Assembly (NCBI GenBank): GCA_963739395.1
Contig: CAVUAE010000002.1
Coordinates: 26,384-90,383 of the forward strand
Length of the DNA: 64,000 nucleotides
DNA from: an uncultured Chloroflexia bacterium
GTDB taxonomy: Bacteria > Chloroflexota > Dehalococcoidia > Dehalococcoidales > RBG-16-60-22
Reading direction: 5' to 3'
Shown: positions 1 through 64,000 of the stretch, in pieces
How positions within the stretch are numbered: the first letter of the stretch is position 1
How the letters are laid out: every line of letters starts with the position of its first letter
Made by a program: the position numbers and the translations under genes
Notes under the pieces: model-generated
Told to the model about the DNA's origin: nothing
Seen by the model: only the letters and a program-made list of their open reading frames with translations
Databases searched by the model: none

Positions 1-60
1 TTGGCCAAAGCGCTTGAGGTACATCCAAACGAAATAGACTACAATGATAGAGCTAAGTGA
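1..60 (+). CDS. 3' end of an upstream ORF entering from the window edge (partial, unidentified)
   Basis: Frame 1 is the only frame open from nt 1. It stops at TGA 58-60 and overlaps the ATG at 44 by 17 nt. The tail LAKALEVHPNEIDYNDRAK is too short to classify. Confidence 0.25.
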   Translation: MAKALEVHPNEIDYNDRAK

Positions 61-3000
61 CCTTTTAAGTAAGCTAAGCTACGATACCTCTTCGCATTAC
101 CACAGGGTAGATGCCCCGAGTACGCTTGAGACAGCTTATATATTTCGTGCTGCAAAAAACGCGGGAGTCAGCGGCGTTTATATGTTCGAAACAAGCCCAA
201 GTACTGAGCGTCAACTGTTAGGGGCGAGGCCGGCGGTTTACGTAGCTCAATGCGATACTGTTGAAGAAGCCAGGACGATCCACCGGAGCCTGTGGAATCT
301 CGGTTACGCACCATTTCTAATTATATTATTGCCGAATCAAGTCAGAATTTATACTGGTTTTGATTATTCCGAGGAATCGGAGAGAAAGGGCTTACTGGCG
401 GAAGAAAATGATATAAAAGGGCTTGCTGGCCTTTTGACTGATTTCAATGCTTATGCAATAGATGCCGGACTTATATGGCGCTCAATTCATTACACCGGCA
501 TAGACCAGAATCAGCGAGTGGACAAGCGTCTGCTCAATAATCTTGAGCAGCTGGGTGAAGCGTTAGAGCGTGGGGGACTTTCTGCGAATGTTGCTCACGC
601 GTTGACCGGGAAATATGTGTATTTGAACTATCTGAAAAGCCGAGGCGTCTTGACTGATGAATGGATGGAGCAACAAGGAGTAAACCCGAAAGATATCTTT
701 TCGACTGATGCAAACGTAGCGAGTCTGCGAAGGCTGGTGGAAGTCCTAGAAAAACGGTTCAATGGCAAAGTCTTCCCTCTGGATTTTGATGGCGAAAAAT
801 CCCTCTTGGATAAACACGTTTCCTGGGTTGCCTCGGTGTTCAGTGGGTCTCAGGTTGTAGCGACCGCCCCTCAATCCGTGCATCAGCTATGTTTCCCATT
901 CCGAGCTTATGATTTCCGTTACATCCCCGTTGAGACTCTTTCTGCGATTTACGAGCAATTTATCGGTGATAGAAAAGAGAAAGGGGCTATCTACACACCT
1001 GAAGTCTTGGCTGACTATATGTTATCTGAGATGGAATCAGTCAAGCCACTACAAAGAGGTATGAGAGTGCTTGACCCGGCATGTGGATTGGGAGTATTTC
1101 TGGTCCTGGCCTACTGCCGTCTTATAGAGAAGGAGATCCTTAGACTTGGATTGTTCGGAAAACTCCCGGCTGAAACACTGCATGATATTCTTACCCAGAG
1201 TATATACGGCGTCGAACGGGAGCGTGATGCATGTTATGTAGCTGAGTTCAGCCTAATCCTGACTCTGCTGCATTACGTTGAACCACATGATCTCGCTAGC
1301 ATGGAGTTCAAATTCCCAGTGTTGCACAACACTCAGATCTTCGAGTGCGATTTCTTTGACATGGGAAGTGAGAATACTATGGTCAGGTTCTGGCAGAAGG
1401 GTTTGAAATTTGATTGGATTACCGGCAACCCTCCTTGGATAGAACTGAAGCCGATAAAAGAAGATGAAACGGAAGAAGAAAAATTAGAATATAAGCATGC
1501 TAGAGCATGGATAGAGAACCCAGCCAATAAGCGGGAATATCCTATTGGTGGTAAGAGGACGGCTGAGGCCTTTAGCTGGCTTGTTACCAACCTACTCAAT
1601 CAGGATGGACTTGTGGGGCTGGTACTGCCAGCCACAAGCCTTTTCAACTTAGAATCTACCAGGTTCCGGCAGTCTTTCTTCACAAAACACGAAGTTATTA
1701 AGATGACCAATTTCGCAAATCTTAGAGATGTTCTTTTTGGGAAAGAGAAGAGCGGCGTCTTACCAGCTGCCACTATCGTTTATCGCCCATATGCTGGGGC
1801 ATATACAAAATCATATCTTCGACATTACGGACCGCTCTACATCAACCAAATATCAGCAGCAAGGAATAAGCCGTGGGTCATAACCGTAAACGAGAGCGAA
1901 ATCCAAACCATATCGCCTTCAGAAGCCGAACGAGGAGATATGCTGACCTGGAAACTGGCTTTGTGGGGGGCCGATCGTGATAAGCGAGCACTAGAGCGTA
2001 TTAAGTACTTGTTTCCGATGACGCTTAGCGATTTTTGTAGAACGAAGGGGTGGGGCAATAATCTGCCAATGCAAGGAGCAGAACTTCGACCTCAGCGCGA
2101 GGAAGGCACTAAGTGGCCCTTGGTTCGAATAAAAGGGCAAAAATTGTTCAACTCAAAAGCATTTAATAAAATCAGACCACATTTCCGTTTTTCTATTCCA
2201 TACAGCGAAGCCCCAATCCTTAAGGAGCTTACAGAAGACGCTTATGTAAGGAGTGGTAAAGACGCGCTTGATTTGACTACTCCTGCACCTCATGTTCTAT
2301 TGTCCCCAAGTTGGCAGAACTTTGCTATCTATAGCGACGATGATTTCATTGCTCTTCCCAGGCAAATGGCAATTGCGGCTCCCAAAATACACCGAGACAA
2401 CGAAGAATATCTACGCGCTCTTACTGTTTACCTTAGTTCAAGTCTGGTTGCTTACTATCTGTTCTTTCATGTGCCAGGGTGGGGTATTTTCAGGCAGCGT
2501 AAAGAAGTGATTACGACAGAGGTTCAAAAAATACCCACACCAGATTTGACTAAGAAGCAGGCAAAAGAACTCGCTACTTTTCACCGGGAGTTAGTTGAAA
2601 GAGAGAGGTCATACAAAACCAATCAGGGACTTAAGTATTCTGCTCGGGGAGAGGATGGTGAGCTACAAGCAGATTTGGACGAAAAGATATGCGAATTACT
2701 AGGATTGCCCGAAGACATAGCTCTCTTGGCTAGTGAGTTCGTAGGAACTCGTCTGCTTCTGGATAAACCATCGAAAAGAGAAGAAGTAACCAGAAGCCCC
2801 ACTGATAAAGAGTTACTGGCGTATGCTCGACAGCTTAAGAAAGAGCTTGATGATTTCACCATGCCCAAGGCCCATCACCGAGTCGTCATCACCCACTCGC
2901 AGAATCTAATTGAATGTTTAGTTGAAATCATGCAGGGAGAAGCTCCAATCCCAACCGGCGAGTGTGCTGTCAGGAAAGGTGACTTAACCACCGCCAAAAT

Positions 3001-3187
3001 AATGGACAGCCTCAGTCAGAGCTTGAGAGAGCAAGTCAGCCAGTGGGTTTACGTCCAACGTGGCCTTCGCCTTTATGATGGCCCGATTGTGCGAATTTAC
3101 AAAGCACCTCGTCTAATTGATTGGATAAGAACTCAAGCGATGGACGACGCGGGAGACATCATCGGAGAGGCGCTAAGTAGCACATGA
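44..3187 (+). CDS. Large gamma-class N6-adenine DNA methyltransferase (type IIG/PglX-like architecture) with uncharacterised N- and C-terminal regions
   Basis: 1047-aa ORF. It has GAIYTPE (aa 314-320), the AdoMet motif I VLDPACGLGVF (aa 342-352) and catalytic motif IV NPPW (aa 462-465, nt 1427-1438). Motif I precedes motif IV, which is the gamma order. About 300 aa N-terminal and about 430 aa C-terminal carry no motif I recognise. Confidence 0.85.
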   Translation: MIELSDLLSKLSYDTSSHYHRVDAPSTLETAYIFRAAKNAGVSGVYMFETSPSTERQLLGARPAVYVAQCDTVEEARTIHRSLWNLGYAPFLIILLPNQVRIYTGFDYSEESERKGLLAEENDIKGLAGLLTDFNAYAIDAGLIWRSIHYTGIDQNQRVDKRLLNNLEQLGEALERGGLSANVAHALTGKYVYLNYLKSRGVLTDEWMEQQGVNPKDIFSTDANVASLRRLVEVLEKRFNGKVFPLDFDGEKSLLDKHVSWVASVFSGSQVVATAPQSVHQLCFPFRAYDFRYIPVETLSAIYEQFIGDRKEKGAIYTPEVLADYMLSEMESVKPLQRGMRVLDPACGLGVFLVLAYCRLIEKEILRLGLFGKLPAETLHDILTQSIYGVERERDACYVAEFSLILTLLHYVEPHDLASMEFKFPVLHNTQIFECDFFDMGSENTMVRFWQKGLKFDWITGNPPWIELKPIKEDETEEEKLEYKHARAWIENPANKREYPIGGKRTAEAFSWLVTNLLNQDGLVGLVLPATSLFNLESTRFRQSFFTKHEVIKMTNFANLRDVLFGKEKSGVLPAATIVYRPYAGAYTKSYLRHYGPLYINQISAARNKPWVITVNESEIQTISPSEAERGDMLTWKLALWGADRDKRALERIKYLFPMTLSDFCRTKGWGNNLPMQGAELRPQREEGTKWPLVRIKGQKLFNSKAFNKIRPHFRFSIPYSEAPILKELTEDAYVRSGKDALDLTTPAPHVLLSPSWQNFAIYSDDDFIALPRQMAIAAPKIHRDNEEYLRALTVYLSSSLVAYYLFFHVPGWGIFRQRKEVITTEVQKIPTPDLTKKQAKELATFHRELVERERSYKTNQGLKYSARGEDGELQADLDEKICELLGLPEDIALLASEFVGTRLLLDKPSKREEVTRSPTDKELLAYARQLKKELDDFTMPKAHHRVVITHSQNLIECLVEIMQGEAPIPTGECAVRKGDLTTAKIMDSLSQSLREQVSQWVYVQRGLRLYDGPIVRIYKAPRLIDWIRTQAMDDAGDIIGEALSST

Positions 3188-3846
3188 GCCTTAATCACCC
3201 AGTTGCAAACCGTCCAAGTGACAGATATTTCGGTGTCTACCGCAGCCAATTTAGACTGCATGCCCATCAGTTGATTGCCTGGGGACATAGTGACGCCCGC
3301 TATAAGATACAATCAAATGATGAAGACGAACCAAGCATCACTGGGTACATCACTGAAGCCATCAGGTCACGCCTCCGAACGAATAGCCCTCCATGGTGCG
3401 TGTATTATTGTGTTCGCGAGGATACTCCGATTGAGACGAATAGACGGTCAGGCAGGAACAGACTACGACCCGATATTATTATTGAGACGATTCTTGGGAG
3501 TCGTCCCGAGTATACCTTTGAAGCGAAGCGACTACGAAAAAAGGGGTATGGTGCGGATAAGTATATTAATTCAAAGGGGGTAGGACGCTTTGTAAGTGGG
3601 CAGTACGCGTTGAGATACGATGAAGCTGCCATGCTCGGCTATGTCCAGAGTGATTCGCTAGTTAATTGGCAGGAAATAATCAAGAACATGATTGCTCAAA
3701 ATGCAAAACAACTTTGCTTGAAAAGCTCTCAGAAGGACGACAAGGTCATTGACGATCTTCCCTTGGAATGGGTCAGTCAGCATGAGCGACCTAGGGTGGG
3801 TCGTCCCATTTGCATCTACCATATCCTCCTAGACTGTGTTGCATGA
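3184..3846 (+). CDS. Small PD-(D/E)xK-type nuclease candidate, translationally coupled to the methyltransferase
   Basis: 220-aa ORF whose ATG overlaps the upstream TGA (ATGA at 3184-3187). RPD97IIIE...E113AK115RL fits the PD...(D/E)xK pattern. No other domain recognised. Confidence 0.6.
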   Translation: MSLNHPVANRPSDRYFGVYRSQFRLHAHQLIAWGHSDARYKIQSNDEDEPSITGYITEAIRSRLRTNSPPWCVYYCVREDTPIETNRRSGRNRLRPDIIIETILGSRPEYTFEAKRLRKKGYGADKYINSKGVGRFVSGQYALRYDEAAMLGYVQSDSLVNWQEIIKNMIAQNAKQLCLKSSQKDDKVIDDLPLEWVSQHERPRVGRPICIYHILLDCVA

Positions 3847-4093
3847 TTGCTTACAGGCTGCCTGACATTGACTGTCGCAGCATCTTCGTCTTAGAGCTAC
3901 CCATGACAGATTCAGAGGTCACATTTAGCCAAATTGTACAGTACTGCCATAGTTTGATGTGTGACCTCCTTGCTAATGTTGTCTTGGTATACAGGTTCTC
4001 AGCGCCGCTCAGCAAAGTTAGGTGCTCTTCTGAGCCTAAACGTATGCAAAAAATTGGTTAGAGCCATAAATCCTCTGCTATACTAAATAGGAT

Positions 4094-5611
4094 ATGATAG
4101 ACAACTGGCACACTTTAAGCCCGGATACAGCCTTGGGAGAACTTAATTCCGAGCACTCCGGCCTAACTGAAGATGAAGCAAAGGAGCGGTTACTCCGCTA
4201 TGGCCACAATGAGTTAAAGGGTAAGAAAAAAACTCCCGTGGTACTGGTATTCCTAAAGCAGTTCCTCAGTCCGTTAATCTACGTTCTTATCGCCGCGGCG
4301 GTAGTTTCCTTAGTTGTCCAGCATTATATCGACGCCGCCGTGATACTGGGCGTGCTGCTGCTTAACGCCATCATTGGCTTTATACAGGAAGTGCGAGCTG
4401 AAAAGGCTATGGAGGCTTTGATTCAGATGGCAGCGCCTAAGGCAAAGGTCAGACGTGGCGGCATGGTGAAGCAAATTCTAGCCAAAGCCATAGTCCCCGG
4501 CGACATCATCCTTCTGGAGACCGGCGACAGGGTACCCGCTGACGCCCGATTGTTAGAGGTATCCAACCTGAAGATGAATGAGTCTACGCTTACCGGAGAA
4601 TCAATGCCGGTAGAGAAACATACCGAGGTGCTCGGGCATTCAGTACTCGTAGCCGATAGAAAGAACCTGGTTTACATGGGGACAAGCGTTAGCTACGGTC
4701 GGGCTACGGCAGTGGCAATGAGAACTGGCATGTCAACCGAACTGGGCAAAATCGCCACCGCGATTCAGGAGGTAAAACCGGAAGCGACACCCCTCCAGAA
4801 AAGCACAAGTAAGTTGAGTCGGTATCTCATTATTATTTTCCTGGTTGTCATCGGTATCCTAGTAGTTATCGGATTAGCTAAAGGGCTTGACCGTCTGGAG
4901 GTCTTCCTGCTGGCGGTGGCAGCTGCAGTTTCGGCTATACCAGAGGGGTTGCCGGCTGTCGTCACCGTCGTCCTGTCGCTGGGAATGCGGACCATGGCGC
5001 GGCACAACGCCATAATCCGCCGGCTGGTAGCTGTGGAGACGCTCGGGTCGGCCACGGTCATCTGCTCGGATAAAACCGGTACTTTAACCATGAATGAGAT
5101 GACGGTGCGGCGTATGTTTATTGACGGGCGGTGGATTGAGGTAACCGGTGAAGGCTACGAGCCTAGTGGGGAATTCCGCCAGGACGGGCAAAGATTCGAG
5201 CCGGAGAAGGATGAGGTACTGAGGTTGCACCTGAAAATAGGAGTCCTATGCAATGATGCCCTTTTGACCCTTGAAGGCGGGCGGTACAGCATTTACGGAG
5301 ACCCTACTGAAGGCGCTCTGGTAGTAGCTGCCGCCAAAGCAGGGATGGAAAAAGAGAAATTAGAGAAGAGTTCCCCTCGCCTTGATGAAATTCCATTTCA
5401 GAGCGAAAAGCAATACATGGCAACCCTTTACTATAAAGATGGTGAGGGTAGAGTAGTCTATGTGAAGGGCGCAACCGAGAGGCTATTATCATTCAGCAAA
5501 TATATGCTCACAGGGAACGGCATTGTTCCGCTAGGACAAGCTGAGGCCGAGCGTATCACGCAAGCCACTGTCTCTATGGCAAAAGACGCCATGCTTTGGT
5601 CGGAGGGGTAA
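4094..5611 (+). pseudogene. Cation-transporting P-type ATPase (P2/Ca2+-Mg2+ type), 3'-truncated
   Basis: Has N-terminal cation-ATPase features, TGES, PEGLP and the phosphorylation motif CSDKTGTLT. It stops after about 505 aa inside the N domain. The hinge motif GDGxND and the C-terminal TM helices are missing. The last residues (LWSEG) diverge immediately before the integrase gene. Confidence 0.85.
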
Positions 5612-5619
5612 GGTCATGG

Positions 5620-6303
5620 TTAGCCTTTCTCCCACAGCCGGTCGTACCAGTCGTGGAGCTCCCGGCCGGATACTTTCCTGTATTTGGCCGTGGTATTGAA
5701 ACTCTGGTGCCCAAGGTGCTCCTGCAGCATTCTTAAACCATCCCCCGAATCATCCACTTTTACAGCATTAACCGCGAAGGCATCCCTTAATTTGTGAGGG
5801 CTTACGTTATGAAGTTTTCCGGTTTCAGAATTAACCAGCTTGGGCAGCTTGGCCTTGGCCGCACACTCGGTGATTATCTGCCACGCGCGGTGACGGTTAA
5901 TGCCGAAGAGCAGTCGTTTACCGTCCTTAGTTACAGGACCACCGCGCTCAATATATTCCTTAAGTATTTTTAAAGAGTCTTTGTCGATAGGTAGCACACG
6001 CTGCCGACGGTGTTCTTTCTCCTGGGCAACAACATTTTCCACTTTCGACCCGCAGCCGGGGCAATAGATGCTGCTCTTACTTAACCGGGCGCTGCAAGCG
6101 GGGCAGGCAAGCTTCGTACGCAGCTTGAGGTGCTGAATGATGACGGTTCCTCTGGTCAGGTCAATGTCTTCTACTGTAATTCCCAGAGCCTCGGAAACAC
6201 GGCATCCTAGATGAGACAGCAGTCTGATGAGCAGACGGTCCCGTAGAGTAGTGGCAGCTTGTTCTAGTGTGAGGATTTCTTCCGGTTCAAGATAGGCTTT
6301 CAT
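5620..6303 (-). CDS. Tyrosine recombinase/integrase, catalytic-domain-only, with inserted Cys4 zinc ribbon
   Basis: 227 aa. Has GCRVSEAL (Arg I), HKLRDAF (H-x-x-R) and LGHQSFNTTAKY (His/Tyr nucleophile). CPACSARLSKSSIYCPGCGS is inserted between the beta strands. There is no N-terminal core-binding domain. Confidence 0.85.
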   Translation of the reverse strand: MKAYLEPEEILTLEQAATTLRDRLLIRLLSHLGCRVSEALGITVEDIDLTRGTVIIQHLKLRTKLACPACSARLSKSSIYCPGCGSKVENVVAQEKEHRRQRVLPIDKDSLKILKEYIERGGPVTKDGKRLLFGINRHRAWQIITECAAKAKLPKLVNSETGKLHNVSPHKLRDAFAVNAVKVDDSGDGLRMLQEHLGHQSFNTTAKYRKVSGRELHDWYDRLWEKG

Positions 6304-6418
6304 AATATATCCTCTGCACGCAAATTAATACATTACGTGTTCACGGATATTGATAAACGTAAATCAAATCTGTCATGGTGTCAATTGCAATAAACATGAC
6401 TATTTTGGGCCGAAAAGT

Positions 6419-6447
6419 TTGCATTTGGTCGTTTTGATTGCTATAAT
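6419..6447 (+). promoter_or_regulatory. Sigma70-like promoter for the XRE regulator gene
   Basis: TTGCAT (6419-6424), 17-nt spacer, TATAAT (6442-6447), about 57 nt upstream of the ATG at 6505. Confidence 0.4.
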
Positions 6448-6504
6448 GTCAACCAAGGAAGACATTTTTAAAAACTTCTTAGAAAAAATTTTCGGAAAAA
6501 GCGG

Positions 6505-6897
6505 ATGAAACAGGCTAATGCTGTCACCGGTTCGAAAAATACTTTCGCGAAGTGGTTAGAACAGAGATGTTTGGATGAAGGCTTGTCACTCAGAAAGACA
6601 GCTGCTAAGGCGGGTTTGAGTCATGCTACTGTCGCTGATATTATCAATGGTGGCCGGCCATCGGCAGATACTATTAGGAAGTTGGCCGCGGCCTTTAGTG
6701 GTAATGGTCGGAACCAGAAGGTAGCATTGGAGGATTATCTATTAAATCTTTGTGGATATCGTAGCGCTCGAATGGAAGGAGAACTCAGCGAACCTTTAGC
6801 GCGGCTCTTGGATAAGCTCAACCAACTTAATGACGAGCAACTCCGAATAGTAGAACAATTCATCGATTTCGCTGCAAAGTGTGTCGAAAAAAATTAA
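6505..6897 (+). CDS. XRE/Cro-CI family helix-turn-helix transcriptional regulator
   Basis: 130 aa. LSLRKTAAKAGLSHATVADIINGGRPSADTIRKLAAAF is a typical HTH_3 pattern. The gene is divergent from the integrase. Confidence 0.8.
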   Translation: MKQANAVTGSKNTFAKWLEQRCLDEGLSLRKTAAKAGLSHATVADIINGGRPSADTIRKLAAAFSGNGRNQKVALEDYLLNLCGYRSARMEGELSEPLARLLDKLNQLNDEQLRIVEQFIDFAAKCVEKN

Positions 6898-6903
6898 ATC
6901 AGG

Positions 6904-6981
6904 CGGGGCAGGTCCCTAGTTGATAAGGCTGTCGGGCAATCCTCCTTTTTGTGAACTTGGGCTGTTTACCTGCCCCGTTTT
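6904..6981 (+). terminator. Long-range 10-bp GC stem followed by a T-run (atypical terminator or structured site)
   Basis: CGGGGCAGGT (6904-6913) pairs with ACCTGCCCCG (6968-6977), followed by TTTT. The 54-nt loop is unusually long for an intrinsic terminator. Confidence 0.3.
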
Positions 6982-7200
6982 ATTGTAAGTGTAAGTTAAC
7001 ATGGTGTCAATATGGACTTACATATTCGACTTACAAAAAAATAGGCTGTTACATGGTACGAGTGGCCAAGGTGAACGGCAATGTCGCCAAGACCGTCTGC
7101 CAGTGCTAGGGGAGCAAACAAATTTTATCAGGCGAAAGGGGGTGATAAGCAACTCATAAGAGCGGATTATTCAAAAGCTGATGACACATATCCCTGTTTA

Positions 7201-7241
7201 TTGTCAAAATGTTTCACCACGTTGTCAAAATGTTCATCCAC
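7201..7241 (+). repeat. Tandem direct repeat, two ~20-bp units at 21-bp periodicity
   Basis: TTGTCAAAATGTTTCACCAC (7201-7220) and TTGTCAAAATGTTCATCCAC (7222-7241) match at 17 of 20 positions, with 13 identical leading nt. Confidence 0.7.
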
Positions 7242-7287
7242 ATAAACAAAGCTAAAAAAGGAGGTTGGCCAATCCGCCGACCATTTT

Positions 7288-7366
7288 GAGGTTCCTCTAG
7301 TTCAAATGTTAGAGACGCTGTCTCTTAATCATCAGGTTGGAGGTTCGAGTCCTCCACGGCTCACCA
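7288..7366 (+). tRNA. tRNA-Lys(CUU)-like remnant/pseudogene: intact 3' half, non-pairing 5' acceptor strand
   Basis: T arm GGAGG-TTCGAGT-CCTCC (7339-7355), 3' acceptor ACGGCTC, discriminator A and CCA (7364-7366). The anticodon loop CTCTTAA gives anticodon CTT. The D-arm-like stem is CTCT/AGAG. No upstream heptamer pairs with the 3' acceptor strand, and the anticodon stem has 2 mismatches. Confidence 0.5.
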
Positions 7367-7369
7367 TTA

Positions 7370-9217
7370 TTACTTCTCTTTTTCTGGTGGAGGACCTGGC
7401 GGAGGACCGAAGGGGAATTTAGGCGGCGGCCAAAGCTCTTCTGCTATCTCCGGCATTCCCAGGTCGATTAATTTCTGTTTGTTGGGTTTAAGAGTATCTT
7501 TTTGCCAGTCCAAGAACCCTAGACACCAGTAAATCTGATGTTCGATATCAGCGGTCACGCCAGAAAGAGGACCCTCCTTTTGCGGAGGTTCGCCGATTAT
7601 CCTGGGATGCGGCTTCCAGTTCATTTCATTAACGCCTTCACGCAGATTAAAAAGATGTCTTAAAACGCCGATTCTTTCGCCTGCCTTGAGAATATCAGCC
7701 GTAGTATAGTTCAGTCCGGTGACCGCATTGAAAAAATCCGCTAGTTTTTGCGGTGGCGCACCAAAGCCATAACCAATCATACATAAACCAGTAGCATTGA
7801 CGATATGGGTGGAAAAGGCGCTGGGACCAAAGTTCTGCGTATGCCGACCTGGTGTAGCATCCATTTGATAGCGGGCGGCGGCGAATTCACCCATCATCGC
7901 TAATTTCGGGTCATGCATACCTACTTCCTGACCCCCAACATGAACGGCAAACTTTTCCGCGCCCTTGCCTATTTTTTGCGCCGCAACTTTCACGCCGTCG
8001 GCAAGTTTATCGCCGAGGCCTTCTCTTTTAGCCATCTTCTCGGTCATCGCAATCATAGCTTGGTGATTGCCCCATTTAAGCTCAATGCCGTCAGTATCCT
8101 GCTTGGTAATGACGCCGTTTTCGTAGCACTCCATAGCGAAGGATATAGCCGTACCAGCGGATATCGTATCCAGTCCGTAGCGATTGCAGATATCGTTTGC
8201 CATATTAATAGACTCGGTATTGTTATTAAGGCACATCGCCCCGAAGCTGCCCTGGGTTTCGTATTCCGGACGGCGGATACCAGCCTTGTATTTATATTCT
8301 TTGCCTTCCTTGAGTATAGCCTTACAAGCTATGGGACAATGCCAACAGCCACCGAGCTTAGCAACATAGCCTTCCAGCACTTCAGCCTTAAGTCCTTCTA
8401 CATCCGGCAGGTCTTTCACGCCGACGCCTCCCCAGTTCTTGACCGGGGTATCGCCGCTATGGGCAGAATTTGCCGTCATTGCCGAAGTACCGTATTTATG
8501 CAGGCTTACCCCGCTCATCGGACCGGGCTGCATCATGGATTGTACGTGTTCCTTCCTTAATCTTTCGGCAGTTGCTTTATTGGCTATATTGACCGGCATA
8601 CTTCCCCTCGCTACCACCGCCTTGAGTTTCTTAGAGCCCATCACTGCCCCTAAACCGGAGCGTCCGGCAGCAGAGCCATGGTCGGTCATAATCGCCGCGA
8701 TGCGAGATAGCTTTTCGCCGGCTGGGCCAATACAGGCAACACGACTTGTTTTACCATACTCGGCTTCCAGTGCATCTTCGGTTTCATAAGCGTCCTTACC
8801 CCAGAGACGGCTGGCGTCTTTCAACTCTGCCTTGCCTTCATCGATGAGGAGATAGACTGGCTTGGGCGATATACCGGTGAAAAATACGCCGTCAAAACCG
8901 GCGAATTTGAGGTAAGGACCAAAGTGCCCACCGGAGTTAGCGTCGCCCCAGCCGCCGGTAATCGGCGACTTCGCTACAGCCGTATAACGGGCGCCGGAAG
9001 GAATAGGCGTACCGGTGAAAGGCCCCGTCATCAGCCCCAATATATTATCGGGCCCTAAGGGGTCAACCTTAGGTTTCATGCGGTCGTAAAGCATCCTTAC
9101 CCCGATACCGTAACCCCCGATATACTCTTTACAGAGTTTCTCGTCCAGTTTTTCTTCGGTTATTTTCCCTTTGGTGAGGTCAACCCATAAAATTTTACCC
9201 ATGTAACCGCCGATCAT
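7370..9217 (-). CDS. aor: Aldehyde:ferredoxin oxidoreductase family (tungsten/molybdopterin AOR)
   Basis: 615 aa. The N-terminus GKILWVDLTKGKITEE..YIGGYGIG and the overall length are typical of AOR. AGGAGG lies 5 nt before the ATG. The tail is Pro-rich (PPPKFPFGPPPGPPPEKEK). Confidence 0.9.
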   Translation of the reverse strand: MIGGYMGKILWVDLTKGKITEEKLDEKLCKEYIGGYGIGVRMLYDRMKPKVDPLGPDNILGLMTGPFTGTPIPSGARYTAVAKSPITGGWGDANSGGHFGPYLKFAGFDGVFFTGISPKPVYLLIDEGKAELKDASRLWGKDAYETEDALEAEYGKTSRVACIGPAGEKLSRIAAIMTDHGSAAGRSGLGAVMGSKKLKAVVARGSMPVNIANKATAERLRKEHVQSMMQPGPMSGVSLHKYGTSAMTANSAHSGDTPVKNWGGVGVKDLPDVEGLKAEVLEGYVAKLGGCWHCPIACKAILKEGKEYKYKAGIRRPEYETQGSFGAMCLNNNTESINMANDICNRYGLDTISAGTAISFAMECYENGVITKQDTDGIELKWGNHQAMIAMTEKMAKREGLGDKLADGVKVAAQKIGKGAEKFAVHVGGQEVGMHDPKLAMMGEFAAARYQMDATPGRHTQNFGPSAFSTHIVNATGLCMIGYGFGAPPQKLADFFNAVTGLNYTTADILKAGERIGVLRHLFNLREGVNEMNWKPHPRIIGEPPQKEGPLSGVTADIEHQIYWCLGFLDWQKDTLKPNKQKLIDLGMPEIAEELWPPPKFPFGPPPGPPPEKEK

Positions 9218-9367
9218 AATTACCTCCTATTAATATGCAAAACTGTGTATCTTTTTAATTTTAAGCTTGCATCGTTGGCAGTGTCAATAAACAACATATT
9301 TACGAGTACGATGACTTGATGTATAATAGTGTAAATTAAGGATATTTCCTTCAAGGAGGTAAGCTGC

Positions 9368-10453
9368 ATGAAACTCACACCAGAAGAAAGAAGGAAAATA
9401 TACGAGGAAGAAAAAGCCAGATTTGAAGCCAGAGAAAAGCTGGAAGAAGAAAAACGCCGGACATCTCCAGAAAGTACTATCAGCCTTACACCTAATATCG
9501 CCGGTCTTTTATGCTACCTGGGTATATGGGTTACCGGCATTATCTTCTTCATTCTGGAGCAAAAAAACAGATGGGTACGCTTCCATGCCGCCCAGTCGAT
9601 TGTTGTCTTCGGTGGACTGGGTATCCTCAACGCTATACTAGGCTGGATACCTTTTCTTGGTTTGTTCTTTACCGCCATCATCTGGATTTTCGGGTTCATT
9701 CTTTGGCTAATCTTGATGTATAGAGCATATCATGGTGAGTATTATAAACTGCCGTTAGCTGGCGATATCGCCGAGATGATGGTGGCTAATATGCCCCCGA
9801 TTTCACCGCCACCCCCACCTCCACCTCCTCCACCACCTTGGGGACGCGAAAAAGCGACAGCACCGCCAACGCCACCGCCATCTCCCAAGCCGCCTAAGCC
9901 TCCAGCAGCCGCCGCGGGCGTTGTTGAAGAGAAAATCAGCCAAAAGGTAGCTAGACCTTATAGAGTAAGAACCGAACACAGGATGCCAGGTGCAATTGCT
10001 GGCATCGTCTGGAGTGTTATCTTAATCGTGGTTTTCAACTTCTTCCATGAGTACATTGCCTATTATACGTATCACACTGCAACGAAATCATGGTCATGGC
10101 AAACGTTTTTTACCAGTGATATTAATGCCTGGCTGCCGATATTGAACGCCGCACTAGCGATAAGTATTATCAGGTATATTGTCCTTATCTTCGTCGACCA
10201 TAAAATCATCCGTGATTCGATTCTTGTTATCTCCAGAGGATTCAGTCTGGCGGCAATCATCACCCTGTTGATAACATTCCCCTTTAACTTCGATGTGATA
10301 CCCAATGCCGACGCGGCCGGCTGGACGACCTTCGGAGTCAAAGTATTCTTAATCTTCCTTGTCGTATGCTTTAGCATCAGTTTTGTGGTGAGAGGTGTAA
10401 GGCTGCTGGTGGATGCTGTGCAGTCAGCCATACATCCTCATGAAAACGACTAA
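9368..10453 (+). CDS. Multi-pass membrane protein with a DUF4870-like N-terminal module, poly-Pro linker and second TM domain
   Basis: 361 aa. Has YLGIWVTGIIFFILEQKNRWVRFHAAQS (DUF4870-like by recall), a run PPISPPPPPPPPPPPW...PPTPPPSPKPPKPP, and at least 4 further hydrophobic helices. Confidence 0.7.
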   Translation: MKLTPEERRKIYEEEKARFEAREKLEEEKRRTSPESTISLTPNIAGLLCYLGIWVTGIIFFILEQKNRWVRFHAAQSIVVFGGLGILNAILGWIPFLGLFFTAIIWIFGFILWLILMYRAYHGEYYKLPLAGDIAEMMVANMPPISPPPPPPPPPPPWGREKATAPPTPPPSPKPPKPPAAAAGVVEEKISQKVARPYRVRTEHRMPGAIAGIVWSVILIVVFNFFHEYIAYYTYHTATKSWSWQTFFTSDINAWLPILNAALAISIIRYIVLIFVDHKIIRDSILVISRGFSLAAIITLLITFPFNFDVIPNADAAGWTTFGVKVFLIFLVVCFSISFVVRGVRLLVDAVQSAIHPHEND

Positions 10454-10518
10454 TATTGAGGTGCTTTTGGCTGGAATAGTATAATTTGTATAGTAAATCC
10501 GATTCAGGAGGCAACGCT

Positions 10519-11949
10519 ATGACCAAAGATGGAAATTTTATACGGGAAAAAGCCCGCGATACGAAAGTTATCCGCCAGTGCGACGTCGTCGTTGTGGGCG
10601 GCGGTCCGGGGGGTATAGGGGCGGCAGTTTCCGCCGCCAAGAATGGCGCCGATACCGTTCTTATCGAAAGATACGGCTATCTCGGCGGCATGGGTACTGG
10701 TGGACTGGTGACAATTATCCCCCAGCTTACCGATTATACAGGCAAACAGCAAATCGCCGGGATTACACAGGAATGGATTGACCGCTTGATTGCCCGCAAC
10801 GCCGTGGACATGCCGAAGAAAGAACACTGGGGCACACTGGACCCGGAACTCAATAGATATTATTTCGAGCGCAGCTTTTTCTATAGGCGTCTTGACCGGG
10901 TGGTTTATGCCGCTATCATCGACGCCGAAATCTCGAAAATTATTCTTAATGAGATGGTAGAAGAAGCCGGTATTAAAACTTACTGCCACGCCTGGGGCAC
11001 CGAGCCCATCATGGAAGGCAATCACTGTAAAGGCGTCATCATCGAAAGCAAGTCCGGACGCCAGGCTATCCTTGGCAAAGTCGTGATTGATTCTACCGGC
11101 GACGGCGACCTGTTCCCGTACGCCAATATCGATTGCGAAACCGACATTCCAGCGAACTTCCGTATCGCTAACCTCGCCGTCTGCTTCTGGATTGCCGGTG
11201 TCGACTATAAAAAGATAACCGAATTCCGCCAGAATAACATGAAGGGATTCATGGATTTAATGCGTCAAGCCCATGAATACGGTGGTCAGGGCGGTTTTAT
11301 GACCAGCAACCTGCCCGACCAGGAATCGGTGGTCTGGTTCCACAGCCGTTACCCCAACAAGAGCCAGATTGACGTTGAAGAACTGACCCGCGTTGAATTT
11401 CTGGGACATAAAATCGCCGGTAAAACCATTGAATTCTACCGTAAGAACGTACCGGGATTTGAAAAAGCCTTCCTCGTGCTTACCGACCCACAGCTTGGCA
11501 CTCGTTCCAGTCGCCGCATGGTCGGCGAATACTGGCTGACCGAAAAAGACCTTGCTAACAACCAGCCATTCGAAGACACTATCGCCATCTTCCCGGACCT
11601 CGACCGCGGGCAGGATTCTTTAGACCATCCCAATATGTATATCCCCTATCGCGCTTTATTGCCGAAGAACGTGGATAATTTCCTCGTTGCCTGCCGCGCT
11701 TTTTCCTCGGATAAGCACGTCCAGGACTACTTCAACCTAATTCCGCACTGCATCGCTTTCGGCGAAGCCGCCGGCACAGCCTCAGCACTGGCGCTCAAAG
11801 CCGGCGTAGGCGTAAAGAAGGTTGACATCAAGGCATTACAGAAACAGCTTGTCAAACAAGGAGTACCGCTGCCGGATGTTACTAAAAAGGTTGATTATAA
11901 ATATACCGGCCCCGCCTTAGTCGGTCCTTCTTTCACACCGCCGCACTAA
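10519..11949 (+). CDS. FAD-dependent oxidoreductase (FAD_oxidored/GIDA-like family), paralog 1
   Basis: Dinucleotide fold VVVVGGGPGGIGAAVSAA, and IDSTGDGD. Start moved to the ATG at 10519, preceded by AGGAGG; the ORF track begins at 10486. Confidence 0.8.
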   Translation: MTKDGNFIREKARDTKVIRQCDVVVVGGGPGGIGAAVSAAKNGADTVLIERYGYLGGMGTGGLVTIIPQLTDYTGKQQIAGITQEWIDRLIARNAVDMPKKEHWGTLDPELNRYYFERSFFYRRLDRVVYAAIIDAEISKIILNEMVEEAGIKTYCHAWGTEPIMEGNHCKGVIIESKSGRQAILGKVVIDSTGDGDLFPYANIDCETDIPANFRIANLAVCFWIAGVDYKKITEFRQNNMKGFMDLMRQAHEYGGQGGFMTSNLPDQESVVWFHSRYPNKSQIDVEELTRVEFLGHKIAGKTIEFYRKNVPGFEKAFLVLTDPQLGTRSSRRMVGEYWLTEKDLANNQPFEDTIAIFPDLDRGQDSLDHPNMYIPYRALLPKNVDNFLVACRAFSSDKHVQDYFNLIPHCIAFGEAAGTASALALKAGVGVKKVDIKALQKQLVKQGVPLPDVTKKVDYKYTGPALVGPSFTPPH

Positions 11950-11957
11950 AACTAAAA

Positions 11958-12080
11958 CGTCATTCTGAGGGAGTCCTTCTATAAAAGGACGAACGTGAGA
12001 ATCTCATGGAGGGGTTATAAATTGATGTGCCAAACCTCCCCGAGATCCTTCCCCTTCACTACGTTCAGGGTCAGGATGAC
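11958..12080. repeat. Inverted pair of GTCAT-type hairpin units (MITE/REP-like)
   Basis: Left unit GTCATTCTGAGG...GAGAATCTCATGGAGGGG. The reverse complement of the right unit reads GTCATCCTGACC...GAAGGATCTCGGGGAGG. A 20-bp spacer separates them. Confidence 0.7.
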
Positions 12081-12103
12081 AGCCTAAGTTGGATAACCAA
12101 AAA

Positions 12104-12133
12104 GGGGGTAGCTAAAACTACCCCCTTTTGTTT
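12104..12133 (+). terminator. Rho-independent terminator after FAD oxidoreductase paralog 1
   Basis: GGGGGTAG (12104-12111), 6-nt loop, CTACCCCC (12118-12125), then TTTTGTTT. Confidence 0.55.
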
Positions 12134-12165
12134 GGAGTTGGTTATACGAAAAATTACTAAAGTTT

Positions 12166-12243
12166 GTCATTCTGAGCATAGCGAAGAATCCGTTGTCGTA
12201 TTAGTTAATGCGGATTCTTCGTCACTTCGTTCCTCAGAATGAC
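12166..12243. repeat. 78-bp imperfect palindrome of two GTCATTCTGAG units
   Basis: GTCATTCTGAGCATAGCGAAGAATCCG (12166-12192) faces CGGATTCTTCGTCACTTCGTTCCTCAGAATGAC (12211-12243). It creates the spurious ORF start at 12239. Confidence 0.8.
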
Positions 12244-12271
12244 TTTAAATATTGTGTTGTTGGAGGTCAAT

Positions 12272-13729
12272 ATGCCTGCAATAAAAACCGTTAGAGAGCC
12301 TGCCCGTGATATCAAGGTATGGCGGGAAGCTGATGTAGTGGTGGTGGGAGGGGGACCGGGTGGCGTTGCCTCGGCGATTAGCGCCGCCCGAAACGGTGCC
12401 AAGACGGTACTGATTGAAAGATACGGACACCTCGGTGGCATGGCGACGGGGGGTTTGGTAAATATTATCCCCAACTTAAGTGACATCAGCGGCAAGCAGC
12501 ACATTTACGGCCTGACCATGGAGCTTATCAACCGACTGGATAAACGAGGAGGCACTTCTTATACCCCGAAGAAAGACCGTGGCTCCGCCGCAAAAAAGGC
12601 GGTGGATTATTACCTTGACGCCAACTTGGGGTGGTTTTATGTGCGTAAAGACCACAACACCGGCGTCCAAAGGGTGCTTTATTCCGCCGTGGTCGATCCC
12701 GAAATACTTAAGGACGAACTGAACGATATGGTATTGGGGTCGGGGGCAGAGTTATTATTACATTCCTGGGGCACGCAGGTTATTATGGAAAACAACACCG
12801 TCAAGGGGGTCTTCTTCGAGAGCAAAAGCGGCAGGCAAGCTATCCTGGGCAAGGTCATCATCGACGCCACGGGCGACGGTGATATGTTCGTGGCGGCCGG
12901 CGCCGAATTCGATAACGAATGTGATAATAAGCGTCGTACCGCCTGGCTGGCATTCGTCTGGTGGATGACTAATGTCAACTTAAAGAAATACGATAAATTC
13001 AAGGCGTCACAACCGGAAAAATATAAGGAATTGATGCAGGCATTAGGCAAGCTGGGCGGCTATCCCTTTTTCTTTAAAGGCATATTAAAAAACCAGCCGA
13101 ACACCGTCTGGTACCACAGCATGCAGCCGCAGCCCCAGCGTACCGACGCTATGGATGTCGAACAACTAACGAAAATTGATATTCAAGCCAGAAAGCGAGC
13201 CATTATCACGCACGACTTCATGAAAAAATACGTGCCGGGCTTCGAAAAGTGCTTTATTATGCTGACCGCCCCGCAACTGGGCACTCAAGGCGGTCGGAGA
13301 ATCATCGGGGAATACACGTTAACCGAAAAAGACCTGGAGACGGACGAGGTCTTCGAGGACACGATTGCAGTCCTTGCCAATAACGACTACGATGAGATTT
13401 CAGCCAGGCACCCAACCCTTTGTATTCCCTACCGCTGCCTTGTGCCCAAGCGTGTGGATGGGCTACTGGTAGCGGGGCGGGCATTCTCTTCGGCGGATAC
13501 GATAAATGAGACCTTCAACATCATCCCCCACTGTATCGCTTACGGTCAGGCGGCAGGCACGGCGGCGGCTTTAGCTATTAAAGCCGGTGTACAGCCGCGT
13601 AAAGTGGATTATAAAGCGTTACGGGCCAATCTGGTTATGCAGGGTGTGAATTTGCCAAAAATCGAGAGGGTAGTGGCCTCTAAGACCACCAGTAAAGTCA
13701 AAACAGATTATTACCAGAAATATCACTAA
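12272..13729 (+). CDS. FAD-dependent oxidoreductase, paralog 2
   Basis: VVVVGGGPGGVASAISAA and IDATGDGD, collinear with paralog 1 throughout. Start moved to the ATG at 12272, preceded by GGAGG. Confidence 0.8.
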   Translation: MPAIKTVREPARDIKVWREADVVVVGGGPGGVASAISAARNGAKTVLIERYGHLGGMATGGLVNIIPNLSDISGKQHIYGLTMELINRLDKRGGTSYTPKKDRGSAAKKAVDYYLDANLGWFYVRKDHNTGVQRVLYSAVVDPEILKDELNDMVLGSGAELLLHSWGTQVIMENNTVKGVFFESKSGRQAILGKVIIDATGDGDMFVAAGAEFDNECDNKRRTAWLAFVWWMTNVNLKKYDKFKASQPEKYKELMQALGKLGGYPFFFKGILKNQPNTVWYHSMQPQPQRTDAMDVEQLTKIDIQARKRAIITHDFMKKYVPGFEKCFIMLTAPQLGTQGGRRIIGEYTLTEKDLETDEVFEDTIAVLANNDYDEISARHPTLCIPYRCLVPKRVDGLLVAGRAFSSADTINETFNIIPHCIAYGQAAGTAAALAIKAGVQPRKVDYKALRANLVMQGVNLPKIERVVASKTTSKVKTDYYQKYH

Positions 13730-13737
13730 AGTGGAGA

Positions 13738-14838
13738 TTATACTGCCTCTTTAAGCATCTTGTGGAATTTAGCCATCCAGAATGTGGATTCTACTTCCAG
13801 GTTTCTTCTCCGCGTTTCTTCTAGTCCCATGTGAACTCCAAGAACCCAGTACCCGTTTGTTTTTTCCTCGAGATAATCAGCAGGAAATATATACGTTCCT
13901 TTTTCCGTTCGGTAGCTTTCTAAGTGCTTCATGCTTTCCTTAAACCATGGATGTTGTCTGCCGGCATTAAAGTTAACAAATAAACTAATCATGTGAACTA
14001 CCGATTTATTCATATATTTTTTAACGGGAATTCCAGGATACCGGGGCACGTGTACACTCCAGCCCAAACTCCAGGTGCGACCAGTACCATCGCCCATTAC
14101 CCCATATCCCCACGGAAGTTTTTGATAATTTTCATTCAATATATACTGTATTATATTGTCCGCTTTAGTCTGTTCTTCTTTCGTACCGTATTCCGGTAGG
14201 TACGCCGCCCAGCCGACGATGTCATAAATGAGCGGCAAGTAACAGGCTCCGCCCGGGGTTAATTCCAGTTTTATTAAAGGCAGTTTGCGCAGGTATTTGT
14301 TGGGGATGTATATATCATAATCGCCTTTCCTGGTGAAATCATAGACCATGTTAAGGTGCTTTTTTAGTGTATTTCCAACAGCCGGTTCATCAACATAGCC
14401 GGCACGGGCGAGGAAATCTGCTAGCATTACCAGGCTGAATTTCATAAAAACATTAACAATAGGCTTTTCTGCATTTTCCGTCAGCCACTTTCTATACGGC
14501 TGCGTCCGCCGGTCCAGTTCGGATATACCTTTTTTCAAGCCGAAATCGGCCAGTTTCGTTAAAGAATTTTCCAGTCGTGTTGGTTGACTACCGTGGAGGT
14601 CCATTATCCCGGATTGCAGTACCCAGGGCGTTATATCAGTAGGTTCTTTGAGTAAAAAGACTGGAGGAACTAAATGTTCCAGCCATTTCTGCACTTGCCG
14701 GCTTTGCAGCATTTCTTCTTGTAAACGCTTGATGTCATACTTTTTGTCAAGCGTCATTAACTCGTTGGCCGTACGATAGCGGATGACCGGTCCGCCATTG
14801 TCCATTAACCATGTGAAGAGTTCTTTTTCATTCATCAT
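13738..14838 (-). CDS. Hypothetical soluble protein
   Basis: 366-aa ORF with GGAGG upstream. I recognise no motif and see no TM segment. Confidence 0.65.
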   Translation of the reverse strand: MMNEKELFTWLMDNGGPVIRYRTANELMTLDKKYDIKRLQEEMLQSRQVQKWLEHLVPPVFLLKEPTDITPWVLQSGIMDLHGSQPTRLENSLTKLADFGLKKGISELDRRTQPYRKWLTENAEKPIVNVFMKFSLVMLADFLARAGYVDEPAVGNTLKKHLNMVYDFTRKGDYDIYIPNKYLRKLPLIKLELTPGGACYLPLIYDIVGWAAYLPEYGTKEEQTKADNIIQYILNENYQKLPWGYGVMGDGTGRTWSLGWSVHVPRYPGIPVKKYMNKSVVHMISLFVNFNAGRQHPWFKESMKHLESYRTEKGTYIFPADYLEEKTNGYWVLGVHMGLEETRRRNLEVESTFWMAKFHKMLKEAV

Positions 14839-14920
14839 TACGTAACCTCCACCTTAATTGGCTAGATTATACCACAGAGTTTACTAACGATTTTTAACAA
14901 AAATTGCTCTAAATGAGTTT

Positions 14921-14954
14921 TAAAACAAAAACCCGGCTGGAAATACCCGCCGGG
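14921..14954 (-). terminator. Rho-independent terminator after iorB
   Basis: On the minus strand: CCCGGC, 11-nt loop, GCCGGG, then TTTTTGTTTT. Confidence 0.55.
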
Positions 14955-14979
14955 CTTACATTTGGCTGAATTTGGCTTT

Positions 14980-15603
14980 TTAAGTTGTAACGGTTTTAAG
15001 CGCTTTCTTTACATAGTCATAACCAAGGTCGAAGGCTTTGATGTTAATTTCCCCCACTTTGGCTTTAAAACGTGCCAAAATAGCTTCTTTAGCTGTTTCG
15101 TCTTTAACGGGCATCAGTCCCGTGCCGAATAAAGCCCCCAACATGACTACGTTAGCCGCCTGTAAGCTCCCCGCCTGTTTCGCCAGTCCGCTGGCATCTA
15201 GTGTAATGATACGGTCAGTTACTTTACGCAGCTTTTTGACGATTTCACCCTGCGTAGGATAGCCACTCTGGCCCAGATAAACAGTATAAGGCATAACGGT
15301 AGTGGTATTGAGAACGACCACGCTGTTTTTAGCGAGGTACTGGATATTCCTTAAGGCTTCCGATGGCTCGACGGCGATAAGGACATCACATTTGCCTTCC
15401 GGGGTCATCGGGGCAATTACATCGCCGCCCAATCTCAAGTTACTGAAAACCGAGCCACCCCGCTGCGCCATACCTAAAACCTCCGAGCCTTTGACCGGCA
15501 CGCCACCCCTGACCGCCGCATTACCAAGCAACTCGGATACTAAAACCACACCCTGTCCTCCCACCCCACATATTATGATGTTAATCTCGCTTTTCTTCGT
15601 CAT
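14980..15603 (-). CDS. iorB: Indolepyruvate:ferredoxin oxidoreductase beta subunit (2-oxoacid:Fd OR gamma-type domain)
   Basis: 207 aa. INIIICGVGGQGVVLVSELLG is typical. It lies immediately downstream of iorA, with a 1-nt gap. Confidence 0.85.
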   Translation of the reverse strand: MTKKSEINIIICGVGGQGVVLVSELLGNAAVRGGVPVKGSEVLGMAQRGGSVFSNLRLGGDVIAPMTPEGKCDVLIAVEPSEALRNIQYLAKNSVVVLNTTTVMPYTVYLGQSGYPTQGEIVKKLRKVTDRIITLDASGLAKQAGSLQAANVVMLGALFGTGLMPVKDETAKEAILARFKAKVGEINIKAFDLGYDYVKKALKTVTT

Positions 15604-15604
15604 G

Positions 15605-18600
15605 TTACTCTCCTGGTTTTATGGCATCGAATGGGCAGATCTGGGCGCAAACCCCACAGCCCGGACAACCGGCAGCATCTACCACGACCTTACCTTTATC
15701 GGTAATTAAAGCCGGGCAGCCCAGCAGATTGATACATATCTTGCAGTCGCACTGGAGGCAACGTCCGGCTTCTTTGACTGCCGCTTCTTTACTCAAACCT
15801 GTTTCCACTTCCTTAAAATTGGTTTTCCTCTTGTCGACCGAGAGTAAAGGCATAACCGAACGTGATTCTTGATTAATACCCCAGGTATCCACAATCAGCT
15901 GGCTTTCAAAAACGGCTTCGCCTTCACGTCCAACATTGAGTGGCTCGCCTTTGAAATACTTATCGATAGATATTGCGGCTTTACGTCCCGCGGCTAACGC
16001 CTGGATAACCGTAGCCGCCCCGGTAACCACGTCACCGCCAGCGAATACACCTTTTACATTAGTCTCCAGCGTCACGGGGTCGGTTTTAATATAGCCTTTT
16101 TCCACGGCTTTTGTCGCCGCGCCGGTCATGAATGCCAAGTCCGGCTCTTCCCCTACCGCGGCGATGATTAGTCTGGTCTCGATAACGAACTCCGAACCTT
16201 TGATGGGTACGGGACGGCGCCGACCGCTGGCATCGGGTTCGCCGAGTTCCATTTTTATACATTCTAGTCCCGCCACCTTGCCGCCTTTAACCACCACTTT
16301 ATTAGGACCGGATAGAAGTGTAAGCTTAACACCCTCACCTTCCGCCTGATTTACCTCTTCGGCGATGGCGGGCATTTCAGCGCGGGAACGGCGGTAAGCG
16401 ATGGTAACATCCTTAAAACCGAGACGTACGCAGGTACGGGCGCAGTCCACTGCCACATTCCCACCCCCTACCACCACGACCCTGTCTTCCGCTTTAATCT
16501 TCTCGCCGGTGTTAACTTTATACAAAAACTCCGTGCCGTCGATAACGCCGGAGGCATGCTCGTTTTCAATGCCGAGGCTGCGTCCCTTATGCGCGCCAGC
16601 AGCGATAAAGACAGCGTTATAATCCTTTTGCAAATCCTCAAGTTTTACGTCCTTGCCGACTCTAGTATTAAACTTTATTTCCACACCCAGCTTCTTAATA
16701 ATATCCGCTTCTTTGTCGAGAATATCGCGGGGAAGGCGGAACTCCGGAATCCCCACCGCCATCATGCCGCCCAGTTTAAAGTTCGCTTCAAGGATAGTTA
16801 CTTTATAGCCCATCTTGCGGAGGTCGTAAGCCGCCATCATGCCGGCTGGTCCGCCGCCGACGATAGCTACCTTTTCTTTCCTCTCCACGGGCATGGTGTA
16901 ATTATCGGTGTATTTGCCGAAGTCAGTGGCAGCTCGCTTTAAAGCATTGATGGCGATAGACTCTTCCACCTCGCTGCGTTTACACTTGGTTTCGCAGGGA
17001 TGGGTGCAAATCCTGCCAATAATAGCGGGGAAAGGAAGGGTTCGTTTAATCAAAGCTAAAGCCTCGTCGAGCTTGCCTTCTTTAATCAAGCCGACATAGC
17101 CTCGGATATCGATATGCAGTGGGCAGGTAGCCTGGCAATAAGGCGGACTACCCGCCAGGCATTTAGCCGGGTCGACGACATAAGGAACGATTTTTTCACC
17201 CGCCTTACGCTTTTCTCGTTGGTCGAGGATGTTACATAAGCGCCGGGCGACAATGACCGAAGGACCCTTGAACTTAATAGCTTTTTCCAGAAGGTCGATG
17301 AGTTTCGGCAGGTCGAAGGAATCGACGACTTCAACCATTTTTACACCGCTGGCTCTGGCGATGTCTTCAATCTTAATGTCATGAGCGGGGTCGCCGCTGG
17401 CGCCGGGGTGGGGCTGAAAGCCCGTCATGCCCGTAGTTGAGTTATCCAGCACGACCATGGTGATATTGGCTTTATTATAGACCGCGTTAATCATCGGGGG
17501 AATGCCGGAATGGAAAAAAGTAGAGTCACCAAGATGGGCGATTACCGGGACATCGATAACATGCGCCAGCCCATTGGCGATACCGAAACCGCCACCCATA
17601 CAAACCGCGACGTCATCCGCGTTAAGCGGGGCATTAGCGCCGAGGGCATAACAGCCGATATCGCTGGTCTTGACCGGTTCTTTGCCCGTCTCCTGCTGGT
17701 AGCGGCGCGCGGCGATGTTAATTGCATAAAGTGAAGCGCGGTGAGGACAGCCAGCGCACATGGTAGGAGGACGGAGGGGTAAAAGGGAAGACGTTTCTTC
17801 CCTAAGTTTGTCAATTGACGCGAAATCGATGGGGGGTTTAACGCCGGTAAGTTTGCTTAAAGCTTCGGCGACCTGCCGGACAGATAACTCGCCTGCCAGC
17901 GAAAGAACATCTTTACCATGGATTTTAACCGCGATGCCGGACGATTGGGCGATTACTTTAACGCCTTCCTCGACGAAAGGCTCAAGCTCTTCAACCACCA
18001 CCACTTCCGGCACGGATTTAAGGAACTGTTGGGTCAGTTTTTCGGGTAGCGGATATGGCGTGCCGATTTTTAGTATGGAAACCTGGTCTTCCAGCCCCAT
18101 CCACTTCACCGCTTCTAAAGCATAGCCGTAAGAAATACCGCAGGCGATAACACCTAATTTGGCGCCCTTCCTGGTGGTGATATGGTTATAAGGGAGAGTA
18201 TCAACAACCTTCTTGATTTTCTCCAGCCGCTGGATAACCAGTCGGCGGTTGACGCGGTAGTTAGCGGGTAAGCAGACGAGCTTGACAGGGTCTTTGACGA
18301 ACTTGCCCTGTCTTTTACCCGCTTCGATGCCGCCCAAAACGACATTGCTGCGGGCATGACCGATACGCGTTACTGACCGTAGCATAAACATCTGCCCGAA
18401 TTCCTCGGAGAGTCGGTAGGCGTCTACCATCATGTCCTTGGCTTCCTGGGCAGAGCAAGGTTCCAGCACCGGGATATAAGCCTGCCGGGCGAGATAGCGG
18501 TTATCCTGCTCGTTCTGGGAACTCCACTGACCAGGGTCGTCGGCGGAGATAAGCACCAAACCGCCGCGTGTGCCCATATAGCTCATCGTCATAATTGGGT

Positions 18601-18901
18601 CGTGGGCAACGTTCACGCCCACATGTTTCATAATCGCCAGGGCGCGTAAGCCGCTGATAGACGCCGCCATGGCGATTTCAAAAGCCACTTTTTCGTTTAT
18701 CGACCATTCGGCGTACATGCCGGTATTTTTCGAGTTATTCACCAAAGTCTCGGTGATTTCACTGGAGGGGGTGCCGGGATAAGCGGCAACCACCTGTACG
18801 CCAGCTTCGATAGCTCCACGGGCGATAGCTTCATTGCCCAACATAAACAGCGTAGCGCCAGGGGCATCGGAAGTTAGAGTTGCTTCAGCTACTACATTCA
18901 A
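15605..18901 (-). CDS. iorA: Indolepyruvate:ferredoxin oxidoreductase alpha subunit with an inserted GltD/NfnB-like NAD(P)H flavoprotein module
   Basis: 1098 aa. Aa 1-570 form the TPP enzyme (GDSTFFHSG, MCAGCPHR). Aa ~575-1045 carry CP...GRICTHPCETKC, VAIVGGGPAGMMAA and VVVVGGGNVAVDCA, as in the glutamate synthase small subunit. Aa 1048-1095 form the canonical IorA Fe-S tail CLQCDCKIC...CPGCGVCAQICP. Confidence 0.85.
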   Translation of the reverse strand: MNVVAEATLTSDAPGATLFMLGNEAIARGAIEAGVQVVAAYPGTPSSEITETLVNNSKNTGMYAEWSINEKVAFEIAMAASISGLRALAIMKHVGVNVAHDPIMTMSYMGTRGGLVLISADDPGQWSSQNEQDNRYLARQAYIPVLEPCSAQEAKDMMVDAYRLSEEFGQMFMLRSVTRIGHARSNVVLGGIEAGKRQGKFVKDPVKLVCLPANYRVNRRLVIQRLEKIKKVVDTLPYNHITTRKGAKLGVIACGISYGYALEAVKWMGLEDQVSILKIGTPYPLPEKLTQQFLKSVPEVVVVEELEPFVEEGVKVIAQSSGIAVKIHGKDVLSLAGELSVRQVAEALSKLTGVKPPIDFASIDKLREETSSLLPLRPPTMCAGCPHRASLYAINIAARRYQQETGKEPVKTSDIGCYALGANAPLNADDVAVCMGGGFGIANGLAHVIDVPVIAHLGDSTFFHSGIPPMINAVYNKANITMVVLDNSTTGMTGFQPHPGASGDPAHDIKIEDIARASGVKMVEVVDSFDLPKLIDLLEKAIKFKGPSVIVARRLCNILDQREKRKAGEKIVPYVVDPAKCLAGSPPYCQATCPLHIDIRGYVGLIKEGKLDEALALIKRTLPFPAIIGRICTHPCETKCKRSEVEESIAINALKRAATDFGKYTDNYTMPVERKEKVAIVGGGPAGMMAAYDLRKMGYKVTILEANFKLGGMMAVGIPEFRLPRDILDKEADIIKKLGVEIKFNTRVGKDVKLEDLQKDYNAVFIAAGAHKGRSLGIENEHASGVIDGTEFLYKVNTGEKIKAEDRVVVVGGGNVAVDCARTCVRLGFKDVTIAYRRSRAEMPAIAEEVNQAEGEGVKLTLLSGPNKVVVKGGKVAGLECIKMELGEPDASGRRRPVPIKGSEFVIETRLIIAAVGEEPDLAFMTGAATKAVEKGYIKTDPVTLETNVKGVFAGGDVVTGAATVIQALAAGRKAAISIDKYFKGEPLNVGREGEAVFESQLIVDTWGINQESRSVMPLLSVDKRKTNFKEVETGLSKEAAVKEAGRCLQCDCKICINLLGCPALITDKGKVVVDAAGCPGCGVCAQICPFDAIKPGE

Positions 18902-19020
18902 GGTAGTCCTCCTGACCGGAGCACGACTGTCTCCGGGGAAAAATTTATAGGAATTTTAAGGAAAATTTCGTGCTTCTCTAATTATATTTTACACATTTAC
19001 ACGTGTAGTTGGCAAACAAA

Positions 19021-19049
19021 TTGACAATAATGTTGCTAATAACTACAAT
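19021..19049 (+). promoter_or_regulatory. Sigma70-like promoter
   Basis: TTGACA (19021-19026), 17-nt spacer, TACAAT (19044-19049), upstream of the ATG at 19074. Confidence 0.45.
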
Positions 19050-19073
19050 TATAAAACCAATTAGAAGGGAGAT

Positions 19074-19472
19074 ATGCAAATGCAACCTAAAGAGTTCGCG
19101 GAAAAGTTTATTAAAGCGGAAAACGAGGCATGGTATAAAGGGAACGTAGATGCTCTGGATGCAGTTGAGGATGCAAACGTCGTTTATCACTTCACGACGT
19201 TTCCGGACGTTACCGGGCGGGATGCGCATAAACAATTCATCGCCGCGGCGAGTAAGGCTAATTCCGACATTAAAATCAATATTAAATATTTAACGGGCGA
19301 AGGCAACCTGGTAGCGTTTTTATATACCGATAGTAAGAAGTCAACCGGCGAGTTATTCGGACAGCCGCCAACCGGAAAAACAACATCCGCCAACGAACTC
19401 TGGCTTTTCCGTCTCCAGAACGGCAAGGTTATTGAAGGCTGGATGTGGGGCATCATTAAAACTTTGGATTAA
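19074..19472 (+). CDS. SnoaL-like / NTF2-fold protein (predicted ester cyclase family)
   Basis: 132 aa. The size and the C-terminal NGKVIEGW pattern are typical of SnoaL-like ester cyclases (recall, not searched). Confidence 0.55.
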   Translation: MQMQPKEFAEKFIKAENEAWYKGNVDALDAVEDANVVYHFTTFPDVTGRDAHKQFIAAASKANSDIKINIKYLTGEGNLVAFLYTDSKKSTGELFGQPPTGKTTSANELWLFRLQNGKVIEGWMWGIIKTLD

Positions 19473-19478
19473 CTCACA

Positions 19479-20573
19479 TCACTTAAACATTATCACGTTG
19501 CGTATCACGTCGCCCTTTTCCGAAGATTCAATGGCTTCGTTGATTTTTTCCAACGGATAATGACTGGAAACAAGCTCATCCAGCTTGAGACGTTTCGTTT
19601 GATATAGTTCAATCAGGCGCGGGATATCGATACGTAAACGCACTGCCCCCATGGCGCTGCCGGTTAGCCTCTTGCCCGCCATAAAGTCCAGCGGCGTAAA
19701 ATCGGTCATTTTCTCGCCAAATCCATGCCCGATGATATTCGTCAATCCGTCCCGGGCGGACATCATAAAGCCCATGCGCAGTATTTCTATACCTGCCACA
19801 GCGACGATGACAAAGTCCGCCCCGCGACCGTAGGTAAGTTCATGCACCTTTTTAATAGGGTCTTTTTCTTGTTTAGCGTTAACCGTATACGTGGCGCCGA
19901 AGACTTTAGCATTCTCCAGCTTGCTGTCACGCACATCGACGGCAATGATGGGATAAGCCCCCACGAAAAGCGCCCCTTGTATCGCGTTTAAGCCGACTCC
20001 GCCGCAGCCAACGACGACAACGCTGCTGTTGGCTGTAACTTTAGCGCGGTATAATATCGCCCCGAACCCAGATATGACGCCGCAAGCAAGCAGGCAGGCT
20101 TTATCTTCCGGCATATCATTGGGCACTTTTACCAGGTTAACCTCCGGAATTACGGCGTATTCGGCAAAACCAGCTACCGCGCCAGCATATTGCGTCAGGC
20201 GCTGACCTTTCTTGTTGACAAACCTCCCTTTACCGCGGAGATAGAGTCGGTTAGTGGTGCACTGGCTGGAGAGTCCGATACGGCAATAATAACACTGCCC
20301 GCAGCCATCCGGGATGATACTGCCGATTACCTTATCGCCGGGTTTAACGTAACTAACTCCCTCGCCCACCTCTTCAACATACCCGCATATTTCATGTCCC
20401 GCGATAGCCGGCAAATCAATAGGACCATGCTCACCCCTCATGGCATGGATATCACTATGGCAGATAGCACAGGCAGCCATTTTTATTTTCACGTCCCCCT
20501 TGCCCACTGGGTCTAAAGTAACCTCCTCAATTACCATAGGACCACCAACCTTATAAATGATAGCCGCTTTCAT
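19479..20573 (-). CDS. Zinc-dependent alcohol dehydrogenase (MDR family)
   Basis: GHEICGYVEEVG, CGQCYYC, and GCGGVGLNAIQGA. Start moved to MKAAIIYK (ATG at 20573), preceded by AGGAGG. Confidence 0.85.
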   Translation of the reverse strand: MKAAIIYKVGGPMVIEEVTLDPVGKGDVKIKMAACAICHSDIHAMRGEHGPIDLPAIAGHEICGYVEEVGEGVSYVKPGDKVIGSIIPDGCGQCYYCRIGLSSQCTTNRLYLRGKGRFVNKKGQRLTQYAGAVAGFAEYAVIPEVNLVKVPNDMPEDKACLLACGVISGFGAILYRAKVTANSSVVVVGCGGVGLNAIQGALFVGAYPIIAVDVRDSKLENAKVFGATYTVNAKQEKDPIKKVHELTYGRGADFVIVAVAGIEILRMGFMMSARDGLTNIIGHGFGEKMTDFTPLDFMAGKRLTGSAMGAVRLRIDIPRLIELYQTKRLKLDELVSSHYPLEKINEAIESSEKGDVIRNVIMFK

Positions 20574-20657
20574 AATGCCTCCTTTAAGACGTTTATAAAA
20601 AACACTAATCAGTAGTGTATCTACCGTGACAGCTAATGTCAAACCCGATGTGATTAT

Positions 20658-20686
20658 TTGACAGCTATCACCACGATAAGATAATA
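20658..20686 (+). promoter_or_regulatory. Sigma70-like promoter of the cupin-ferredoxin-cupin cassette
   Basis: TTGACA (20658-20663), 17-nt spacer, ATAATA (20681-20686). Confidence 0.45.
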
Positions 20687-20716
20687 TTTCGCAAGTGGAA
20701 ACAAGGAGGTTAAATT

Positions 20717-21235
20717 ATGGCTAAAGGGAAGTATGATAAATATATCTATGAATATGACCCGAAAATGTTTCCCAAAGAGCGCCGCCCGGTGATGGCGTAT
20801 ATGGATAATAACCTGGCAAAAGGCAGTAACTTTTACCTGATTCACTGGATAATGCCCGGCTTTGGTATGCAGCCGGAGTGGGATTTCCCCTATGCAGGAC
20901 ACCCTCCGCATATCCACAAAGATGCCGAGTTATTATTCCATATCGGCACCGACCCCCAAAACCCAATGGATTTAGGGGCGGAGGTCATCATGTACCTTGG
21001 TCCCGAGCTGGAAGAGCATCACATTACTCGCACCTGCTGTATCTGGATTCCCCCGAACTTCATCCACTCCCCATGGAAACCTGTCAGGTGCGATCGACCC
21101 TGGATATTCATGGAATTTAACCAGGGACCTGTCCACACGGAAAAATCCTACCGTCAAATCCTGCCTAAAGAAGCTCGCGCCAGGATGAACTGGTCGATGT
21201 GGCCCGACGATAAATATGAGGCTCCAGACTGTTAA
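20717..21235 (+). CDS. Cupin-fold metalloprotein candidate, paralog A
   Basis: 172 aa. GHPPHIHKDAELLFHIG (HxH..E) and IWIPPNFIHSPW resemble cupin motifs 1 and 2. Confidence 0.55.
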   Translation: MAKGKYDKYIYEYDPKMFPKERRPVMAYMDNNLAKGSNFYLIHWIMPGFGMQPEWDFPYAGHPPHIHKDAELLFHIGTDPQNPMDLGAEVIMYLGPELEEHHITRTCCIWIPPNFIHSPWKPVRCDRPWIFMEFNQGPVHTEKSYRQILPKEARARMNWSMWPDDKYEAPDC

Positions 21236-21267
21236 ATATATACTGAATTCACTATTTGGAGGACAAC

Positions 21268-21480
21268 GTGGTTTACAAGATAAATACTCAAAAATGCCTT
21301 AAATGCGGACTCTGTGTAACGCAGTGCCCGGAAAAAGCGATAGTGGTGGATAATAAAGTGACCGAGCCTGACGGGCTGACGCTCTATACTACCAGAATTG
21401 ACCCCAAGAAATGCACCGGCTGCAACGAGTGCTTTTCCTTTGAGTGGTGGTGTCCCGCCAAGGCGATTGTGAAGGGATAG
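21268..21480 (+). CDS. Small 2x[4Fe-4S]-type ferredoxin
   Basis: CLKCGLCVTQCP and CTGCNECFSFEWWCP. A GTG start at 21268 behind GGAGGA is preferred over the TTG at 21256. Confidence 0.7.
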   Translation: MVYKINTQKCLKCGLCVTQCPEKAIVVDNKVTEPDGLTLYTTRIDPKKCTGCNECFSFEWWCPAKAIVKG

Positions 21481-21490
21481 GTTTGTTTAT

Positions 21491-21979
21491 ATGAAATACA
21501 GTAAATATTTTCTCCATGAGTTGCCGGATGAAGTACGTAATAAAGGGTTCGGGCGAATGCCGTCGATGGTCGCCTATACTGATAACGATATCATCGAAGG
21601 AAGTAAATACTTTTCGGTGATGGTGATGGGCGAGGAGGCGACCAAGGTAGGTGGGCATGGACCCCATATTCATCAAGACCCAGAGCTACTGGTAGCCCTC
21701 GGCACCGACCCTAAAAACCCAAAAGACCTCGGCGCCGAGATAGAAGTGTGCATGGGACCGGAAATGGAAAGCCATATTATCACCGAATCTACGATGATAT
21801 GGATACCGGCGAAATTCATCCATTGTCCTTTCCGGGTTCTTAAGGTGCGGCGACCTTTCTTATTTATACAATGCCAGTATGCACCTAAACTAAACGAAAC
21901 TTCTTTAAAAAAACTGGTAAAGCAAGAACTAAGGGATAAGATGATTTTCATCGACACCGACGGCAAAGGGGAAGAATAA
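21491..21979 (+). CDS. Cupin-fold metalloprotein candidate, paralog B
   Basis: 162 aa. GHGPHIHQDPELLVALG and IWIPAKFIHCPF are collinear with paralog A. Confidence 0.55.
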   Translation: MKYSKYFLHELPDEVRNKGFGRMPSMVAYTDNDIIEGSKYFSVMVMGEEATKVGGHGPHIHQDPELLVALGTDPKNPKDLGAEIEVCMGPEMESHIITESTMIWIPAKFIHCPFRVLKVRRPFLFIQCQYAPKLNETSLKKLVKQELRDKMIFIDTDGKGEE

Positions 21980-22050
21980 ATATAACTCTAATCCATTGCT
22001 TTTCGGTAATTGCTTATGTTACTATAAAGTAACCAATTAAGGAGGCTGAT

Positions 22051-22482
22051 ATGGACACACAATATGTTACCCTCATACTTATCGGCGCAGGACTTGTAGT
22101 AGCGATAGGTATCCTCGCTCTTATTTGGTATTATTTTGCCGTTATCCAGAAAAAGCTAAATTTTCTGAATCAAGACGCCAAGATTTTCAGTGAAAGTGCT
22201 CGAAGTTTAGGTCTTGATGTGAAATCACTGTCATTAAGTTTGAGCGCCTTCGGGCAGGATGTTAAAGGCATCAATCAATATTCGGCTGCCTTTAGTCAAG
22301 ATGTTAAAACCTTCAACCAGACTATAGAGACTCTATCGCAAAATGTTGAAAGGTTAACTTCCAGTATTTCTCTATTGGCTGAAAGCCAAAATACAATGAC
22401 AGCGTCAGTGACGCTTGTCGAGCAAAAGCAAGATGATATAGCCAAGTCAATCGAGCGTATATCCAAACACTTTTCAGAGTAA
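22051..22482 (+). CDS. Membrane-anchored coiled-coil protein with QDVK repeats
   Basis: 143 aa. An N-terminal TM helix is followed by repeated LDVKSL / GQDVKGI / SQDVKTF units. AGGAGG lies upstream. Confidence 0.6.
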   Translation: MDTQYVTLILIGAGLVVAIGILALIWYYFAVIQKKLNFLNQDAKIFSESARSLGLDVKSLSLSLSAFGQDVKGINQYSAAFSQDVKTFNQTIETLSQNVERLTSSISLLAESQNTMTASVTLVEQKQDDIAKSIERISKHFSE

Positions 22483-22526
22483 CAAACATAACAAATAGAA
22501 CAAATGCCCACTCTTATTATGTATTA

Positions 22527-22568
22527 GGGGAGTGAATTAAACTAGAGCCCGATACACTCCCCTATTTT
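22527..22568 (+). terminator. Rho-independent terminator
   Basis: GGGGAGTG (22527-22534) pairs with CACTCCCC (22555-22562), then TATTTT. Confidence 0.55.
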
Positions 22569-22666
22569 GATAACAACAATGAAGTTTAGTAACACTTGTC
22601 AAAAAGCGCTAAATAAAGGTATACTTATAGAGTTTATTCTTTAATTATGGTTGGGAGGAGGCCCTC

Positions 22667-22882
22667 ATGGAACAGTTTAATTTCCCCAAATGCAAAAAGT
22701 GTAACAATGGTGACCTGGTACCTCTATCAGATTTCGGCAGTCAGGGGGCATCTATACAGTTTAAGGCCTGGGTTTGCACCAATCCTGATTGCGGTTTTAA
22801 TCTAAAAATCAGGAACGGTGACGTTTACAGAGATGAGCCTATCATGAGCGGCACTCTTCACAACTCCCGTGTCAGACAGTAA
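22667..22882 (+). CDS. Small zinc-ribbon protein
   Basis: 71 aa. CKKCNNG...CTNPDCG. GGGAGGAGG lies upstream. Confidence 0.55.
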   Translation: MEQFNFPKCKKCNNGDLVPLSDFGSQGASIQFKAWVCTNPDCGFNLKIRNGDVYRDEPIMSGTLHNSRVRQ

Positions 22883-22916
22883 TCCAGCGACTTATCTTAA
22901 TAATTGATAATTGCGG

Positions 22917-23648
22917 ATGACAAACGTGCTTCCTTCGATAACGAAACTAAAGAGGGTAGCACTCGACTTGATTTTCCCGCCGTGGTGTATCGGCTGCGGG
23001 AGAGAAGGTAAATATTTCTGCGATTCCTGCCTTCAGAATCTTCCCATGATTTCTCCGCCTATTTGCGTAACTTGTGGACGACCGCTGACCGTTGACGGAA
23101 CTTGCCCCGGCTGCATTGAAGGGAAGGTGGAAATTGACGGTATACGTGCCCCGTTTTTATTCGACGGTACAATCCGCAAAGCTATTCATGAGTTCAAATA
23201 CCGTAATCTCAAAGATATTTCATTACTGTTAGCTAATTTTCTGAATGATTACCTATTAGATAATCCCCTTCCTGCCAATGTATTAGTGCCAGTGCCGATA
23301 CACCATAATCGCCTCCGCGAACGCGGTTATAATCAATCGTCTTTAATAGCCCATGAACTGGGCAGTATTTGTGGAATGCCCGTTATCGAAAATTGCCTCA
23401 TCCGAAAAATTAATACACCTCCCCAAGTGAGGACAGCCAGCGCCATCGAACGGCGGAAGAATATCGCCGATGCCTTTGTCTGCGTAAATAATCGGCTGGA
23501 AGGGAAAAAGGTATTACTCATCGATGATGTATCAACATCCGGCGCTACCCTGAATACCTGTGCCGGGATACTTAAATCCGCCGGTGCTGCCAGCGTTTGG
23601 GGACTGGCAATAGCCCTGGAAACTAAACAATATGACGTCGCAAAATAA
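22917..23648 (+). CDS. comF: ComF family protein (phosphoribosyltransferase-like)
   Basis: N-terminal Cys pairs CIGCG..CDSC and C-terminal PRT motif VLLIDDVSTSGATL. The ATG at 22917 is preferred; the ORF track begins at the TTG at 22911. Confidence 0.8.
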   Translation: MTNVLPSITKLKRVALDLIFPPWCIGCGREGKYFCDSCLQNLPMISPPICVTCGRPLTVDGTCPGCIEGKVEIDGIRAPFLFDGTIRKAIHEFKYRNLKDISLLLANFLNDYLLDNPLPANVLVPVPIHHNRLRERGYNQSSLIAHELGSICGMPVIENCLIRKINTPPQVRTASAIERRKNIADAFVCVNNRLEGKKVLLIDDVSTSGATLNTCAGILKSAGAASVWGLAIALETKQYDVAK

Positions 23649-23668
23649 CTAAATAGGAGCGTGAAAAG

Positions 23669-24214
23669 ATGGAGCTTCAGATTACCGGAACCAATACAGA
23701 AATAGCGCCGAAAGCCTATGACTATATCAAAAGCAAGTTAAGTAAATTAAATAGACACCTCCCTGATATTATTGATATTAAGACGGAAATTTCCGCGGAA
23801 CAAACTAAGTCCCCGCAACAGCGCTATTTAGTCAGGGCGACGGTTACCAGTGGCGCTGGGAGGCGGGCTTTTCACGCTGAAGAAAGAGCCGAAGATTTAT
23901 TTCAAGCCGTCGATAAGGTCACGAGTATGCTGACACGACAGCTGGAAAAACATAAGGGTAAACTTTATCGCGGGGGTAGAAGAAACCCCATGGCGCGCGG
24001 TAAGTTCCGGCAGCCCGAACCAGATGTCCCTAGAAGAGTTGTCAAAACCAAGCACTTCGTTATCGAACCTATGGTGCTGGAAGAAGCTATCATCCAAATG
24101 GAAAACCTCGGACACGATTTCTTCCTGTTCTTAGATGTCAACGCCAGCGAGGTACGTTTATTATATCGGCGTAACGACGGCGATTACGGACTCATCGAGC
24201 CAGAGTTTAAATAA
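23669..24214 (+). CDS. hpf: Ribosome hibernation promoting factor (long form)
   Basis: 181 aa, with an S30AE N-domain and a C-terminal dimerisation domain (FLFLDVNASEVRLLYRRNDGDYGLIEP). Confidence 0.9.
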   Translation: MELQITGTNTEIAPKAYDYIKSKLSKLNRHLPDIIDIKTEISAEQTKSPQQRYLVRATVTSGAGRRAFHAEERAEDLFQAVDKVTSMLTRQLEKHKGKLYRGGRRNPMARGKFRQPEPDVPRRVVKTKHFVIEPMVLEEAIIQMENLGHDFFLFLDVNASEVRLLYRRNDGDYGLIEPEFK

Positions 24215-24711
24215 TGCTTCAAAAACTATCTTATGCGGTTTTTAAAACTGTGGCGGGTTGGGTGGGGATATTAGGCTCGCCTGCCGGACTACGGCGTTCT
24301 ACCTTACCACAACCTACCCAAACAAAAGCTCTGGCGGAACTTGGTCTTAACAACAATACTAAACCAGCTAAAGAATATTTCAAAGATACAATACGACGTT
24401 TCTTAGATTACTTTTCCAGTCGGCAAGTAGATTTCCCGGAAAAACTCGATTTTAGCGAGGCTACGACTTTTCAGCGTAAAGTCTGGCAAGCAACTAGACG
24501 CATTCCCTACGGACAAACCAGAAGTTATGGTTGGATTGCCCGGCAAATAGGACAAGCGGGCGCGGCGCGGGCGGTGGGGCAGGCTTTGGGTAAAAATCCG
24601 CTGCCGATAATCGTGCCTTGCCACCGTGTATTAAGCAGTGACGGTAAGCTGGGGGGTTTTAGCGGGGGACTAAAAATAAAAAAGTATTTACTCAAGCTGG
24701 AAAAGAAATAA
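24214..24711 (+). CDS. ogt: Methylated-DNA--protein-cysteine methyltransferase
   Basis: Active site IIVPCHRV and YGQ..SYG. The start overlaps the hpf stop (TAATG). Confidence 0.85.
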   Translation: MLQKLSYAVFKTVAGWVGILGSPAGLRRSTLPQPTQTKALAELGLNNNTKPAKEYFKDTIRRFLDYFSSRQVDFPEKLDFSEATTFQRKVWQATRRIPYGQTRSYGWIARQIGQAGAARAVGQALGKNPLPIIVPCHRVLSSDGKLGGFSGGLKIKKYLLKLEKK

Positions 24712-24715
24712 TGAA

Positions 24716-25516
24716 TTAATGTTCAGCATCATCACCAGGGAGTTTATCTTTATAAAACTTCTTCCTGGTTTCAGCGACGCCTCTTAACATCTGGTTGATA
24801 AAGTCCGTTTCGTATTCCTCTATTAGACCCTCGCTGGCGAAACTAAAAAATTTATTCTCCCCGATGATAATATGGTCCAGTACTTTCAGCTGCATTATCC
24901 TGCTGGCATAGACCAACTCGCGGGTCAGGTGTTTATCGTTAGAGCTGGGCTCGATCACGCCTGAGGGGTGATTGTGGACGAAAACCAAGGCGGCAGCATT
25001 ATTCTTTAATGCTCCTTCCATAACCTCACGGGGAGAGACCGCGCTACTGTTAACCGTTCCCTCTGAAAGGTCAACGGTACCAATCATCTGATGCTGGTTG
25101 CTTAAATAGAGAACCTTAAAGACCTCTTTCTTCAAACCGCGCATGGCATGGTAAAGATAATCGTAAACCTCCTGCGAAGAACGATAAAATGGCTTTTCCA
25201 GCATTTTACCGCGTAGGAACTCTCGGGCTACCTCCTGCACCAGCTTGATGCCAAAGGCATTATGAGCACCGACGCCTTTTATTTTTTGTAGCTCCTCAAG
25301 AGGGGCTTCTAAAACACCGCGCAGCGTTTGAAACTTTTCAATGGCTTCTTTAGCGGCTGGCTTACAGTCTTTACGCGGCGTGCCCAGACTTAACAAAAGC
25401 TCGACGATTTCGTAATCATGAAAGCCACTCAAACCGGACTTAAGGAACTTTTCCCGCAGCCTTTTTCGGTGTCCCTCATGAGTATCAACCGATGGCGTTT
25501 TTAAATTGTCCATCAT
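24716..25516 (-). CDS. radC: RadC-family JAB/MPN domain protein
   Basis: HNHPSG motif, an HhH region and GHRKRLREKF at the N-terminus. Confidence 0.85.
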   Translation of the reverse strand: MMDNLKTPSVDTHEGHRKRLREKFLKSGLSGFHDYEIVELLLSLGTPRKDCKPAAKEAIEKFQTLRGVLEAPLEELQKIKGVGAHNAFGIKLVQEVAREFLRGKMLEKPFYRSSQEVYDYLYHAMRGLKKEVFKVLYLSNQHQMIGTVDLSEGTVNSSAVSPREVMEGALKNNAAALVFVHNHPSGVIEPSSNDKHLTRELVYASRIMQLKVLDHIIIGENKFFSFASEGLIEEYETDFINQMLRGVAETRKKFYKDKLPGDDAEH

Positions 25517-25526
25517 AATTAATCTC

Positions 25527-26645
25527 TCAGTGTAGACCCAGCTCGCTATGCACCTGGATGAGATGGATAATATCGGCGCGACTTAACAGTCCGCCGCATT
25601 TTCCCTGGTCGCTAATCAGCACCTGATTAATGTCATTTTTGGCAATCAGCGTCATCGCCGTGTTTAAATTATCCTCCGGCGATACCGTATAAAGCGTCTC
25701 GCTGGTCATTATCTGCTTGACCGGTGTTGTCACCCATCTATCCTGCGGCACCTTTTTAACGTCCGTAATCGTAGCGATGCCGACCAATTTCCCATCCCGA
25801 CAGACAGGCACTGCCCGGCCATGCTGTTTTTGGAAGATATTACGTACCATTTCATCTACCGTTGTTTCGGGCACGATGGTGACTGTATTAGGATTTACCA
25901 ATGCTCTTACCTTGATATGACTCAAACGCTCGCGTAGAGCAACTTCCTTACGACTGGCATCAGCCGAGCTATTAAGAAACCAGCCGATAAACGCAAACCA
26001 AAGTCCGTTAAATAAGCTAACGGATATCATCAAAAATACGCCAAGACCAATAAAAGCCCAGCCGAAGACCTGCCCTACGATACCAGCGATATCAGTGGCT
26101 CGGGTCAGATTATTCGTCGCGCCCCAGATGATGGAACGCAGCACGCGGCCGCCATCCATAGGAAATCCGGGTAGCAGGTTGAATATCCCAAGATACATAT
26201 TGATTATCGCCATATAGTATAAAACCGCCGCTACCGGGGTGGTCTGATCGGCGGGGAGATAAGACAGTCCCCAGAAAATAGCCGCTAAAACCAGACTGGA
26301 TACCGGACCCACGATAGCCATCATGAATTCGGCAGCTGGTTTCTTCGGCTCTTCTTCCATATTACTCACACCGCCAAGGATAAAAAGGGTAATACTATGC
26401 ACTGGAATTCCTCTGGCATTGGCGACTAGAGAATGAGAGAGTTCGTGTAAAAGAACCGAAACAAAAATCAATAGCGCGGATATCACGCCAGTTATCCAAT
26501 AAGCAGCCGTACTCCAATCAGGATACACTGAAGGAAAGTACACCATAGCGAGTGTCCAACTGAAGAAGATGAGTGCGAAAATCCAGGTATAATGAAAGCC
26601 TATAGTAATACCAGCGATGCGAAAAAGCTTAAATGATGCTTTCAT
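25527..26645 (-). CDS. Site-2 protease family (M50) metalloprotease with tandem CBS domains
   Basis: HELSHS (HExxH), a multi-TM N-terminal half and a CBS-pair C-terminus. Confidence 0.85.
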   Translation of the reverse strand: MKASFKLFRIAGITIGFHYTWIFALIFFSWTLAMVYFPSVYPDWSTAAYWITGVISALLIFVSVLLHELSHSLVANARGIPVHSITLFILGGVSNMEEEPKKPAAEFMMAIVGPVSSLVLAAIFWGLSYLPADQTTPVAAVLYYMAIINMYLGIFNLLPGFPMDGGRVLRSIIWGATNNLTRATDIAGIVGQVFGWAFIGLGVFLMISVSLFNGLWFAFIGWFLNSSADASRKEVALRERLSHIKVRALVNPNTVTIVPETTVDEMVRNIFQKQHGRAVPVCRDGKLVGIATITDVKKVPQDRWVTTPVKQIMTSETLYTVSPEDNLNTAMTLIAKNDINQVLISDQGKCGGLLSRADIIHLIQVHSELGLH

Positions 26646-26677
26646 ATTACCCCTCCCTACTCCCTAGTTCAGGTATA

Positions 26678-29600
26678 TCACTTAAGGGGTTCAACTTGCA
26701 ACCCCGCCTCCCCTACTAGTTCGATAAGGCGCTGTTTAAGCTCAGGGGAATAACCGATCTGGAGGCTGGGTATTTTCAGCGGCACGGCATCACTGCCGTT
26801 AATGACATTTAAGCGAACCTCGTCGCGGCCAGCATAATTTCTTAGTATAGAAACGATTTTCCCAAGGCGGTCGATATCACTCGCTTCATCATTGGTCTGG
26901 CGGATGTTGATGGTTAAACGATGTCTGACTGCAGTCACACTGACGGGTTTCTCGACGGGGATTTCTGACTTTTTAGGCGGAGCCTTAGTGACCTGCTCTT
27001 CTCCCGCCTGGGGCGGCTGGTAAGGGCGGACGCTATCACAGCTTACCTGCGCCCGGTCATCGCGTACCCTTACTTTGCCCTGAATGACAAGTTCGTTGCC
27101 TTCTTTCCACAGTTCATCTGTCTCCGCAAAAACTTTAGGCCAGACCATTACCTCGACCTGCCCGCTGAAATCCTCAAGAAGAGCGCTGGCGAAAGACCGT
27201 CCGTCCTTGGTGAGGAGATATCGCGCCGAAATGACCCTGCCGGCTAAGACTATATTCTGCCCGTCTAGGTCGGAGCTAATCTCTTCGCAGAACTTAGTGT
27301 CCGGAGTACCGCTGCTGAAAACGGGACTAAACGGCTTTTCCGAAAAACTCACGCCGAGCAGCTCTTTCTCCCAGAAGGCTTTCTCTCTATCCGATACTTC
27401 CGACGGTGTTAATTCAATCTCGGGTAAAGGCACCGAAGTCGTCTGCCCGAAAAGGTCAAACATCGTCGATTGCCCGGTATCGCGAAGTCTCTGTTCGCGC
27501 TGGGCTAAAGCTAAAATACGTACGACGCTATTTAATAAAGCCCCCCTATTACCCAAGCAGTCCAAGGCGCCTGCTTTTATCAGACTCTCTATCGCCCGCC
27601 GGTTAATCGCCTGTAAATTGCCGCGACGGCAGAAGTCTTCGATAGATTTATATTCGCCATTCCGATTACGCTCATTAATCACCGGTTCAATGGCGCCAGC
27701 GCCGATATTCTTAATCGCGCCCAGCCCAAAACGAATTGCTGCAGTATTTTCGCCGTTGGTCTCAATGGAAAAAGCCAATTGACTGTGATTAATGTCTGGC
27801 GACAACACTGTTATGTCAAGGCGACGGCATTCGGTGATAGCACTAGCAGTCTTTTCCAACTCACCGGCATGGATGGTTAAAAAGGCAGTGATATATTCCG
27901 CCGTATAGTTAGCTTTAAGGTAAGCCGTCTGGTAGGCAATCAAAGCATAGCACCAGGCATGAGCCTTGTTGAAGGCATAGCCGGTAAATGGCTCGATGAG
28001 ATTAAAGACCTCTTCGGTCACTTCTTCGGAGAAGCCCCGCTTTTTGGCGCCGCTGAAAAAGTTACGCTTTTCTTTTTTCACTGCTTCGGCGATTTTCTTG
28101 CCCATGGCTTTGCGGAAGATGTCCGCCTGTCCCAGACTGTAGCCGGCGAACTCCTGGACGATTAAAAGCACTTGCTCCTGATAAACGATAACGCCGTAAG
28201 TTTCTTTAAGGATATTTTCCAGCGCGGGGTGCGGATAACGTATGGGCGTACGACCGTGTTTGGCGTCGATGAAGCGCGGGATATGTTCCATCGGACCAGG
28301 ACGGTATAAAGCCACCATAGCGGCGATATCGCTGAAAACGGAGGGCTTAAGCTCTTTAATATAGCGGCGCATACCGGAGCCTTCCAGCTGAAAGACCCCG
28401 ACAGTTTCACCCGCTGTTAGTAAATCAAAGGTCTTTTTATCGTCCATAGGCAGTTTATAAAGGTCGATTTCCACGCCATGCCTTTCTTTAATAATATCCC
28501 GCGCCCTGCCGAGGATGGTCAGGTTAGCCAGTCCGAGAAAGTCCATCTTCAGCAATCCGATACGGGCGATATCATTCATGGCGAACTGGGTCATAACCGC
28601 TTCCTGATTCTCCGTCTTAACACAGCGTTGGAGGGGCACATAATTCGTCAGTGGCGCTTTAGAAATAACAACACCAGCGGCGTGAGTGCTGGCATGGCGG
28701 GAAATGCCTTCGACGCGGCGGGCGGAATTGACCAGATTACGGACGATTTCATCTTGTTCATAAATAGCCCTCAACTCCTGATTCTCATCCATCGCCCGGG
28801 CGAGCGTCATGCCAGGCAAACCGGGCACCAGCCGTGCTACGCGGTCAACATCGCCATAGGTCATGCCTAAAGCCCGACCTACATCCCTTATAGCTGCCCT
28901 CGCGCCGAGAGTACCGAAGGTGATAATCTGGGCGACGTGGTCGGCGCCATATTTCTGTGTAACGTAGTTAATAACCTCGTCGCGGCGGTCGTCCTGAAAG
29001 TCCATATCGACATCAGGCATTTCCTTACGCTCAATGTTCAGAAAGCGCTCGAAAACAAGATTATATTCGAGGGGGTTGAGCGGAGTTATGCCAAGGCAGT
29101 GCAAAACGATACTTGAAGCGGCGCTGCCCCGCACGCCGAAGAGGATGTTTTGCTTTTTCGTAAACGAAATGATATCCCAAACGACCAGGATATAATTAGC
29201 GAACTGGGTTTTCTTGATGACATCAAGCTCGTACTCGAGACGCTTTTTAATCTCCGGGGATGGGTTGGGATAATATTGCTCGAGGTTTTGGTAGCAGAGT
29301 TCAGCGAGAAACTGGTCGGGGGTTTTACCGTCGGGGATGCCGATTTCCGGCAGGTGCAGACGTCCGAACTCCATCTCCAGCTTGCACATCGCGGCGATTT
29401 TCTCGGTATTTTCCAGCGCCTGTGGGATATCTTTATAAAGCTCCGCCATCTCCTCGGGACTCTTGAGGTAAAAGAAGTCGCCCGCCATTTTCATGCGTTT
29501 TTCGTCATGAATCGTGGTGTTGGTGCCGATGCAGAGTAAAAGGTCGTGGGCGGAAGCGTCTTCTTTTTTTACGTAGTGGGTATCGTTAGTGGCGACGATA

Positions 29601-30184
29601 GGGATATCAAGCTCTTTACTCATTTCGATGAGGTAAGTATTTATGGCTTCAACTTCCGGTATCGGATGCCGCATGATTTCCAGGTAAAAATCACCAAAGG
29701 TTTTCTTGTACCATAACGCCGCTTCTTTGGCTTCCGCGTAGCGTCCATTAAGCACAAGATAAGCCACTTCGCCGGAGTTGCAGGCGCTTAAAGCGATGAG
29801 TCCGTCTTTATGTTTTTCTAATAATTCTTTGTCTACTCGCGGTTTGTAGTAAAACCCCTCCAACTGGGCTTTGGTAGTGAGTAGGATAAGGTTCTTATAG
29901 CCGACCTGATTTTTTACCAGCAGAATGAGGTGGTAGCTATTTCTATCGCCAGCGTTTTTACTGGAGCGGCTGCCCGGGGCGATATAAATTTCACAGCCGA
30001 TGATGGGCTTTATGCCGGCTTCTTTCGCCGCCTGATAGAACTCAATGACCCCGTACATCACACCGTGGTCGGTTATCGCCAGGGCATCCATGCCCAGTTC
30101 TTTGGTGCGGGCGACGAGCTTGGGGATAGGGCACATCCCATCCAGTAAACTGTATTCGGTATGCACATGGAGATGGGTAAACAT
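26678..30184 (-). CDS. dnaE: DNA polymerase III alpha subunit
   Basis: 1168 aa. The PHP domain starts FTHLHVHTEYSLLDG, and the polymerase core and OB region are collinear with DnaE. Confidence 0.95.
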   Translation of the reverse strand: MFTHLHVHTEYSLLDGMCPIPKLVARTKELGMDALAITDHGVMYGVIEFYQAAKEAGIKPIIGCEIYIAPGSRSSKNAGDRNSYHLILLVKNQVGYKNLILLTTKAQLEGFYYKPRVDKELLEKHKDGLIALSACNSGEVAYLVLNGRYAEAKEAALWYKKTFGDFYLEIMRHPIPEVEAINTYLIEMSKELDIPIVATNDTHYVKKEDASAHDLLLCIGTNTTIHDEKRMKMAGDFFYLKSPEEMAELYKDIPQALENTEKIAAMCKLEMEFGRLHLPEIGIPDGKTPDQFLAELCYQNLEQYYPNPSPEIKKRLEYELDVIKKTQFANYILVVWDIISFTKKQNILFGVRGSAASSIVLHCLGITPLNPLEYNLVFERFLNIERKEMPDVDMDFQDDRRDEVINYVTQKYGADHVAQIITFGTLGARAAIRDVGRALGMTYGDVDRVARLVPGLPGMTLARAMDENQELRAIYEQDEIVRNLVNSARRVEGISRHASTHAAGVVISKAPLTNYVPLQRCVKTENQEAVMTQFAMNDIARIGLLKMDFLGLANLTILGRARDIIKERHGVEIDLYKLPMDDKKTFDLLTAGETVGVFQLEGSGMRRYIKELKPSVFSDIAAMVALYRPGPMEHIPRFIDAKHGRTPIRYPHPALENILKETYGVIVYQEQVLLIVQEFAGYSLGQADIFRKAMGKKIAEAVKKEKRNFFSGAKKRGFSEEVTEEVFNLIEPFTGYAFNKAHAWCYALIAYQTAYLKANYTAEYITAFLTIHAGELEKTASAITECRRLDITVLSPDINHSQLAFSIETNGENTAAIRFGLGAIKNIGAGAIEPVINERNRNGEYKSIEDFCRRGNLQAINRRAIESLIKAGALDCLGNRGALLNSVVRILALAQREQRLRDTGQSTMFDLFGQTTSVPLPEIELTPSEVSDREKAFWEKELLGVSFSEKPFSPVFSSGTPDTKFCEEISSDLDGQNIVLAGRVISARYLLTKDGRSFASALLEDFSGQVEVMVWPKVFAETDELWKEGNELVIQGKVRVRDDRAQVSCDSVRPYQPPQAGEEQVTKAPPKKSEIPVEKPVSVTAVRHRLTINIRQTNDEASDIDRLGKIVSILRNYAGRDEVRLNVINGSDAVPLKIPSLQIGYSPELKQRLIELVGEAGLQVEPLK

Positions 30185-30232
30185 GTTCCTCCCAATGAAA
30201 GCCTAAAACGATTATAGCACAGGACTGGTTTT

Positions 30233-30940
30233 TTGGAGTATCATAAAAGGACTATGGTGATGAAAATTATTAAAATAGTCGCCCAGTGGATTTTTATTTT
30301 GAGTCTGCCGGTGTTACTGCTGACCGCCAGCTTAAGCGCGGCGATGAACAGTCCAATGCTTTATGAGTATGATTTTAATAAATACAACATCAGTCAAGTG
30401 ACAGGACTGGACCATACGGAGTTGACCAAAGCCGCCAAAGGATTGATAAGCTATTTCAACTCCGGTGAAGAATATATCAACGTGACCGTTATAAAAGGCG
30501 ATAAACCTTTTACCCTTTTTAATGAACGCGAGGTACAGCATCTTAAGGACGTTAAGGGACTTTTCCAGCTGGACTACAAGGTACTGATTGGCACGGGTGT
30601 TTACGCTTTGGTTTTCTTGGGGATTTCTCTTTTCTGGTGGAGGGATAAAAGATTGTTGGGGTGGGGGTTATTGGGGGGAGGAATATTAACATTAGTATTG
30701 ATGGCGGTGGCGGGGATTATGATTGCCATGGACTTCGACCAGTTCTTTTTACAGTTCCACCTTTTAAGTTTCGCCAATGATTTCTGGCAGCTTAACCCAG
30801 CCACGGATTACCTACTAATGATGTTCCCACAGGGCTTCTGGTTTGACACCACGCTCTTTTGCGCTTTAGGCACCGCCGTGGGGGCGATTATTTTAGGAGG
30901 TGTGGGGTGGTGGCTTAAGAGGAAAAGTGGTATAACATAA
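30233..30940 (+). CDS. Integral membrane protein (TIGR01906/DUF1461-like)
   Basis: 235 aa with several TM helices. NEREVQHLKDVK is typical of this family (recall). The real start may be the ATG at 30254. Confidence 0.55.
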   Translation: MEYHKRTMVMKIIKIVAQWIFILSLPVLLLTASLSAAMNSPMLYEYDFNKYNISQVTGLDHTELTKAAKGLISYFNSGEEYINVTVIKGDKPFTLFNEREVQHLKDVKGLFQLDYKVLIGTGVYALVFLGISLFWWRDKRLLGWGLLGGGILTLVLMAVAGIMIAMDFDQFFLQFHLLSFANDFWQLNPATDYLLMMFPQGFWFDTTLFCALGTAVGAIILGGVGWWLKRKSGIT

Positions 30941-30958
30941 GGCAAGGTGAGAGAATAG

Positions 30959-32077
30959 ATGAGTCCATCAACACTTGCGCTTACAATCGTTCTAGCAGTC
31001 TTAGGTATTGCTATTACAATTTACGTTGCTATTTGGGCAGCTTCTAAAAGTAAAAAGGATGCTAAAAACATTAAAAGCGATACACAAGATATTAAGATAT
31101 ATACTCAAGATATAAAAAGTGAAATTAAAACACTAAAAGACGAAGTACACGGAATTGCTGTATATCTTAATGGTCTTCCAAAACTAAAAGATAAGATTAG
31201 AAAAGATCTTTTTAATGCTGGAATGAAAGCAATGCAAGCAAACAAATTTGATGATGCTATTGATTCATTTAGAAAATGTCTTGTAGATACAAAAGAACTA
31301 AGCGAAAAAGTCGCTTTACTTATACTTATAGGTAATTGCTCTTCATATATAAGCAAGTTTGTTGAAGCTGAGGGGCATTATAAAGAAGCCCTAGAAATAG
31401 CTAAAGAAAATGATAATAAAGTAGGAATTTCAACATTATTAAACAACTTAGGGATGATTTATAGAATAAAAGGCGATTCCGAAAAAGCATTTGACTACCA
31501 CCAACAGGCACTTAAGATAGATAAAGATATGAATGATAAAATAAGAGAAGCCAATGCCCTTAATAATATAGGAATTCTTTTCGAAATAGAAAACGAATTA
31601 GACAAAGCTCAAGAGTATTTACAGCAAGCTTTAGATATAGATAAGAAGGTAGATAATCAGCAAGGAATCGCAGACAATTTGAGTTGTATGGGGATCATAT
31701 ACCAACATAAAGGTGAATTGAATAAAGCTTTAGAGTATTTCAAACAAGCAATTACTATTTACCAACAAGGAGGTAACCGAAGAGAAGAAGCTACCGAATT
31801 AGGTAATATTGGGGTGGTTTATGCGATGAATCATGAACCTGAGAAAGCACTAAGATATTTCAAGCGAGCTCTGATTTTAAAAAAAGATATGCGCGATCGA
31901 GTGGGAGAGGCTAATCAACTTGGTAACATAGGAAATATTTATTGGATAAAAGGTGAAACAGATAAAGCTGACAATTTTTATAAACAAGCCTTAAAGATAT
32001 TTAAAGAAATCGGTGCAGCGGAAGGTATAAGAATATCTAAAGAAAACATTAGCAGAATAGAAAAGGCTAAATCTTAG
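30959..32077 (+). CDS. Membrane-anchored tetratricopeptide-repeat protein (AT-rich gene)
   Basis: 372 aa. An N-terminal TM helix and QDIK repeats are followed by about 7 TPR units (A..Y..AL.I....D..G.A..L.N.G..Y). Two hand-counted 60-nt lines give about 25-33% G+C. Confidence 0.8.
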   Translation: MSPSTLALTIVLAVLGIAITIYVAIWAASKSKKDAKNIKSDTQDIKIYTQDIKSEIKTLKDEVHGIAVYLNGLPKLKDKIRKDLFNAGMKAMQANKFDDAIDSFRKCLVDTKELSEKVALLILIGNCSSYISKFVEAEGHYKEALEIAKENDNKVGISTLLNNLGMIYRIKGDSEKAFDYHQQALKIDKDMNDKIREANALNNIGILFEIENELDKAQEYLQQALDIDKKVDNQQGIADNLSCMGIIYQHKGELNKALEYFKQAITIYQQGGNRREEATELGNIGVVYAMNHEPEKALRYFKRALILKKDMRDRVGEANQLGNIGNIYWIKGETDKADNFYKQALKIFKEIGAAEGIRISKENISRIEKAKS

Positions 32078-32123
32078 CTATCCCCTTTAGCCGTACGTAA
32101 CGTCCACTGTAAAAGTTTTTATT

Positions 32124-33212
32124 CTACGTTAACATTTCTTTTTTCCGCGACGGGATAACGAAGGACACTACCAGCAAAATAACCCCGGCAACTAGTATGC
32201 CGATGGCAAGAGGCAAGCCAACTGCCGTGACGTCACTAATCAAACCCTCAACCCAGGTATTTAACGCTGGCGATGTTTCCATCCATTTCGATACCCAATC
32301 CATTATCGGCAGCATCCTCACCAGTATGATACCAACCAGGTCGATAATACCGATAATAAGTATGCTAATCCCCAGCGAACGGGCGGGAGTTTTTATACTC
32401 CAGTTAACTAAGAATATTAAACCCACCAGAACAATCAGCAACACAATCAGCCAGATATAGTAGGTCTGGAAATAACCGATGTACTGCCTGACTTGTTGCA
32501 GAGTATGCATAATTCCGCTGTCTATAGAACTTTCATCCATAGTGTAAGAGTCGGGCATTTGGCTGATGAAATCACTAATATACCGGTTGATATATTCATC
32601 TCCCAAGTCCATGTATTGTTGGTCAAGCGGAGGGAAGTCTGGATTCTGTGCTACACCGGCAGAATACCTTAAGAACTGTTCAAGATTTTGATTACGCTCA
32701 TCGGCGGGGAGAGCAGCAAGGTCAGCCGGCATAAGACTTTGAGGGAATTGTTGGATAATATCTTGTATATACTGTGACATTTCCTGGTTGGATTTACCAG
32801 TAAGCTCGTCATGTAGATAATTCTTGGTTTCTTGCCATAAGGTATTTGTCAGATTCGCTTTCAATTCTGAAAGCGGTATGGTAATAGAAAGAGTATTGGT
32901 GTCACCAAGAAAATAATCGTAGCCCGTATCCAGTGCAGTTTTTAACTGTGTTTTTATCCAGGGCTCCTGTTTTTCGATGACATTGTAAGCAACGTCTTTT
33001 AAGAACTCCGCTTGTTGAGGTAATTCTTTGCCAATCTGATTTTCGGCGACATTTCGTGCAATGGAGGATATCGGCAATTTATCCACCTGATTAGAAACGA
33101 AATCATAGCTAAGCACGGTGCCACGTAGCATAAAAGCAAAACAAAAAACCGCCAGAGCTATGAAGAAAATAAAACTGAAAATAAAGGTCGCGAAGCCTTT
33201 TAAAAAGCCCAT
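32124..33212 (-). CDS. Hypothetical membrane protein
   Basis: 362 aa. An N-terminal TM helix, a large extracytoplasmic region and a C-terminal cluster of TM helices. Confidence 0.65.
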   Translation of the reverse strand: MGFLKGFATFIFSFIFFIALAVFCFAFMLRGTVLSYDFVSNQVDKLPISSIARNVAENQIGKELPQQAEFLKDVAYNVIEKQEPWIKTQLKTALDTGYDYFLGDTNTLSITIPLSELKANLTNTLWQETKNYLHDELTGKSNQEMSQYIQDIIQQFPQSLMPADLAALPADERNQNLEQFLRYSAGVAQNPDFPPLDQQYMDLGDEYINRYISDFISQMPDSYTMDESSIDSGIMHTLQQVRQYIGYFQTYYIWLIVLLIVLVGLIFLVNWSIKTPARSLGISILIIGIIDLVGIILVRMLPIMDWVSKWMETSPALNTWVEGLISDVTAVGLPLAIGILVAGVILLVVSFVIPSRKKEMLT

Positions 33213-33305
33213 CTCGTCATCTTCCTAACTAATTATAATACCCTTAGCATTTACGGTGGCATTATTCTATCACATCCAATGTCAAATTACACCTGATACT
33301 CTAGG

Positions 33306-33334
33306 TTGACGAGGAAAAGGGTATCTAGTAGAAT
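33306..33334 (+). promoter_or_regulatory. Sigma70-like promoter of tRNA-Val
   Basis: TTGACG (33306-33311), 17-nt spacer, TAGAAT (33329-33334), 13 nt before the tRNA 5' end. Confidence 0.45.
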
Positions 33335-33347
33335 TACATTGTATTAA

Positions 33348-33424
33348 GGGCGGTTAGCTCAGCTGGTTAGAGCGCCGCGTTGACATCGCGGAGGTCAGTG
33401 GTTCAAGTCCTCTACCGCCCACCA
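33348..33424 (+). tRNA. tRNA-Val (anticodon GAC)
   Basis: GGGCGGT/ACCGCCC acceptor, GCTC/GAGC D stem, CCGCG-TTGACAT-CGCGG anticodon arm, TTCAAGT T loop and an encoded CCA. 77 nt. Confidence 0.95.
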
Positions 33425-33469
33425 TAATGTATAGTAAATAGAACTCCTTTAACTCTAAAGCTTTAACTT

Positions 33470-33504
33470 AGCCCCAATTATCATGGGTTGGGGCTTATTA
33501 TTTT
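33470..33504 (+). terminator. Rho-independent terminator after tRNA-Val
   Basis: AGCCCCAA (33470-33477) pairs with TTGGGGCT (33488-33495), then TATTATTTT. Confidence 0.55.
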
Positions 33505-33535
33505 AACAATCGCCGATTATCCCATAATAGACAAA

Positions 33536-33575
33536 TGTCATAGTTTTGTAACTTCTTTTAGCTCAATTTTATGAT
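33536..33575 (+). promoter_or_regulatory. Pho-box-like operator/promoter, copy 1 (drives the PQQ-propeller lipoprotein gene)
   Basis: TGTCATAGTTTTGTAA (33536-33551), 18-nt spacer, TATGAT (33570-33575). Confidence 0.6.
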
Positions 33576-33654
33576 TATTAGAGCGCTGAATTGTCATCAT
33601 TGATGTAGCCGTTTAGTATCGTGGAGATATCAAAATAGTTGAGGAGGGTTTTTT

Positions 33655-35931
33655 ATGTTTAAATTTATACAAAAATCAGGGGTGATATTGATAACGATTT
33701 TTTTCGCGTTGACGTTATTGTTAGCTTCATGCAGTTCAACGACTAATACATCAGCAACACTACCTGATTCAGACGCTATTCCGTCGGAAATAAACCAGTA
33801 TGCTGCGGATTGGCCACTACCTAATATGGACTACGCTAATACCCGGGCTACGAAAACTTCTAATATAAATTCCGACAACGTGAAAAATCTTGGTGTTGAC
33901 TGGGCTCTGCCGCTGCCGGGTCAGGGAATCTACGGGGCGGCATCGACTACCCCTATTATTATGGGTGATACTGTATATTTCCAGGATTTAGGTAATAATA
34001 TCTTCGCTGTTGACCTGGCGACCGGGACGATTAAATGGAAGGTGCTTTTTAATGAGCCAAATATCGGTCCTAATGGAATTGCCGTAGGCTGGGGAAAAGT
34101 CTTTGGCAGTTCCGACCCATATAATATCGTCGCTCTTGATATGAACACCGGCAAGCAGATTTGGAAAACTCAAATTTCAACCCAGCCGACGACCGGTATC
34201 GATATTCAGCCGAATGTTTATGGAAATGAAGTTTTGGTTTCTACCGTGCCCGGCACCAGCGGCGGCGATTTTTATTCCGGCGGCAGTTATGGCTCTATTT
34301 ATGCTCTGGACCAGATGACCGGCGATATTGACTGGAGCTTTGCTACCGTAGATTCTCCCGGTATCTGGGGTAATAAAGATGTTAATAGCGGCGGCGGTAG
34401 CTGGTATCCTCCGGCTGTGGACGCCAATACCAGTACGACTTATTGGGGAATCGGCAATCCAGCTCCTTGGCCCGGAACCGCAACCTTCCCCAATGGTTCC
34501 AGTCGACCGGGACCCAACCTTTACACCGACTCTATGGTCGCGTTGGACGCACAGACAGGAGAGCTAAATTGGTATACCCAGGTCAATCAACACGATAACA
34601 CCGACGCTGACTTCCAAATATCTCCAATCCTCGCCAAGGCTAATATCAGCGGCGTCCAACAGGATATTGTTATTGGCGCCGGTAAACTGGGTAAAGTAAT
34701 TGCTTTCAACCGTGAGACCGGTGCCATCCTCTGGATAACTAATGTAGGCATACATCAGAATGACCAACTGGCTAATATACCCGAAGAAGGAGTGAGAGTG
34801 TATCCCGGTATTTTTGGCGGTGTGGAAACCCCTATGGCTTACGCCGATGGCATAGTCTATGTGCCAGTGGTCAATCTTTATGCCGAATATATACCAAGCA
34901 CGGTGACCGGAATCCAATCATTCGATACGGGCACTGGTGAACTGGTCGCTATTGACGTAAATACCGGCAAAATCCTCTGGGACAAAACCTTTAACTCCAT
35001 CGATGTCGGCGGAGCAACCGTAGTAAACGATTTAGTCTTCACTTCCACCTTTGATGGCAAAGTATATGCCTTTAAAGCGGCAACCGGTGAACAGGTATGG
35101 ACTTATCAGGCTCCGGGTGCGGTTAACGCCTGGCCGGCTTTCGCTGGAGACACGATGCTTTTACCCGTTGGGCTTGCTTCTCCTTTCCCAGTCTTGATGG
35201 TACTAAAGTTAGGAGCTAATGCACCCAATGTCACCATGTTGCCACTTGATGGTGAAAATATTGAAGCTGGCGACATTACCGTATCCGCAATGGCGCTGAA
35301 TTTCAATCTCGTAGATAAACTTAGCGGCGCTAACGTTGCCGGCGAAGGGCATTTACACTACTTCATGGATGTCGACGCCCCAACAACACCGAATCAGGCG
35401 GCCGTGCCGTCGACAGGTGTTTATTTCGCCACCGCCAATACTTCATATACCTTTAAGAATGTTACGCCTGGCACGCATACCTTCTCGGTAGAGCTGGTTA
35501 ATAACGACCACACGCCATTAGTGCCAGCCGTGGTAGCTAAGGTTACGGTCAATGTGACTACACCAACGCCGAAAATAACAATATCTTTACCGCAGAATCG
35601 TTCCGCAGTAAAGCCCGGTGATATCACGATTAGCGTTCAAGTAAGTAACTTTAACCTTGTCGATAAGATAGGGCAGGCTGCAGTTAGCGGCGAAGGGCAT
35701 ATCATTTACTACCTGGATGTCGTAGCGCCAACTATTGCCGATAAAGCCGCTACTACTGATGCCGGCACTTATGCGGTAACTGCTGCAACTTCCTATACCT
35801 GGAAGAATGTAGCCGCTGGCACACATAACTTCTTTGTCCAGCTGGTAAATAACGATAATACACCGTTAAGTCCGCCGATAGTCGCCAAAATAGTTGTTGC
35901 GGTGACGTCAGCCAGCGGTGGCGGACCTTAA
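33655..35931 (+). CDS. PQQ-dehydrogenase-like beta-propeller lipoprotein with two C-terminal DUF4399-like domains
   Basis: 758 aa. Lipobox LLLASCSS. The N-terminus W..PN.DYANTRATK...NV.NLGVDWA......TTPII.GDTVYF......IFAVDLATGTIKWK is typical of quinoprotein propellers. The C-terminus has two ~116-aa repeats containing GEGHLHYFMD / GEGHIIYYLD. Confidence 0.8.
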   Translation: MFKFIQKSGVILITIFFALTLLLASCSSTTNTSATLPDSDAIPSEINQYAADWPLPNMDYANTRATKTSNINSDNVKNLGVDWALPLPGQGIYGAASTTPIIMGDTVYFQDLGNNIFAVDLATGTIKWKVLFNEPNIGPNGIAVGWGKVFGSSDPYNIVALDMNTGKQIWKTQISTQPTTGIDIQPNVYGNEVLVSTVPGTSGGDFYSGGSYGSIYALDQMTGDIDWSFATVDSPGIWGNKDVNSGGGSWYPPAVDANTSTTYWGIGNPAPWPGTATFPNGSSRPGPNLYTDSMVALDAQTGELNWYTQVNQHDNTDADFQISPILAKANISGVQQDIVIGAGKLGKVIAFNRETGAILWITNVGIHQNDQLANIPEEGVRVYPGIFGGVETPMAYADGIVYVPVVNLYAEYIPSTVTGIQSFDTGTGELVAIDVNTGKILWDKTFNSIDVGGATVVNDLVFTSTFDGKVYAFKAATGEQVWTYQAPGAVNAWPAFAGDTMLLPVGLASPFPVLMVLKLGANAPNVTMLPLDGENIEAGDITVSAMALNFNLVDKLSGANVAGEGHLHYFMDVDAPTTPNQAAVPSTGVYFATANTSYTFKNVTPGTHTFSVELVNNDHTPLVPAVVAKVTVNVTTPTPKITISLPQNRSAVKPGDITISVQVSNFNLVDKIGQAAVSGEGHIIYYLDVVAPTIADKAATTDAGTYAVTAATSYTWKNVAAGTHNFFVQLVNNDNTPLSPPIVAKIVVAVTSASGGGP
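35227..35925 (+). repeat. Intragenic tandem duplication (2 x 348 bp) encoding the DUF4399-like domains
   Basis: GGCGACATTACC at 35269 and GGTGATATCACG at 35617 mark equivalent positions 348 bp apart. The protein repeats align along their full length. Confidence 0.75.
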
Positions 35932-35962
35932 ACAGCAATTAAACCATTTAGATAGGTAGACT

Positions 35963-35991
35963 GATGCAGATACCTGCCATCCGCATCTTTT
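35963..35991 (+). terminator. Rho-independent terminator after the propeller gene
   Basis: GATGCAGAT (35963-35971) pairs with ATCCGCATC (35979-35987) with 1 mismatch, then TTTT. Confidence 0.5.
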
Positions 35992-36077
35992 ATGGTAGAA
36001 GCAGTGCACCTATTGAAGTACAATTATCAGCCAGCGGTATCGGTACAATAATAAATGACCTGGTAACTCTAAAATAT

Positions 36078-36123
36078 ATAATAAAGGGCAGGCTTCTTTA
36101 GCTTTCGCCTTAGAAGCCTGCCC
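36078..36123 (-). terminator. Rho-independent terminator of the cupredoxin transcript
   Basis: 12-bp stem GGGCAGGCTTCT (36086-36097) with AGAAGCCTGCCC (36112-36123). The T-rich tract lies on the minus-strand side. Confidence 0.6.
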
Positions 36124-36356
36124 TAAAGGTCGTTCCACTACTCCTCCCTTTTGGTTTCCTTCGCCAAATGCCCGTTTGAATCGGTCGGGCTTTTCACCAA
36201 TTTACGAGGAGCTCGGGAACCTTCCTGTAAAATGCCCCTTCATATTAATCTTCACATCACCTCACTTCTTTCTTTTCTCTCTTCCCCACCACCCTTATTA
36301 TCATTTTAATTTTAGATAACGTAGTGTTCTGTGACTTTTATCACGACATCAGGAAA

Positions 36357-36911
36357 CTACTGCACCACAAATGTGCCGGTCATGATGGTTGGGTGCACAT
36401 CGCACCGGAAGAAATAGTTACCGGGAGTAGTCGGTGCGGTAAAAGTATAGGTAATTGTTCCACGTCCAATTATTTGGCCGACGAAGATTGAGGTCGAAGC
36501 ATTGGAATTAGTATAAAGGGCGAAGTTATGGGATACGCTGTCTCTATTATCGAAATTAATCGTCACTAAAGCGCCGGCCGAAACCGTTATCGTGTTTTTA
36601 TCAAAAGCCATGTTCTGCGCCACGAGATTAATGGTAACGCTAGCCGGGACTGGCGTCGTGGTAGTTGGCGGGGTTATAGTTGTCGGTGGTGGCGTAATCG
36701 TTGTTGGGGGTGTAGTTGTTGTTGGCAGTGTAGTCGTTGGCGGAGGTGTGGTGGTAGTTGGCGCGGGTGTTGTATTGGTAGGAACAGGTGTAGTCGGGGT
36801 AGGAGCAGGGGTGTTAGTCGCTGTGGTGTAAGCATTACATGCTGTAAGAATAACCAGTGCTACAATAGCTATGATAACCGTAATATAACTAAAACCAATT
36901 CTTTTATTCAT
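36357..36911 (-). CDS. Membrane-tethered type-1 copper protein (cupredoxin, plastocyanin/amicyanin-like) with Thr/Pro-rich linker
   Basis: Lipoprotein-like signal VILTAC, an approximately 60-aa T/P linker and copper ligands H..(N)..C-DV-H-PTIM-M (FFRCDVHPTIMTG). Start moved to MNKRIG (ATG at 36911), behind GGAGA. Confidence 0.85.
   Translation of the reverse strand: MNKRIGFSYITVIIAIVALVILTACNAYTTATNTPAPTPTTPVPTNTTPAPTTTTPPPTTTLPTTTTPPTTITPPPTTITPPTTTTPVPASVTINLVAQNMAFDKNTITVSAGALVTINFDNRDSVSHNFALYTNSNASTSIFVGQIIGRGTITYTFTAPTTPGNYFFRCDVHPTIMTGTFVVQ
36645..36825 (-). repeat. Low-complexity coding repeat (Thr/Pro linker)
   Basis: Reiterated ACC/ACA/CCA codons. The mirror strand gives the spurious Gly/Val-rich ORF 36592..36831. 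Confidence 0.6.
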
Positions 36912-37057
36912 TTTTTCTCCTTCTGTTTTTTGTTTATTTGGTGACATAACTCATACCTCCTCTAACAATATCTCAAGCGGTTATCCCCGCCTCCGGACCC
37001 AAAACACATCTTTAATCATGTTTCTACGTTTAATTTTAAGAGGTAGTGAATAGAATA

Positions 37058-37097
37058 GTTATAAAACGAGGACGAAAAAGATTACAAAATCATGACA
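37058..37097 (-). promoter_or_regulatory. Pho-box-like operator/promoter, copy 2 (drives the cupredoxin gene)
   Basis: Minus strand: TGTCATGATTTTGTAA, 18-nt spacer, TATAAC. Confidence 0.6.
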
Positions 37098-37125
37098 TTT
37101 AATAAAGATATTCTAATTGTAAAAA

Positions 37126-37166
37126 TGACACAATTTTGTAATTATTTCAGAATGCCATTTTATGAC
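37126..37166 (+). promoter_or_regulatory. Pho-box-like operator/promoter, copy 3 (degenerate; drives 37219-37800)
   Basis: TGACACAATTTTGTAA (37126-37141), 19-nt spacer, TATGAC (37161-37166). It sits back-to-back with copy 2. Confidence 0.5.
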
Positions 37167-37218
37167 TTTGGCATTGATTACTGTATAGAATTTTAGAGTC
37201 AGGCTATCTGGAGAGCGA

Positions 37219-37449
37219 GTGAAGATGGTGATGTTAGTTAACGAAAAGAAGGTTGCTGCAGGGTCAGGACGAAAGGCTGCACCTCAAGTTGATGAGGTAC
37301 TGGCATTTTGCCCAGGGTGTAAGGCTCTCCAGACAGTCTGGCTTAATGACAATATGCTAATGCCGACGCGTAAATTTACCCAGGTTGGTAGCCAGATCTA
37401 CCATAACTGCGGCTTTAAAGAACCGTGCCGTTTATACTATACCTCTTAA
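37219..37449 (+). CDS. Small Cys-rich protein (possible zinc ribbon)
   Basis: 76 aa. CPGC...HNCGFKEPC. GTG start. Confidence 0.5.
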   Translation: MKMVMLVNEKKVAAGSGRKAAPQVDEVLAFCPGCKALQTVWLNDNMLMPTRKFTQVGSQIYHNCGFKEPCRLYYTS

Positions 37450-37497
37450 GGCTTGTTACGAATATAAGGAGTCTACGAAAAAGAAAGGTGGCTGAAA

Positions 37498-37800
37498 ATG
37501 AGTGCAAGAGCTTACATGTTACTGGATATCTTGGAAGAAAAATCAGGAGATGCGGTACAAACTTTAAAACACATTACCGGAGTTACCCTCGCCGATACTC
37601 TTGAAGGGCACCCCAATATTCTTGTTATGTTAGAAGCCGCCAACCGGCAAAAGCTGGTTGAACTGATGATGCCTGTGCTTAATGCCATAGATCGGATTAC
37701 CGAGGACCTACATTTATTGGTGAACCGAGAGAACCAATTAGCACCTCGTATTATCGATACTAGTGACGCGGGATTACTACTTAAACATTCGTTAAATTAA
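37498..37800 (+). CDS. Stand-alone Lrp/AsnC-type ligand-binding (RAM-like) domain protein
   Basis: 100 aa. The pattern AYMLLDI...V..L..ITGV.......PNILVMLEA resembles AsnC_trans_reg domains (recall). AAGGTGG RBS. Confidence 0.45.
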   Translation: MSARAYMLLDILEEKSGDAVQTLKHITGVTLADTLEGHPNILVMLEAANRQKLVELMMPVLNAIDRITEDLHLLVNRENQLAPRIIDTSDAGLLLKHSLN

Positions 37801-37903
37801 CGCAGTGAAGTGTTAGACTAGTAAATAACACGGGAATTCTGACTAATATAAAAACCGTTGCTTTTATCTAATAGCGTTGCTTAGAATTTCAATGACCCGC
37901 AGA

Positions 37904-38176
37904 TTATTCCGCTTCAGCTACCTTTTGAGCTAGCTTCTTATTGACTATTATACGATTGCGCTCAATCCTGATTGTGCCATCATTAAACAAAGACTTGAGC
38001 GACAAGTGAACCAAATCCCAGCCTACGCCAAGTGTCGTCGCAATATCCCGCTGCGTCAAGTGGTTATGCTGATTATTGGCATGTTCTAATAATATTTTAG
38101 CCACGTGACTTCTAACCCGGGGCAAAGACCGGTCGTATCCGGCTAGTGTCGTTGATTCTCTATCGAATGTCATCAC
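37904..38176 (-). CDS. Small winged-helix DNA-binding protein
   Basis: 90 aa. LTQRDIATTLGVGWDLVHLSLKSLFNDGTIRI is a wHTH pattern. Confidence 0.6.
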   Translation of the reverse strand: MMTFDRESTTLAGYDRSLPRVRSHVAKILLEHANNQHNHLTQRDIATTLGVGWDLVHLSLKSLFNDGTIRIERNRIIVNKKLAQKVAEAE

Positions 38177-38207
38177 TCTGAAATTCTAATCTGCGGGCGC
38201 TGGAAAA

Positions 38208-38247
38208 GTCATAAAATAGAAGCAATAAATATTACAAAACTATGACA
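38208..38247 (-). promoter_or_regulatory. Pho-box-like operator/promoter, copy 4 (drives the wHTH gene)
   Basis: Minus strand: TGTCATAGTTTTGTAA, 18-nt spacer, TATGAC. Confidence 0.6.
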
Positions 38248-38280
38248 TTCGTAAAGGAGAAATTTAGCAGGAGAAAAGGT

Positions 38281-38982
38281 TTAGTCGGCAGCTTCGTCGA
38301 TGATGTAGCCAGTCTTGGGGACAGTACGAACTAGGGTAGGATGGCTAGGGTCTTGTTCCGTTTTACGCCTTAAGCGGCTCATCCAGGTTCTTAATATCTG
38401 TACGTCGTCACGGTATTCCGGTCCCCAGACTCTGGTCAACAATTCACCATAAAGCATCAACTTACCTCGATTGCGGGCGAGCTCACTTAAGAGGAGCCAC
38501 TCGATACGGGTAAGCTGAACCTCTTTACCATTGACGTTAACTAAGCGGTTTTTGAGGTTGATGGTAACATACCCTAGTGTTATAGAATCGACGACCTTAC
38601 GGTTTTCCTCGGGCTCCAGGCGGCGTCTTACGGCTTCTATCCGGGCAACCAACTCATCGGGATTAAATGGTTTTGCCAGATAGTCATCGGCACCGAGCTT
38701 TAAGCCCTTTATCTTATCGGTATTAGCTTCGCGGGCGCTTAGGATGATAACCGGTATGGAAGATACCGACCTGACTTGCTTTAACGTTTCAAAGCCATCC
38801 ATGCCGGGCATAACGACATCGAGGACAAGCAGGTCTGGTTCTTGCGCTTGAAGCTGAGCCAGAGCTTCCTGGCCGTTATTGGCAGAAAGTACGTCATAGC
38901 CTGAATTTTTTAGCTTCAGGTCGAGAAACTTGAGTATGCGCGGCTCATCATCGACGATGAGGACACGAAATCGTTTGACCAT
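38281..38982 (-). CDS. OmpR/PhoB-family response regulator (REC + winged-helix)
   Basis: FRVLIVDDEP...DLLVLDVVMPGMDG...KP, and a C-terminal trans_reg_C region (LTRIEWLLLSEL...VRTVPKTGY). The ATG at 38982 is preferred over the GTG at 39009. Confidence 0.9.
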   Translation of the reverse strand: MVKRFRVLIVDDEPRILKFLDLKLKNSGYDVLSANNGQEALAQLQAQEPDLLVLDVVMPGMDGFETLKQVRSVSSIPVIILSAREANTDKIKGLKLGADDYLAKPFNPDELVARIEAVRRRLEPEENRKVVDSITLGYVTINLKNRLVNVNGKEVQLTRIEWLLLSELARNRGKLMLYGELLTRVWGPEYRDDVQILRTWMSRLRRKTEQDPSHPTLVRTVPKTGYIIDEAAD

Positions 38983-39081
38983 ACCGTCCTGCTGAATTGA
39001 GTTGTACACAAATAATAATTGCCGGCGTAGAGAATTGTCAACTATTAAACTTTATTCCCTGCGCCGGCAGTTTCCCTTTAT

Positions 39082-39690
39082 TTATGGTTTTTGCTGTCCA
39101 AAATAGCCGTTATAAGTACTATAAACTCTGGAAACCAGTTCACCGGCATTAGGATTTTGCCAGTCATGCATCCATTCCGATACGACTTGCATCCAGGTGC
39201 AGGGCACAACACCCGCTTGTATCATACGTTTTATCGCCATCTCATGAGCATCTTTAGATTCCGATGAAGCGGCATCCATGACACCGTAGACACAAAAGCC
39301 TTCGCGTAAACCACGCAGCGCTGTGAAAGCCATGCACATACTGGTCCACAGCCCCGAAAGCACCAGCTGTTTCCTGTTGGTTTTCTTTACGGCGCTGAAA
39401 ACGTCTTTATCTTCGAACGCATCGAAAGAAGGCATTTTACGGTCGATGACGGTAATACCGGGGAACATCTCGACAATTTCCGGTAGGAATGCCCCGTTCA
39501 TTTTGGCGTTGATGGTAGTCAGTACGGTAGGCACTCCCAGAATTTCGGCGCCTTTCGCTAGCGCCATAACGCTGTTTTTCACATAGGTAGGGTCAACAGC
39601 GCTGGCACCCCAGAACATTCTTGCCTGGTAGTCTACCAGTAATAGAACGCTGTTTTTGGCGACTAAGGGGTCTAAAATTGTATTTTCCAT
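39082..39690 (-). CDS. Isochorismatase-family cysteine hydrolase
   Basis: 202 aa. VLLLVDYQ and SGLWTSMCM (catalytic Cys context). GGAGGAGG RBS. Confidence 0.85.
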   Translation of the reverse strand: MENTILDPLVAKNSVLLLVDYQARMFWGASAVDPTYVKNSVMALAKGAEILGVPTVLTTINAKMNGAFLPEIVEMFPGITVIDRKMPSFDAFEDKDVFSAVKKTNRKQLVLSGLWTSMCMAFTALRGLREGFCVYGVMDAASSESKDAHEMAIKRMIQAGVVPCTWMQVVSEWMHDWQNPNAGELVSRVYSTYNGYFGQQKP

Positions 39691-39757
39691 TTTACCTCCT
39701 CCGAGTATTAATGTGTGGTTTTAACCATTAATAATGTATATCCGGGCACATTGAATA

Positions 39758-39797
39758 GTTATAAAGTTGGGTTGTTAATAATTACAAAACTATGACA
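39758..39797 (-). promoter_or_regulatory. Pho-box-like operator/promoter, copy 5 (drives the isochorismatase/OmpR-RR operon)
   Basis: Minus strand: TGTCATAGTTTTGTAA, 18-nt spacer, TATAAC. It shares TTTATAACTATTCA with copy 2. Confidence 0.6.
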
Positions 39798-39833
39798 AAA
39801 TATCTAACTTGTTTTAAAGCCGGCAACCGAAAA

Positions 39834-39873
39834 TGTCATAGATTTGTAATGTATTTTATGTGTTTTTTATGAT
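39834..39873 (+). promoter_or_regulatory. Pho-box-like operator/promoter, copy 6 (drives the CheY-like gene)
   Basis: TGTCATAGATTTGTAA (39834-39849), 18-nt spacer, TATGAT (39868-39873). It sits back-to-back with copy 5. Confidence 0.6.
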
Positions 39874-39956
39874 ACTTTGATTTTGTACAAGGTATAATAA
39901 GGATAATCAATTTAAGATGCTACTGATAAAAAAAAATAGGGGTCTGAATAGCATTT

Positions 39957-40328
39957 ATGGTTGAACCAGATAAGAAAAAATTAGTCCTGGTGGTTGATGA
40001 CCATCCCCGTGTTCTGACTTTTATTGAGATAGATTTAAAACTTCGCGGCTTTAATGTTATCACCACAAGCGCCGGTGAGAAGGTTCCGGAGTTAGTAAAA
40101 TCAGCTAAACCGGATATTGTGCTTTTAGATATGGTGATGCCGGTAATGGATGGTTTTGAGATATTAAAGAAAATACGCGCCTTTTCAGATTTACCAGTAA
40201 TTGCTTTCAGCGCCAGTCCGGGGAATCAGGATTTAGCCTTGAACGCCGGCGCGAATGATTTTATGCATAAGCCTTTTGACCCTGATGACATGGTCAAAAA
40301 AATCAAAGAGCTTTTAAAACAAAAATAA
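39957..40328 (+). CDS. Single-domain (CheY-like) response regulator
   Basis: 123 aa. LVLVVDDHP...DIVLLDMVMPVMDG...KP. Confidence 0.85.
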   Translation: MVEPDKKKLVLVVDDHPRVLTFIEIDLKLRGFNVITTSAGEKVPELVKSAKPDIVLLDMVMPVMDGFEILKKIRAFSDLPVIAFSASPGNQDLALNAGANDFMHKPFDPDDMVKKIKELLKQK

Positions 40329-40329
40329 G

Positions 40330-42420
40330 CTATCCTGACTTAATATAAACAGGTAATGAGAAATAGAAGGTAGAACCTTTACTTGGCTCTGATTCAACCC
40401 AAATTTCCCCACCTTGTGCTTCAACCAGTCGCTTGCAGACAACTAGCCCCAGCCCCAGTCCCTGTTTTGCTGCTTTACCTAACCGTTCAAATGGTTCAAA
40501 AATTCTAGCTTTGTCTTCTACTGATATGCCGATGCCTTTATCGGCTATCCCGATGATGATTTTGTCGTTCTTTTTTTGCGCCAGGACTTTTATTTCGCTG
40601 CCTTCGGGGGAGTATTTAACAGCGTTTTCTAAGAGATTATAAATAATCCTCTCCACCCGCATTGAGTCAGCTTCTACCGATGGCAGATTATTCGGAAATT
40701 CGATATGAAAACTATACCCTTCAGCACGGGGTTTTAATTTCTCGATTACGTTTTTTGTTATAAGCGATAAATCAACAGCTTCACGATAAATCTGGAGACG
40801 GCCGGTTTGATACCTCGAGAGTTCCAGCAAGTTTTCCAGTATTGCCGAAAGCGCTCCGGCGCCTTCGATGGCGTTTTCTAGTAAGATTTGTTTATCCTTA
40901 GCTGATATTCCTTCCGAAATTGCTGTCTTTAGCGAACCGGTAATCACCGTCATCGGCGTACGTAGCTCATGGGAGACGAGCCCAATGAATTCGTCCTTCA
41001 TTTGTTCAACTTTTTTACGTTCGGTTATATCTTGTCCTTGTGCTATGGTGGCAATTACTGTCTTGCCGTCTGCCGCATAAAGGTTAGCCGAGTTCCATAG
41101 CAAAATGCGGACGGTACCATCTTTATGAATGATAGGAATCTCTATCACTTCCCACCGCTCGCCAGAAGTAGCCTCCCGGATGTGTTGCATCGATTTATTA
41201 TGGCTTTCGCCTGGGAACAAGATATCCAATTTTATCCCGATTACTTCATCCGATGTACGCCCTGTTAGACGTTCAAAGGCATGGTTGAAGCGCGTGATTT
41301 CGTAATTCGGATTCCAGACGATGATAGGAGCATTGGCATAATTGAACAGATTATCGAGGTAATCGCGGGTTTCACGGAGTTCACTGGTGCGTTCTTCAAC
41401 ACGAGTCTCCAGTTTAGTCTGACTTTCACGTAAAGCTGCCTGTGCCCTTTTTTGTTCGGTAATATCGATACCCATTTCCATGATAAGAGGAGAGCCATCT
41501 GTATCTTTGAAAGGGAAATCATAAATATCATAATTGCGACCATCAGGGCCGGTCCATTCCCAATGATGCGGTGCATTTGTCTTTAAAACTTTATAAGTTT
41601 CACATTTTTCACATGGTTCATTACGATTAAATAGATATTCAAAACAGCGTTTGCCACGGGATTCGCCGAAGTGCTCTCTGAAAAAACGGTTCGCAAAGGG
41701 TACATGATAATCCGGCGATAAAAGTATTACATAAACCGGCAGCATTTCCAGAACGTCATCAAACCGCTTCTTTTCGGTGTTGATGGCCTCCCGAGCTCGT
41801 TTGTGTTCCGAAATTTCCCCTTGTAAAGCCTTGTTTACTTCAGCCAGTTCTTTGGTACGCTCCTGAATGCGTATCTCTAGTTCCTCTTGAGCTTTGCGTA
41901 GAGCCTCCTCGTCTTTTTTATGCGCAGCTATTTCATCATTCAATTCGAGGTTGGTGTTTTCCAATTCGGCAGTCCGCTGTTTTATCAGGTCTTCAAGGTG
42001 CTCACGGTAAGAAATAAGTTCCGTCTCATGCTGTTTGCGAACAGCGACTTCCTTTTTAGCTTCTTCGGTCTTTTTACGCAGGTTATGCGATAGATAGCTG
42101 ATAATCAGACCCACGGCGAAAAATACCAGAGAAATCGGTATGATGTCGATATTAAAGGTAAAAGTGTTGATAGGCGGGAGAAAAAAGTAATCATATGCCG
42201 CCAAACTTAAAAGACAACATAAAATAGATGGAACTAGCCCGAAGAGGGTAGCAGTAAGAACGATAGCTAATATGTATAAAATAGGTATATCAGAAGGTAT
42301 TATTTTAGGTTGTGCAAGCTGCTTTAGCCATGTAGCTAAAGCCACTGTTCCTATAGCGAAAACATAGCCGAACCACCTAGAGTTTATTATTAAGCGGTAG
42401 ACGTTTTTAACAGTTTTCAT
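40330..42420 (-). CDS. Sensor histidine kinase: DUF4118-like TM module, coiled coil, two PAS domains, HisKA, HATPase
   Basis: 696 aa. H-box VSHELRTPMT, and N/G boxes NLLENAVKYS, DKGIGI, GLGLGL. The first PAS domain carries C-x11-C-x2-C (CFEYLFNRNEPCEKC). Confidence 0.9.
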   Translation of the reverse strand: MKTVKNVYRLIINSRWFGYVFAIGTVALATWLKQLAQPKIIPSDIPILYILAIVLTATLFGLVPSILCCLLSLAAYDYFFLPPINTFTFNIDIIPISLVFFAVGLIISYLSHNLRKKTEEAKKEVAVRKQHETELISYREHLEDLIKQRTAELENTNLELNDEIAAHKKDEEALRKAQEELEIRIQERTKELAEVNKALQGEISEHKRAREAINTEKKRFDDVLEMLPVYVILLSPDYHVPFANRFFREHFGESRGKRCFEYLFNRNEPCEKCETYKVLKTNAPHHWEWTGPDGRNYDIYDFPFKDTDGSPLIMEMGIDITEQKRAQAALRESQTKLETRVEERTSELRETRDYLDNLFNYANAPIIVWNPNYEITRFNHAFERLTGRTSDEVIGIKLDILFPGESHNKSMQHIREATSGERWEVIEIPIIHKDGTVRILLWNSANLYAADGKTVIATIAQGQDITERKKVEQMKDEFIGLVSHELRTPMTVITGSLKTAISEGISAKDKQILLENAIEGAGALSAILENLLELSRYQTGRLQIYREAVDLSLITKNVIEKLKPRAEGYSFHIEFPNNLPSVEADSMRVERIIYNLLENAVKYSPEGSEIKVLAQKKNDKIIIGIADKGIGISVEDKARIFEPFERLGKAAKQGLGLGLVVCKRLVEAQGGEIWVESEPSKGSTFYFSLPVYIKSG

Positions 42421-42486
42421 GGCTTCTCCCCTTAGTTTATCACGTATCTATCAAAAAAGTGATAAATGACCCTCCCACGATTTCAT

Positions 42487-42515
42487 ATATTATCATTATT
42501 CGAAATTGGTGACAA
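42487..42515 (-). promoter_or_regulatory. Sigma70-like promoter of the histidine kinase gene
   Basis: Minus strand: TTGTCA, 17-nt spacer, TAATAT. There is no upstream TGTCAT half-site. Confidence 0.4.
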
Positions 42516-42590
42516 TCGGTTCTTGAGGAAGGATGCCTCTAACGCTGGAGTTGGTTTCACCGATAGGAGAAGTTATTAATCCAGCTCTAA

Positions 42591-42626
42591 TAAAAAATAA
42601 AGGATGGATATAAATATACCCATCCT
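42591..42626 (-). terminator. Rho-independent terminator after the HD-GYP regulator gene
   Basis: Minus strand: AGGATGG, 12-nt loop, CCATCCT, then TTATTTTTTA. Confidence 0.55.
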
Positions 42627-42656
42627 CTTTTTACTCTATATCTTTTTAACTGATAT

Positions 42657-43679
42657 TTAGTTTTTATGCGGCTGAAGCATTTGCTGTTGGATATAATAAA
42701 TCATCACATTAGCGATAGTCGGATCGAATTGAGAACCGCTATACCATCGGATTTCTTCTATCGCGTCCAACTTGGTCAATGCTTTGCGGTAAGGTCGGTC
42801 GGAAGTCATCGCATGATAGGCATCGGCTAAAGCGATAATCCTGGCACCTAGCGGGATATCCTTACCAGTAACTTTCTGAGCAAAGCCACTACCGTCGAAA
42901 TGGTCATGATGATGCGATATGATATCTACCACGGTTTCGTTGACAAAAGGCTTTACAAGGTTAGGTCCCACAATAGCATGGGTCATGATATGACGGTATT
43001 CGGCGGATGTAAGTTCGCTTGGTTTATTGAGGATATTCGGGTCAACGGCGATTTTACCGACATCATGCAGCAGAGCTGCCCAACGCAAGTCATCTAGTTC
43101 ATTAAAGCCAAGATTCAGCTGTGAGCCTACAGTTATAGCCGTTTCGGCGACGGCTTGAGAATGACCTTTAGTGAAAATATCTCTGGACTCGAGGGTATTA
43201 ACCAGTGTCTGAATAGCTCCGAGGAAGAGACGCCGTGATTCAGTCTGGTTTTTAACGATTTTCTTGCCAAAATCCTGGAAATAACGCTGGATTTCTAGTG
43301 CTAGTCGCCGCTTATCCAAAGTAGTGTTAACGCTCGCTAATACCTGCTCAAAGCGGAACGGTTTATTGATATAGTCCTGGGCGCCATCCTGGATACATTT
43401 AGCGATTACCTGGGTATCACTCACGCCGCTGGCCATAATAACGGCTGTTTCCGGGAAACGGGTAGTGATATTCGGCAATACCTCGCTGCCTGTTTTTCCC
43501 GGCATATTGATATCCATAATCACGAGGTCGGAAGGTTTTTTGTCCAGCTTTTCTAATGCCTGGGCGCCATTTTCAGCCTCATCGCAAACATACCCGCGCA
43601 TTCCCAAACCCTTAGATAGAATAGTGCGTATTGCTTCTTCATCATCAACGAGTAAAATACTCTCTTTCGGCATCGTCAT
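42657..43679 (-). CDS. Response regulator with HD-GYP (c-di-GMP phosphodiesterase-type) output domain
   Basis: REC domain (ILLVDDEE...DLVIMDINMPG...KP) plus an HD domain (HSQAV...LHDVGK...HHDHFDGSGF). Start moved to the ATG at 43679, behind GGAGG. Confidence 0.85.
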   Translation of the reverse strand: MTMPKESILLVDDEEAIRTILSKGLGMRGYVCDEAENGAQALEKLDKKPSDLVIMDINMPGKTGSEVLPNITTRFPETAVIMASGVSDTQVIAKCIQDGAQDYINKPFRFEQVLASVNTTLDKRRLALEIQRYFQDFGKKIVKNQTESRRLFLGAIQTLVNTLESRDIFTKGHSQAVAETAITVGSQLNLGFNELDDLRWAALLHDVGKIAVDPNILNKPSELTSAEYRHIMTHAIVGPNLVKPFVNETVVDIISHHHDHFDGSGFAQKVTGKDIPLGARIIALADAYHAMTSDRPYRKALTKLDAIEEIRWYSGSQFDPTIANVMIYYIQQQMLQPHKN

Positions 43680-43866
43680 ACCCTCACCTCCTAACACTAA
43701 ATCCAGCCTATGCCTGTATTTTAAGAAGTCATAGCTAAATAACACGTTAATTTCAATCGGTAACGCATAAACAAAATGTAAATTTTTTAAATCCCAATAC
43801 GATGAAAAATACCTAATTAATGGTGAAAACGGATGAAATTTGAAACTTTTGTAACGGAATAAACGA

Positions 43867-44445
43867 TTATTTCAGTGTGACGGCGCTAATCTTGGTATAA
43901 ATGGGGCCTTCGGGGGTTAGCTGGCTTTTCATCAAGTTAATAGCTTTAATATCGATTTTATACTTACCTTCGAAGCTAGTAGCGGAGATAAGCTCGCCGA
44001 GTTTCCGTCGTTCGTCCGGTCGAGCATAATCACGCACACGAGCTAACGTAAGATGGGGCGTAAAGGGTCGTGCTTCTACCGAGAAACCAAGCGGCTTTAG
44101 GCATTCTTCGGTACGTTTTTGGAGTTGACTTAATCTTTCCAGGTCGCCAGTAAGTCCCACCCATAATATCTGGATATGGTTCATGTTGGGGAAAACGCCC
44201 AGACCACTTGCCTCGATACTAAATGGAGTCGTTCCTTGAGTAGCGGTTTCTAACGCTGCTGTTATATTTCCGGTGATGCCAATATCAATATCGCCGAAGA
44301 ATTTAAGAGTTATATGGATATTCCCGGGCGCAACCCACCTTAACGGCACGTTACCAGCCGATTTAAATTTACTTTGGAGTTCTACCAGCGCCTTTTTCAG
44401 CTCTTCGGGTAATTCAATGGCGATGAAAGAACGTATTTTTTCCAT
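43867..44445 (-). CDS. thpR: RNA 2',3'-cyclic phosphodiesterase (2H/LigT family)
   Basis: Two H-x-T/S-x motifs, HITLKF and HLTLAR. Start taken at MEKIRSFIAIELP. Confidence 0.8.
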   Translation of the reverse strand: MEKIRSFIAIELPEELKKALVELQSKFKSAGNVPLRWVAPGNIHITLKFFGDIDIGITGNITAALETATQGTTPFSIEASGLGVFPNMNHIQILWVGLTGDLERLSQLQKRTEECLKPLGFSVEARPFTPHLTLARVRDYARPDERRKLGELISATSFEGKYKIDIKAINLMKSQLTPEGPIYTKISAVTLK

Positions 44446-44452
44446 ATTTTTA

Positions 44453-45292
44453 CTAAATACCGAGCAAACGGCGGGCATTACCGCACAAAATTTCTTCTTT
44501 GTTTTCTTCCTGTAAATCCGCTGCCTGGATTTCTTTAATAATTCGCGCCTGCGATATGACCGGGAAATCGCTGCCGTAAAGAATCCTATCCGCGCCGATT
44601 AATTGACTCACATGGAGGTATATTTCCGGGCGGTAGAGGTAGGGCGATATTGCGGTATCAAAATATACATTTTCTAATGCTTCCCGCACCTCCGGCATGA
44701 GGGTATAGAAAGGCAATCCCCCACCCCAATGAGCACAAACCACCGGTAAATCGCCGAAATTGCCGATGAATTTGTACAATAGCTCTGGTGTGGCAGCGCC
44801 TTTGCCGGGGTAAACATGCCCTACCGGCTCCGTCGAATGAGTTAAAACGATTAATTTATGCTTACGTATAAAGTCAACAAAGGGTTTAATGACATTCTTT
44901 TTCGTGTAGTCCAGCGGCTGCGTATCCGGTCTTAACTCACCTACACCCCTTACCCCCCCACGAACACAGCGTTCGATTTCTTTAAGAGAGACATCATCAG
45001 TGTAAGAGCTGACCGCACAGAAACCAATTAAGCGCTTGGGATAACGGGAGACGGACTCTAAAACATAGTCGTTGGTTGCTACACATAATTCGTGCGTCGT
45101 CCAGCTGTAATTGACGATGACGGAAATATCGACCCCATCTTTATCCATGTTACTGATGAGGTCTTCGGCGGTGGCGATTTTCACCTTATCGCTGGAGTAT
45201 ATTTGCGCGAAAGCGGAGTCTTTGGACATATATGGGCTGCGGTTGTTCTTTATCCGTGGCGGCAACACATGCGTGTGGAAATCAATAATCAT
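44453..45292 (-). CDS. Amidohydrolase-2 family metal-dependent hydrolase
   Basis: MIIDFHTHVLPP at the N-terminus, as in TIM-barrel amidohydrolases. The 74-aa Arg/Lys-rich extension in the ORF track overlaps the L25 gene tail in another frame and is rejected. Confidence 0.75.
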   Translation of the reverse strand: MIIDFHTHVLPPRIKNNRSPYMSKDSAFAQIYSSDKVKIATAEDLISNMDKDGVDISVIVNYSWTTHELCVATNDYVLESVSRYPKRLIGFCAVSSYTDDVSLKEIERCVRGGVRGVGELRPDTQPLDYTKKNVIKPFVDFIRKHKLIVLTHSTEPVGHVYPGKGAATPELLYKFIGNFGDLPVVCAHWGGGLPFYTLMPEVREALENVYFDTAISPYLYRPEIYLHVSQLIGADRILYGSDFPVISQARIIKEIQAADLQEENKEEILCGNARRLLGI

Positions 45293-45329
45293 CTCATACC
45301 ACAAACCCGCAGCGATAAAACCGGTTGGG

Positions 45330-46100
45330 TTATTCTTTTTTCTCTGGTGCTTTCTTTTCCGGAGCTTTCTTCTGATCGAAAGGAGCCTTCTTTTCAGCAC
45401 CTTTCTTGTCGGCTCCTGGCGCTCCGGCTTCAGCCGCCGCTGGCTTCTCCGCCGCCCCTTCCGCTGCTCCTTCTTCACCCTCGGCGACCGCTTCACCTTC
45501 AGCCACTTCCGCAACCACCGGTTTCTCTTCTTCGATCTTGATAACGATTTCAGAGACCTTAACTACCAGCAACTCGGGGTCATCATGAATAAGAATATCT
45601 GGGTCGAGGTGAATATCCTTGATATAGATAGATTGGTCTAGCTCAGCAAGGACGCTTATGTCAACTTCAATCTGTGGAGGAACCTTTTCCGGCAGACATT
45701 CTAGGTGTAAAGCCGTCGTACCACGGGAAAGGATACGTCCCTTGCCTTTCATAGCAGGAGCTTCGCCAACCAGGACGATAGGCACGTCGGTAGTTATCTT
45801 TTCGCCCTTTCTTACCTGGTAAAAATCGACGTGAAGCAACTCGCGGGTCAACGCATCTTTCTGGATTTCACGTAAGAAGACGTTTTTAGGTTCTTTTTCA
45901 CCTTCGACTGTGAGGTTGATAAGGCGTGTCATCCCGGCATGAGCTATTATCTTCTTTAACTCACTTGTATTACACTGTAAAGCTAATGATTCTAAACTAT
46001 GTCCAAAGAGATGCGCCGGTGTAAAGCCCTGGCGCCGTAAAAACCTTGTTTTCTTGCCAAGCACATCCCTTTTCGTTGCTTTTATCTTAAGTTCCTGCAT
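45330..46100 (-). CDS. rplY: 50S ribosomal protein L25 / general stress protein Ctc form
   Basis: ATKRDVLGKKTRFLRRQGFTPAHLFG and a two-domain Ctc layout. The tail is Ala/Glu/Lys-rich. Confidence 0.9.
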   Translation of the reverse strand: MQELKIKATKRDVLGKKTRFLRRQGFTPAHLFGHSLESLALQCNTSELKKIIAHAGMTRLINLTVEGEKEPKNVFLREIQKDALTRELLHVDFYQVRKGEKITTDVPIVLVGEAPAMKGKGRILSRGTTALHLECLPEKVPPQIEVDISVLAELDQSIYIKDIHLDPDILIHDDPELLVVKVSEIVIKIEEEKPVVAEVAEGEAVAEGEEGAAEGAAEKPAAAEAGAPGADKKGAEKKAPFDQKKAPEKKAPEKKE

Positions 46101-46256
46101 GAAATAACCCCTTTCAACCTTACAATTTAACCATAAAGAGCTTAAAAAATCAATTTAGCAAACATGATTCAGGTTTTGGCGGCTTCTCTAAAACATTTGA
46201 CGGCAAGAAAGAGAATATGCCTATAATTAATCTTAAAAATTGTAAGAACGTAACAT

Positions 46257-47030
46257 ATGAGCGATATAGCTTTTGGGTTTTTAATATGCACTTTGGCTGG
46301 TTTATCTACTGGCATCGGCAGCGCTATTGCTTATTTCATACGTAAACCCGGACCCAAAATCATGTCTTTTATCCTTGGATTTTCTGCTGGTGTCATGCTT
46401 TATGTTTCTTTTGGCGAGCTGCTGCATCAATCATTCGATAAAGTAGGATTTGGCACCGGCAATATAGGTTTTTTCGCCGGCATAGCTTTTATTGCGATAC
46501 TCGATATCTTTATTCCTCACGAATATAAAGAGGAGCACGTTAATAGACGCCAACGCAATTTAAGCGCCTCTCGCTCAATGATGATGCGGGTAGGGATACT
46601 CACAGCAATCGGTATCGCTATTCATAACATCCCTGAAGGTCTAGCCGTCTTTAGCAGTGGCATTACTGGCGATAAGACCTTCGGCTTACTGGTAGCTATC
46701 GCCATTGCCCTCCATAATATACCTGAAGGAATCAGCGTCTCCATACCTATTTGGGAAGCCACTGGTTCGCGCAACCGTGCCTTTCTATATTCTTTCGCAT
46801 CCGGACTTGCCGAACCACTCGGCGCTGTAATCGGGTATGCCTTTCTTTTCAATTTCCTTACCCCCACCCTAATATACTCGCTTCTGGCTTTTGCCGCTGG
46901 AATTATGGTCTATATCAGCCTCGATGAACTATTACCCGCTGCAAATTCTTACGGTAAACCCCATCTGGTAATCATCGGCACCATCGCCGGTATGGTGCTG
47001 ATGGCTTTAAGCATCTACCTGATACGTTAG
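46257..47030 (+). CDS. zupT: ZIP-family zinc transporter
   Basis: 257 aa with about 8 TM helices and a duplicated HNIPEG motif. Confidence 0.85.
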   Translation: MSDIAFGFLICTLAGLSTGIGSAIAYFIRKPGPKIMSFILGFSAGVMLYVSFGELLHQSFDKVGFGTGNIGFFAGIAFIAILDIFIPHEYKEEHVNRRQRNLSASRSMMMRVGILTAIGIAIHNIPEGLAVFSSGITGDKTFGLLVAIAIALHNIPEGISVSIPIWEATGSRNRAFLYSFASGLAEPLGAVIGYAFLFNFLTPTLIYSLLAFAAGIMVYISLDELLPAANSYGKPHLVIIGTIAGMVLMALSIYLIR

Positions 47031-47076
47031 TAAGCTTACACTCCCGCATGATATAATTTATCCAAGTGTATTTATT

Positions 47077-48468
47077 ATGTTTAAGAAAATATTAATCGCT
47101 AATCGTGGCGAAATAGCCGTAAGAATAATCAGAACCTGCCGCGAAATGGGTATCAGTCCCGTTGCCGTATATTCGGAAGTTGATGCCGATTCATTGCATG
47201 TCCGGCTGGCTGATGAAGCCTACTCTATCGGTCCAGCAGAAACAACACACAGCTATCTTAATACCGCAAAGATACTTGAGGTCGCCCTTTCGTGTAAAGC
47301 CGACGCGATTCATCCTGGATATGGCTTCCTGGCGGAAAATCCGGACTTTGTGGAAATGTGCGAAAAAAAAGGGCTGACCTTCATCGGACCACCCAGTCAG
47401 GCGATGTATAAAGTCAAACCCAAGTTCGCCGCCCGCAATTTAATGAGCCTATTAAATATCCCCGTCGTCCCCGGTCACGACCAGGTACTTACCGGAAAAA
47501 CAGAAAAAAACCTCACACGTATTCGAGAAGTCGCGGAGAATATCGGCTATCCCATTATCGTCAAGCCCTCCGGCGGTGGCGGGGGTATCGGCATGACCAT
47601 TGCCCATAATTATGAAGAACTAGGGAAAGCCATCAACTTGGTAGAAGGGAGGGGACGCAAGCTTTTCGGCGTCTCGTCTTTCTACATCGAAAAGTATCTT
47701 CCCAGTATCAAACATATTGAATTCCAGGTGCTGGCGGATAAGTATGGCAACGTCATTCACCTTGGCGAGCGTGATTGTTCAATACAGCGGCGTTTTCAAA
47801 AGCTGATAGAGGAAGCCCCCTGTTCTATCTTATCACCGCACCTAAGGATGAAAATGGGCGCCGCGGCTTTGGATATCGCCATGGCGATGGAATACGTCAA
47901 TGCCATGACCGTCGAATTCTTTTACCTGCCCAAGACACAGGAGTTCTTTTTTAACGAAGTGAATACGCGTTTACAGGTAGAGCACTGTGTGACAGAACTG
48001 GTTACTGATGTTGATATCGTAAAAGAACAAATAAGAATCGCCGCCGGCGAAGAGCTTGTTTATACGCAGGATGATATTAACCGTAAGGCATGGTCGATGG
48101 AATGCCGTATCACCGCAGAAAATGTAGCGCAAAATTTCCTCCCCTCACCCGGTCAGATAACCAAACTTCACCTGCCACATGGTCCGGGATTAAGAATCGA
48201 TGAGGGCATTTACGAAGGCTACACCGTGCCCTTCTACTACGACCCCCTGCTGTGTAAATTGATGACGTGGGGTAAAACCAGGGAAGAAGCTATCCTGCGG
48301 ATGAAAAGGGCAATAAACGAAATTAAGATTGAAGGCATCGTGACTAATATTCCCTTCCACCTTGTCGCATTGTCAGACAAGGAATTTAACAGCGGTGAGT
48401 ACACTACCGACTTTATTGAAAAGCAGCAAATTATACAAAAGGTGCGCGAGCAGATAAAGAAGGCATAA
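47077..48468 (+). CDS. accC: Biotin carboxylase (acetyl-CoA or pyruvate carboxylase subunit A)
   Basis: KILIANRGEIAVRIIRTCREMGI, an ATP-grasp core and RLQVEHCVTE. Confidence 0.9.
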   Translation: MFKKILIANRGEIAVRIIRTCREMGISPVAVYSEVDADSLHVRLADEAYSIGPAETTHSYLNTAKILEVALSCKADAIHPGYGFLAENPDFVEMCEKKGLTFIGPPSQAMYKVKPKFAARNLMSLLNIPVVPGHDQVLTGKTEKNLTRIREVAENIGYPIIVKPSGGGGGIGMTIAHNYEELGKAINLVEGRGRKLFGVSSFYIEKYLPSIKHIEFQVLADKYGNVIHLGERDCSIQRRFQKLIEEAPCSILSPHLRMKMGAAALDIAMAMEYVNAMTVEFFYLPKTQEFFFNEVNTRLQVEHCVTELVTDVDIVKEQIRIAAGEELVYTQDDINRKAWSMECRITAENVAQNFLPSPGQITKLHLPHGPGLRIDEGIYEGYTVPFYYDPLLCKLMTWGKTREEAILRMKRAINEIKIEGIVTNIPFHLVALSDKEFNSGEYTTDFIEKQQIIQKVREQIKKA

Positions 48469-48516
48469 GAAAGATAATAGACTTACACACCGGCGTCATT
48501 ATATAATATTGACGCA

Positions 48517-49389
48517 GTGAACTTTTCAAATAATCTCCAAAAATCAACCTCGGCTGCCAGCACAAACGCCGGGGTTTTTTCGTCTAATGAAGACCTGACT
48601 GCGGTCTGTAAAAGACTCCGCCGCGACATTGTAACTATGATAGCTAAAGCCGGCAGCGGGCATCCTGGCGGCTCATTATCCGCCGTGGAAATTGTTGTTA
48701 CACTCTACTGGAAAGTGCTGCGTCATAAGCCCACCGACCCCACGTGGAAAGACCGTGATAGATTCATCTTAAGCAAGGGACATGCTGCCCCCGTCCTTTA
48801 CGCCGCTCTGGCGGAATCCGGTTATTTTCCAAAATCAGAGCTGGAGACACTACGCCAAATCGATAGTCATTTGCAGGGTCACGCCGACCGCACGTCGACG
48901 CCGGGTGTCGAAATGTCGTCGGGGAGTTTGGGGCAGGGTCTATCTTTCGCCATCGGCGCCGCTCTGGCTGGACGACTGGATAAAGCGTCATGGCGCGTTT
49001 ACGCCCTTTTAAGCGACGGGGAGTGCGACGAGGGACAGACCTGGGAAGCGGTGATGTCCGCCGCGATGTTTAAGGTAGATAACCTGACCGCTATCGTGGA
49101 TAACAACGGCATCCAGTTAAGCGGCTTTAACAAAGACATTATGAATCTCGACCCGCTGAATAAAAAGTTCGAGTCCTTCGGCTGGCACGTTATCGAGATT
49201 AACGGCCATGACTTAAAGCAGATTCTGGACGCCCTGAAAAAAGCCCAACAAGTTAAGGGTAAGCCCACCGTCATCATCGCCCACACGATTAAGGGCAAGG
49301 GCGTGAGCTTTATGGAAAACAACGTAGATTTTCACGGCAAAGCCCCCAACACCGAGCAATTAGAAAAAGCCTTAAAGGAGTTGGCTTAA
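48517..49389 (+). CDS. tkt: Transketolase, N-terminal (TPP-binding) subunit
   Basis: GSGHPGGSLS, LSKGHA and GSLGQGL. This is the split-gene form. GTG start. Confidence 0.9.
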   Translation: MNFSNNLQKSTSAASTNAGVFSSNEDLTAVCKRLRRDIVTMIAKAGSGHPGGSLSAVEIVVTLYWKVLRHKPTDPTWKDRDRFILSKGHAAPVLYAALAESGYFPKSELETLRQIDSHLQGHADRTSTPGVEMSSGSLGQGLSFAIGAALAGRLDKASWRVYALLSDGECDEGQTWEAVMSAAMFKVDNLTAIVDNNGIQLSGFNKDIMNLDPLNKKFESFGWHVIEINGHDLKQILDALKKAQQVKGKPTVIIAHTIKGKGVSFMENNVDFHGKAPNTEQLEKALKELA

Positions 49390-49390
49390 T

Positions 49391-50332
49391 ATGCCGGAAG
49401 AAGTCGCCCCAAGAGAAGTCTTCGGCAAGACATTGGTTGAATTAGGCAAAGAGAATCCGAATATTGTCGTGCTGGATGCTGACCTTTCCCCTTCGACGAT
49501 GACGCAATATTTTAAGAAGGAATTTCCGGAACGCTTTTTTGAGGTCGGTATTGCCGAGCAAAATATGATCGGTATCGCCTCCGGTTTGGCGGCTAATGGC
49601 AAGATCCCATTCGCCAGCACCTTTGCCGTTTTTGCGACGAGTCGCTGCTTCGACCAGATACGCGTCTCGGTGGCGCAGGCAAAGCTCAACGTGAAAATAG
49701 TATCCACCCACTCCGGCTTGAGTGTCGGCGAGGACGGCGCTTCGCATCAGGCGCTGGAAGACCTGGCGCTTATTTGCTCGCTGCCCGGCTTCACCGTCAT
49801 TGTTCCGGCGGATGGAATTGAAACCGCGCAGGTTATCAGGGCTGTTGCCGCATATAAAGGCCCTTGTTACGTTCGACTGATTCGCGGCAAGCTGCCGTTG
49901 GTCTTCGATAATAACTACAAATTTGAAATCGGTAAGGCTGCGGTAATGCGACAGGGTAAAGACGCCACTATCATGGCTATCGGCACTATGGTGGCGCCTG
50001 CTTTAGAAGCCGCAGCGACTTTAGCTCAAGATGGCATTAACTGCCGCGTGCTGAATATGTCCACACTTAAGCCGATAGATGAAGCGGCAATTCTTCAAGC
50101 CGCTAAAGAAACCGGCGCTATCGTCACCGCCGAAGAACACCAGGAACATGGCGGTTTAGGTAGTATCGTGGCGCGTGTTGTCGCTAAACGCTACCCCGTA
50201 CCAATGGAATTTATTGCCGTCAAGGATAAATTCGGCATGTCCGGCAAGCCAGCAGAACTATTGGCAAGATATAGACTGACGTATAAAGATATTGCGCAAG
50301 CCGCGTTCGACGCGATAAAGAGAAAACAGTAA
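49391..50332 (+). CDS. tkt: Transketolase, C-terminal (pyrimidine-binding) subunit
   Basis: FFEVGIAEQNMIGIASGLA and EDGASHQALEDLA. There is a 1-nt gap after the N-terminal subunit gene. Confidence 0.9.
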   Translation: MPEEVAPREVFGKTLVELGKENPNIVVLDADLSPSTMTQYFKKEFPERFFEVGIAEQNMIGIASGLAANGKIPFASTFAVFATSRCFDQIRVSVAQAKLNVKIVSTHSGLSVGEDGASHQALEDLALICSLPGFTVIVPADGIETAQVIRAVAAYKGPCYVRLIRGKLPLVFDNNYKFEIGKAAVMRQGKDATIMAIGTMVAPALEAAATLAQDGINCRVLNMSTLKPIDEAAILQAAKETGAIVTAEEHQEHGGLGSIVARVVAKRYPVPMEFIAVKDKFGMSGKPAELLARYRLTYKDIAQAAFDAIKRKQ

Positions 50333-50340
50333 TTATAACC

Positions 50341-50459
50341 GTCATTCCCATGAAAATGGGAATCCAGCCCCCTCGCCACCTAGATCCCGTATCAAGTCTG
50401 CCCCGTTCACGGTGAACCGTTCAGGGTGAACCCGTACCTGATACGGGGTACGGGATGAC
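50341..50459. repeat. 119-bp GTCAT-type composite hairpin element between convergent genes
   Basis: Begins GTCATTCCCATGAAAATGGGAATCC and ends ...TACGGGGTACGGGATGAC (reverse complement GTCATCCCGTACCCCGTA). It contains nested palindromes GTTCACGGTGAAC and CCCGTA..TACGGG. Confidence 0.75.
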
Positions 50460-50466
50460 TTTTTAC

Positions 50467-50949
50467 TTAATCCAAAAACTTAATCTCTGCCGTAGGTTTT
50501 TCCTTCAATTCAACCTTAATGCCCGCTTCTTTGAAAAGCCCGATAAACGTATCGTCATCATATTTTCCGAAGCTGACAAAGCGGTCGATTTTAGCATTGA
50601 CCAGCATTTTAGCGCAAAGCACACAGGGCGTATGCGTGCAGTAGACGGTGCTTCCCTCCAGACTCACGCCGTGGAGTCCCGCCTGAATAATTACGTTCTG
50701 TTCGGCATGAATGCCGCGACATATTTCATGCCTCGTGCCGGACGGAATCTTCAACTGGTCGCGTAGACAGCCTAGTTCCAGACAGTCTTTTGCCCCTGCC
50801 GGTGCGCCATTATAACCGGTAGTCAGGATATGCTTGTTTTTGACCGCCACCGCCCCGATATGGTGTCGATGGCAGGTGGAACGTTCGGCGACAACCGAAG
50901 CAATTTTTAAAAAATATTCATCAATTTCGGGTCGTTTAGGTGTCGTCAT
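50467..50949 (-). CDS. Deoxycytidylate (dCMP) deaminase / ComEB family
   Basis: HAEQNVI and PCVLCAKML zinc-binding motifs. Confidence 0.85.
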   Translation of the reverse strand: MTTPKRPEIDEYFLKIASVVAERSTCHRHHIGAVAVKNKHILTTGYNGAPAGAKDCLELGCLRDQLKIPSGTRHEICRGIHAEQNVIIQAGLHGVSLEGSTVYCTHTPCVLCAKMLVNAKIDRFVSFGKYDDDTFIGLFKEAGIKVELKEKPTAEIKFLD

Positions 50950-51497
50950 CTTAACCTCGCTACGATTATTTCTACCTGTTTTTTCAAATCACCTATTGAG
51001 CCGTTATTCAGTATGGTGAAATCAGCCATACAAATCGGCCCGCCTTTATTAAGGTTCTCGATTTCCGCACGGTCACGGCTGGCGGCTTCCCGCGATGTTA
51101 AGGGACGTATCTTACGATTACTCAAGCGCCGGTATCTATCTTGCGGCGACGCCCATACCGCCACGACCATAAATTTATCACCATAATAATCCTTAAGATA
51201 GATATACTCCTCCCAGGAGTAAAGTCCATCCACCACCACATTGGAGTTTTTAAGGGCGTTATCGATGCGGGGCACACTTAATTTCGCATAAGCCGCCATG
51301 CCATGTTCCTGCCGGATACGCTCGCGGGCTGGTCGTTCATTTTCTTCAGTCAGCGGTAAGCCCTGCGCTTTCACGGCTTCATCCGTAATATCACCAAAAC
51401 GCACCGTAGTAAAACCCTTAGCGTTAAAAAACCACGCCACCTCCGACTTCCCCGACCCCGCCATGCCGACTACCGCAACAATCTTCATACCGTCCAT
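50946..51497 (-). CDS. P-loop nucleotide kinase (dephospho-CoA kinase/UPF0200-like)
   Basis: Walker A VVGMAGSGKS. The 4-nt overlap (ATGA) with the dCMP deaminase gene indicates coupling. Confidence 0.6.
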   Translation of the reverse strand: MDGMKIVAVVGMAGSGKSEVAWFFNAKGFTTVRFGDITDEAVKAQGLPLTEENERPARERIRQEHGMAAYAKLSVPRIDNALKNSNVVVDGLYSWEEYIYLKDYYGDKFMVVAVWASPQDRYRRLSNRKIRPLTSREAASRDRAEIENLNKGGPICMADFTILNNGSIGDLKKQVEIIVARLR

Positions 51498-51560
51498 TAT
51501 AGTTGGTTGATGATTAAAAACACAACGTTTTAGAAATGTTGTGCTATACTACTGTGTAAG

Positions 51561-52820
51561 ATGAGCGAATCGGATGCGATTAATCTTGCCCCAAGTATTA
51601 AAGAACATTTATCAGAGACTCTAATTCTCTTTCTCAAGAATGCTGGAGACATTGCAGAAAAACACCAGCAGCGTTTATATCTCGTAGGCGGCACAGTACG
51701 CGACCTGCTGTTAGAGCGTGTTAATCTTGACATTGATATGGTGGTCGAAGGGGACGGCATCAAGCTCGCCCAGACGATAGCCACACAACTCAAGGCTAAC
51801 ATGACCGTCCACCCTCGTTTCGGCACCGCTAAAATTAGGTGGGGTAATCGTAGCGTCGATTTCGCCACTGCCCGCGCTGAAACTTACGCCCGTCCCGGCG
51901 CATTGCCTAAGGTTAAATCCGGCACCATTAAGGACGATTTGGCGCGGCGTGATTTCACGATAAATGCCATGGCTATCGAGCTTAATCCGCGCCACTTCGG
52001 CGAGCTTATCGACCCCTTTGGTGGCAGGCAAGACCTGAAGAAAAAATTGGTGCGAGTGCTTCACGAAAAGAGCTTTATTGATGATGCCACGCGCATCTGG
52101 CGAGCTTTACGTTACGAGCAGCGGCTGGACTTTCGCATCGAGCCCGCAACCCGACTGCTTATTAAGCGAGATATTGATAAACTAAAAACAATTAGCGGCG
52201 ACCGTATCCGCCATGAGTTAGAGTTGATATTAAAAGAGGAATTGCCGGAAAAAGTACTTTGTCGAGCTTATGAAATTGGTGTGTTGACGAAACTGCATCC
52301 AAATTTGAAGGGTGACGACTGGCTTACCGAAACTTTTAAAACGGCGCGCGAACATTGCGGTCAGGATATGCCGCATCCAGATTTTTATCTCTCGTTATTA
52401 TTCTATCGCTTAACTAAAAACGACTTAGAGGGTTTAATTAAATATCTACACTTTACCAAAGAAACAGCAAACATTTTACGCGATACCCTAGCCGTCAAGG
52501 CTAAATCCAGGGAGCTGGTGATACCTGGCTTGGCACCGAGTGAAGTCTACGAGATATTGCACGGCTATCACCTCATCGCTTATGCTGCTAACGTCATCGG
52601 CGCCGATTCCGAGACTGCTGCCGAGCATATTGAGCTTTATCTGAACGTATTGAGGCACGTTAATCCCGCCCTTAGCGGCGAGGACTTAAAGAAATTAGAC
52701 GTGCCGAAGGGACCCAAGATTAAAGAAATTTTGGCAAAACTGCGCGACGCGCGGCTAGACGGCAAGATAAACAACAAAAAGGAAGAGGAAGAGATGGTGA
52801 AGAGGTGGAGGGACAAATAA
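51561..52820 (+). CDS. cca: CCA-adding enzyme / poly(A) polymerase family nucleotidyltransferase
   Basis: LVGGTVRDLLL....DIDMVV and RRDFTINAMA. Confidence 0.8.
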   Translation: MSESDAINLAPSIKEHLSETLILFLKNAGDIAEKHQQRLYLVGGTVRDLLLERVNLDIDMVVEGDGIKLAQTIATQLKANMTVHPRFGTAKIRWGNRSVDFATARAETYARPGALPKVKSGTIKDDLARRDFTINAMAIELNPRHFGELIDPFGGRQDLKKKLVRVLHEKSFIDDATRIWRALRYEQRLDFRIEPATRLLIKRDIDKLKTISGDRIRHELELILKEELPEKVLCRAYEIGVLTKLHPNLKGDDWLTETFKTAREHCGQDMPHPDFYLSLLFYRLTKNDLEGLIKYLHFTKETANILRDTLAVKAKSRELVIPGLAPSEVYEILHGYHLIAYAANVIGADSETAAEHIELYLNVLRHVNPALSGEDLKKLDVPKGPKIKEILAKLRDARLDGKINNKKEEEEMVKRWRDK

Positions 52821-52841
52821 GTACTAAAGGAGTGTATTGAT

Positions 52842-53510
52842 ATGAACAAGGTGAAATGTCCTAAATGTGGTAGTGAACAAGTGGTTGCTATAGAACACAG
52901 AATTAGAGATTATGATTATGATCGTAATAAGTTAGGAATTAGAGATTTACCCCAAACAGATAACCATATATACGTAGGAGTAGAAGGTTATGATAACTAC
53001 TATGCAATAGCAAGGTGTTTAAATGATGAATGTAGAACGGATTACTTGGTTGAGAGACACAATCTCAGTAATCCATGGCAAGTACAAATTATGGAACCTA
53101 GAGTTGAAAAAATCGGAGAAGGTTTACCACTCCAAATAGATGAAGCATATCGGCAAGCTAGAATATGTCTTGACGTTTGTTGTCCAGATGCATCAATTGC
53201 CATGTGTAGAGTATCCCTTGATAGAATGAGTAAAGACAAAGGAGCAAAGGGCAGTACTTTAAAAGCTAGACTTGATGACTTAGTGAAAAAAAGTATACTA
53301 AAATCTTCAATAATTACAGAAGCAATAAACGTGAGAGAATTTGGTAATGCTGCTTTACATGACTTATTAGTTGAAGAAATAAGTAATGAAGATGCTGAGA
53401 TAATATGTGAATTTACAAAGGGTATCCTTTATGATATATATGTCACCCCAGAATTAGCGAGGAAAGCAGAGGAACGCAGGAAAAAAGTTCAAAAGGATAA
53501 AAACCCTTAG
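52842..53510 (+). CDS. Zinc-ribbon + DUF4145 (HEPN-like) domain protein (AT-rich gene)
   Basis: CPKCGSEQV...CLNDEC at the N-terminus. The C-terminal helical domain carries VREFGNAALHD, matching my recall of the DUF4145 R-x2-GN-x3-H signature. One hand-counted 60-nt line gives about 33% G+C. Confidence 0.55.
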   Translation: MNKVKCPKCGSEQVVAIEHRIRDYDYDRNKLGIRDLPQTDNHIYVGVEGYDNYYAIARCLNDECRTDYLVERHNLSNPWQVQIMEPRVEKIGEGLPLQIDEAYRQARICLDVCCPDASIAMCRVSLDRMSKDKGAKGSTLKARLDDLVKKSILKSSIITEAINVREFGNAALHDLLVEEISNEDAEIICEFTKGILYDIYVTPELARKAEERRKKVQKDKNP

Positions 53511-53545
53511 CAAGTAAATCAAAACTTCCCCAATAATTCGGTTGT

Positions 53546-53566
53546 CACTACGCTCCTCGCAATGAC
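53546..53566 (-). repeat. Half unit of the GTCAT hairpin family
   Basis: Minus strand reads GTCATTGCGAGGAGCGTAGTGA. No matching closing arm was found. Confidence 0.4.
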
Positions 53567-53569
53567 AGT

Positions 53570-54076
53570 CTACACTACCTTCCTAAACATGCTCGCTGCT
53601 GAACCGCAAATGGGGCATTTATCCGGTATCTCATCTTTAACAGTGTTGCCACATACCTGGCAGATGTAATAACTAGCATCTTTCGGCCGTTTACTATCTT
53701 TCATTTCTTGAAACGCTTCTTCAAATAAGCCGTAATGAATTTTCTCCACTTTATTCGCCCAATCGAAGGATTGTTCCGCCCTATCATTCCTTTCTTTTAT
53801 GGCGATTTCGAGAAAAGCCGGATACATCTCGGTAAATTCCGCGCGTTCTCCCATGCTCGCCGCCAGCAGGTTATCCTTAGTCGACCCTATAGCGTCGATA
53901 ACATTCAAGTGATTGCGGGCATGAATCACTTCCGCCTCGGCCACCGCGCGAAAGAGCCTCGCTATCTGGTGATAACCATCCTTTTCCGCCTTGTCCGCGT
54001 AAAAAAGATAGCGGCGGACGGCTTTACTCTCCCCACCAAAAGCCTCCAGGATATTCTTTTCAGTTTCGTATGCCAT
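53570..54076 (-). CDS. rbr: Rubrerythrin
   Basis: Ferritin-like di-iron domain (E..A...Y, EAEVIHARNH) plus a C-terminal rubredoxin-like CQVCG...CPICG. Confidence 0.85.
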   Translation of the reverse strand: MAYETEKNILEAFGGESKAVRRYLFYADKAEKDGYHQIARLFRAVAEAEVIHARNHLNVIDAIGSTKDNLLAASMGERAEFTEMYPAFLEIAIKERNDRAEQSFDWANKVEKIHYGLFEEAFQEMKDSKRPKDASYYICQVCGNTVKDEIPDKCPICGSAASMFRKVV

Positions 54077-54112
54077 AATAACCCCCAAAATTCGTTAGTC
54101 AATTTTACACTA

Positions 54113-54928
54113 TTAATGGTAAATAATGCGAGCCGGTTTACGCGGCGGGATACGTTTATACTTGAACATGGGATAGCCAACACACAGGGCGGCATAGGGA
54201 GTAAAACCCTCCGGCAGGGCAATAGCTTTAACCATAGGTTCGAATGTCTGTGCGGGGTAATAAAAGTAACCGTTCCAGTAACATCCCAGTCCAGCAGCTT
54301 TAGCCGCGAGGTCGAAGTAGCTTAAAGCAATAGCGCAATCCGTGGCGGCGATGGGATTATTCTTTTCAGCATAAGTTACGACTACAGCCGGCGCATTGCG
54401 GAGGAAGATATTCAAGCCCATTTCCTGTAGTCTCACTATACCCTGCATCTCCATCGCCCAGGGAGTATCACCCTTCGCCATTGAGCGGAACCATTCCAAA
54501 CCGATGGCGGTTAACTTCTTTAACTCTTCACGGTCGTCGATGACCAGCCATTGTACTTCCTGCGCATTGTGTCCGGTGGGAGAATAGCGTGCGACATCGA
54601 TAATACGTTCGATTTCTTTCCGCGGCACCGGTTTATCTTGAAACTCGCGGATGGAACGGCGACTTTTAATAAGCTGAGAGACCTGTTCGAAAGAAGGTTC
54701 ATTTTTCTTGACGATGGGCGGGCATTTTTCCAGCGGCATTTCCTGGTGGATAACGCTGTCCGTGGGACAAACACTGACGCAATGCCCGCAGCGCATACAA
54801 AACTGGTCGGCGCCGGGGTAATAACTGGGGAAGTCATTTTCTTTCGGTATAATCAGGGAGGCGCCGCAAGCGATGGCACAGGCATTGCACTTAGTACAGG
54901 TTTCTTTGTTTATTTCAACTATAGCCAT
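54113..54928 (-). CDS. Nitroreductase-family flavoprotein with N-terminal 2x[4Fe-4S] ferredoxin domain
   Basis: CTKCNACAIAC and CMRCGHCVSVCP, followed by a nitroreductase core (RRSIREF, ARYSPTGHNAQ). Confidence 0.8.
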   Translation of the reverse strand: MAIVEINKETCTKCNACAIACGASLIIPKENDFPSYYPGADQFCMRCGHCVSVCPTDSVIHQEMPLEKCPPIVKKNEPSFEQVSQLIKSRRSIREFQDKPVPRKEIERIIDVARYSPTGHNAQEVQWLVIDDREELKKLTAIGLEWFRSMAKGDTPWAMEMQGIVRLQEMGLNIFLRNAPAVVVTYAEKNNPIAATDCAIALSYFDLAAKAAGLGCYWNGYFYYPAQTFEPMVKAIALPEGFTPYAALCVGYPMFKYKRIPPRKPARIIYH

Positions 54929-54950
54929 TCTAAAATCTCCTTTTTTTATC

Positions 54951-55790
54951 TTACATTGTATATGCCAAACAAGTCTTCATGCCTTGCATCTTACAGCGTT
55001 GAAATAACTGCCTGGCTTGGGTTTTTTCTTTGAAGATAGAAAACAGAGTTGGTCCCGAACCAGCCAGGTGAGTATTAGTCGCGCCTAAGTCACGTAGACG
55101 GCGTTTATAATCCAACAAACCTTTAAAAACGTCAAAGGCGACTTTTTCAAATGCATTGGAAATTAATGAAGGATCAAATACTTTCCCCCCAATCAAAGTT
55201 GCCGCTAGCCTCTCGGTATCACTACCATCGGTGTAGTTTTGGGGCTGAATCGAGGCGAACATTTTAGTGGTTTTACCTGTTTCTACCTTAACATCAGGGA
55301 AAAATAAAACATACCATAATTTTAGTCGCGGGGGGAGGGGCTTGATTATCTCCCCTCTTCCGGAGGCTAAAGCGGTTCCCCCCTTTAGGAAGAACGGCAC
55401 GTCTGACCCTATATTTGCTGCTATTTCGTGGAGTTTTTCATCCGAAAGCTTTAACTGATATATTTCGTTAAGTCCTTTTATTAAAGCAGCAGCATCGGAA
55501 CTATCTCCGCCTAATCCAGCCATCAATGGAATATGTTTTTCTAACTTTATGTTAACTTCTGTGGCTGAATTTGGCAGTACAAGGCGTAAAACCTTACTTA
55601 AGAGGCTTTTTTCGCCCGACCACGATGAATTATCGCACTGTAAGTAAATACCCTGCCCAGCTTGAACATAGAGCGTATCAGACAGGTCTATCGCCTGAAG
55701 GACGCTGCGTATCTCGTGAAAGCCATCGGTACGTTTACCTAGGATATCCAGAGTCAGGTTTATCTTGGCAGGAGCTTTTATCATAACCAT
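54951..55790 (-). CDS. ispE: 4-diphosphocytidyl-2-C-methyl-D-erythritol kinase
   Basis: APAKINLTLDILGKRTDGFHEI and the GHMP motif PLMAGLGGDSSDAAA. Confidence 0.9.
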   Translation of the reverse strand: MVMIKAPAKINLTLDILGKRTDGFHEIRSVLQAIDLSDTLYVQAGQGIYLQCDNSSWSGEKSLLSKVLRLVLPNSATEVNIKLEKHIPLMAGLGGDSSDAAALIKGLNEIYQLKLSDEKLHEIAANIGSDVPFFLKGGTALASGRGEIIKPLPPRLKLWYVLFFPDVKVETGKTTKMFASIQPQNYTDGSDTERLAATLIGGKVFDPSLISNAFEKVAFDVFKGLLDYKRRLRDLGATNTHLAGSGPTLFSIFKEKTQARQLFQRCKMQGMKTCLAYTM

Positions 55791-55791
55791 A

Positions 55792-56670
55792 TTATTTACT
55801 CCTCATATTATATTCCTTATAAAGCGCTGCCCACTCCTCCAGTGTAAACGTTTCCGCCCGGCGTTGCGGGTCGATTTTTGCCTTAGTTAATAAAGCCAAT
55901 ACATCGTCCTTAGGTAAGGCAAGCCCCTGCGCCAGCGAATTGGCTACCTGCTTACGGGCAGCCGTAAAACCAGCACGCACAAGCTTGAAAAAACCCGCCG
56001 CATCGTCCACAATGACGGGAGGCTTTTTATAGACTTCTATTTTCACGACGGTGGAATCGACCTCCGGCGAAGGGAAAAAGGCGGCGGCAGGCACATCCGC
56101 CACTATACTGGGTTTGCCGTAAAACTGCACGGCGATACTCAATACGCTGCGGTCGCCCGCCTCGGCGACGATTATCTTAGCCACTTCTTTTTGCACCATC
56201 ACCACCATCGTTGACGGCTTAACAGGCGCTTCTAAAAAATGCCGCAGTACAGGGGACGTTATATAGTAAGGCAGGTTAGCAACGACTTTATAAGAACGGA
56301 GTTGGGTTGGGAAATGGGGGGCACTGTCTTTTAGTAAATTCGCCGGGTTGGTGCCGAGTACATCCTCGTTGAGAACGACGACGTTTTCCGTTGCTAAATT
56401 ATCTTGCAGTAGCGACGCCAGACGATTATCCAGTTCGATAGCGATGACCCAACCAGCTCGCTTGGCCAGTTCAGCCGTCATTAAACCTAAGCCCGGTCCT
56501 ACCTCGATAACGGTATCCTCACGCGTCAGGGCGGCGGCGCTTAAGATTTTCTCCAGCACCGTATCATCGATAAGAAAGTGCTGTCCTAAACTCTTCTTCG
56601 TGCGGATATCGTACTTACGCAGCAGCTTTTTCGTCTGCGTTAAAAGTGAAATTGAATCATTATCACCCAT
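55792..56670 (-). CDS. rsmA: 16S rRNA (adenine1518/1519-N6)-dimethyltransferase
   Basis: SLGQHFL and VIEVGPGLGLMT. Start moved to the ATG at 56670, because the ORF-track extension runs into the SRP RNA gene. Confidence 0.9.
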   Translation of the reverse strand: MGDNDSISLLTQTKKLLRKYDIRTKKSLGQHFLIDDTVLEKILSAAALTREDTVIEVGPGLGLMTAELAKRAGWVIAIELDNRLASLLQDNLATENVVVLNEDVLGTNPANLLKDSAPHFPTQLRSYKVVANLPYYITSPVLRHFLEAPVKPSTMVVMVQKEVAKIIVAEAGDRSVLSIAVQFYGKPSIVADVPAAAFFPSPEVDSTVVKIEVYKKPPVIVDDAAGFFKLVRAGFTAARKQVANSLAQGLALPKDDVLALLTKAKIDPQRRAETFTLEEWAALYKEYNMRSK

Positions 56671-56678
56671 AAACTTAA

Positions 56679-56950
56679 GAGGCCGTGCCTCCCATCCTCG
56701 ACTCTGCCTAACGGCTTGCCCGTGCCAGCCGACTCCAGCCAGGCTTACCTGCGGCACCCAGAATTAGCCATTTACCGCTGCTTCCTTTCGGACCTGGCGG
56801 GGTTCACGGCATTCTGCCGCGCAGGACCCAGCCTTCAACGCCACTTAACCAGGGCAGTCCCACCAGACAAAAGCCTCAAACAGGAATTCGACCCTGCTAT
56901 AGCGGATTTCAGGTACAGGGCACCGCTGGCTCCCCGTCTAGCACGACCTC
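56679..56950 (-). ncRNA. ffs: Signal recognition particle RNA, large (Bacillus-type, Alu-domain-containing) form
   Basis: The minus strand contains the domain IV core CCAGGTCCGAAAGGAAGCAGCGG. The 5' GAGGTCGTGC pairs with the 3' GCACGGCCTC to close an approximately 272-nt molecule. Ends are accurate to about 10 nt. Confidence 0.85.
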
Positions 56951-57071
56951 AAGTAAAGAGTAAAGCGTACGATTTTAATTGTCAAGAAGGAGCAAATCAC
57001 ATCTAGAACCATTGTTTAACACTCCGGATGATGTTATACTGCCTATACATAATTGTAAAAACAGGTTTTTT

Positions 57072-58166
57072 ATGAGTAAAAAGAAAAAAAAGTACTTTTA
57101 TGTCAAACATAAAACTATGCAGAATACACCAACTGCTGAAATCAACAGTAATATTGGTACAAAACACTTAGACGAATCACCTCCAAATAAAAAGTTTGAC
57201 TTCAGTATTATTTTAACTATCGTATCTCTCATTATTACAACTTTTGTTTCCAATTGGTTAAATAGTTTTTCTCAGTTTTGGGCATATATACTATTATTAT
57301 TCTCCTTTTCAATAGGACTAGCATATTTTGTACGTAAAATTGGAATATGGATGGGAAGGAGTAACTTTAAGTTAATCAACTGGATTACAAAAAATATATT
57401 TCGAGTAATTTTAGTATGGATACTAGCCTTTATAATTGCCATTCCGACTATTATTTTCACTTCACCCTATTATAAGGATTCATTATTACCGAATAATGGT
57501 TCAATAGAATTGGGACCATTTGGTAATGATTCTGCCAAAGTTTCAATACATTATGGGAAAAGAACCAATGATTTTTTCTTTACACAAGAAACTGTTGGGA
57601 AATTAAAACAAAAGCCAATATCAGTCTTAAATATTGATGGGCAAGACATTCTTTATGTACATATAGAAAATGATAAATTATTCGTAGATGCTATGGTGTT
57701 CGCCGGATATGGAGATGCTATAGCTATTAAAACATTTACAGACATTACGTTAGAAATGTCTTTCTCTATTCCTATTATAGACAATATAGATATTAGTGTT
57801 CCATTAATTGATCAAGAACCATCACTAGGAATCAAAAATGGGTTAGCTCAACCAGTTATAATTAAGAATAGTGATTATAGTAAAAAACCCAATGGCTGGA
57901 GAATACAACGAAGTGATACTGCGTTAGAAATTACTAATGAAAATAATATACCTGTGTTGGTTTTAGAATATAGAAGTCCATATGAAATAACGATTTCAGG
58001 ATTGTTTGTAACAAATATTGGCATACTGAAAGTGGATAACAGTGAAGGAGCAATATTTAAAATTGCTAATAGCCTTTCTGAATTTGGTACTTATAAAGTG
58101 GATAGAATATTTATAAATTCTATTTTTGATTTATTTAGTTCAGAGAGAACTTATACCTTTGAATGA
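57072..58166 (+). CDS. Hypothetical membrane protein (AT-rich gene)
   Basis: About 364 aa from MSKKKKKYF. It has 3-4 N-terminal TM helices, then a soluble domain with no motif I recognise. One hand-counted line gives about 25% G+C. Confidence 0.6.
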   Translation: MSKKKKKYFYVKHKTMQNTPTAEINSNIGTKHLDESPPNKKFDFSIILTIVSLIITTFVSNWLNSFSQFWAYILLLFSFSIGLAYFVRKIGIWMGRSNFKLINWITKNIFRVILVWILAFIIAIPTIIFTSPYYKDSLLPNNGSIELGPFGNDSAKVSIHYGKRTNDFFFTQETVGKLKQKPISVLNIDGQDILYVHIENDKLFVDAMVFAGYGDAIAIKTFTDITLEMSFSIPIIDNIDISVPLIDQEPSLGIKNGLAQPVIIKNSDYSKKPNGWRIQRSDTALEITNENNIPVLVLEYRSPYEITISGLFVTNIGILKVDNSEGAIFKIANSLSEFGTYKVDRIFINSIFDLFSSERTYTFE

Positions 58167-58177
58167 AAATTGCTTTT

Positions 58178-58909
58178 CTATCTCCCCACCTCCAGCCGTA
58201 AAATCAGTTGTGGAGGGAGTCCCGCCTTAGCCATTTTATCCTGCGTGGCGCGGATATTATAAGGCACGCGATACAAATAAAACCTATTATCCTTGCTATC
58301 GAAGATAGCATAGCTGGCGCGCGGGTCGCCGTCTCTTGGCTGCCCCACCGCCCCCGGATTAAGTATCATTCTTGTTTCATCCAAAGTTAGCCAGGTATCC
58401 GGCGTAAGCTCTATCGGCACAACACGACGCTGTTCCTGCATAAACACCGACGGCATATGCGTATGCCCCACCAGGCAGTAGCGTTCACCGAAAGCCGTAA
58501 AGTTTCTGGCGGCGCTATCGGTGGTTAAAATATATTCGAAAATCTGGGATGATGGACTGCCGTGTACCAACAGAAAATCGCCCTTTTGCACAGTTTTAGG
58601 CAGTTCTTGTAGATAAAGAATGTCCACTCCATCCAGTTGTAATCCTGTCCATTCGCAGGCTTCCGCTGCCGCCGGATTAAAGTAGGATAAATCGATTTTC
58701 CCGACAGCGCCGAGGTCGTGGTTACCGACGACGCAAACGGCTCTCAATTTACGCAACAGTCTAATGCATTCACTGGGGTCAGGACCGTAGCCGACGATAT
58801 CGCCCAGGCACCATATCTCATCAACGGCACCCTTGGTCTTAATGTCGTTCAGCACGGCATTCAGTGCCTCGAGGTTGGCGTGTATATCCGCCAGAATCGC
58901 GTAACGCAT
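58178..58909 (-). CDS. Metallophosphoesterase (calcineurin-like, YfcE/MJ0936-type)
   Basis: ILADIHAN, GDIVGYGPDP, GNHD and GHTH motifs. Confidence 0.8.
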   Translation of the reverse strand: MRYAILADIHANLEALNAVLNDIKTKGAVDEIWCLGDIVGYGPDPSECIRLLRKLRAVCVVGNHDLGAVGKIDLSYFNPAAAEACEWTGLQLDGVDILYLQELPKTVQKGDFLLVHGSPSSQIFEYILTTDSAARNFTAFGERYCLVGHTHMPSVFMQEQRRVVPIELTPDTWLTLDETRMILNPGAVGQPRDGDPRASYAIFDSKDNRFYLYRVPYNIRATQDKMAKAGLPPQLILRLEVGR

Positions 58910-58973
58910 TTGGACTTAATATAACAGTTTTTAAGAAATATGAAAAGAGCAGAGGGAATAAAATCCTTCTCTT

Positions 58974-59075
58974 ATCTCCCTTTTGTAAAGGGAGATGATG
59001 TTTATTTGTCCTCTCTTTTCCTTCGCTTAAATTTAATCTTTCCCCCTTTGAAAAAGGGGGATTAAGGGGGATTTT
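58974..59075. repeat. Two short GC-stem hairpin units (GGGGGA/TCCCCC family) in a divergent intergenic region
   Basis: ATCTCCC-TTTTGTAAA-GGGAGAT (58974-58996), then TCCCCC-TTTGAAAAA-GGGGGA (59041-59061) followed by TTAAGGGGGATTTT. Confidence 0.6.
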
Positions 59076-59103
59076 GTCTAGGTAATATGTTATAATTTTA
59101 GCT

Positions 59104-60096
59104 GTGAAAGTGAAAGATTTAGGCGAGTTCGGACTCATCGACCGTCAGAATAAAATGGTCGTCGACTCTAAAATCAATAAGGCGTCGCCCGACATTATCC
59201 TCGGCATCGGCGACGATGCCGCCGCCTGGCAAGGTGACAGCTCAATTCAGCTCGCTACTTTGGACACTATGGTGGAGAACGTCCACTTTACGTTAGATAA
59301 CGCTACCTGGCAAGAGGTCGGCTGGAAATCTTTAGCCATAAACATCAGCGATATTGCCGCCATGGGCGGACTACCCCATTACGCTCTGGTCGCTCTGGCT
59401 TTGCCGGTTTATACCGACGTCGCTAATATTACTGAACTTTACCAAGGAATGATAGAAACCGCTAAAGAGTATAAAGTCGCTATCGTCGGCGGGAATATCA
59501 GCCGCGCACCGCAGGTATCAGTGACAATTACGGTGTTAGGGAGAAGTCCAGATAACAAAATACTCAAACGTTCCACGGCAAAAGTCGGCGACGCTATTGC
59601 CGTCACCGGTTACGCCGGTAGCGCCGTCGCTGGACTGGTTATGCTGAAGAAAAAGCTTCAGTTGAAAGCAACTGACGCTAAATACTTAAGAAATGCTTTT
59701 CTGCATCCCATACCGCGTGTGGCAGAAGGACGACTGCTGGTCAAGCACGGCATTACTACCGCCATCGATACCAGCGATGGACTACTCGCCGACCTAAAAC
59801 ATATCTGTGAAGCGAGCAAGGTCAGCGCCAGAATTGATGTTGATAAAGTGCCGATTAGCGATTCGGTTAAAGCTAACTTCAAGGAAAAAGCATTGGAAAT
59901 GGCGCTGGGGGGTGGAGAGGATTACGAGCTGATTTTCACCGGCGATACCAAATCCATTATGAAAGTTAAAAAAGAAGCAAAGTGTCCGGTAACTATCATC
60001 GGCGAGATAACCAAGGGAAAGTCTGGGGTTATCAATTTATTCAATGCCAAAGGCAAGCCCGTGAGAATCAACCAAACAGGCTGGACGCATTTTTAA
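59104..60096 (+). CDS. thiL: Thiamine-monophosphate kinase
   Basis: LGEFGLID, GIGDDAA and the AIR-synthase-like fold pattern. GTG start. Confidence 0.9.
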   Translation: MKVKDLGEFGLIDRQNKMVVDSKINKASPDIILGIGDDAAAWQGDSSIQLATLDTMVENVHFTLDNATWQEVGWKSLAINISDIAAMGGLPHYALVALALPVYTDVANITELYQGMIETAKEYKVAIVGGNISRAPQVSVTITVLGRSPDNKILKRSTAKVGDAIAVTGYAGSAVAGLVMLKKKLQLKATDAKYLRNAFLHPIPRVAEGRLLVKHGITTAIDTSDGLLADLKHICEASKVSARIDVDKVPISDSVKANFKEKALEMALGGGEDYELIFTGDTKSIMKVKKEAKCPVTIIGEITKGKSGVINLFNAKGKPVRINQTGWTHF

Positions 60097-60115
60097 ATAA
60101 ACTGGAGTAATATTT

Positions 60116-60583
60116 ATGGTAGCCATTCCTAAAGTTATGCTTAATACCGAGCTTAATGAGGGCTTTTGTTTTGGCTGCGGGCAAAATAACCCCATCGGTA
60201 TGAAATTGCGCTTCGTAAAAGACGGGAAGATCATCCACGCCGAATTTACGCCGCATAAGATGCATCAGGGTTGGCCCGGGATGCTTCATGGAGGTATATT
60301 GGCTTGCTTGCTGGATGAAGCGATGAGCAATATCGCTTATGCCACCGGTAACACCACAATGACCGCGACGATTAATATCAGGTGGCGGCAGCCGGTCAAA
60401 GTGGAAGTGCCGTTAGTTGTCACCGCCTGGGTAACACGCCATCGTAAGAAAATTATTGAAACCTCCGGTAAAGTGACGCTTAAGGACGGCACCATTATCG
60501 CAGAAAGCACCGCCAAGCAATTTATCGCGGAGAGTCAGGCGAAACAGGGAGATAAAGTGAAGGAGAAGCGCCGACATGTCTGA
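60116..60583 (+). CDS. PaaI/4HBT-type hotdog-fold thioesterase
   Basis: CFGCGQNNPIGMKL and HGGILACLLDEAM. Confidence 0.75.
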   Translation: MVAIPKVMLNTELNEGFCFGCGQNNPIGMKLRFVKDGKIIHAEFTPHKMHQGWPGMLHGGILACLLDEAMSNIAYATGNTTMTATINIRWRQPVKVEVPLVVTAWVTRHRKKIIETSGKVTLKDGTIIAESTAKQFIAESQAKQGDKVKEKRRHV

Positions 60584-61241
60584 AAAACACCTCGAAGCGG
60601 TACTCTGGGACATGGATGGCGTTATCGCCGACACGGCGGACTACCATTACAACGCCTGGCGGGAGGTTTTTGAAGAGCGGGGTATTGAATTCAGCAAGGC
60701 GGATTTTATGCGGCACTTCGGTCAAAGGCACGACACGATTGTCAGATTTGCCCTCGGCGATAAAATTTCGCCGGAAGAAATTAGCAAAATCTCCGAGAAA
60801 AAACAGGCGATCTACCGTCGGAATATAGCGAAAAACATTATACCATTGCCTGGTGCTGTCGCCTTGATAAAGTCGCTTAACCAACACGGTATAAAAACAG
60901 CCGTTGCTTCATCGGCAGTTCAGGCAAACATAGATGTAATTCTACGCGGACTGGGCATCGAAAGAAACTTCCAGGCGATTGTCTGGGGGACAGAAGTGGC
61001 GGAAGGCAAGCCCAGTCCTTTGGTTTTCCAGCTAGCGGCGAAAAAGCTGGGCGTGAAACCGGCTAACTGCGTGGTTATCGAGGACGCTATCGCCGGCGTA
61101 ACTGCCGCCAAACGGGCTGGCATGAAATGCGTGGCGGTAACCAATAGCCATCCCAGCCACAGTCTAAAAAACGCCGACCTTATTGTGGATAGTTTGGAAA
61201 AGGTTGATATTGAAGTTCTTAAAGAATTATTCAAAAAATAA
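60576..61241 (+). CDS. HAD-IA hydrolase (beta-phosphoglucomutase-like)
   Basis: VLWDMDGVIADT, KPSP and VIEDAIAGVTAAKRAGM. Confidence 0.85.
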   Translation: MSEKHLEAVLWDMDGVIADTADYHYNAWREVFEERGIEFSKADFMRHFGQRHDTIVRFALGDKISPEEISKISEKKQAIYRRNIAKNIIPLPGAVALIKSLNQHGIKTAVASSAVQANIDVILRGLGIERNFQAIVWGTEVAEGKPSPLVFQLAAKKLGVKPANCVVIEDAIAGVTAAKRAGMKCVAVTNSHPSHSLKNADLIVDSLEKVDIEVLKELFKK

Positions 61242-61251
61242 GGAGTAACTC

Positions 61252-61668
61252 ATGGAAAGGTCTCTGGTGCTTATCAAACCGGACGCTATGGAGAGAGGAC
61301 TGGCAGGCGTTATTATAGGGCGGCTGCAGGGGGCGGGTCTTAAACTTATCGGACTAAAGATGCTGCACATGAATAAAGCCCTGGCAGAGCGCCACTACGC
61401 TATCCATAAGGGCAAGCCATTTTTCAATGATTTAGTGGAATACATAATTTCTACCCCTATCGTTGCCGCCGTTTTTGAAGGTGAAAGTGCTACTGAACGT
61501 ATCCGCAAACTCATGGGCGCCACCGACCCATCCAAAGCCGAGGCAGGCACAATACGCAAGGATTACGGACTCGACATCCAGCGGAACGCTACGCACGCTT
61601 CAGACTCGCCGGAAAATGGGAAAATAGAGATAGCGAATTTCTTTAAAAAGAATGAACTTTACGGGTAA
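61252..61668 (+). CDS. ndk: Nucleoside diphosphate kinase
   Basis: ERSLVLIKPDA and NATHASDS (active-site His). Confidence 0.95.
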   Translation: MERSLVLIKPDAMERGLAGVIIGRLQGAGLKLIGLKMLHMNKALAERHYAIHKGKPFFNDLVEYIISTPIVAAVFEGESATERIRKLMGATDPSKAEAGTIRKDYGLDIQRNATHASDSPENGKIEIANFFKKNELYG

Positions 61669-61706
61669 ATAGAAACGAATTTATTTGGGTTGAGGGAGTT
61701 AGTGTT

Positions 61707-62453
61707 ATGATTAACGGATGGAAGGTATTTGCTGTTATTATATTTATTTTATTGATATCGGTGAGTTCAGGTCTTGGGTATGTCTATGCCAAAACATCCG
61801 GTGATTTAGGAGATACAAAAGCTACTCTAACATCAACACAAAATGAATTAAGTAATACCAATAATGCCTTACTTGATACTAAAACTGAGCTAGAATCGAC
61901 AAAAAATACCTTGGCTACAACACAAGACAGCTTAAAAACAACACAAACATTGTTAACAAATACCAAAAATGAATTAACGGATACGAAAAAAGACCTGGAT
62001 GAAAGTCAAGCAGAAGCAGTTGCTTATGCCGAGCAATTAACTAATATCCAACTCCAATTTGGTGATATAAGCCAAGGTAATAGTTATATTACTAATATTG
62101 TCCCTTATCAAACTGTGGAAACGTTTCTAGAGAAAGATAAAACAAACGAACATTTATACAATTTGATAACGTATAACTGTTTCAACTTTTCAGCTGATGT
62201 AATATCAAATGCCACTAACGAACATATTAGATGTGGCTTAGTATATATCCTGTTTGAAGGAGGTACTTCGGCGCATGCCATCGTTGCCTTTAGCACGACT
62301 GATTCAGGTATCCTATTTGTCGAACCCCAAACGGATGGTATAGTAAAACTTGAGGTAGGTAAGCACTATTGGACAGAATGTTTATCGCCGACTTCTCCTT
62401 TTAATCCAAGTAGCCATGATGATACGGTAGAGTCGTTTGTAATTGTCTGGTAA
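61707..62453 (+). CDS. Membrane-anchored coiled-coil protein with a C-terminal transglutaminase/papain-like Cys-His signature (AT-rich gene)
   Basis: TM helix, Thr-rich heptads (TKATLTSTQNELSNT...). The C-terminus YNCFNFSADV...IRCGLVY...SAHAIVAF...GILFVEPQTD parallels the C..FA / H.W.E / DPT layout of transglutaminase-like proteins (inference). Confidence 0.55.
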   Translation: MINGWKVFAVIIFILLISVSSGLGYVYAKTSGDLGDTKATLTSTQNELSNTNNALLDTKTELESTKNTLATTQDSLKTTQTLLTNTKNELTDTKKDLDESQAEAVAYAEQLTNIQLQFGDISQGNSYITNIVPYQTVETFLEKDKTNEHLYNLITYNCFNFSADVISNATNEHIRCGLVYILFEGGTSAHAIVAFSTTDSGILFVEPQTDGIVKLEVGKHYWTECLSPTSPFNPSSHDDTVESFVIVW

Positions 62454-62472
62454 ATAATACAAAAAAGTCGGA

Positions 62473-62844
62473 TTATTGAATCTTTAAAACGGTCTTGGCT
62501 TCTTGCCAGAGCTCATCAAGCTTATAATAGTCGCGTTCTTCGGTGCCGAAGATGTGGATAATTACGTCGGTATAATCCAGCAAGAGCCAGCCTGAATCCA
62601 AATCCCCCTCGCGATGATGCGGTAGAACCTTGTCTTTCTTCAGGGTTTTTTCTACCTCGTCGCTAATGGTACTAATCTGCCGGGCGCTTTCGCCGGAGCA
62701 GATAACAAAATAGTCCGCAAAGCTGCAAACCTCACGGACATCGAGCAGGACGATATTGCTTGCCTGCTTATCACTCGCGGCATTTACGGCTCGGCGGGCT
62801 AGTTCTAATGCTTCCAGTCTTATACTCCTATTTCTCTTTATCAA
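62473..62844 (-). CDS. rsfS: Ribosomal silencing factor RsfS (iojap)
   Basis: 123 aa. DYFVICSGES and WLLLDYTDVIIHIF. Confidence 0.9.
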   Translation of the reverse strand: MIKRNRSIRLEALELARRAVNAASDKQASNIVLLDVREVCSFADYFVICSGESARQISTISDEVEKTLKKDKVLPHHREGDLDSGWLLLDYTDVIIHIFGTEERDYYKLDELWQEAKTVLKIQ

Positions 62845-62903
62845 AATTATACCATAGCTATCGGCTTTGTATAGACTGACTGATATTTATTATACTTAAG
62901 TAA

Positions 62904-63623
62904 ATGGCAATTAAATCCCTGATAAAAGCCCTCACCGAAGCCGGCATCGGCTCGCGTCGGCGCATGGCGGAAGCTATCAAACAAGGCAAGGTCAAGGTTA
63001 ACAACAAGGTCGCCGAATCATTCAATCACCCTGTAGACCTAGAGAAAGACCGGGTTCTCTTTAATGGGCAGGAAATTGACCTTAAGCCTGATAAAGTAAT
63101 ATGCCTGATGCTTAACAAACCGGAGGGCATAGTCTCCACCGTCAGCGATGAAAAGGGACGCCGCACGGTAATAAATATCCTGCCAGCTAAGTATCGAGGC
63201 TACCGACTTTATCCGGTGGGGCGACTAGATATTGACACGACCGGACTCCTCCTGCTGACCAACGACGGCAACCTGACTTACCGCCTGACCCACCCCAAAT
63301 TTGAGTACGAAAAAGAATACCTGGTAGCGATAAAAGGCAACCTGAATGCCGACGAGAAACAGCAGCTGCAGCGCGGCATCTTGCTTGAAGACGGCATGAC
63401 GCATCCCGCAAAAATTAGAGAAATCAACCTGCCCAACTTCAACTACAGCGTCACTATCCACGAGGGTAGAAAAAGGCAGGTGCGCCGCATGTTCGAAAGG
63501 CTGCGATATACCGTCGTAGCGCTTAAACGTATCCGCATCGGCAACTTGAATCTTGGAGACCTTAAAGAGGGCGAGGTACGTCTCTTAAGCGCCAAAGAAA
63601 TTAACGTCCTGCTTAGCGAATAA
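62904..63623 (+). CDS. Pseudouridine synthase, RsuA/RluB family
   Basis: N-terminal S4 domain. The catalytic motif is GRLDIDTTGLLLLTNDG. Confidence 0.9.
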   Translation: MAIKSLIKALTEAGIGSRRRMAEAIKQGKVKVNNKVAESFNHPVDLEKDRVLFNGQEIDLKPDKVICLMLNKPEGIVSTVSDEKGRRTVINILPAKYRGYRLYPVGRLDIDTTGLLLLTNDGNLTYRLTHPKFEYEKEYLVAIKGNLNADEKQQLQRGILLEDGMTHPAKIREINLPNFNYSVTIHEGRKRQVRRMFERLRYTVVALKRIRIGNLNLGDLKEGEVRLLSAKEINVLLSE

Positions 63624-64000
63624 ACAGGTGAATGAAGTAATATATTGCCAGACCGATGATGGCTGTAGCTGGAATAGTAAATATCCACGCCCAAACGATA
63701 CGTAATGTCAGCCCCCACCGCACCGACGTAAGTCGGTTGACCGACCCCACGCCCGATATCGCCCCGGTGATAACGTGAGTGGTACTGACCGGGATACCCA
63801 TGTGGGTAGATAAGAAAATACTGGAGGCAGCGGCTGTTTCCGCACAGAATCCATCAATGGGTCTTAACCTTGTAATCTTCTGCCCCATCGTTTTTACAAT
63901 CCGCCATCCCCCGGTAAGCGTGCCCATAGCAATAGCGGCGTGGGCGCTTAAAACAACCCAAAGCGGTACCTGAAAGTCCTGAAGCAATCCCCCAGCCACC
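63613..64000 (-). CDS. Inorganic phosphate transporter, PiT family (C-terminal part; gene continues past the window end)
   Basis: GIPVSTTHVITGAISGVG and C-terminal TM helices. The ORF is open to the window edge. Confidence 0.85.
   Translation of the reverse strand, partial: VAGGLLQDFQVPLWVVLSAHAAIAMGTLTGGWRIVKTMGQKITRLRPIDGFCAETAAASSIFLSTHMGIPVSTTHVITGAISGVGSVNRLTSVRWGLTLRIVWAWIFTIPATAIIGLAIYYFIHLFIR

What the first reader, a model, noticed from the sequence alone, without database searches (positions are those of the whole stretch)
15605..18901. IorA with a ~470-aa GltD/NfnB-like NAD(P)H-flavoprotein module inserted before its terminal ferredoxin domain
The single uninterrupted 1098-aa ORF reads as a TPP-dependent IorA (aa 1-570), then a module with two Cys clusters (CLAGSPPYCQATCP; GRICTHPCETKC). 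That module also carries an FAD fold (VAIVGGGPAGMMAA) and an NAD(P)H fold (VVVVGGGNVAVDCA), collinear with the glutamate synthase small subunit, NfnB and SudA. The canonical IorA C-terminal 2x[4Fe-4S] segment (CLQCDCKIC...CPGCGVCAQICP) follows. The insert maps to about nt 15767-17179. Canonical IorA proteins are roughly 600-650 aa, from my memory of archaeal enzymes. Inference: electrons from aryl-pyruvate oxidation could be passed directly to NAD(P)+ or bifurcated instead of to free ferredoxin. AOR, a Zn-ADH and iorB are nearby, consistent with an aromatic amino-acid, aldehyde and alcohol fermentation node.
Basis: partly seen in the sequence, partly recalled or inferred. Interest (0 to 1): 0.6.

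Follow-up and report, generated by a model that had tools for sequence, protein, structure and literature searches.

The report
IOR fused to NADPH flavoprotein module
A Dehalococcoidales gene encodes an indolepyruvate-type 2-oxoacid oxidoreductase whose iron-sulfur exit domain is split by a built-in NADPH-flavoprotein module, so electrons from keto-acid oxidation can probably go straight to NADP+ instead of to free ferredoxin. The architecture is real and conserved in dozens of genomes, but I found no description of it and it is biochemically untested.

Summary
The 1098-aa ORF (15605-18901, minus strand) is real. It has an AGGAGG ribosome-binding site and a TTG start, and more than 115 full-length relatives. 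In 41 species-level Dehalococcoidales/Chloroflexota genomes both junctions lie in one reading frame, so it is not an assembly chimera.

Residues 1-581 are a bona fide IorA (TIGR03336, 731 bits, above the cutoff). Residues 582-1052 are an NfnB/GltD-type Fer4_20 + FAD + NADPH module. Its closest solved relatives are the NADPH-binding NfnA/StnC subunits of NfnABC/StnABC (48% identity to Csac NfnA). The last 46 residues are an IorA-type ferredoxin remainder.

The module sits inside the ferredoxin domain, after its first Cys. It is also circularly permuted relative to NfnB/GltD: the RxxNFxEV...RCLxC segment follows the flavoprotein. Cysteine counts across homologues are compensatory, which implies four [4Fe-4S] clusters shared across both junctions.

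The same module+ferredoxin cassette occurs elsewhere. It is a separate gene between iorA' and iorB in Asgard archaea, and it is fused between PorG and PorD in other Dehalococcoidales.

Best reading: a self-contained 2-oxoacid:NADP+ oxidoreductase (TPP, five clusters, FAD, NADP+). Bifurcation is unlikely. I rate it a new variant of a known kind; function is inferred only.

The parts
15605..18901 (-). Whole fused gene: IorA with an NfnB-like module inside its ferredoxin domain (1098 aa plus stop at 15605-15607)
   Evidence: Single ORF. More than 115 full-length homologues. Both junctions in one frame in 41 genomes.
18908..18913 (-). Shine-Dalgarno AGGAGG, 6 nt upstream of the TTG start at 18901
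   Evidence: Read directly from the sequence.
17186..18901 (-). IorA catalytic body, aa 1-572. It holds POR_N (aa 29-187, nt 18341-18817) and the TPP-binding domain (aa 414-551, nt 17249-17662) with the GDSTFFH...LDN motif. Invariant Cys 382, 385, 417 and 556 are assigned to the TPP-proximal [4Fe-4S].
   Evidence: Pfam. TIGR03336 at 731 bits, above the 650.9 cutoff. Invariant columns. Aligns to the separate iorA' gene of the split-gene versions over Q aa 5-565. The cluster assignment is by analogy with other OFORs and is an inference.
17159..17185 (-). First strand and first Cys (PYVVDPAKC581) of the IorA-type ferredoxin domain, lying upstream of the insertion
   Evidence: Aligns to VPYxVDxxKC of canonical IorA. 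Cys bookkeeping.
16916..17158 (-). Fer4_20 iron-sulfur domain of the NfnB-like module, aa 582-662. Candidate ligands are C589, C593, C632, C636, C640 and K655.
   Evidence: Pfam PF14691. All these residues are invariant in 53 fusions. C593/C632/C636/K655 align to the A7-cluster ligands C108/C147/C151/K170 of Csac NfnA (PMC11829005).
15950..16873 (-). FAD/NADPH flavoprotein core, aa 677-984. The FAD fold is GGGPAG at 682-687, the NADPH fold is GGGNVAVDCA at 812-821, and Y836-R837-R838 follow.
   Evidence: Pfam Pyr_redox_2. PDB hits to NfnA/StnC/NfnB/GltD with E values from 1e-133 to 1e-66. Motifs invariant. Foldseek TM-score (target-normalised) about 0.8 to NfnB/NfnL.
15863..15949 (-). Linker of low model confidence, aa 985-1013
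   Evidence: AF2 pLDDT below 50 over aa 998-1009.
15746..15862 (-). Relocated 'N-segment' of the NfnB/GltD fold, aa 1014-1052: RSVMPLLSVDKRKTNFKEVETGLSKEAAVKEAGRC1048LQC1051D
   Evidence: Aligns to NfnB (4ylf_B) residues 8-48 and NfnL (5jca_L) residues 10-57. It is also contiguous with the module in 9bov_A and 8oh5_C.
15608..15745 (-). Remainder of the IorA-type 2x[4Fe-4S] ferredoxin domain, aa 1053-1098: C1053, C1056, C1062-P, then C1079, C1082, C1085, C1089-P
   Evidence: MAFFT alignment with canonical IorA. Tail HMM scores 69.3 versus 30.4 bits. All Cys invariant.
14980..15603 (-). iorB (207 aa). Its start codon sits directly against the iorA stop codon (15605-15607).
   Evidence: Pfam POR. 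NCBIfam IorB models score 200-214 bits, just under their cutoffs. Directly downstream in 39 related loci.
19479..20642 (-). Zn-dependent alcohol dehydrogenase. It is a conserved upstream neighbour on the same strand, not shown to be functionally linked.
   Evidence: Pfam ADH_N/ADH_zinc_N. Syntenic in 21 related loci.

Best explanation
The gene, together with iorB, encodes a self-contained 2-oxoacid (probably arylpyruvate):NADP+ oxidoreductase.

The IorA body and IorB carry out the TPP- and CoA-dependent oxidative decarboxylation of the 2-oxoacid. The two electrons then leave one at a time along this proposed path:
1. The TPP-proximal [4Fe-4S], assigned to C382/C385/C417/C556.
2. The two clusters of the IorA-type ferredoxin domain.
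3. The two clusters of the Fer4_20 domain of the NfnB-like module.
4. FAD, which collects both electrons and transfers a hydride to NADP+.

The ferredoxin domain is physically split by the module. C581 lies before the module and C1053-C1089 after it. The module's own first CxxC (C1048, C1051) has been moved to its C-terminal end. As a result both junctions meet at one cluster-binding knot, and the four clusters form a continuous wire.

Shown here: domain identities, invariance of all 15 Cys plus K655, the permuted order, compensatory Cys counts, conservation of the architecture, and pairing with iorB.

Inferred: which Cys binds which cluster, the direction of electron flow, NADP(H) specificity, and the substrate.
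For: -
- The module is 48% identical over 465 aa to Csac NfnA residues 102-569. It is structurally closest to NfnA of NfnABC and to StnC.
- In Csac NfnA the homologous FAD binds NADPH and sits at the end of a [4Fe-4S] chain. [quoted passage not shown] Its A7 cluster is liganded by C108, C147, C151 and K170 (PMC11829005). Those residues align to C593, C632, C636 and K655 here, all invariant in 53 fusions.
- GGGNVAVDCA and Y836-R837-R838 are invariant and are shared with the NADPH-binding NfnB and NfnA.
- Cys bookkeeping: the number of Cys just upstream of the module plus the number from RCLxC to the C-terminus equals 10 in all 115 group-A fusions (1+9). It also equals 10 in 16 of 21 50%-identity representatives: 0+10 in five, 1+9 in eight, 2+8 in three.
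- Split-gene versions exist as iorA' / cassette / iorB in Asgard MAGs and one metagenome contig. A PorG-module-PorD fusion sits next to a fused PorAB gene in Dehalococcoidales. So the cassette recurs as the electron-exit subunit of OFORs.
- No NfnS-like or BfuBC-like partner is present among the ~46 window ORFs scanned.
- Thermodynamics, from established values: acyl-CoA+CO2/2-oxoacid is about -500 mV and NADP+/NADPH is -320 mV, so flow to NADP+ is downhill.
- Precedents for NAD(P)+-linked OFORs are the eukaryotic PNO fusion (PMC6732389) and phenylglyoxylate:NAD+ oxidoreductase (Hirsch et al. 1998, cited in PMC5109826).
Against: - There is no biochemistry for any member, and all sequences come from uncultured MAGs.
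- The cluster-ligand assignment rests on counting and homology.
- The ferredoxin-domain clusters may still be surface-exposed and able to reduce free ferredoxin.
- Passing -500 mV electrons to NADP+ wastes about 35 kJ/mol. A strict anaerobe might be expected to conserve that energy.
- NADP versus NAD specificity is inferred from motifs only.
- The substrate is unknown. The TIGR03336 match indicates family membership, not specificity.
Confidence: 0.6

Rival explanations
1. Dual-acceptor hub. The enzyme still reduces free ferredoxin through the exposed cluster of its split ferredoxin domain. The module then acts as a built-in ferredoxin:NADP+ oxidoreductase or valve, so the protein both oxidises 2-oxoacids and equilibrates the ferredoxin and NADPH pools.
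For: The IorA-type ferredoxin tail is fully retained and under strong constraint. A ferredoxin-dependent AOR is encoded 6.4 kb away. NfnB/GltD-type modules transfer electrons reversibly between NADPH and cluster chains (PMC11829005).
Against: Nothing here shows a ferredoxin docking surface. In the fused topology the ferredoxin clusters are bracketed by the TPP domain and the module. This reading is not exclusive of the best explanation.
Confidence: 0.2
2. Flavin-based electron bifurcation or confurcation. As in NfnSL, the NfnB-like FAD splits or merges electron pairs between the low-potential cluster chain and a second, high-potential partner.
For: The module is homologous to NfnB/NfnL, whose FAD is the bifurcating flavin in NfnSL. 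Two PF12831 flavoproteins of unknown role are conserved neighbours in 33 loci.
Against: - No NfnS-type (FAD plus [2Fe-2S]) or BfuBC-type gene is in the window.
- The closest relatives are the NfnA/StnC subunits. For Csac NfnA the structure paper places the FAD at the end of the electron-transfer chain, not at the bifurcation site (PMC11829005).
- The Lys-ligated proximal cluster is of the NfnA type, not the NfnSL type.
- The 2-oxoacid to NADP+ reaction is exergonic and needs no coupling.
Confidence: 0.07
3. Biosynthetic direction. The module feeds NADPH electrons into IOR for reductive carboxylation of arylacetyl-CoA to arylpyruvate, as a route to aromatic amino acids.
For: OFORs are reversible in principle. 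From my own knowledge, IOR serves aryl-acid assimilation in methanogens.
Against: NADPH at -320 mV cannot drive a -500 mV couple without extra energy input, and no such coupling partner is present. No CoA ligase is adjacent.
Confidence: 0.05
4. Artefact: a chimeric assembly, or a lost stop codon that joins separate iorA and gltD-like genes.
For: Split-gene versions with a 4-nt overlap do exist in other lineages.
Against: More than 115 independent full-length sequences exist. In 41 genomes both junctions are in frame. The N-junction sequence VPYVVDPAKC is continuous with canonical IorA. GC content is uniform. All cofactor motifs are invariant.
Confidence: 0.01

Closest known systems
Canonical indolepyruvate:ferredoxin oxidoreductase IorAB (Pyrococcus furiosus type; TIGR03336/TIGR03334)
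   Same: It has the same TPP-binding alpha body, passing the equivalog cutoff, the same IorA-type C-terminal 2x[4Fe-4S] signature C-x2-C-x5-CPA...C-x2-C-x2-C-x3-CP, and the same small IorB partner directly downstream. The body is 65% identical to unfused Dehalococcoidia IorA.
   Different: A 471-aa FAD/NADPH iron-sulfur module is inserted after the first Cys of the ferredoxin domain. The predicted acceptor is therefore NADP+ rather than, or in addition to, free ferredoxin.
NfnA subunit of Bfu-type NfnABC (PDB 9bov, 9n5u) and StnC of StnABC (8oh5)
   Same: These are the best sequence and structure matches to the module, at 48% identity and E = 8e-133. The order is the same: Fer4_20, FAD, NADPH, then the RxxNFxEV..RCLxC segment. 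The Cys3-Lys ligand set of the FAD-proximal cluster is the same. The FAD works as an NADPH port at the end of a [4Fe-4S] chain (PMC11829005).
   Different: Those proteins carry an N-terminal [2Fe-2S] domain and a C-terminal Fdh/NuoG-like domain, and they dock to a bifurcating BfuBC core. Here the chain is wired to a TPP enzyme, no BfuBC genes are nearby, and electron flow is expected in the opposite direction, towards NADP+.
NfnB/NfnL of NfnSL, glutamate synthase small subunit GltD, SudA, and the DPD N-terminal half
   Same: The fold is the same (target-normalised TM-score about 0.8), as are the Fer4_20 + Pyr_redox_2 domains and the NADPH-type second Rossmann motif.
   Different: The module is circularly permuted. 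Their N-terminal helices and first CxxC lie after the flavoprotein here. No small-subunit partner is present. The fourth ligand of the proximal cluster is probably Lys rather than the Glu or Gln of NfnSL and DPD (the latter from my own knowledge).
Pyruvate:NADP+ oxidoreductase (PNO) of Euglena, Cryptosporidium and other eukaryotes
   Same: The design logic is the same. An OFOR is fused to a flavoprotein that turns one-electron cluster output into hydride transfer to NADP+, bypassing ferredoxin (PMC6732389).
   Different: In PNO the flavoprotein is an unrelated FMN/FAD cytochrome-P450-reductase-type domain appended to the C-terminus of a PFOR. Here an NfnB-type module is inserted within the ferredoxin domain of an IOR.
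Phenylglyoxylate:NAD+ oxidoreductase (PadEFGHI) of Azoarcus/Aromatoleum
   Same: It is a bacterial OFOR-type enzyme of aromatic acid metabolism that reduces a pyridine nucleotide (Hirsch et al. 1998, as cited in PMC5109826). From my own knowledge it carries FAD on an extra subunit.
   Different: It is a five-subunit complex rather than a fusion. It uses NAD+ and a different substrate.

Membership tests
IorA (indolepyruvate ferredoxin oxidoreductase alpha, TIGR03336 equivalog) | Scores above the curated whole-protein cutoff of the family HMM | tested here: met
   731 bits against a cutoff of 650.9; aa 18-594 cover profile positions 3-565 of 595.
IorA (indolepyruvate ferredoxin oxidoreductase alpha, TIGR03336 equivalog) | TPP-binding domain with the GD(S/G)...N motif and Cys for the proximal [4Fe-4S] | tested here: met
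   TPP_enzyme_C at aa 414-551. G458, D459...D486, N487 and C382, C385, C417, C556 are invariant. The ligand role is inferred.
IorA (indolepyruvate ferredoxin oxidoreductase alpha, TIGR03336 equivalog) | Contiguous C-terminal 2x[4Fe-4S] ferredoxin domain | tested here: inconclusive
   All eight Cys positions of the IorA-type motif are present, and the tail is IorA-like. The domain is interrupted by 471 aa after its first Cys.
IorA (indolepyruvate ferredoxin oxidoreductase alpha, TIGR03336 equivalog) | Adjacent IorB partner | tested here: met
   iorB at 14980-15603 has the POR domain. IorB models score 200-214 bits, just under their cutoffs. The gene is conserved downstream in 39 loci.
IorA (indolepyruvate ferredoxin oxidoreductase alpha, TIGR03336 equivalog) | Arylpyruvate substrate and ferredoxin as acceptor | not testable with these tools
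   Needs enzymology.
NfnB / GltD / SudA (Fer4_20 + Pyr_redox_2 NADPH flavoproteins) | Fer4_20 and FAD/NAD(P)H Rossmann domains above the Pfam cutoffs | tested here: met
   PF14691 scores 88 bits and PF07992 scores 108 bits. PDB E values are 1e-103 to NfnB and 1e-66 to GltD.
NfnB / GltD / SudA (Fer4_20 + Pyr_redox_2 NADPH flavoproteins) | Collinear order: N-terminal helices + RCLxC, then Fer4_20, then FAD, then NADPH | tested here: not met
   NfnB residues 8-48 and NfnL residues 10-57 align to aa ~1017-1063, after the flavoprotein. G584 replaces the second Cys at the N-junction.
NfnB / GltD / SudA (Fer4_20 + Pyr_redox_2 NADPH flavoproteins) | Dedicated partner subunit (NfnA/S, GltB or SudB) encoded alongside | tested here: not met
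   No such domain was found among the ~46 window ORFs scanned.
NF009410 / PRK12771 'NAD(P)-binding protein' (module + C-terminal dicluster ferredoxin) | Scores above the curated cutoff over the full length | tested here: not met
   513.1 bits against a cutoff of 516. aa 583-1095 cover profile positions 44-561 of 566 in one stretch. This is a near miss. The order is the same, but the C-terminal tail is IorA-type.
NfnA of Bfu-type NfnABC / StnC | NfnL-like domain with the Cys3-Lys proximal cluster and an NADPH site | tested here: met
   48% identity. C593/C632/C636/K655 align to C108/C147/C151/K170 (PMC11829005) and are invariant.
NfnA of Bfu-type NfnABC / StnC | N-terminal [2Fe-2S] domain, Fdh/NuoG-like domain and BfuB/BfuC partners | tested here: not met
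   The ORF has no molybdopterin or NuoG domains, and the window has no NuoF/NuoE-like genes.
Pyruvate:NADP+ oxidoreductase (PNO) | PFOR fused to a C-terminal FMN/FAD NADPH-cytochrome-P450-reductase domain | tested here: not met
   No flavodoxin or FAD_binding_1 domains are present. The flavoprotein is Pyr_redox_2 type and lies internal to the protein. The resemblance is functional only.

The most novel reading that the evidence does not exclude
The NfnB-like module together with the split ferredoxin is a mobile 'NADP(H) port' cassette for 2-oxoacid oxidoreductases. It has been plugged in repeatedly:
- into at least three IorA lineages, each with a different junction position;
- between PorG and PorD of a POR/VOR-type enzyme;
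- as a separate subunit between iorA' and iorB in Asgard archaea.

On this reading the cassette defines an unrecognised, widespread class of NADP+-dependent OFORs. These proteins are currently annotated as 'ferredoxin oxidoreductases', so ferredoxin and NADPH budgets inferred from subsurface metagenomes would be systematically wrong for these organisms.
Probability: 0.4. Interest if true: 0.65.

Novelty: new variant of a known kind. Interest (0 to 1): 0.5.

Why it matters
OFORs are textbook ferredoxin-reducing enzymes, and metagenomic metabolic reconstructions count them as sources of low-potential electrons. If this architecture delivers electrons to NADP+, amino-acid and keto-acid fermentation models would change for Dehalococcoidales in peat, aquifers and sediments, and for some Asgard archaea. 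Reduced ferredoxin would drop, NADPH would be made directly, and dependence on Nfn, Rnf or hydrogenases would be lower.

Structurally, the protein is a clean natural example of a domain insertion within a ferredoxin fold combined with a circular permutation, predicted to yield a wire of five clusters plus one flavin. It is also a compact two-gene candidate for NADPH regeneration from 2-oxoacids in biocatalysis. The hypothesis can be tested directly with one expression construct.

Tried and rejected
1. Chimera or frameshift: rejected.

2. Simple end-to-end fusion of a ferredoxin-less IorA with a complete PRK12771-type protein. I considered this because NF009410 aligns to aa 583-1095 in one stretch. 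The tail HMM test and the C-x5-CP 'LLGCPA' signature show the tail is IorA-type. However, the split-gene versions show the ferredoxin travels with the module, so 'insertion' versus 'cassette swap' cannot be settled.

3. Glu637 as the fourth ligand of the proximal cluster, NfnSL-style. I replaced this with K655 after mapping onto the Csac NfnA ligands (PMC11829005).

4. A single origin of the fusion is not supported. The fused and unfused IorA bodies interleave, the modules fall into at least three groups, and group B has its own unfused relatives at 63% identity. These are only NJ and identity analyses; the first attempt timed out.

5. Partner search for NfnS or BfuBC in the window found nothing.

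6. Measuring cluster distances was not possible, because AF2 coordinates are not exposed. The afdb50 fold library was unavailable.

7. Six literature searches aimed at the fusion and one paper check found no description of it. The searchable library is incomplete, so this is not proof of absence.

8. The link to AOR could not be assessed, because it lies beyond the 6-kb flanks in most loci.

Full report
OBSERVATION

The minus-strand ORF 15605-18901 is uninterrupted and encodes 1098 aa. It begins at a TTG, 6 nt downstream of an AGGAGG.

Pfam places POR_N at aa 29-187, TPP_enzyme_C at 414-551, Fer4_20 at 579-662, Pyr_redox_2 at 677-972 and a Fer4 motif at 1072-1095. NCBIfam scores the protein above the curated equivalog cutoff for IorA (TIGR03336, 731 bits against 650.9). 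It scores just under the cutoff of NF009410/PRK12771, a family of NfnB-like flavoproteins with a C-terminal dicluster ferredoxin (513.1 bits against 516).

IS IT REAL?

A 100%-identical protein lies on a 320-kb contig. More than 115 clusters of about 1097 aa share 61-93% identity, and all are annotated merely as 'IorA'. One cluster member is named as a Dehalococcoidales MAG protein.

A scan of one genome per GTDB species returned 64 loci. In 41 of them both junctions are contiguous in one reading frame. Those 41 records are titled Dehalococcoidales, Dehalococcoidaceae, Dehalococcoidia or Chloroflexi/-ia/-ota. A truncated fusion fragment that spans the N-junction also turned up in a 'Deltaproteobacteria' MAG (L040). 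GC content is uniform across the gene. A chimera or frameshift is therefore excluded.

WHERE EXACTLY IS THE INSERT?

Other Dehalococcoidia encode ordinary IorA proteins of 632-642 aa whose body is up to 65% identical to this one. Their C-terminus reads ...VPYxVDxxKC-x2/3-C-x2-C-x5-CPAI...C-x2-C-x2-C-x3-CP.

In the fusion the same string is broken after the first Cys. VPYVVDPAKC581 is followed by the module, and the motif resumes at C1053-KI-C1056-INLLG-C1062-PALI...C1079..C1082..C1085...C1089-P.

A profile built from canonical IorA tails scores the fusion's tail at 69.3 bits. A profile built from tails of non-IorA cassettes scores it at 30.4 bits. So the insert is aa 582-1052 (nt 15746-17158), and it lies inside the ferredoxin domain rather than in front of it.

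THE MODULE IS PERMUTED

PDB sequence searches gave these best matches:
- NfnA of the Bfu-type NfnABC from Caldicellulosiruptor (9bov_A), at 8e-133 and 48% identity over 465 aa
- NfnA from Thermococcus sibiricus (9n5u_A)
- StnC (8oh5_C)
- NfnB (4ylf_B), NfnL (5jca_L), GltD and DPD

An AF2 model (pLDDT 82, pTM 0.61) gives the same ranking with Foldseek.

The residue-level alignments show that the N-terminal segment of NfnB (residues 8-48) and of NfnL (10-57) aligns to aa ~1017-1063 of the fusion. That segment contains RxxNFxEV...EAxRCLQC, and here it lies after the flavoprotein. At the N-junction the corresponding CxxC has lost its second Cys (KC581-LA-G584). NfnA and StnC have the same 'segment-after' order.

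CLUSTER BOOKKEEPING

In 53 aligned fusions, 15 Cys of the module and tail are invariant, together with K655. The 15 Cys are C581, 589, 593, 632, 636, 640, 1048, 1051, 1053, 1056, 1062, 1079, 1082, 1085 and 1089. Also invariant are C382, C385, C417 and C556 in the TPP domain, the FAD and NADPH glycine motifs, and Y836-R837-R838.

In Csac NfnA the FAD-proximal cluster A7 is bound by C108, C147, C151 and K170 (PMC11829005). These align to C593, C632, C636 and K655. Fifteen Cys plus one Lys is exactly the ligand count for four [4Fe-4S] clusters.

Across homologues, two counts are compensatory. One is the number of Cys just upstream of the module. The other is the number from RCLxC to the C-terminus.
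- All 115 group-A fusions have 1+9.
- Among 21 50%-identity representatives with a simple C-terminus, five have 0+10, eight have 1+9 and three have 2+8.
- Three of the 21 have one extra Cys, and two have a different C-terminus.

The simplest reading is that RC1048-LQ-C1051 completes the distal Fer4_20 cluster, and that C581 joins C1053/C1056 and C1089 in a ferredoxin cluster. Both junctions would then meet at one knot.

THE CASSETTE ELSEWHERE

A search of 1.84 billion representatives with aa 575-1098 shows that module plus ferredoxin is a widely reused unit. It occurs:
- stand-alone, at about 540-585 aa
- fused to DHOD-like, NuoF-like and MvhD domains
- fused to a PorG gamma subunit (P0160)
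- fused to IorA, in six 50%-identity clusters

P0160 comes from Dehalococcoidales MAGs. It is followed directly by a fused PorA-PorB gene.

The 'stand-alone' cassettes P0227 (Asgard Jordarchaeia/Freyarchaeota MAGs) and P0173 are encoded between a 609-610-aa ferredoxin-less iorA' and iorB, with a 4-nt overlap in L066. iorA' aligns to aa 5-565 of the window protein, and the cassette aligns to aa 576/584-1098. The window gene is therefore the fused form of a three-gene arrangement that exists in Archaea.

Fused IorAs fall into at least three groups with different junction positions (1+9, 2+8, 0+10) and different module affinities. Their IorA bodies interleave with unfused ones. Group B has its own unfused relatives at 63% identity. 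This indicates repeated gain, loss, fusion or fission.

CONTEXT

- iorB abuts the stop codon and is conserved downstream in 39 loci.
- A Zn-ADH lies upstream on the same strand in 21 loci.
- A SnoaL-like gene lies between the ADH and iorA on the opposite strand, in 18 loci.
- Two PF12831 flavoprotein genes are conserved in 33 loci.
- The AOR gene is 6.4 kb away, beyond four genes (three of them on the opposite strand), and its linkage could not be assessed.
- No NfnS-like or BfuBC-like gene was found among the ~46 window ORFs scanned.

MECHANISM

The best-supported model is a 2-oxoacid:NADP+ oxidoreductase. Electrons would pass from TPP to the proximal cluster, through two ferredoxin-domain clusters and two Fer4_20 clusters, to FAD and then to NADP+. 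The reaction is downhill (about -500 mV to -320 mV, textbook values).

The homologous FAD in NfnABC is a plain NADPH port at the end of a cluster chain, not a bifurcation site (PMC11829005). Still possible are a residual or parallel ferredoxin outlet (0.2), bifurcation with an unknown partner (0.07) and a reductive role (0.05).

COMPARISON AND NOVELTY

NAD(P)+-linked OFORs are known. Examples are the eukaryotic PNO fusion (PMC6732389) and the five-subunit phenylglyoxylate:NAD+ oxidoreductase (cited in PMC5109826). The idea is therefore not new.

What appears new is this particular solution:
- an NfnB-type, circularly permuted module inserted within the OFOR ferredoxin domain
- its recurrence in IOR and POR-type enzymes and in split-gene form in Asgard archaea
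- its prevalence in Dehalococcoidales

Six targeted full-text searches found no description of it.

Verdict: a real feature, and a new variant of a known kind. Function is inferred but directly testable. Interest is moderate.

Noticed in passing
L065:2554-6958 (JGI metagenome 3300035696; identical protein in Dehalococcoidales MAGs): A second OFOR class uses the same trick. A 755-aa protein combines PorG (gamma), the NfnB-like module and PorD (delta ferredoxin). It is followed directly by a 707-aa fused PorA-PorB, with LarA-like and Ldh_2 genes next to them.
   Followed up: partly
L066:3175-7260, L067:1363-5448, L068:1-2595 (Asgard Jordarchaeia MAGs); L069:3158-7282: A three-gene split version of the window gene: a ferredoxin-less iorA' (609-610 aa), then the module+ferredoxin cassette (539-546 aa), then iorB. 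There is a 4-nt overlap between the first two genes in L066. The cassette is 44% identical to aa 576/584-1098 of the window protein.
   Followed up: yes
window 13738-14838 (-): A 366-aa ORF between iorB and the FAD_oxidored pair has no Pfam match and no homologue in any of the 64 related loci. Its GC content is lower (0.41-0.44 against 0.50-0.56). It looks like a lineage-specific insertion.
   Followed up: partly
window 10486-11949 (+) and 12239-13729 (+): Two tandem paralogous PF12831 'FAD dependent oxidoreductase' genes (487 and 496 aa) are conserved next to the fused iorAB in 33 related loci. Their function is unknown, and any relation to the IOR is untested.
   Followed up: no
window 44-6303: A possible mobile or defence patch. 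It holds a 1047-aa Eco57I/MmeI-type RM methylase-like ORF (44-3187). Next comes a P-type ATPase ORF of only 505 aa, apparently truncated (4094-5611). Last is a phage-integrase-family ORF (5620-6303, minus strand).
   Followed up: no
L007 and L058 (contigs CAVSFE010000004.1 and CAVSFE010000002.1, MAG MFD04408.bin.1.182): One MAG carries two paralogous copies of the fused iorA, 81% and 84% identical to the window protein.
   Followed up: no
window 54113-54928 (-): A 271-aa protein combines an N-terminal 4Fe-4S dicluster ferredoxin domain with a nitroreductase-family domain.
   Followed up: no
L059, L060, L062 (Saccharibacteria and Staskawiczbacteria MAGs): These IorA homologues are only 541-568 aa long and match only aa 20-577 of the query. 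They seem to lack the C-terminal ferredoxin domain altogether. I did not check whether a cassette or ferredoxin gene is adjacent.
   Followed up: no

Follow-up and report, generated by a model that had tools for sequence, protein, structure and literature searches.

The 64-kb stretch of DNA analysed here (hereafter the window) contains six copies of a short direct-repeat box, each forming the upstream end of a composite promoter of about 70 bp, together with genes for lipoproteins, small proteins, a hydrolase and a two-component system. The features are, in order of position:

33533–33600, plus strand: composite promoter 1, for the PQQ-propeller lipoprotein; box 33536–33551, proximal TATGAT 33570–33575, predicted -10 CATCAT 33595–33600; PWM score 52.8
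33655–35931, plus strand: PQQ-type beta-propeller lipoprotein with a C-terminal DUF4399 match
36357–36947, minus strand: cupredoxin-domain lipoprotein with a Thr/Pro-rich linker
37033–37100, minus strand: composite promoter 2, for the cupredoxin; box 37097–37082, proximal TATAAC 37063–37058, predicted -10 TAAAAT 37038–37033; PWM score 67.2
37123–37191, plus strand: composite promoter 3, for the Cys-rich 76-aa and 100-aa proteins; box TGACACAATTTTGTAA 37126–37141, 19-nt spacer, proximal TATGAC 37161–37166, predicted -10 TAGAAT 37186–37191
37219–37800, plus strand: Cys-rich 76-aa protein (37219–37449) and 100-aa protein (37498–37800)
37904–38176, minus strand: 90-aa wHTH protein (Crp-like HTH), predicted to be leaderless and box-controlled
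38183–38250, minus strand: composite promoter 4, for the small wHTH protein; box 38247–38232, proximal TATGAC 38213–38208, predicted -10 TAGAAT 38188–38183; PWM score 75.9
38281–38982, minus strand: OmpR/PhoB-family response regulator (REC + Trans_reg_C) with a KdpE-like DNA-binding domain; candidate box binder
39012–39041, minus strand: the regulator's own canonical, box-independent promoter, TTGACA-N18-TATTAT
39082–39690, minus strand: isochorismatase-family (YcaC-like) hydrolase
39733–39800, minus strand: composite promoter 5, for the isochorismatase-family hydrolase; box 39797–39782, proximal TATAAC 39763–39758, predicted -10 TACATT 39738–39733; PWM score 47.3
39831–39898, plus strand: composite promoter 6, for the CheY-like single-domain receiver; box 39834–39849, proximal TATGAT 39868–39873, predicted -10 TATAAT 39893–39898; PWM score 39.3
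39957–40328, plus strand: CheY-like stand-alone receiver, predicted to be box-controlled
40330–42420, minus strand: predicted cognate sensor histidine kinase with a DUF4118 membrane domain, PAS domains, HisKA and HATPase

An earlier sequence-only reading had described the six boxes, and pattern searches recovered all of them at the coordinates and on the strands it had given. The distance from the box to a TATGAY or TATAAC hexamer was also as claimed (18 nt in five of the six copies, 19 nt in copy 3), as was the back-to-back divergent arrangement of copies 2/3 and 5/6. Copies 1 to 6 carry 0, 2, 3, 0, 0 and 1 mismatches to TGTCATAGTTTTGTAA, respectively; at up to three mismatches, 0.49 boxes are expected by chance in the 64-kb window, and none of 100 dinucleotide shuffles reached six matches. 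When the copies are aligned with their flanks, likeness is confined to aaaTGTCATAGTTTTGTAAt and TTTATrAY, and the copies are thus not parts of a dispersed long repeat or mobile element. A PWM scan of the window found no further copy; the PWM was built with an 18-nt spacer and therefore recovers five copies, copy 3 being established by the pattern searches instead. The half-sites, TGTCAT at box positions 1–6 and TGTAAY at positions 12–17, have an 11-bp period; their letters were fixed or nearly fixed by the search, whereas it did not demand the T-tract found after each half. These results support the proposal that the six sites represent one regulatory motif, a direct repeat of OmpR/PhoB type with 11-bp phasing.

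The assignment of the promoter elements has to be revised. TATGAY/TATAAC had been taken as the -10 hexamer and the second half-site as occupying the -35 position, but a TAnAAT-like hexamer, overlooked at the time, lies 19 nt downstream of this element in all six copies. In 83 related Dehalococcoidia sites TAnAAT, which the search did not demand, occurs at the same distance, at fixed box positions 60–65, with its key positions T, A and T kept in 74, 81 and 80 of the 83 sites, respectively. In nine loci the start codon of the wHTH gene falls exactly 6 nt past TAnAAT, from which it follows that the wHTH mRNAs would be leaderless; in the window this start is the GTG at 38176 (with an ATG at 38173), 6 nt past the -10 of composite promoter 4. 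The fixed downstream TAnAAT and the 6-nt distance to the wHTH starts thus identify TAnAAT as the -10 and TATGAC as the -35 region, and transcription is predicted to start 7 nt after TAnAAT. The sigma-70 -35 hexamer TTGACA contains a C, and a -10 hexamer is expected to have T at -7; the terminal C of TATGAC suits the former and not the latter. With TAnAAT at positions 60–65, the repeat (positions 1–17) ends 42–43 nt upstream of the -10, which would place TGTCAT-N5-TGTAAY at about -71 to -55, some 60 bases upstream of the predicted start.

Composite promoter 1 has the poorest -10 of the six (CATCAT), and the PQQ ortholog in a related locus (L004) pairs the same box with a TATAAT -10. An alternative promoter, TTGTCA-17-TAGTAT at 33591–33619, overlaps composite promoter 1. 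Composite promoters 3 and 6 also read as ATGACT-18-TAGAAT and ATGATA-18-TATAAT, respectively. Sites orthologous to composite promoter 5 are present in four related loci (L002, L204, L063 and L076), and weaker box variants occur at the CheY orthologs of four (L004, L206, L207 and L210).

As the sequence-only reading had suggested, related genomes were examined for conservation: the composite pattern has exact matches in at least 75 loci from at least 54 species-level Chloroflexi/Dehalococcoidia assemblies, and the size of the regulon and its spread among taxa are accordingly minimum estimates. Among the matches listed, the 18-nt spacer is present in 74 of 78 Chloroflexi/Dehalococcoidia sites versus 14 of 44 chance matches in other phyla (Fisher p = 9e-14), and 6 of 115 sites versus 18 of the 44 chance matches lie inside a stop-free stretch of at least 100 aa. 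We found no earlier description of such a regulon or operator.

The genes downstream of the boxes point to stress rather than phosphate. Among the matches listed, 108 box-downstream open reading frames include Pfam families HTH_Crp_2 (12), GlgC-like NTP_transferase (9), Usp (4), HSP20 (4), Rhodanese (4), PQQ (4), DJ-1/PfpI (3), AhpC-TSA (3), ODP di-iron (3) and cupredoxin (3), so that peroxiredoxins, di-iron oxygen-binding proteins, rhodaneses and GlgC-like transferases are all represented. No phosphate family is among the 25 commonest Pfam families of this set, nor in the window cluster. The Cys-rich 76-aa and 100-aa proteins both lack a Pfam match, and their gene pair recurs in about 10 related loci. 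From its sequence annotation, the box-linked gene set is a stress regulon and not a phosphate regulon; the earlier statement that the targets are not phosphate genes thus stands, whereas the restriction to the window cluster and a copper–quinoprotein theme gives way to a class-wide stress gene set.

The best candidate for the box-binding protein is, as originally suggested, the OmpR-family regulator at 38281–38982 (PF00072 at 1.5e-33, PF00486 at 1.5e-17). Strong sites are present in eight of the nine regulator-ortholog loci scanned (window included), in five of which a site lies about 45 bp past the regulator stop codon, whereas 767 kb around paralogous OmpR-family genes contained no site except on one Dehalococcoidia-like CheY contig; the co-occurrence of motif and ortholog is therefore specific. 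The exception is the ninth locus (L209, 78% identity), where neither the kinase nor CheY is a neighbour and no box lies within 10 kb. Of 73 blocks of 8 kb selected for a box, about 25 also encode a regulator ortholog (among the matches listed). Orthologs ranging from 89% to 56% identity, those of box-bearing loci included, all have the same recognition helix, (V/I)QILRTW.SRLR.K, which differs in paralogs. The genes for the CheY-like receiver and the regulator are adjoined, in the window as in five related loci (L002, L004, L204, L207 and L210), by one for a kinase with the DUF4118-PAS-HisKA-HATPase architecture; no box lies upstream of the kinase gene at 40330–42420. The proposal that the regulator is an autoregulated master is weakly supported, because the regulator has its own canonical promoter, conserved in 9/9 ortholog loci; moreover, no strong box precedes the regulator in relatives without the isochorismatase gene.

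The closest solved relative of the regulator's DNA-binding domain is Escherichia coli KdpE (3zq7, 4kfc; E = 3.5e-15). KdpE binds TTTATA-N5-TTTACA (6-bp direct repeats, 5 bp between) at -72 to -50 through R193 and R200 (PMC3264566), and both arginines are kept here. The distal box likewise consists of 6-bp repeats with a 5-bp gap and would match the -72 to -50 location if transcription starts 7 nt after TAnAAT, as predicted. The half-sites differ (TTTATA/TTTACA in KdpE, TGTCAT/TGTAAY here); their reverse complement, GTTACA/ATGACA, resembles the KdpE half-sites, and the orientation here may therefore be opposite. Likeness to KdpE is closest in the DNA-binding domain only: the regulator is not a KdpE equivalog (NF007820, 172.8 bits versus a cutoff of 325). 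The kinase shares the DUF4118 membrane domain with KdpD, but has PAS domains instead of the KdpD N-terminal and Usp domains. No kdp genes (kdpFABC) lie near the regulator in any locus examined, and the many targets here contrast with the one operon of KdpE.

A Pho box takes the place of the -35 and stops about 10 bp short of the -10. The present repeat shares with it the regulator family, the 11-bp-phased direct repeat, the TGTCA core and an A/T-rich tract after each half, but ends 42–43 nt before the predicted -10; the targets here are stress genes, and the regulator is below the PhoB cutoffs (TIGR02154, 171.1 bits versus 296.2; NF053854, 156 versus 270). The geometry thus appears to be of the KdpE-like upstream type and not of the Pho-box type. 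ArcA, the E. coli redox regulator, recognizes TGTTA in direct repeats that lie 11 bp apart, frequently as tandem arrays of three or more, and mostly represses from sites that overlap promoters. It resembles the present system in its OmpR family, TGTnA-N6-TGTnA repeats, extra units at some sites and redox-linked regulon; however, there is no orthology, ArcA is not among the regulator's best 25 NCBIfam matches and the kinase type differs. The best-scoring NCBIfam model is that of RpaB (RpaB/Hik33, cyanobacteria), like the regulator very highly conserved and apparently a lineage-wide stress regulator, although the score is below the equivalog cutoff (NF045944, 210.3 bits versus 330); the HLR1 repeat of RpaB has a 10-bp period. 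The mycobacterial DosR regulon is rich in Usp and Hsp20 genes, as is the regulon here, making DosR a functional analogue despite its membership of the NarL family and its palindromic target.

We weighed four alternatives to activation by this regulator. An unlikely one is that the same regulator represses: occupation of the proximal TATGACTTTT over the -35, alone or with the distal repeat, would block RNA polymerase, and dephosphorylation would derepress the stress genes. The proximal element does resemble the second half-site (TATGACTTTT versus TGTAACTTTT), and it is conserved beyond the needs of a plain -35, with ATTT ahead of TATGAC, T at box positions 41, 43 and 44, and A at position 47 in 81 of 83 sites; this extra conservation could reflect regulator binding over the -35, possibly repressing. 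With a -10 close to consensus, the promoters might also work unaided. Against repression, the strongest conservation is at -74 to -50, from where KdpE activates, and the non-consensus -35 (aTGACt or aTAACt) with an 18-nt spacer is typical of activator-dependent promoters.

It is distinctly unlikely, in our estimate, that the 90-aa wHTH protein binds the box, instead of or together with the response regulator, and is the true master, autoregulated from composite promoter 4. Its gene is the commonest directly downstream of the box, as the HTH_Crp_2 count indicates, and always lies at the fixed leaderless distance; in addition, GTCATA (positions 2–7) and TATGAC (35–40) form an inverted pair. With 27 bp between them, however, these arms are beyond the reach of a small wHTH dimer, whereas the conserved 11-bp direct repeat is characteristic of OmpR-family tandem dimers. 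The box stays by the regulator gene even where a DJ-1, GlgC-like, rhodanese or flavodoxin-like gene follows it, and a wHTH homolog was not detected in L004 or L206.

Conservation of the whole -74 to -7 stretch, with rigid spacing and T-tracts every ~10–11 bp, might also be expected if there were no dedicated regulator and the 70 bp were instead read by an alternative sigma factor as a promoter class of its own, or boosted strong promoters of this lineage in the manner of a generic UP element. We regard this as very improbable: the -10 has the TAnAAT form of ordinary window promoters (for example, tRNA-Val TTGACG-17-TAGAAT), the motif is physically tied to one regulator gene, and housekeeping genes, upstream of which the sequence-only reading had envisaged that a generic element might be found, lack it both in the 64-kb window and in the related loci. 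Barely tenable is the original Pho-box-like class II operator, with the second half-site replacing the -35, TATGAY/TATAAC as the -10 and a start ~7 nt later near A47: TTGTAA-N18-TATGAY does fit the sigma-70 pattern at 9/12 positions and the A47 noted above follows pyrimidines, as a start site might, but the proposed -10 ends in C in 73/83 sites where sigma-70 needs T, TAnAAT and the wHTH starts place the -10 downstream, and the regulator falls short of PhoB (171 bits versus 296) with no phosphate genes among the targets.

Under the preferred reading, activation by the OmpR-family regulator, the composite promoter of ~70 bp would comprise the distal direct repeat aaaTGTCATAgTTTTGTAAy at about -74 to -55, the related proximal element ATTTTATGACTtTT covering the -35 region (aTGACt), an 18-nt spacer and a housekeeping -10 (TAnAAT). 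The DUF4118-PAS histidine kinase would phosphorylate the regulator, itself made from what appears to be a constitutive promoter of its own, and the KdpE-like winged helix would bind the direct repeat as a head-to-tail dimer, possibly contacting the proximal element too, and activate RNA polymerase from upstream as KdpE does at -72 to -50. Feedback would pass through two products under box control: the CheY-like receiver, perhaps a phosphate sink or modulator, and the leaderless wHTH protein, perhaps a second-tier regulator. Taken together, the comparative evidence makes it probable that the Dehalococcoidia have a class-wide conserved two-component regulon in which the six sites are upstream operators and the regulator is the putative binder and activator; the output of the regulon would be stress-defence genes, and its signal is probably oxidative, redox or general stress.

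Here we describe how a composite promoter is built and conserved, how it is linked to an OmpR-family response regulator and which genes belong to the regulon that it defines. The promoters carry a direct repeat, TGTCAT-N5-TGTAAY (hereafter the box), with half-sites 11 bp apart, followed by TATGAY or TATAAC (the proximal element). A pattern search with TGTCATAGTTTTGTAA, allowing up to 3 mismatches, matched the 64-kb window at exactly six places, against a chance mean of 0.49 (six was never attained in dinucleotide-preserving shuffles). The six copies and their coordinates, as first proposed in a sequence-only reading, are thus borne out, and a PWM scan across the window found no further copy.

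Box copies in the window (pattern search with TGTCATAGTTTTGTAA)
33536 (+), copy 1
37097 (-), copy 2
37126 (+), copy 3
38247 (-), copy 4
39797 (-), copy 5
39834 (+), copy 6

The proximal element follows the box after 18 nt in five copies and after 19 nt in copy 3. When the six copies were aligned together with 60–100 nt of flank, likeness was confined to aaaTGTCATAGTTTTGTAAt and TTTATrAY. Because the flanks are unalike, the box is a short regulatory motif and not a piece of a longer repeat or of a mobile element. A search of 33000–40500 for known RNA elements (Rfam) yielded tRNA-Val only. Most gene labels assigned in the sequence-only reading agree with Pfam and NCBIfam; two small proteins match no family.

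Genes of the window cluster (Pfam/NCBIfam)
33655–35931, PQQ-type propeller lipoprotein with a DUF4399 match
36357–36947, cupredoxin
37219–37449 and 37498–37800 (+), two small proteins, no family match
37904–38176 (-), Crp-like winged-helix (wHTH) protein, 90 aa
38281–38982 (-), OmpR-family response regulator
39082–39690, isochorismatase-family hydrolase
39957–40328, CheY-like receiver
40330–42420 (-), DUF4118-PAS-HisKA-HATPase histidine kinase

We aligned 83 Dehalococcoidia sites, anchored on the box and numbered from the first base of TGTCAT. Conservation exceeds the search pattern, with AAA 5' of the box, yTTTT 3' of it and ATTT 5' of TATGAC. Further downstream, a TAnAAT hexamer occupies positions 60–65 (T 74/83, A 81/83, A 67/83, A 62/83, T 80/83). 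All six window copies have −10-like hexamers (CATCAT, TAAAAT, TAGAAT, TAGAAT, TACATT and TATAAT), and ordinary window promoters use TAnAAT as −10 (for example, tRNA-Val, TTGACG-17-TAGAAT). A promoter scan returned ATGACT-18-TAGAAT at copies 3 and 4 and ATGATA-18-TATAAT at copy 6. The wHTH gene provides evidence that does not depend on the alignment: across nine loci, window included, the distance from the hexamer to its first start codon is exactly 6 nt, and the N-terminal protein sequences are poorly conserved among those loci. This fixed distance implies a leaderless mRNA that starts at the canonical distance from a −10. The final base of TATGAC is C in 73/83 sites; a sigma-70 −10 requires T as its last base, and C is the conserved fifth base of the −35 TTGACA. 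Because of the TAnAAT conservation, the 6-nt wHTH distance and the C that ends TATGAC, TAnAAT is very probably the −10, with aTGACt as the −35 region, an 18-nt spacer and the repeat at about −71 to −55 (−74 to −50 with flanks). The earlier assignment of the proximal element as the −10 is therefore abandoned. The corrected geometry alters what experiments should seek, since start mapping or reporters based on the earlier one would be aimed 25 nt too far upstream.

Within the promoter spacer, the Ts near −31, −29 and −28 (box positions 41, 43 and 44) are conserved, and A occupies position 47, at about −25, in 81/83 sites (for example, window 38201 (-)). A plain −35/−10 model fails to account for these spacer Ts and A47. 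The proximal element TATGACTTTT is similar to the second half-site TGTAACTTTT, and a second, weaker occupancy over the −35 via the proximal element is possible. The window wHTH gene has starts at GTG 38176 and ATG 38173 (-), giving a leaderless mRNA or a 3-nt leader; the 6-nt distance recurs in every ortholog checked (L009, L019, L036, L044, L063, L071 and L121). Public gene calls begin the protein at internal ATGs (L204) or miss it (L207, near 15240–15530).

The genome scan covered one genome per species with the pattern TGTCAYNNTTTTGTAA-N17-19-TATNAY, which occurs at 119 or more loci; at least 75 loci come from at least 54 Chloroflexi/Dehalococcoidia assemblies, those listed all being metagenome-assembled genomes. 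Among the matches listed, the spacer is 18 nt in 74/78 Chloroflexi/Dehalococcoidia sites, whereas the 44 matches listed from other phyla divide in a chance-like manner between 17, 18 and 19 nt (14, 14 and 16, respectively; Fisher p = 9e-14 for the difference in preference, among the matches listed). The box sites are intergenic: 6/115 fall within a stop-free stretch of at least 100 aa, against 18/44 of the chance matches. Single genomes carry sites megabases apart or on several contigs (JBGLNK01, at 0.96 and 1.85 Mb; CAZNSC01, on three contigs), so the regulon extends beyond the window cluster. In a distant subgroup (L006, L049 and L054), the variant TGTCATT.TTTTGTAA-N18-TATTAT lies 5' of HEAT-repeat protein genes, which suggests lineage-specific drift of the proximal element; regulator identity is 56% in L049 and L054. 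Literature searches, which also covered the literal motif on either strand, turned up no account of the box or the system.

Hundreds of regulator orthologs (75–89% identity) are present in Dehalococcoidales metagenome-assembled genomes, on contigs with a shared module order: kinase, divergent CheY-like gene, sometimes isochorismatase, regulator and a small gene. These orthologs place the source of the window in Dehalococcoidales. The regulator scores below all NCBIfam equivalog cutoffs considered (RpaB 210/330, MtrA 197/300, KdpE 173/325 and PhoB 171/296). In nine loci picked solely for a regulator ortholog, window included, strong box sites occur in 8/9, and in L002, L004, L204, L206 and L124 a site lies about 45 bp past the regulator stop codon whatever the next gene. 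In the ninth, L209, no box is present within 10 kb of the ortholog, and the kinase and CheY genes are absent too. L209 (JGI Ga0566189_0000017; regulator 10001–10702, 78% identical, recognition helix and own promoter unchanged) may hold a relocated or orphan copy. A metagenome scan with back-translated regulator patterns proved family-generic (79/80 loci were paralogs or partial receivers), and its paralog loci served as a 767-kb negative control, in which no box was found around paralogous OmpR-family genes save on one short Dehalococcoidia-like CheY contig. Conversely, a regulator ortholog is present in about 25/73 box-selected 8-kb blocks.

The recognition stretch of the regulator, WGPEYRDD(V/I)QILRTW.SRLR.K, does not vary among orthologs whose overall identity ranges from 89% to 56%, and differs in paralogs from the same loci. 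The nearest solved DNA-binding domain is that of E. coli KdpE, whose recognition-helix residues R193 and R200 bind two 6-bp direct repeats, 5 bp apart, at −72 to −50 of kdpFABC (PMC3264566); both residues are conserved in the regulator. The evidence that links regulator and box is associative but strong. The regulator probably binds the box, and it is likely to activate the box promoters.

A Pfam scan of the main ORF 3' of each of 108 distinct sites gave the following families.

Families among 108 ORFs downstream of box sites
HTH_Crp_2 (wHTH), 12
GlgC-like NTP transferase, 9
Usp, 4
HSP20, 4
Rhodanese, 4
PQQ propeller, 4
DJ-1/PfpI, 3
AhpC-TSA peroxiredoxin, 3
ODP di-iron oxygen-binding protein, 3
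HEAT-repeat protein, 3
Cupredoxin, 3

Ribosomal, tRNA and phosphate-uptake genes are absent from these 108 ORFs. This agrees with the earlier proposal of non-phosphate targets and speaks against the box being a generic element of housekeeping genes. Judged by their families, the box genes serve stress defence, mainly of an oxidative or redox kind; for oxidative or redox stress as the signal itself, we see the chances as evenly balanced.

The regulator has a canonical promoter of its own, TTGACA-N18-TATTAT, at 39012–39041 (-), about 60 bp 5' of its start codon, which is conserved with its 5' leader in 9/9 ortholog loci. Ortholog loci without an isochorismatase gene 5' of the regulator have no strong box before it. 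In the window, box 5 precedes the isochorismatase gene, from which transcription may, but need not, read through into the regulator gene. Autoregulation, as first proposed, is thus weakened by a box-independent promoter and survives as possible read-through. The CheY-like receiver and wHTH genes consistently have a box and the kinase gene has none; feedback would most likely run through the CheY-like receiver and the wHTH protein. The conserved leader, TTTG.GTGCAG...CAGGA, lies between promoter and start codon (window, to 38982), and promoter and leader recur at about 9938–10000 in L002, L004, L204, L206, L207 and L209. Partial conservation of the promoter spacer, (T/C)CC(C/T)GTA(C/T)CTG, hints at an additional operator. 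A strong 11–14-bp inverted repeat surrounds the −35 in 4/9 loci (window, about 39020–39075 (-); L002, L204 and L206, about 9915–9975), its arms varying by locus with complementarity kept. This repeat may serve as a terminator or insulator for the gene that precedes it; RNAalifold gave no consensus structure over the nine loci, and a conserved hairpin or terminator in the interval from isochorismatase to regulator was dropped as evidence for that reason.

Several cluster proteins have further features. The small proteins at 37219–37800 (+) form a box-controlled pair, one Cys-rich and about 75 aa long (CxxC...C-x5-C), the other of 100 aa, found in about 10 loci (L004, L011, L036, L044, L063, L121 and others); Pfam and NCBIfam match neither of them. 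The PQQ-propeller protein (33655–35931) has two similar C-terminal segments of DUF4399 type, one of them matched by Pfam, and the cupredoxin (36357–36947) has a lipoprotein signal followed by a long Thr/Pro-rich linker. Each is an extracytoplasmic protein of redox type, in an organism presumed to be a strict anaerobe, and the two are again box targets in L004, L096, L110 and L035. An exact-protein look-up of the window isochorismatase returned no record. Kinase residues 256–289 (41554–41655 (-)) lie in a PAS domain with C-x12-C-x2-C followed by HH (GKRCFEYLFNRNEPCEKCETYKVLKTNAPHHWEW), which could be a metal, Fe–S or redox-sensing site. This module is present in 4/6 kinase orthologs, and it was therefore rejected as the universal sensor; other orthologs have a different extra PAS inserted.

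In the mechanism that we propose, the kinase would sense a cytoplasmic or membrane stress signal via its PAS and DUF4118 domains and phosphorylate the regulator, which would form a tandem dimer on the distal repeat and activate sigma-A RNA polymerase where the −35 is weak and the spacer is 18 nt long. The CheY-like protein would compete for phosphate, and the wHTH protein would provide a second regulatory layer. The system resembles KdpE in domain, repeat period and predicted operator position, and PhoB and ArcA in repeat sequence; it falls outside PhoB, KdpE and RpaB by family membership, and its targets differ from theirs. It is apparently an undescribed regulon of a well-known type, with an unsurprising mechanism.

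Subsurface, marine-sediment and contaminated-site communities are rich in Dehalococcoidia, most of which are uncultured; to our knowledge, transcriptional regulation in the class has not been worked out past a few dehalogenase operons. The regulon is clean, class-wide and directly testable in a lineage whose regulation is, as far as is known, little characterised. Its easily spotted promoter signature gives a list of co-regulated stress genes from any metagenome-assembled genome, an operator that can be probed directly by DAP-seq or EMSA using a single recombinant protein, and stress-state markers for metatranscriptomes. Tentatively, and with slightly less than an even chance of being right, we suggest a master stress or dormancy regulon of Dehalococcoidia. 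A near-invariant KdpE-like regulator would act at a rigid tripartite promoter (distal direct repeat, proximal half-site over the −35, and TAnAAT) and through a two-tier cascade in which the wHTH regulator, made from a leaderless mRNA, and the CheY-like protein, as a phosphate sink, take part. In these strict anaerobes, it would control oxygen and redox defence (di-iron oxygen-binding proteins, peroxiredoxins, DJ-1, extracytoplasmic cupredoxin and PQQ propellers) as well as sugar-nucleotide or storage metabolism. If true, this would be the first global regulon defined in the largely uncultured Dehalococcoidia.
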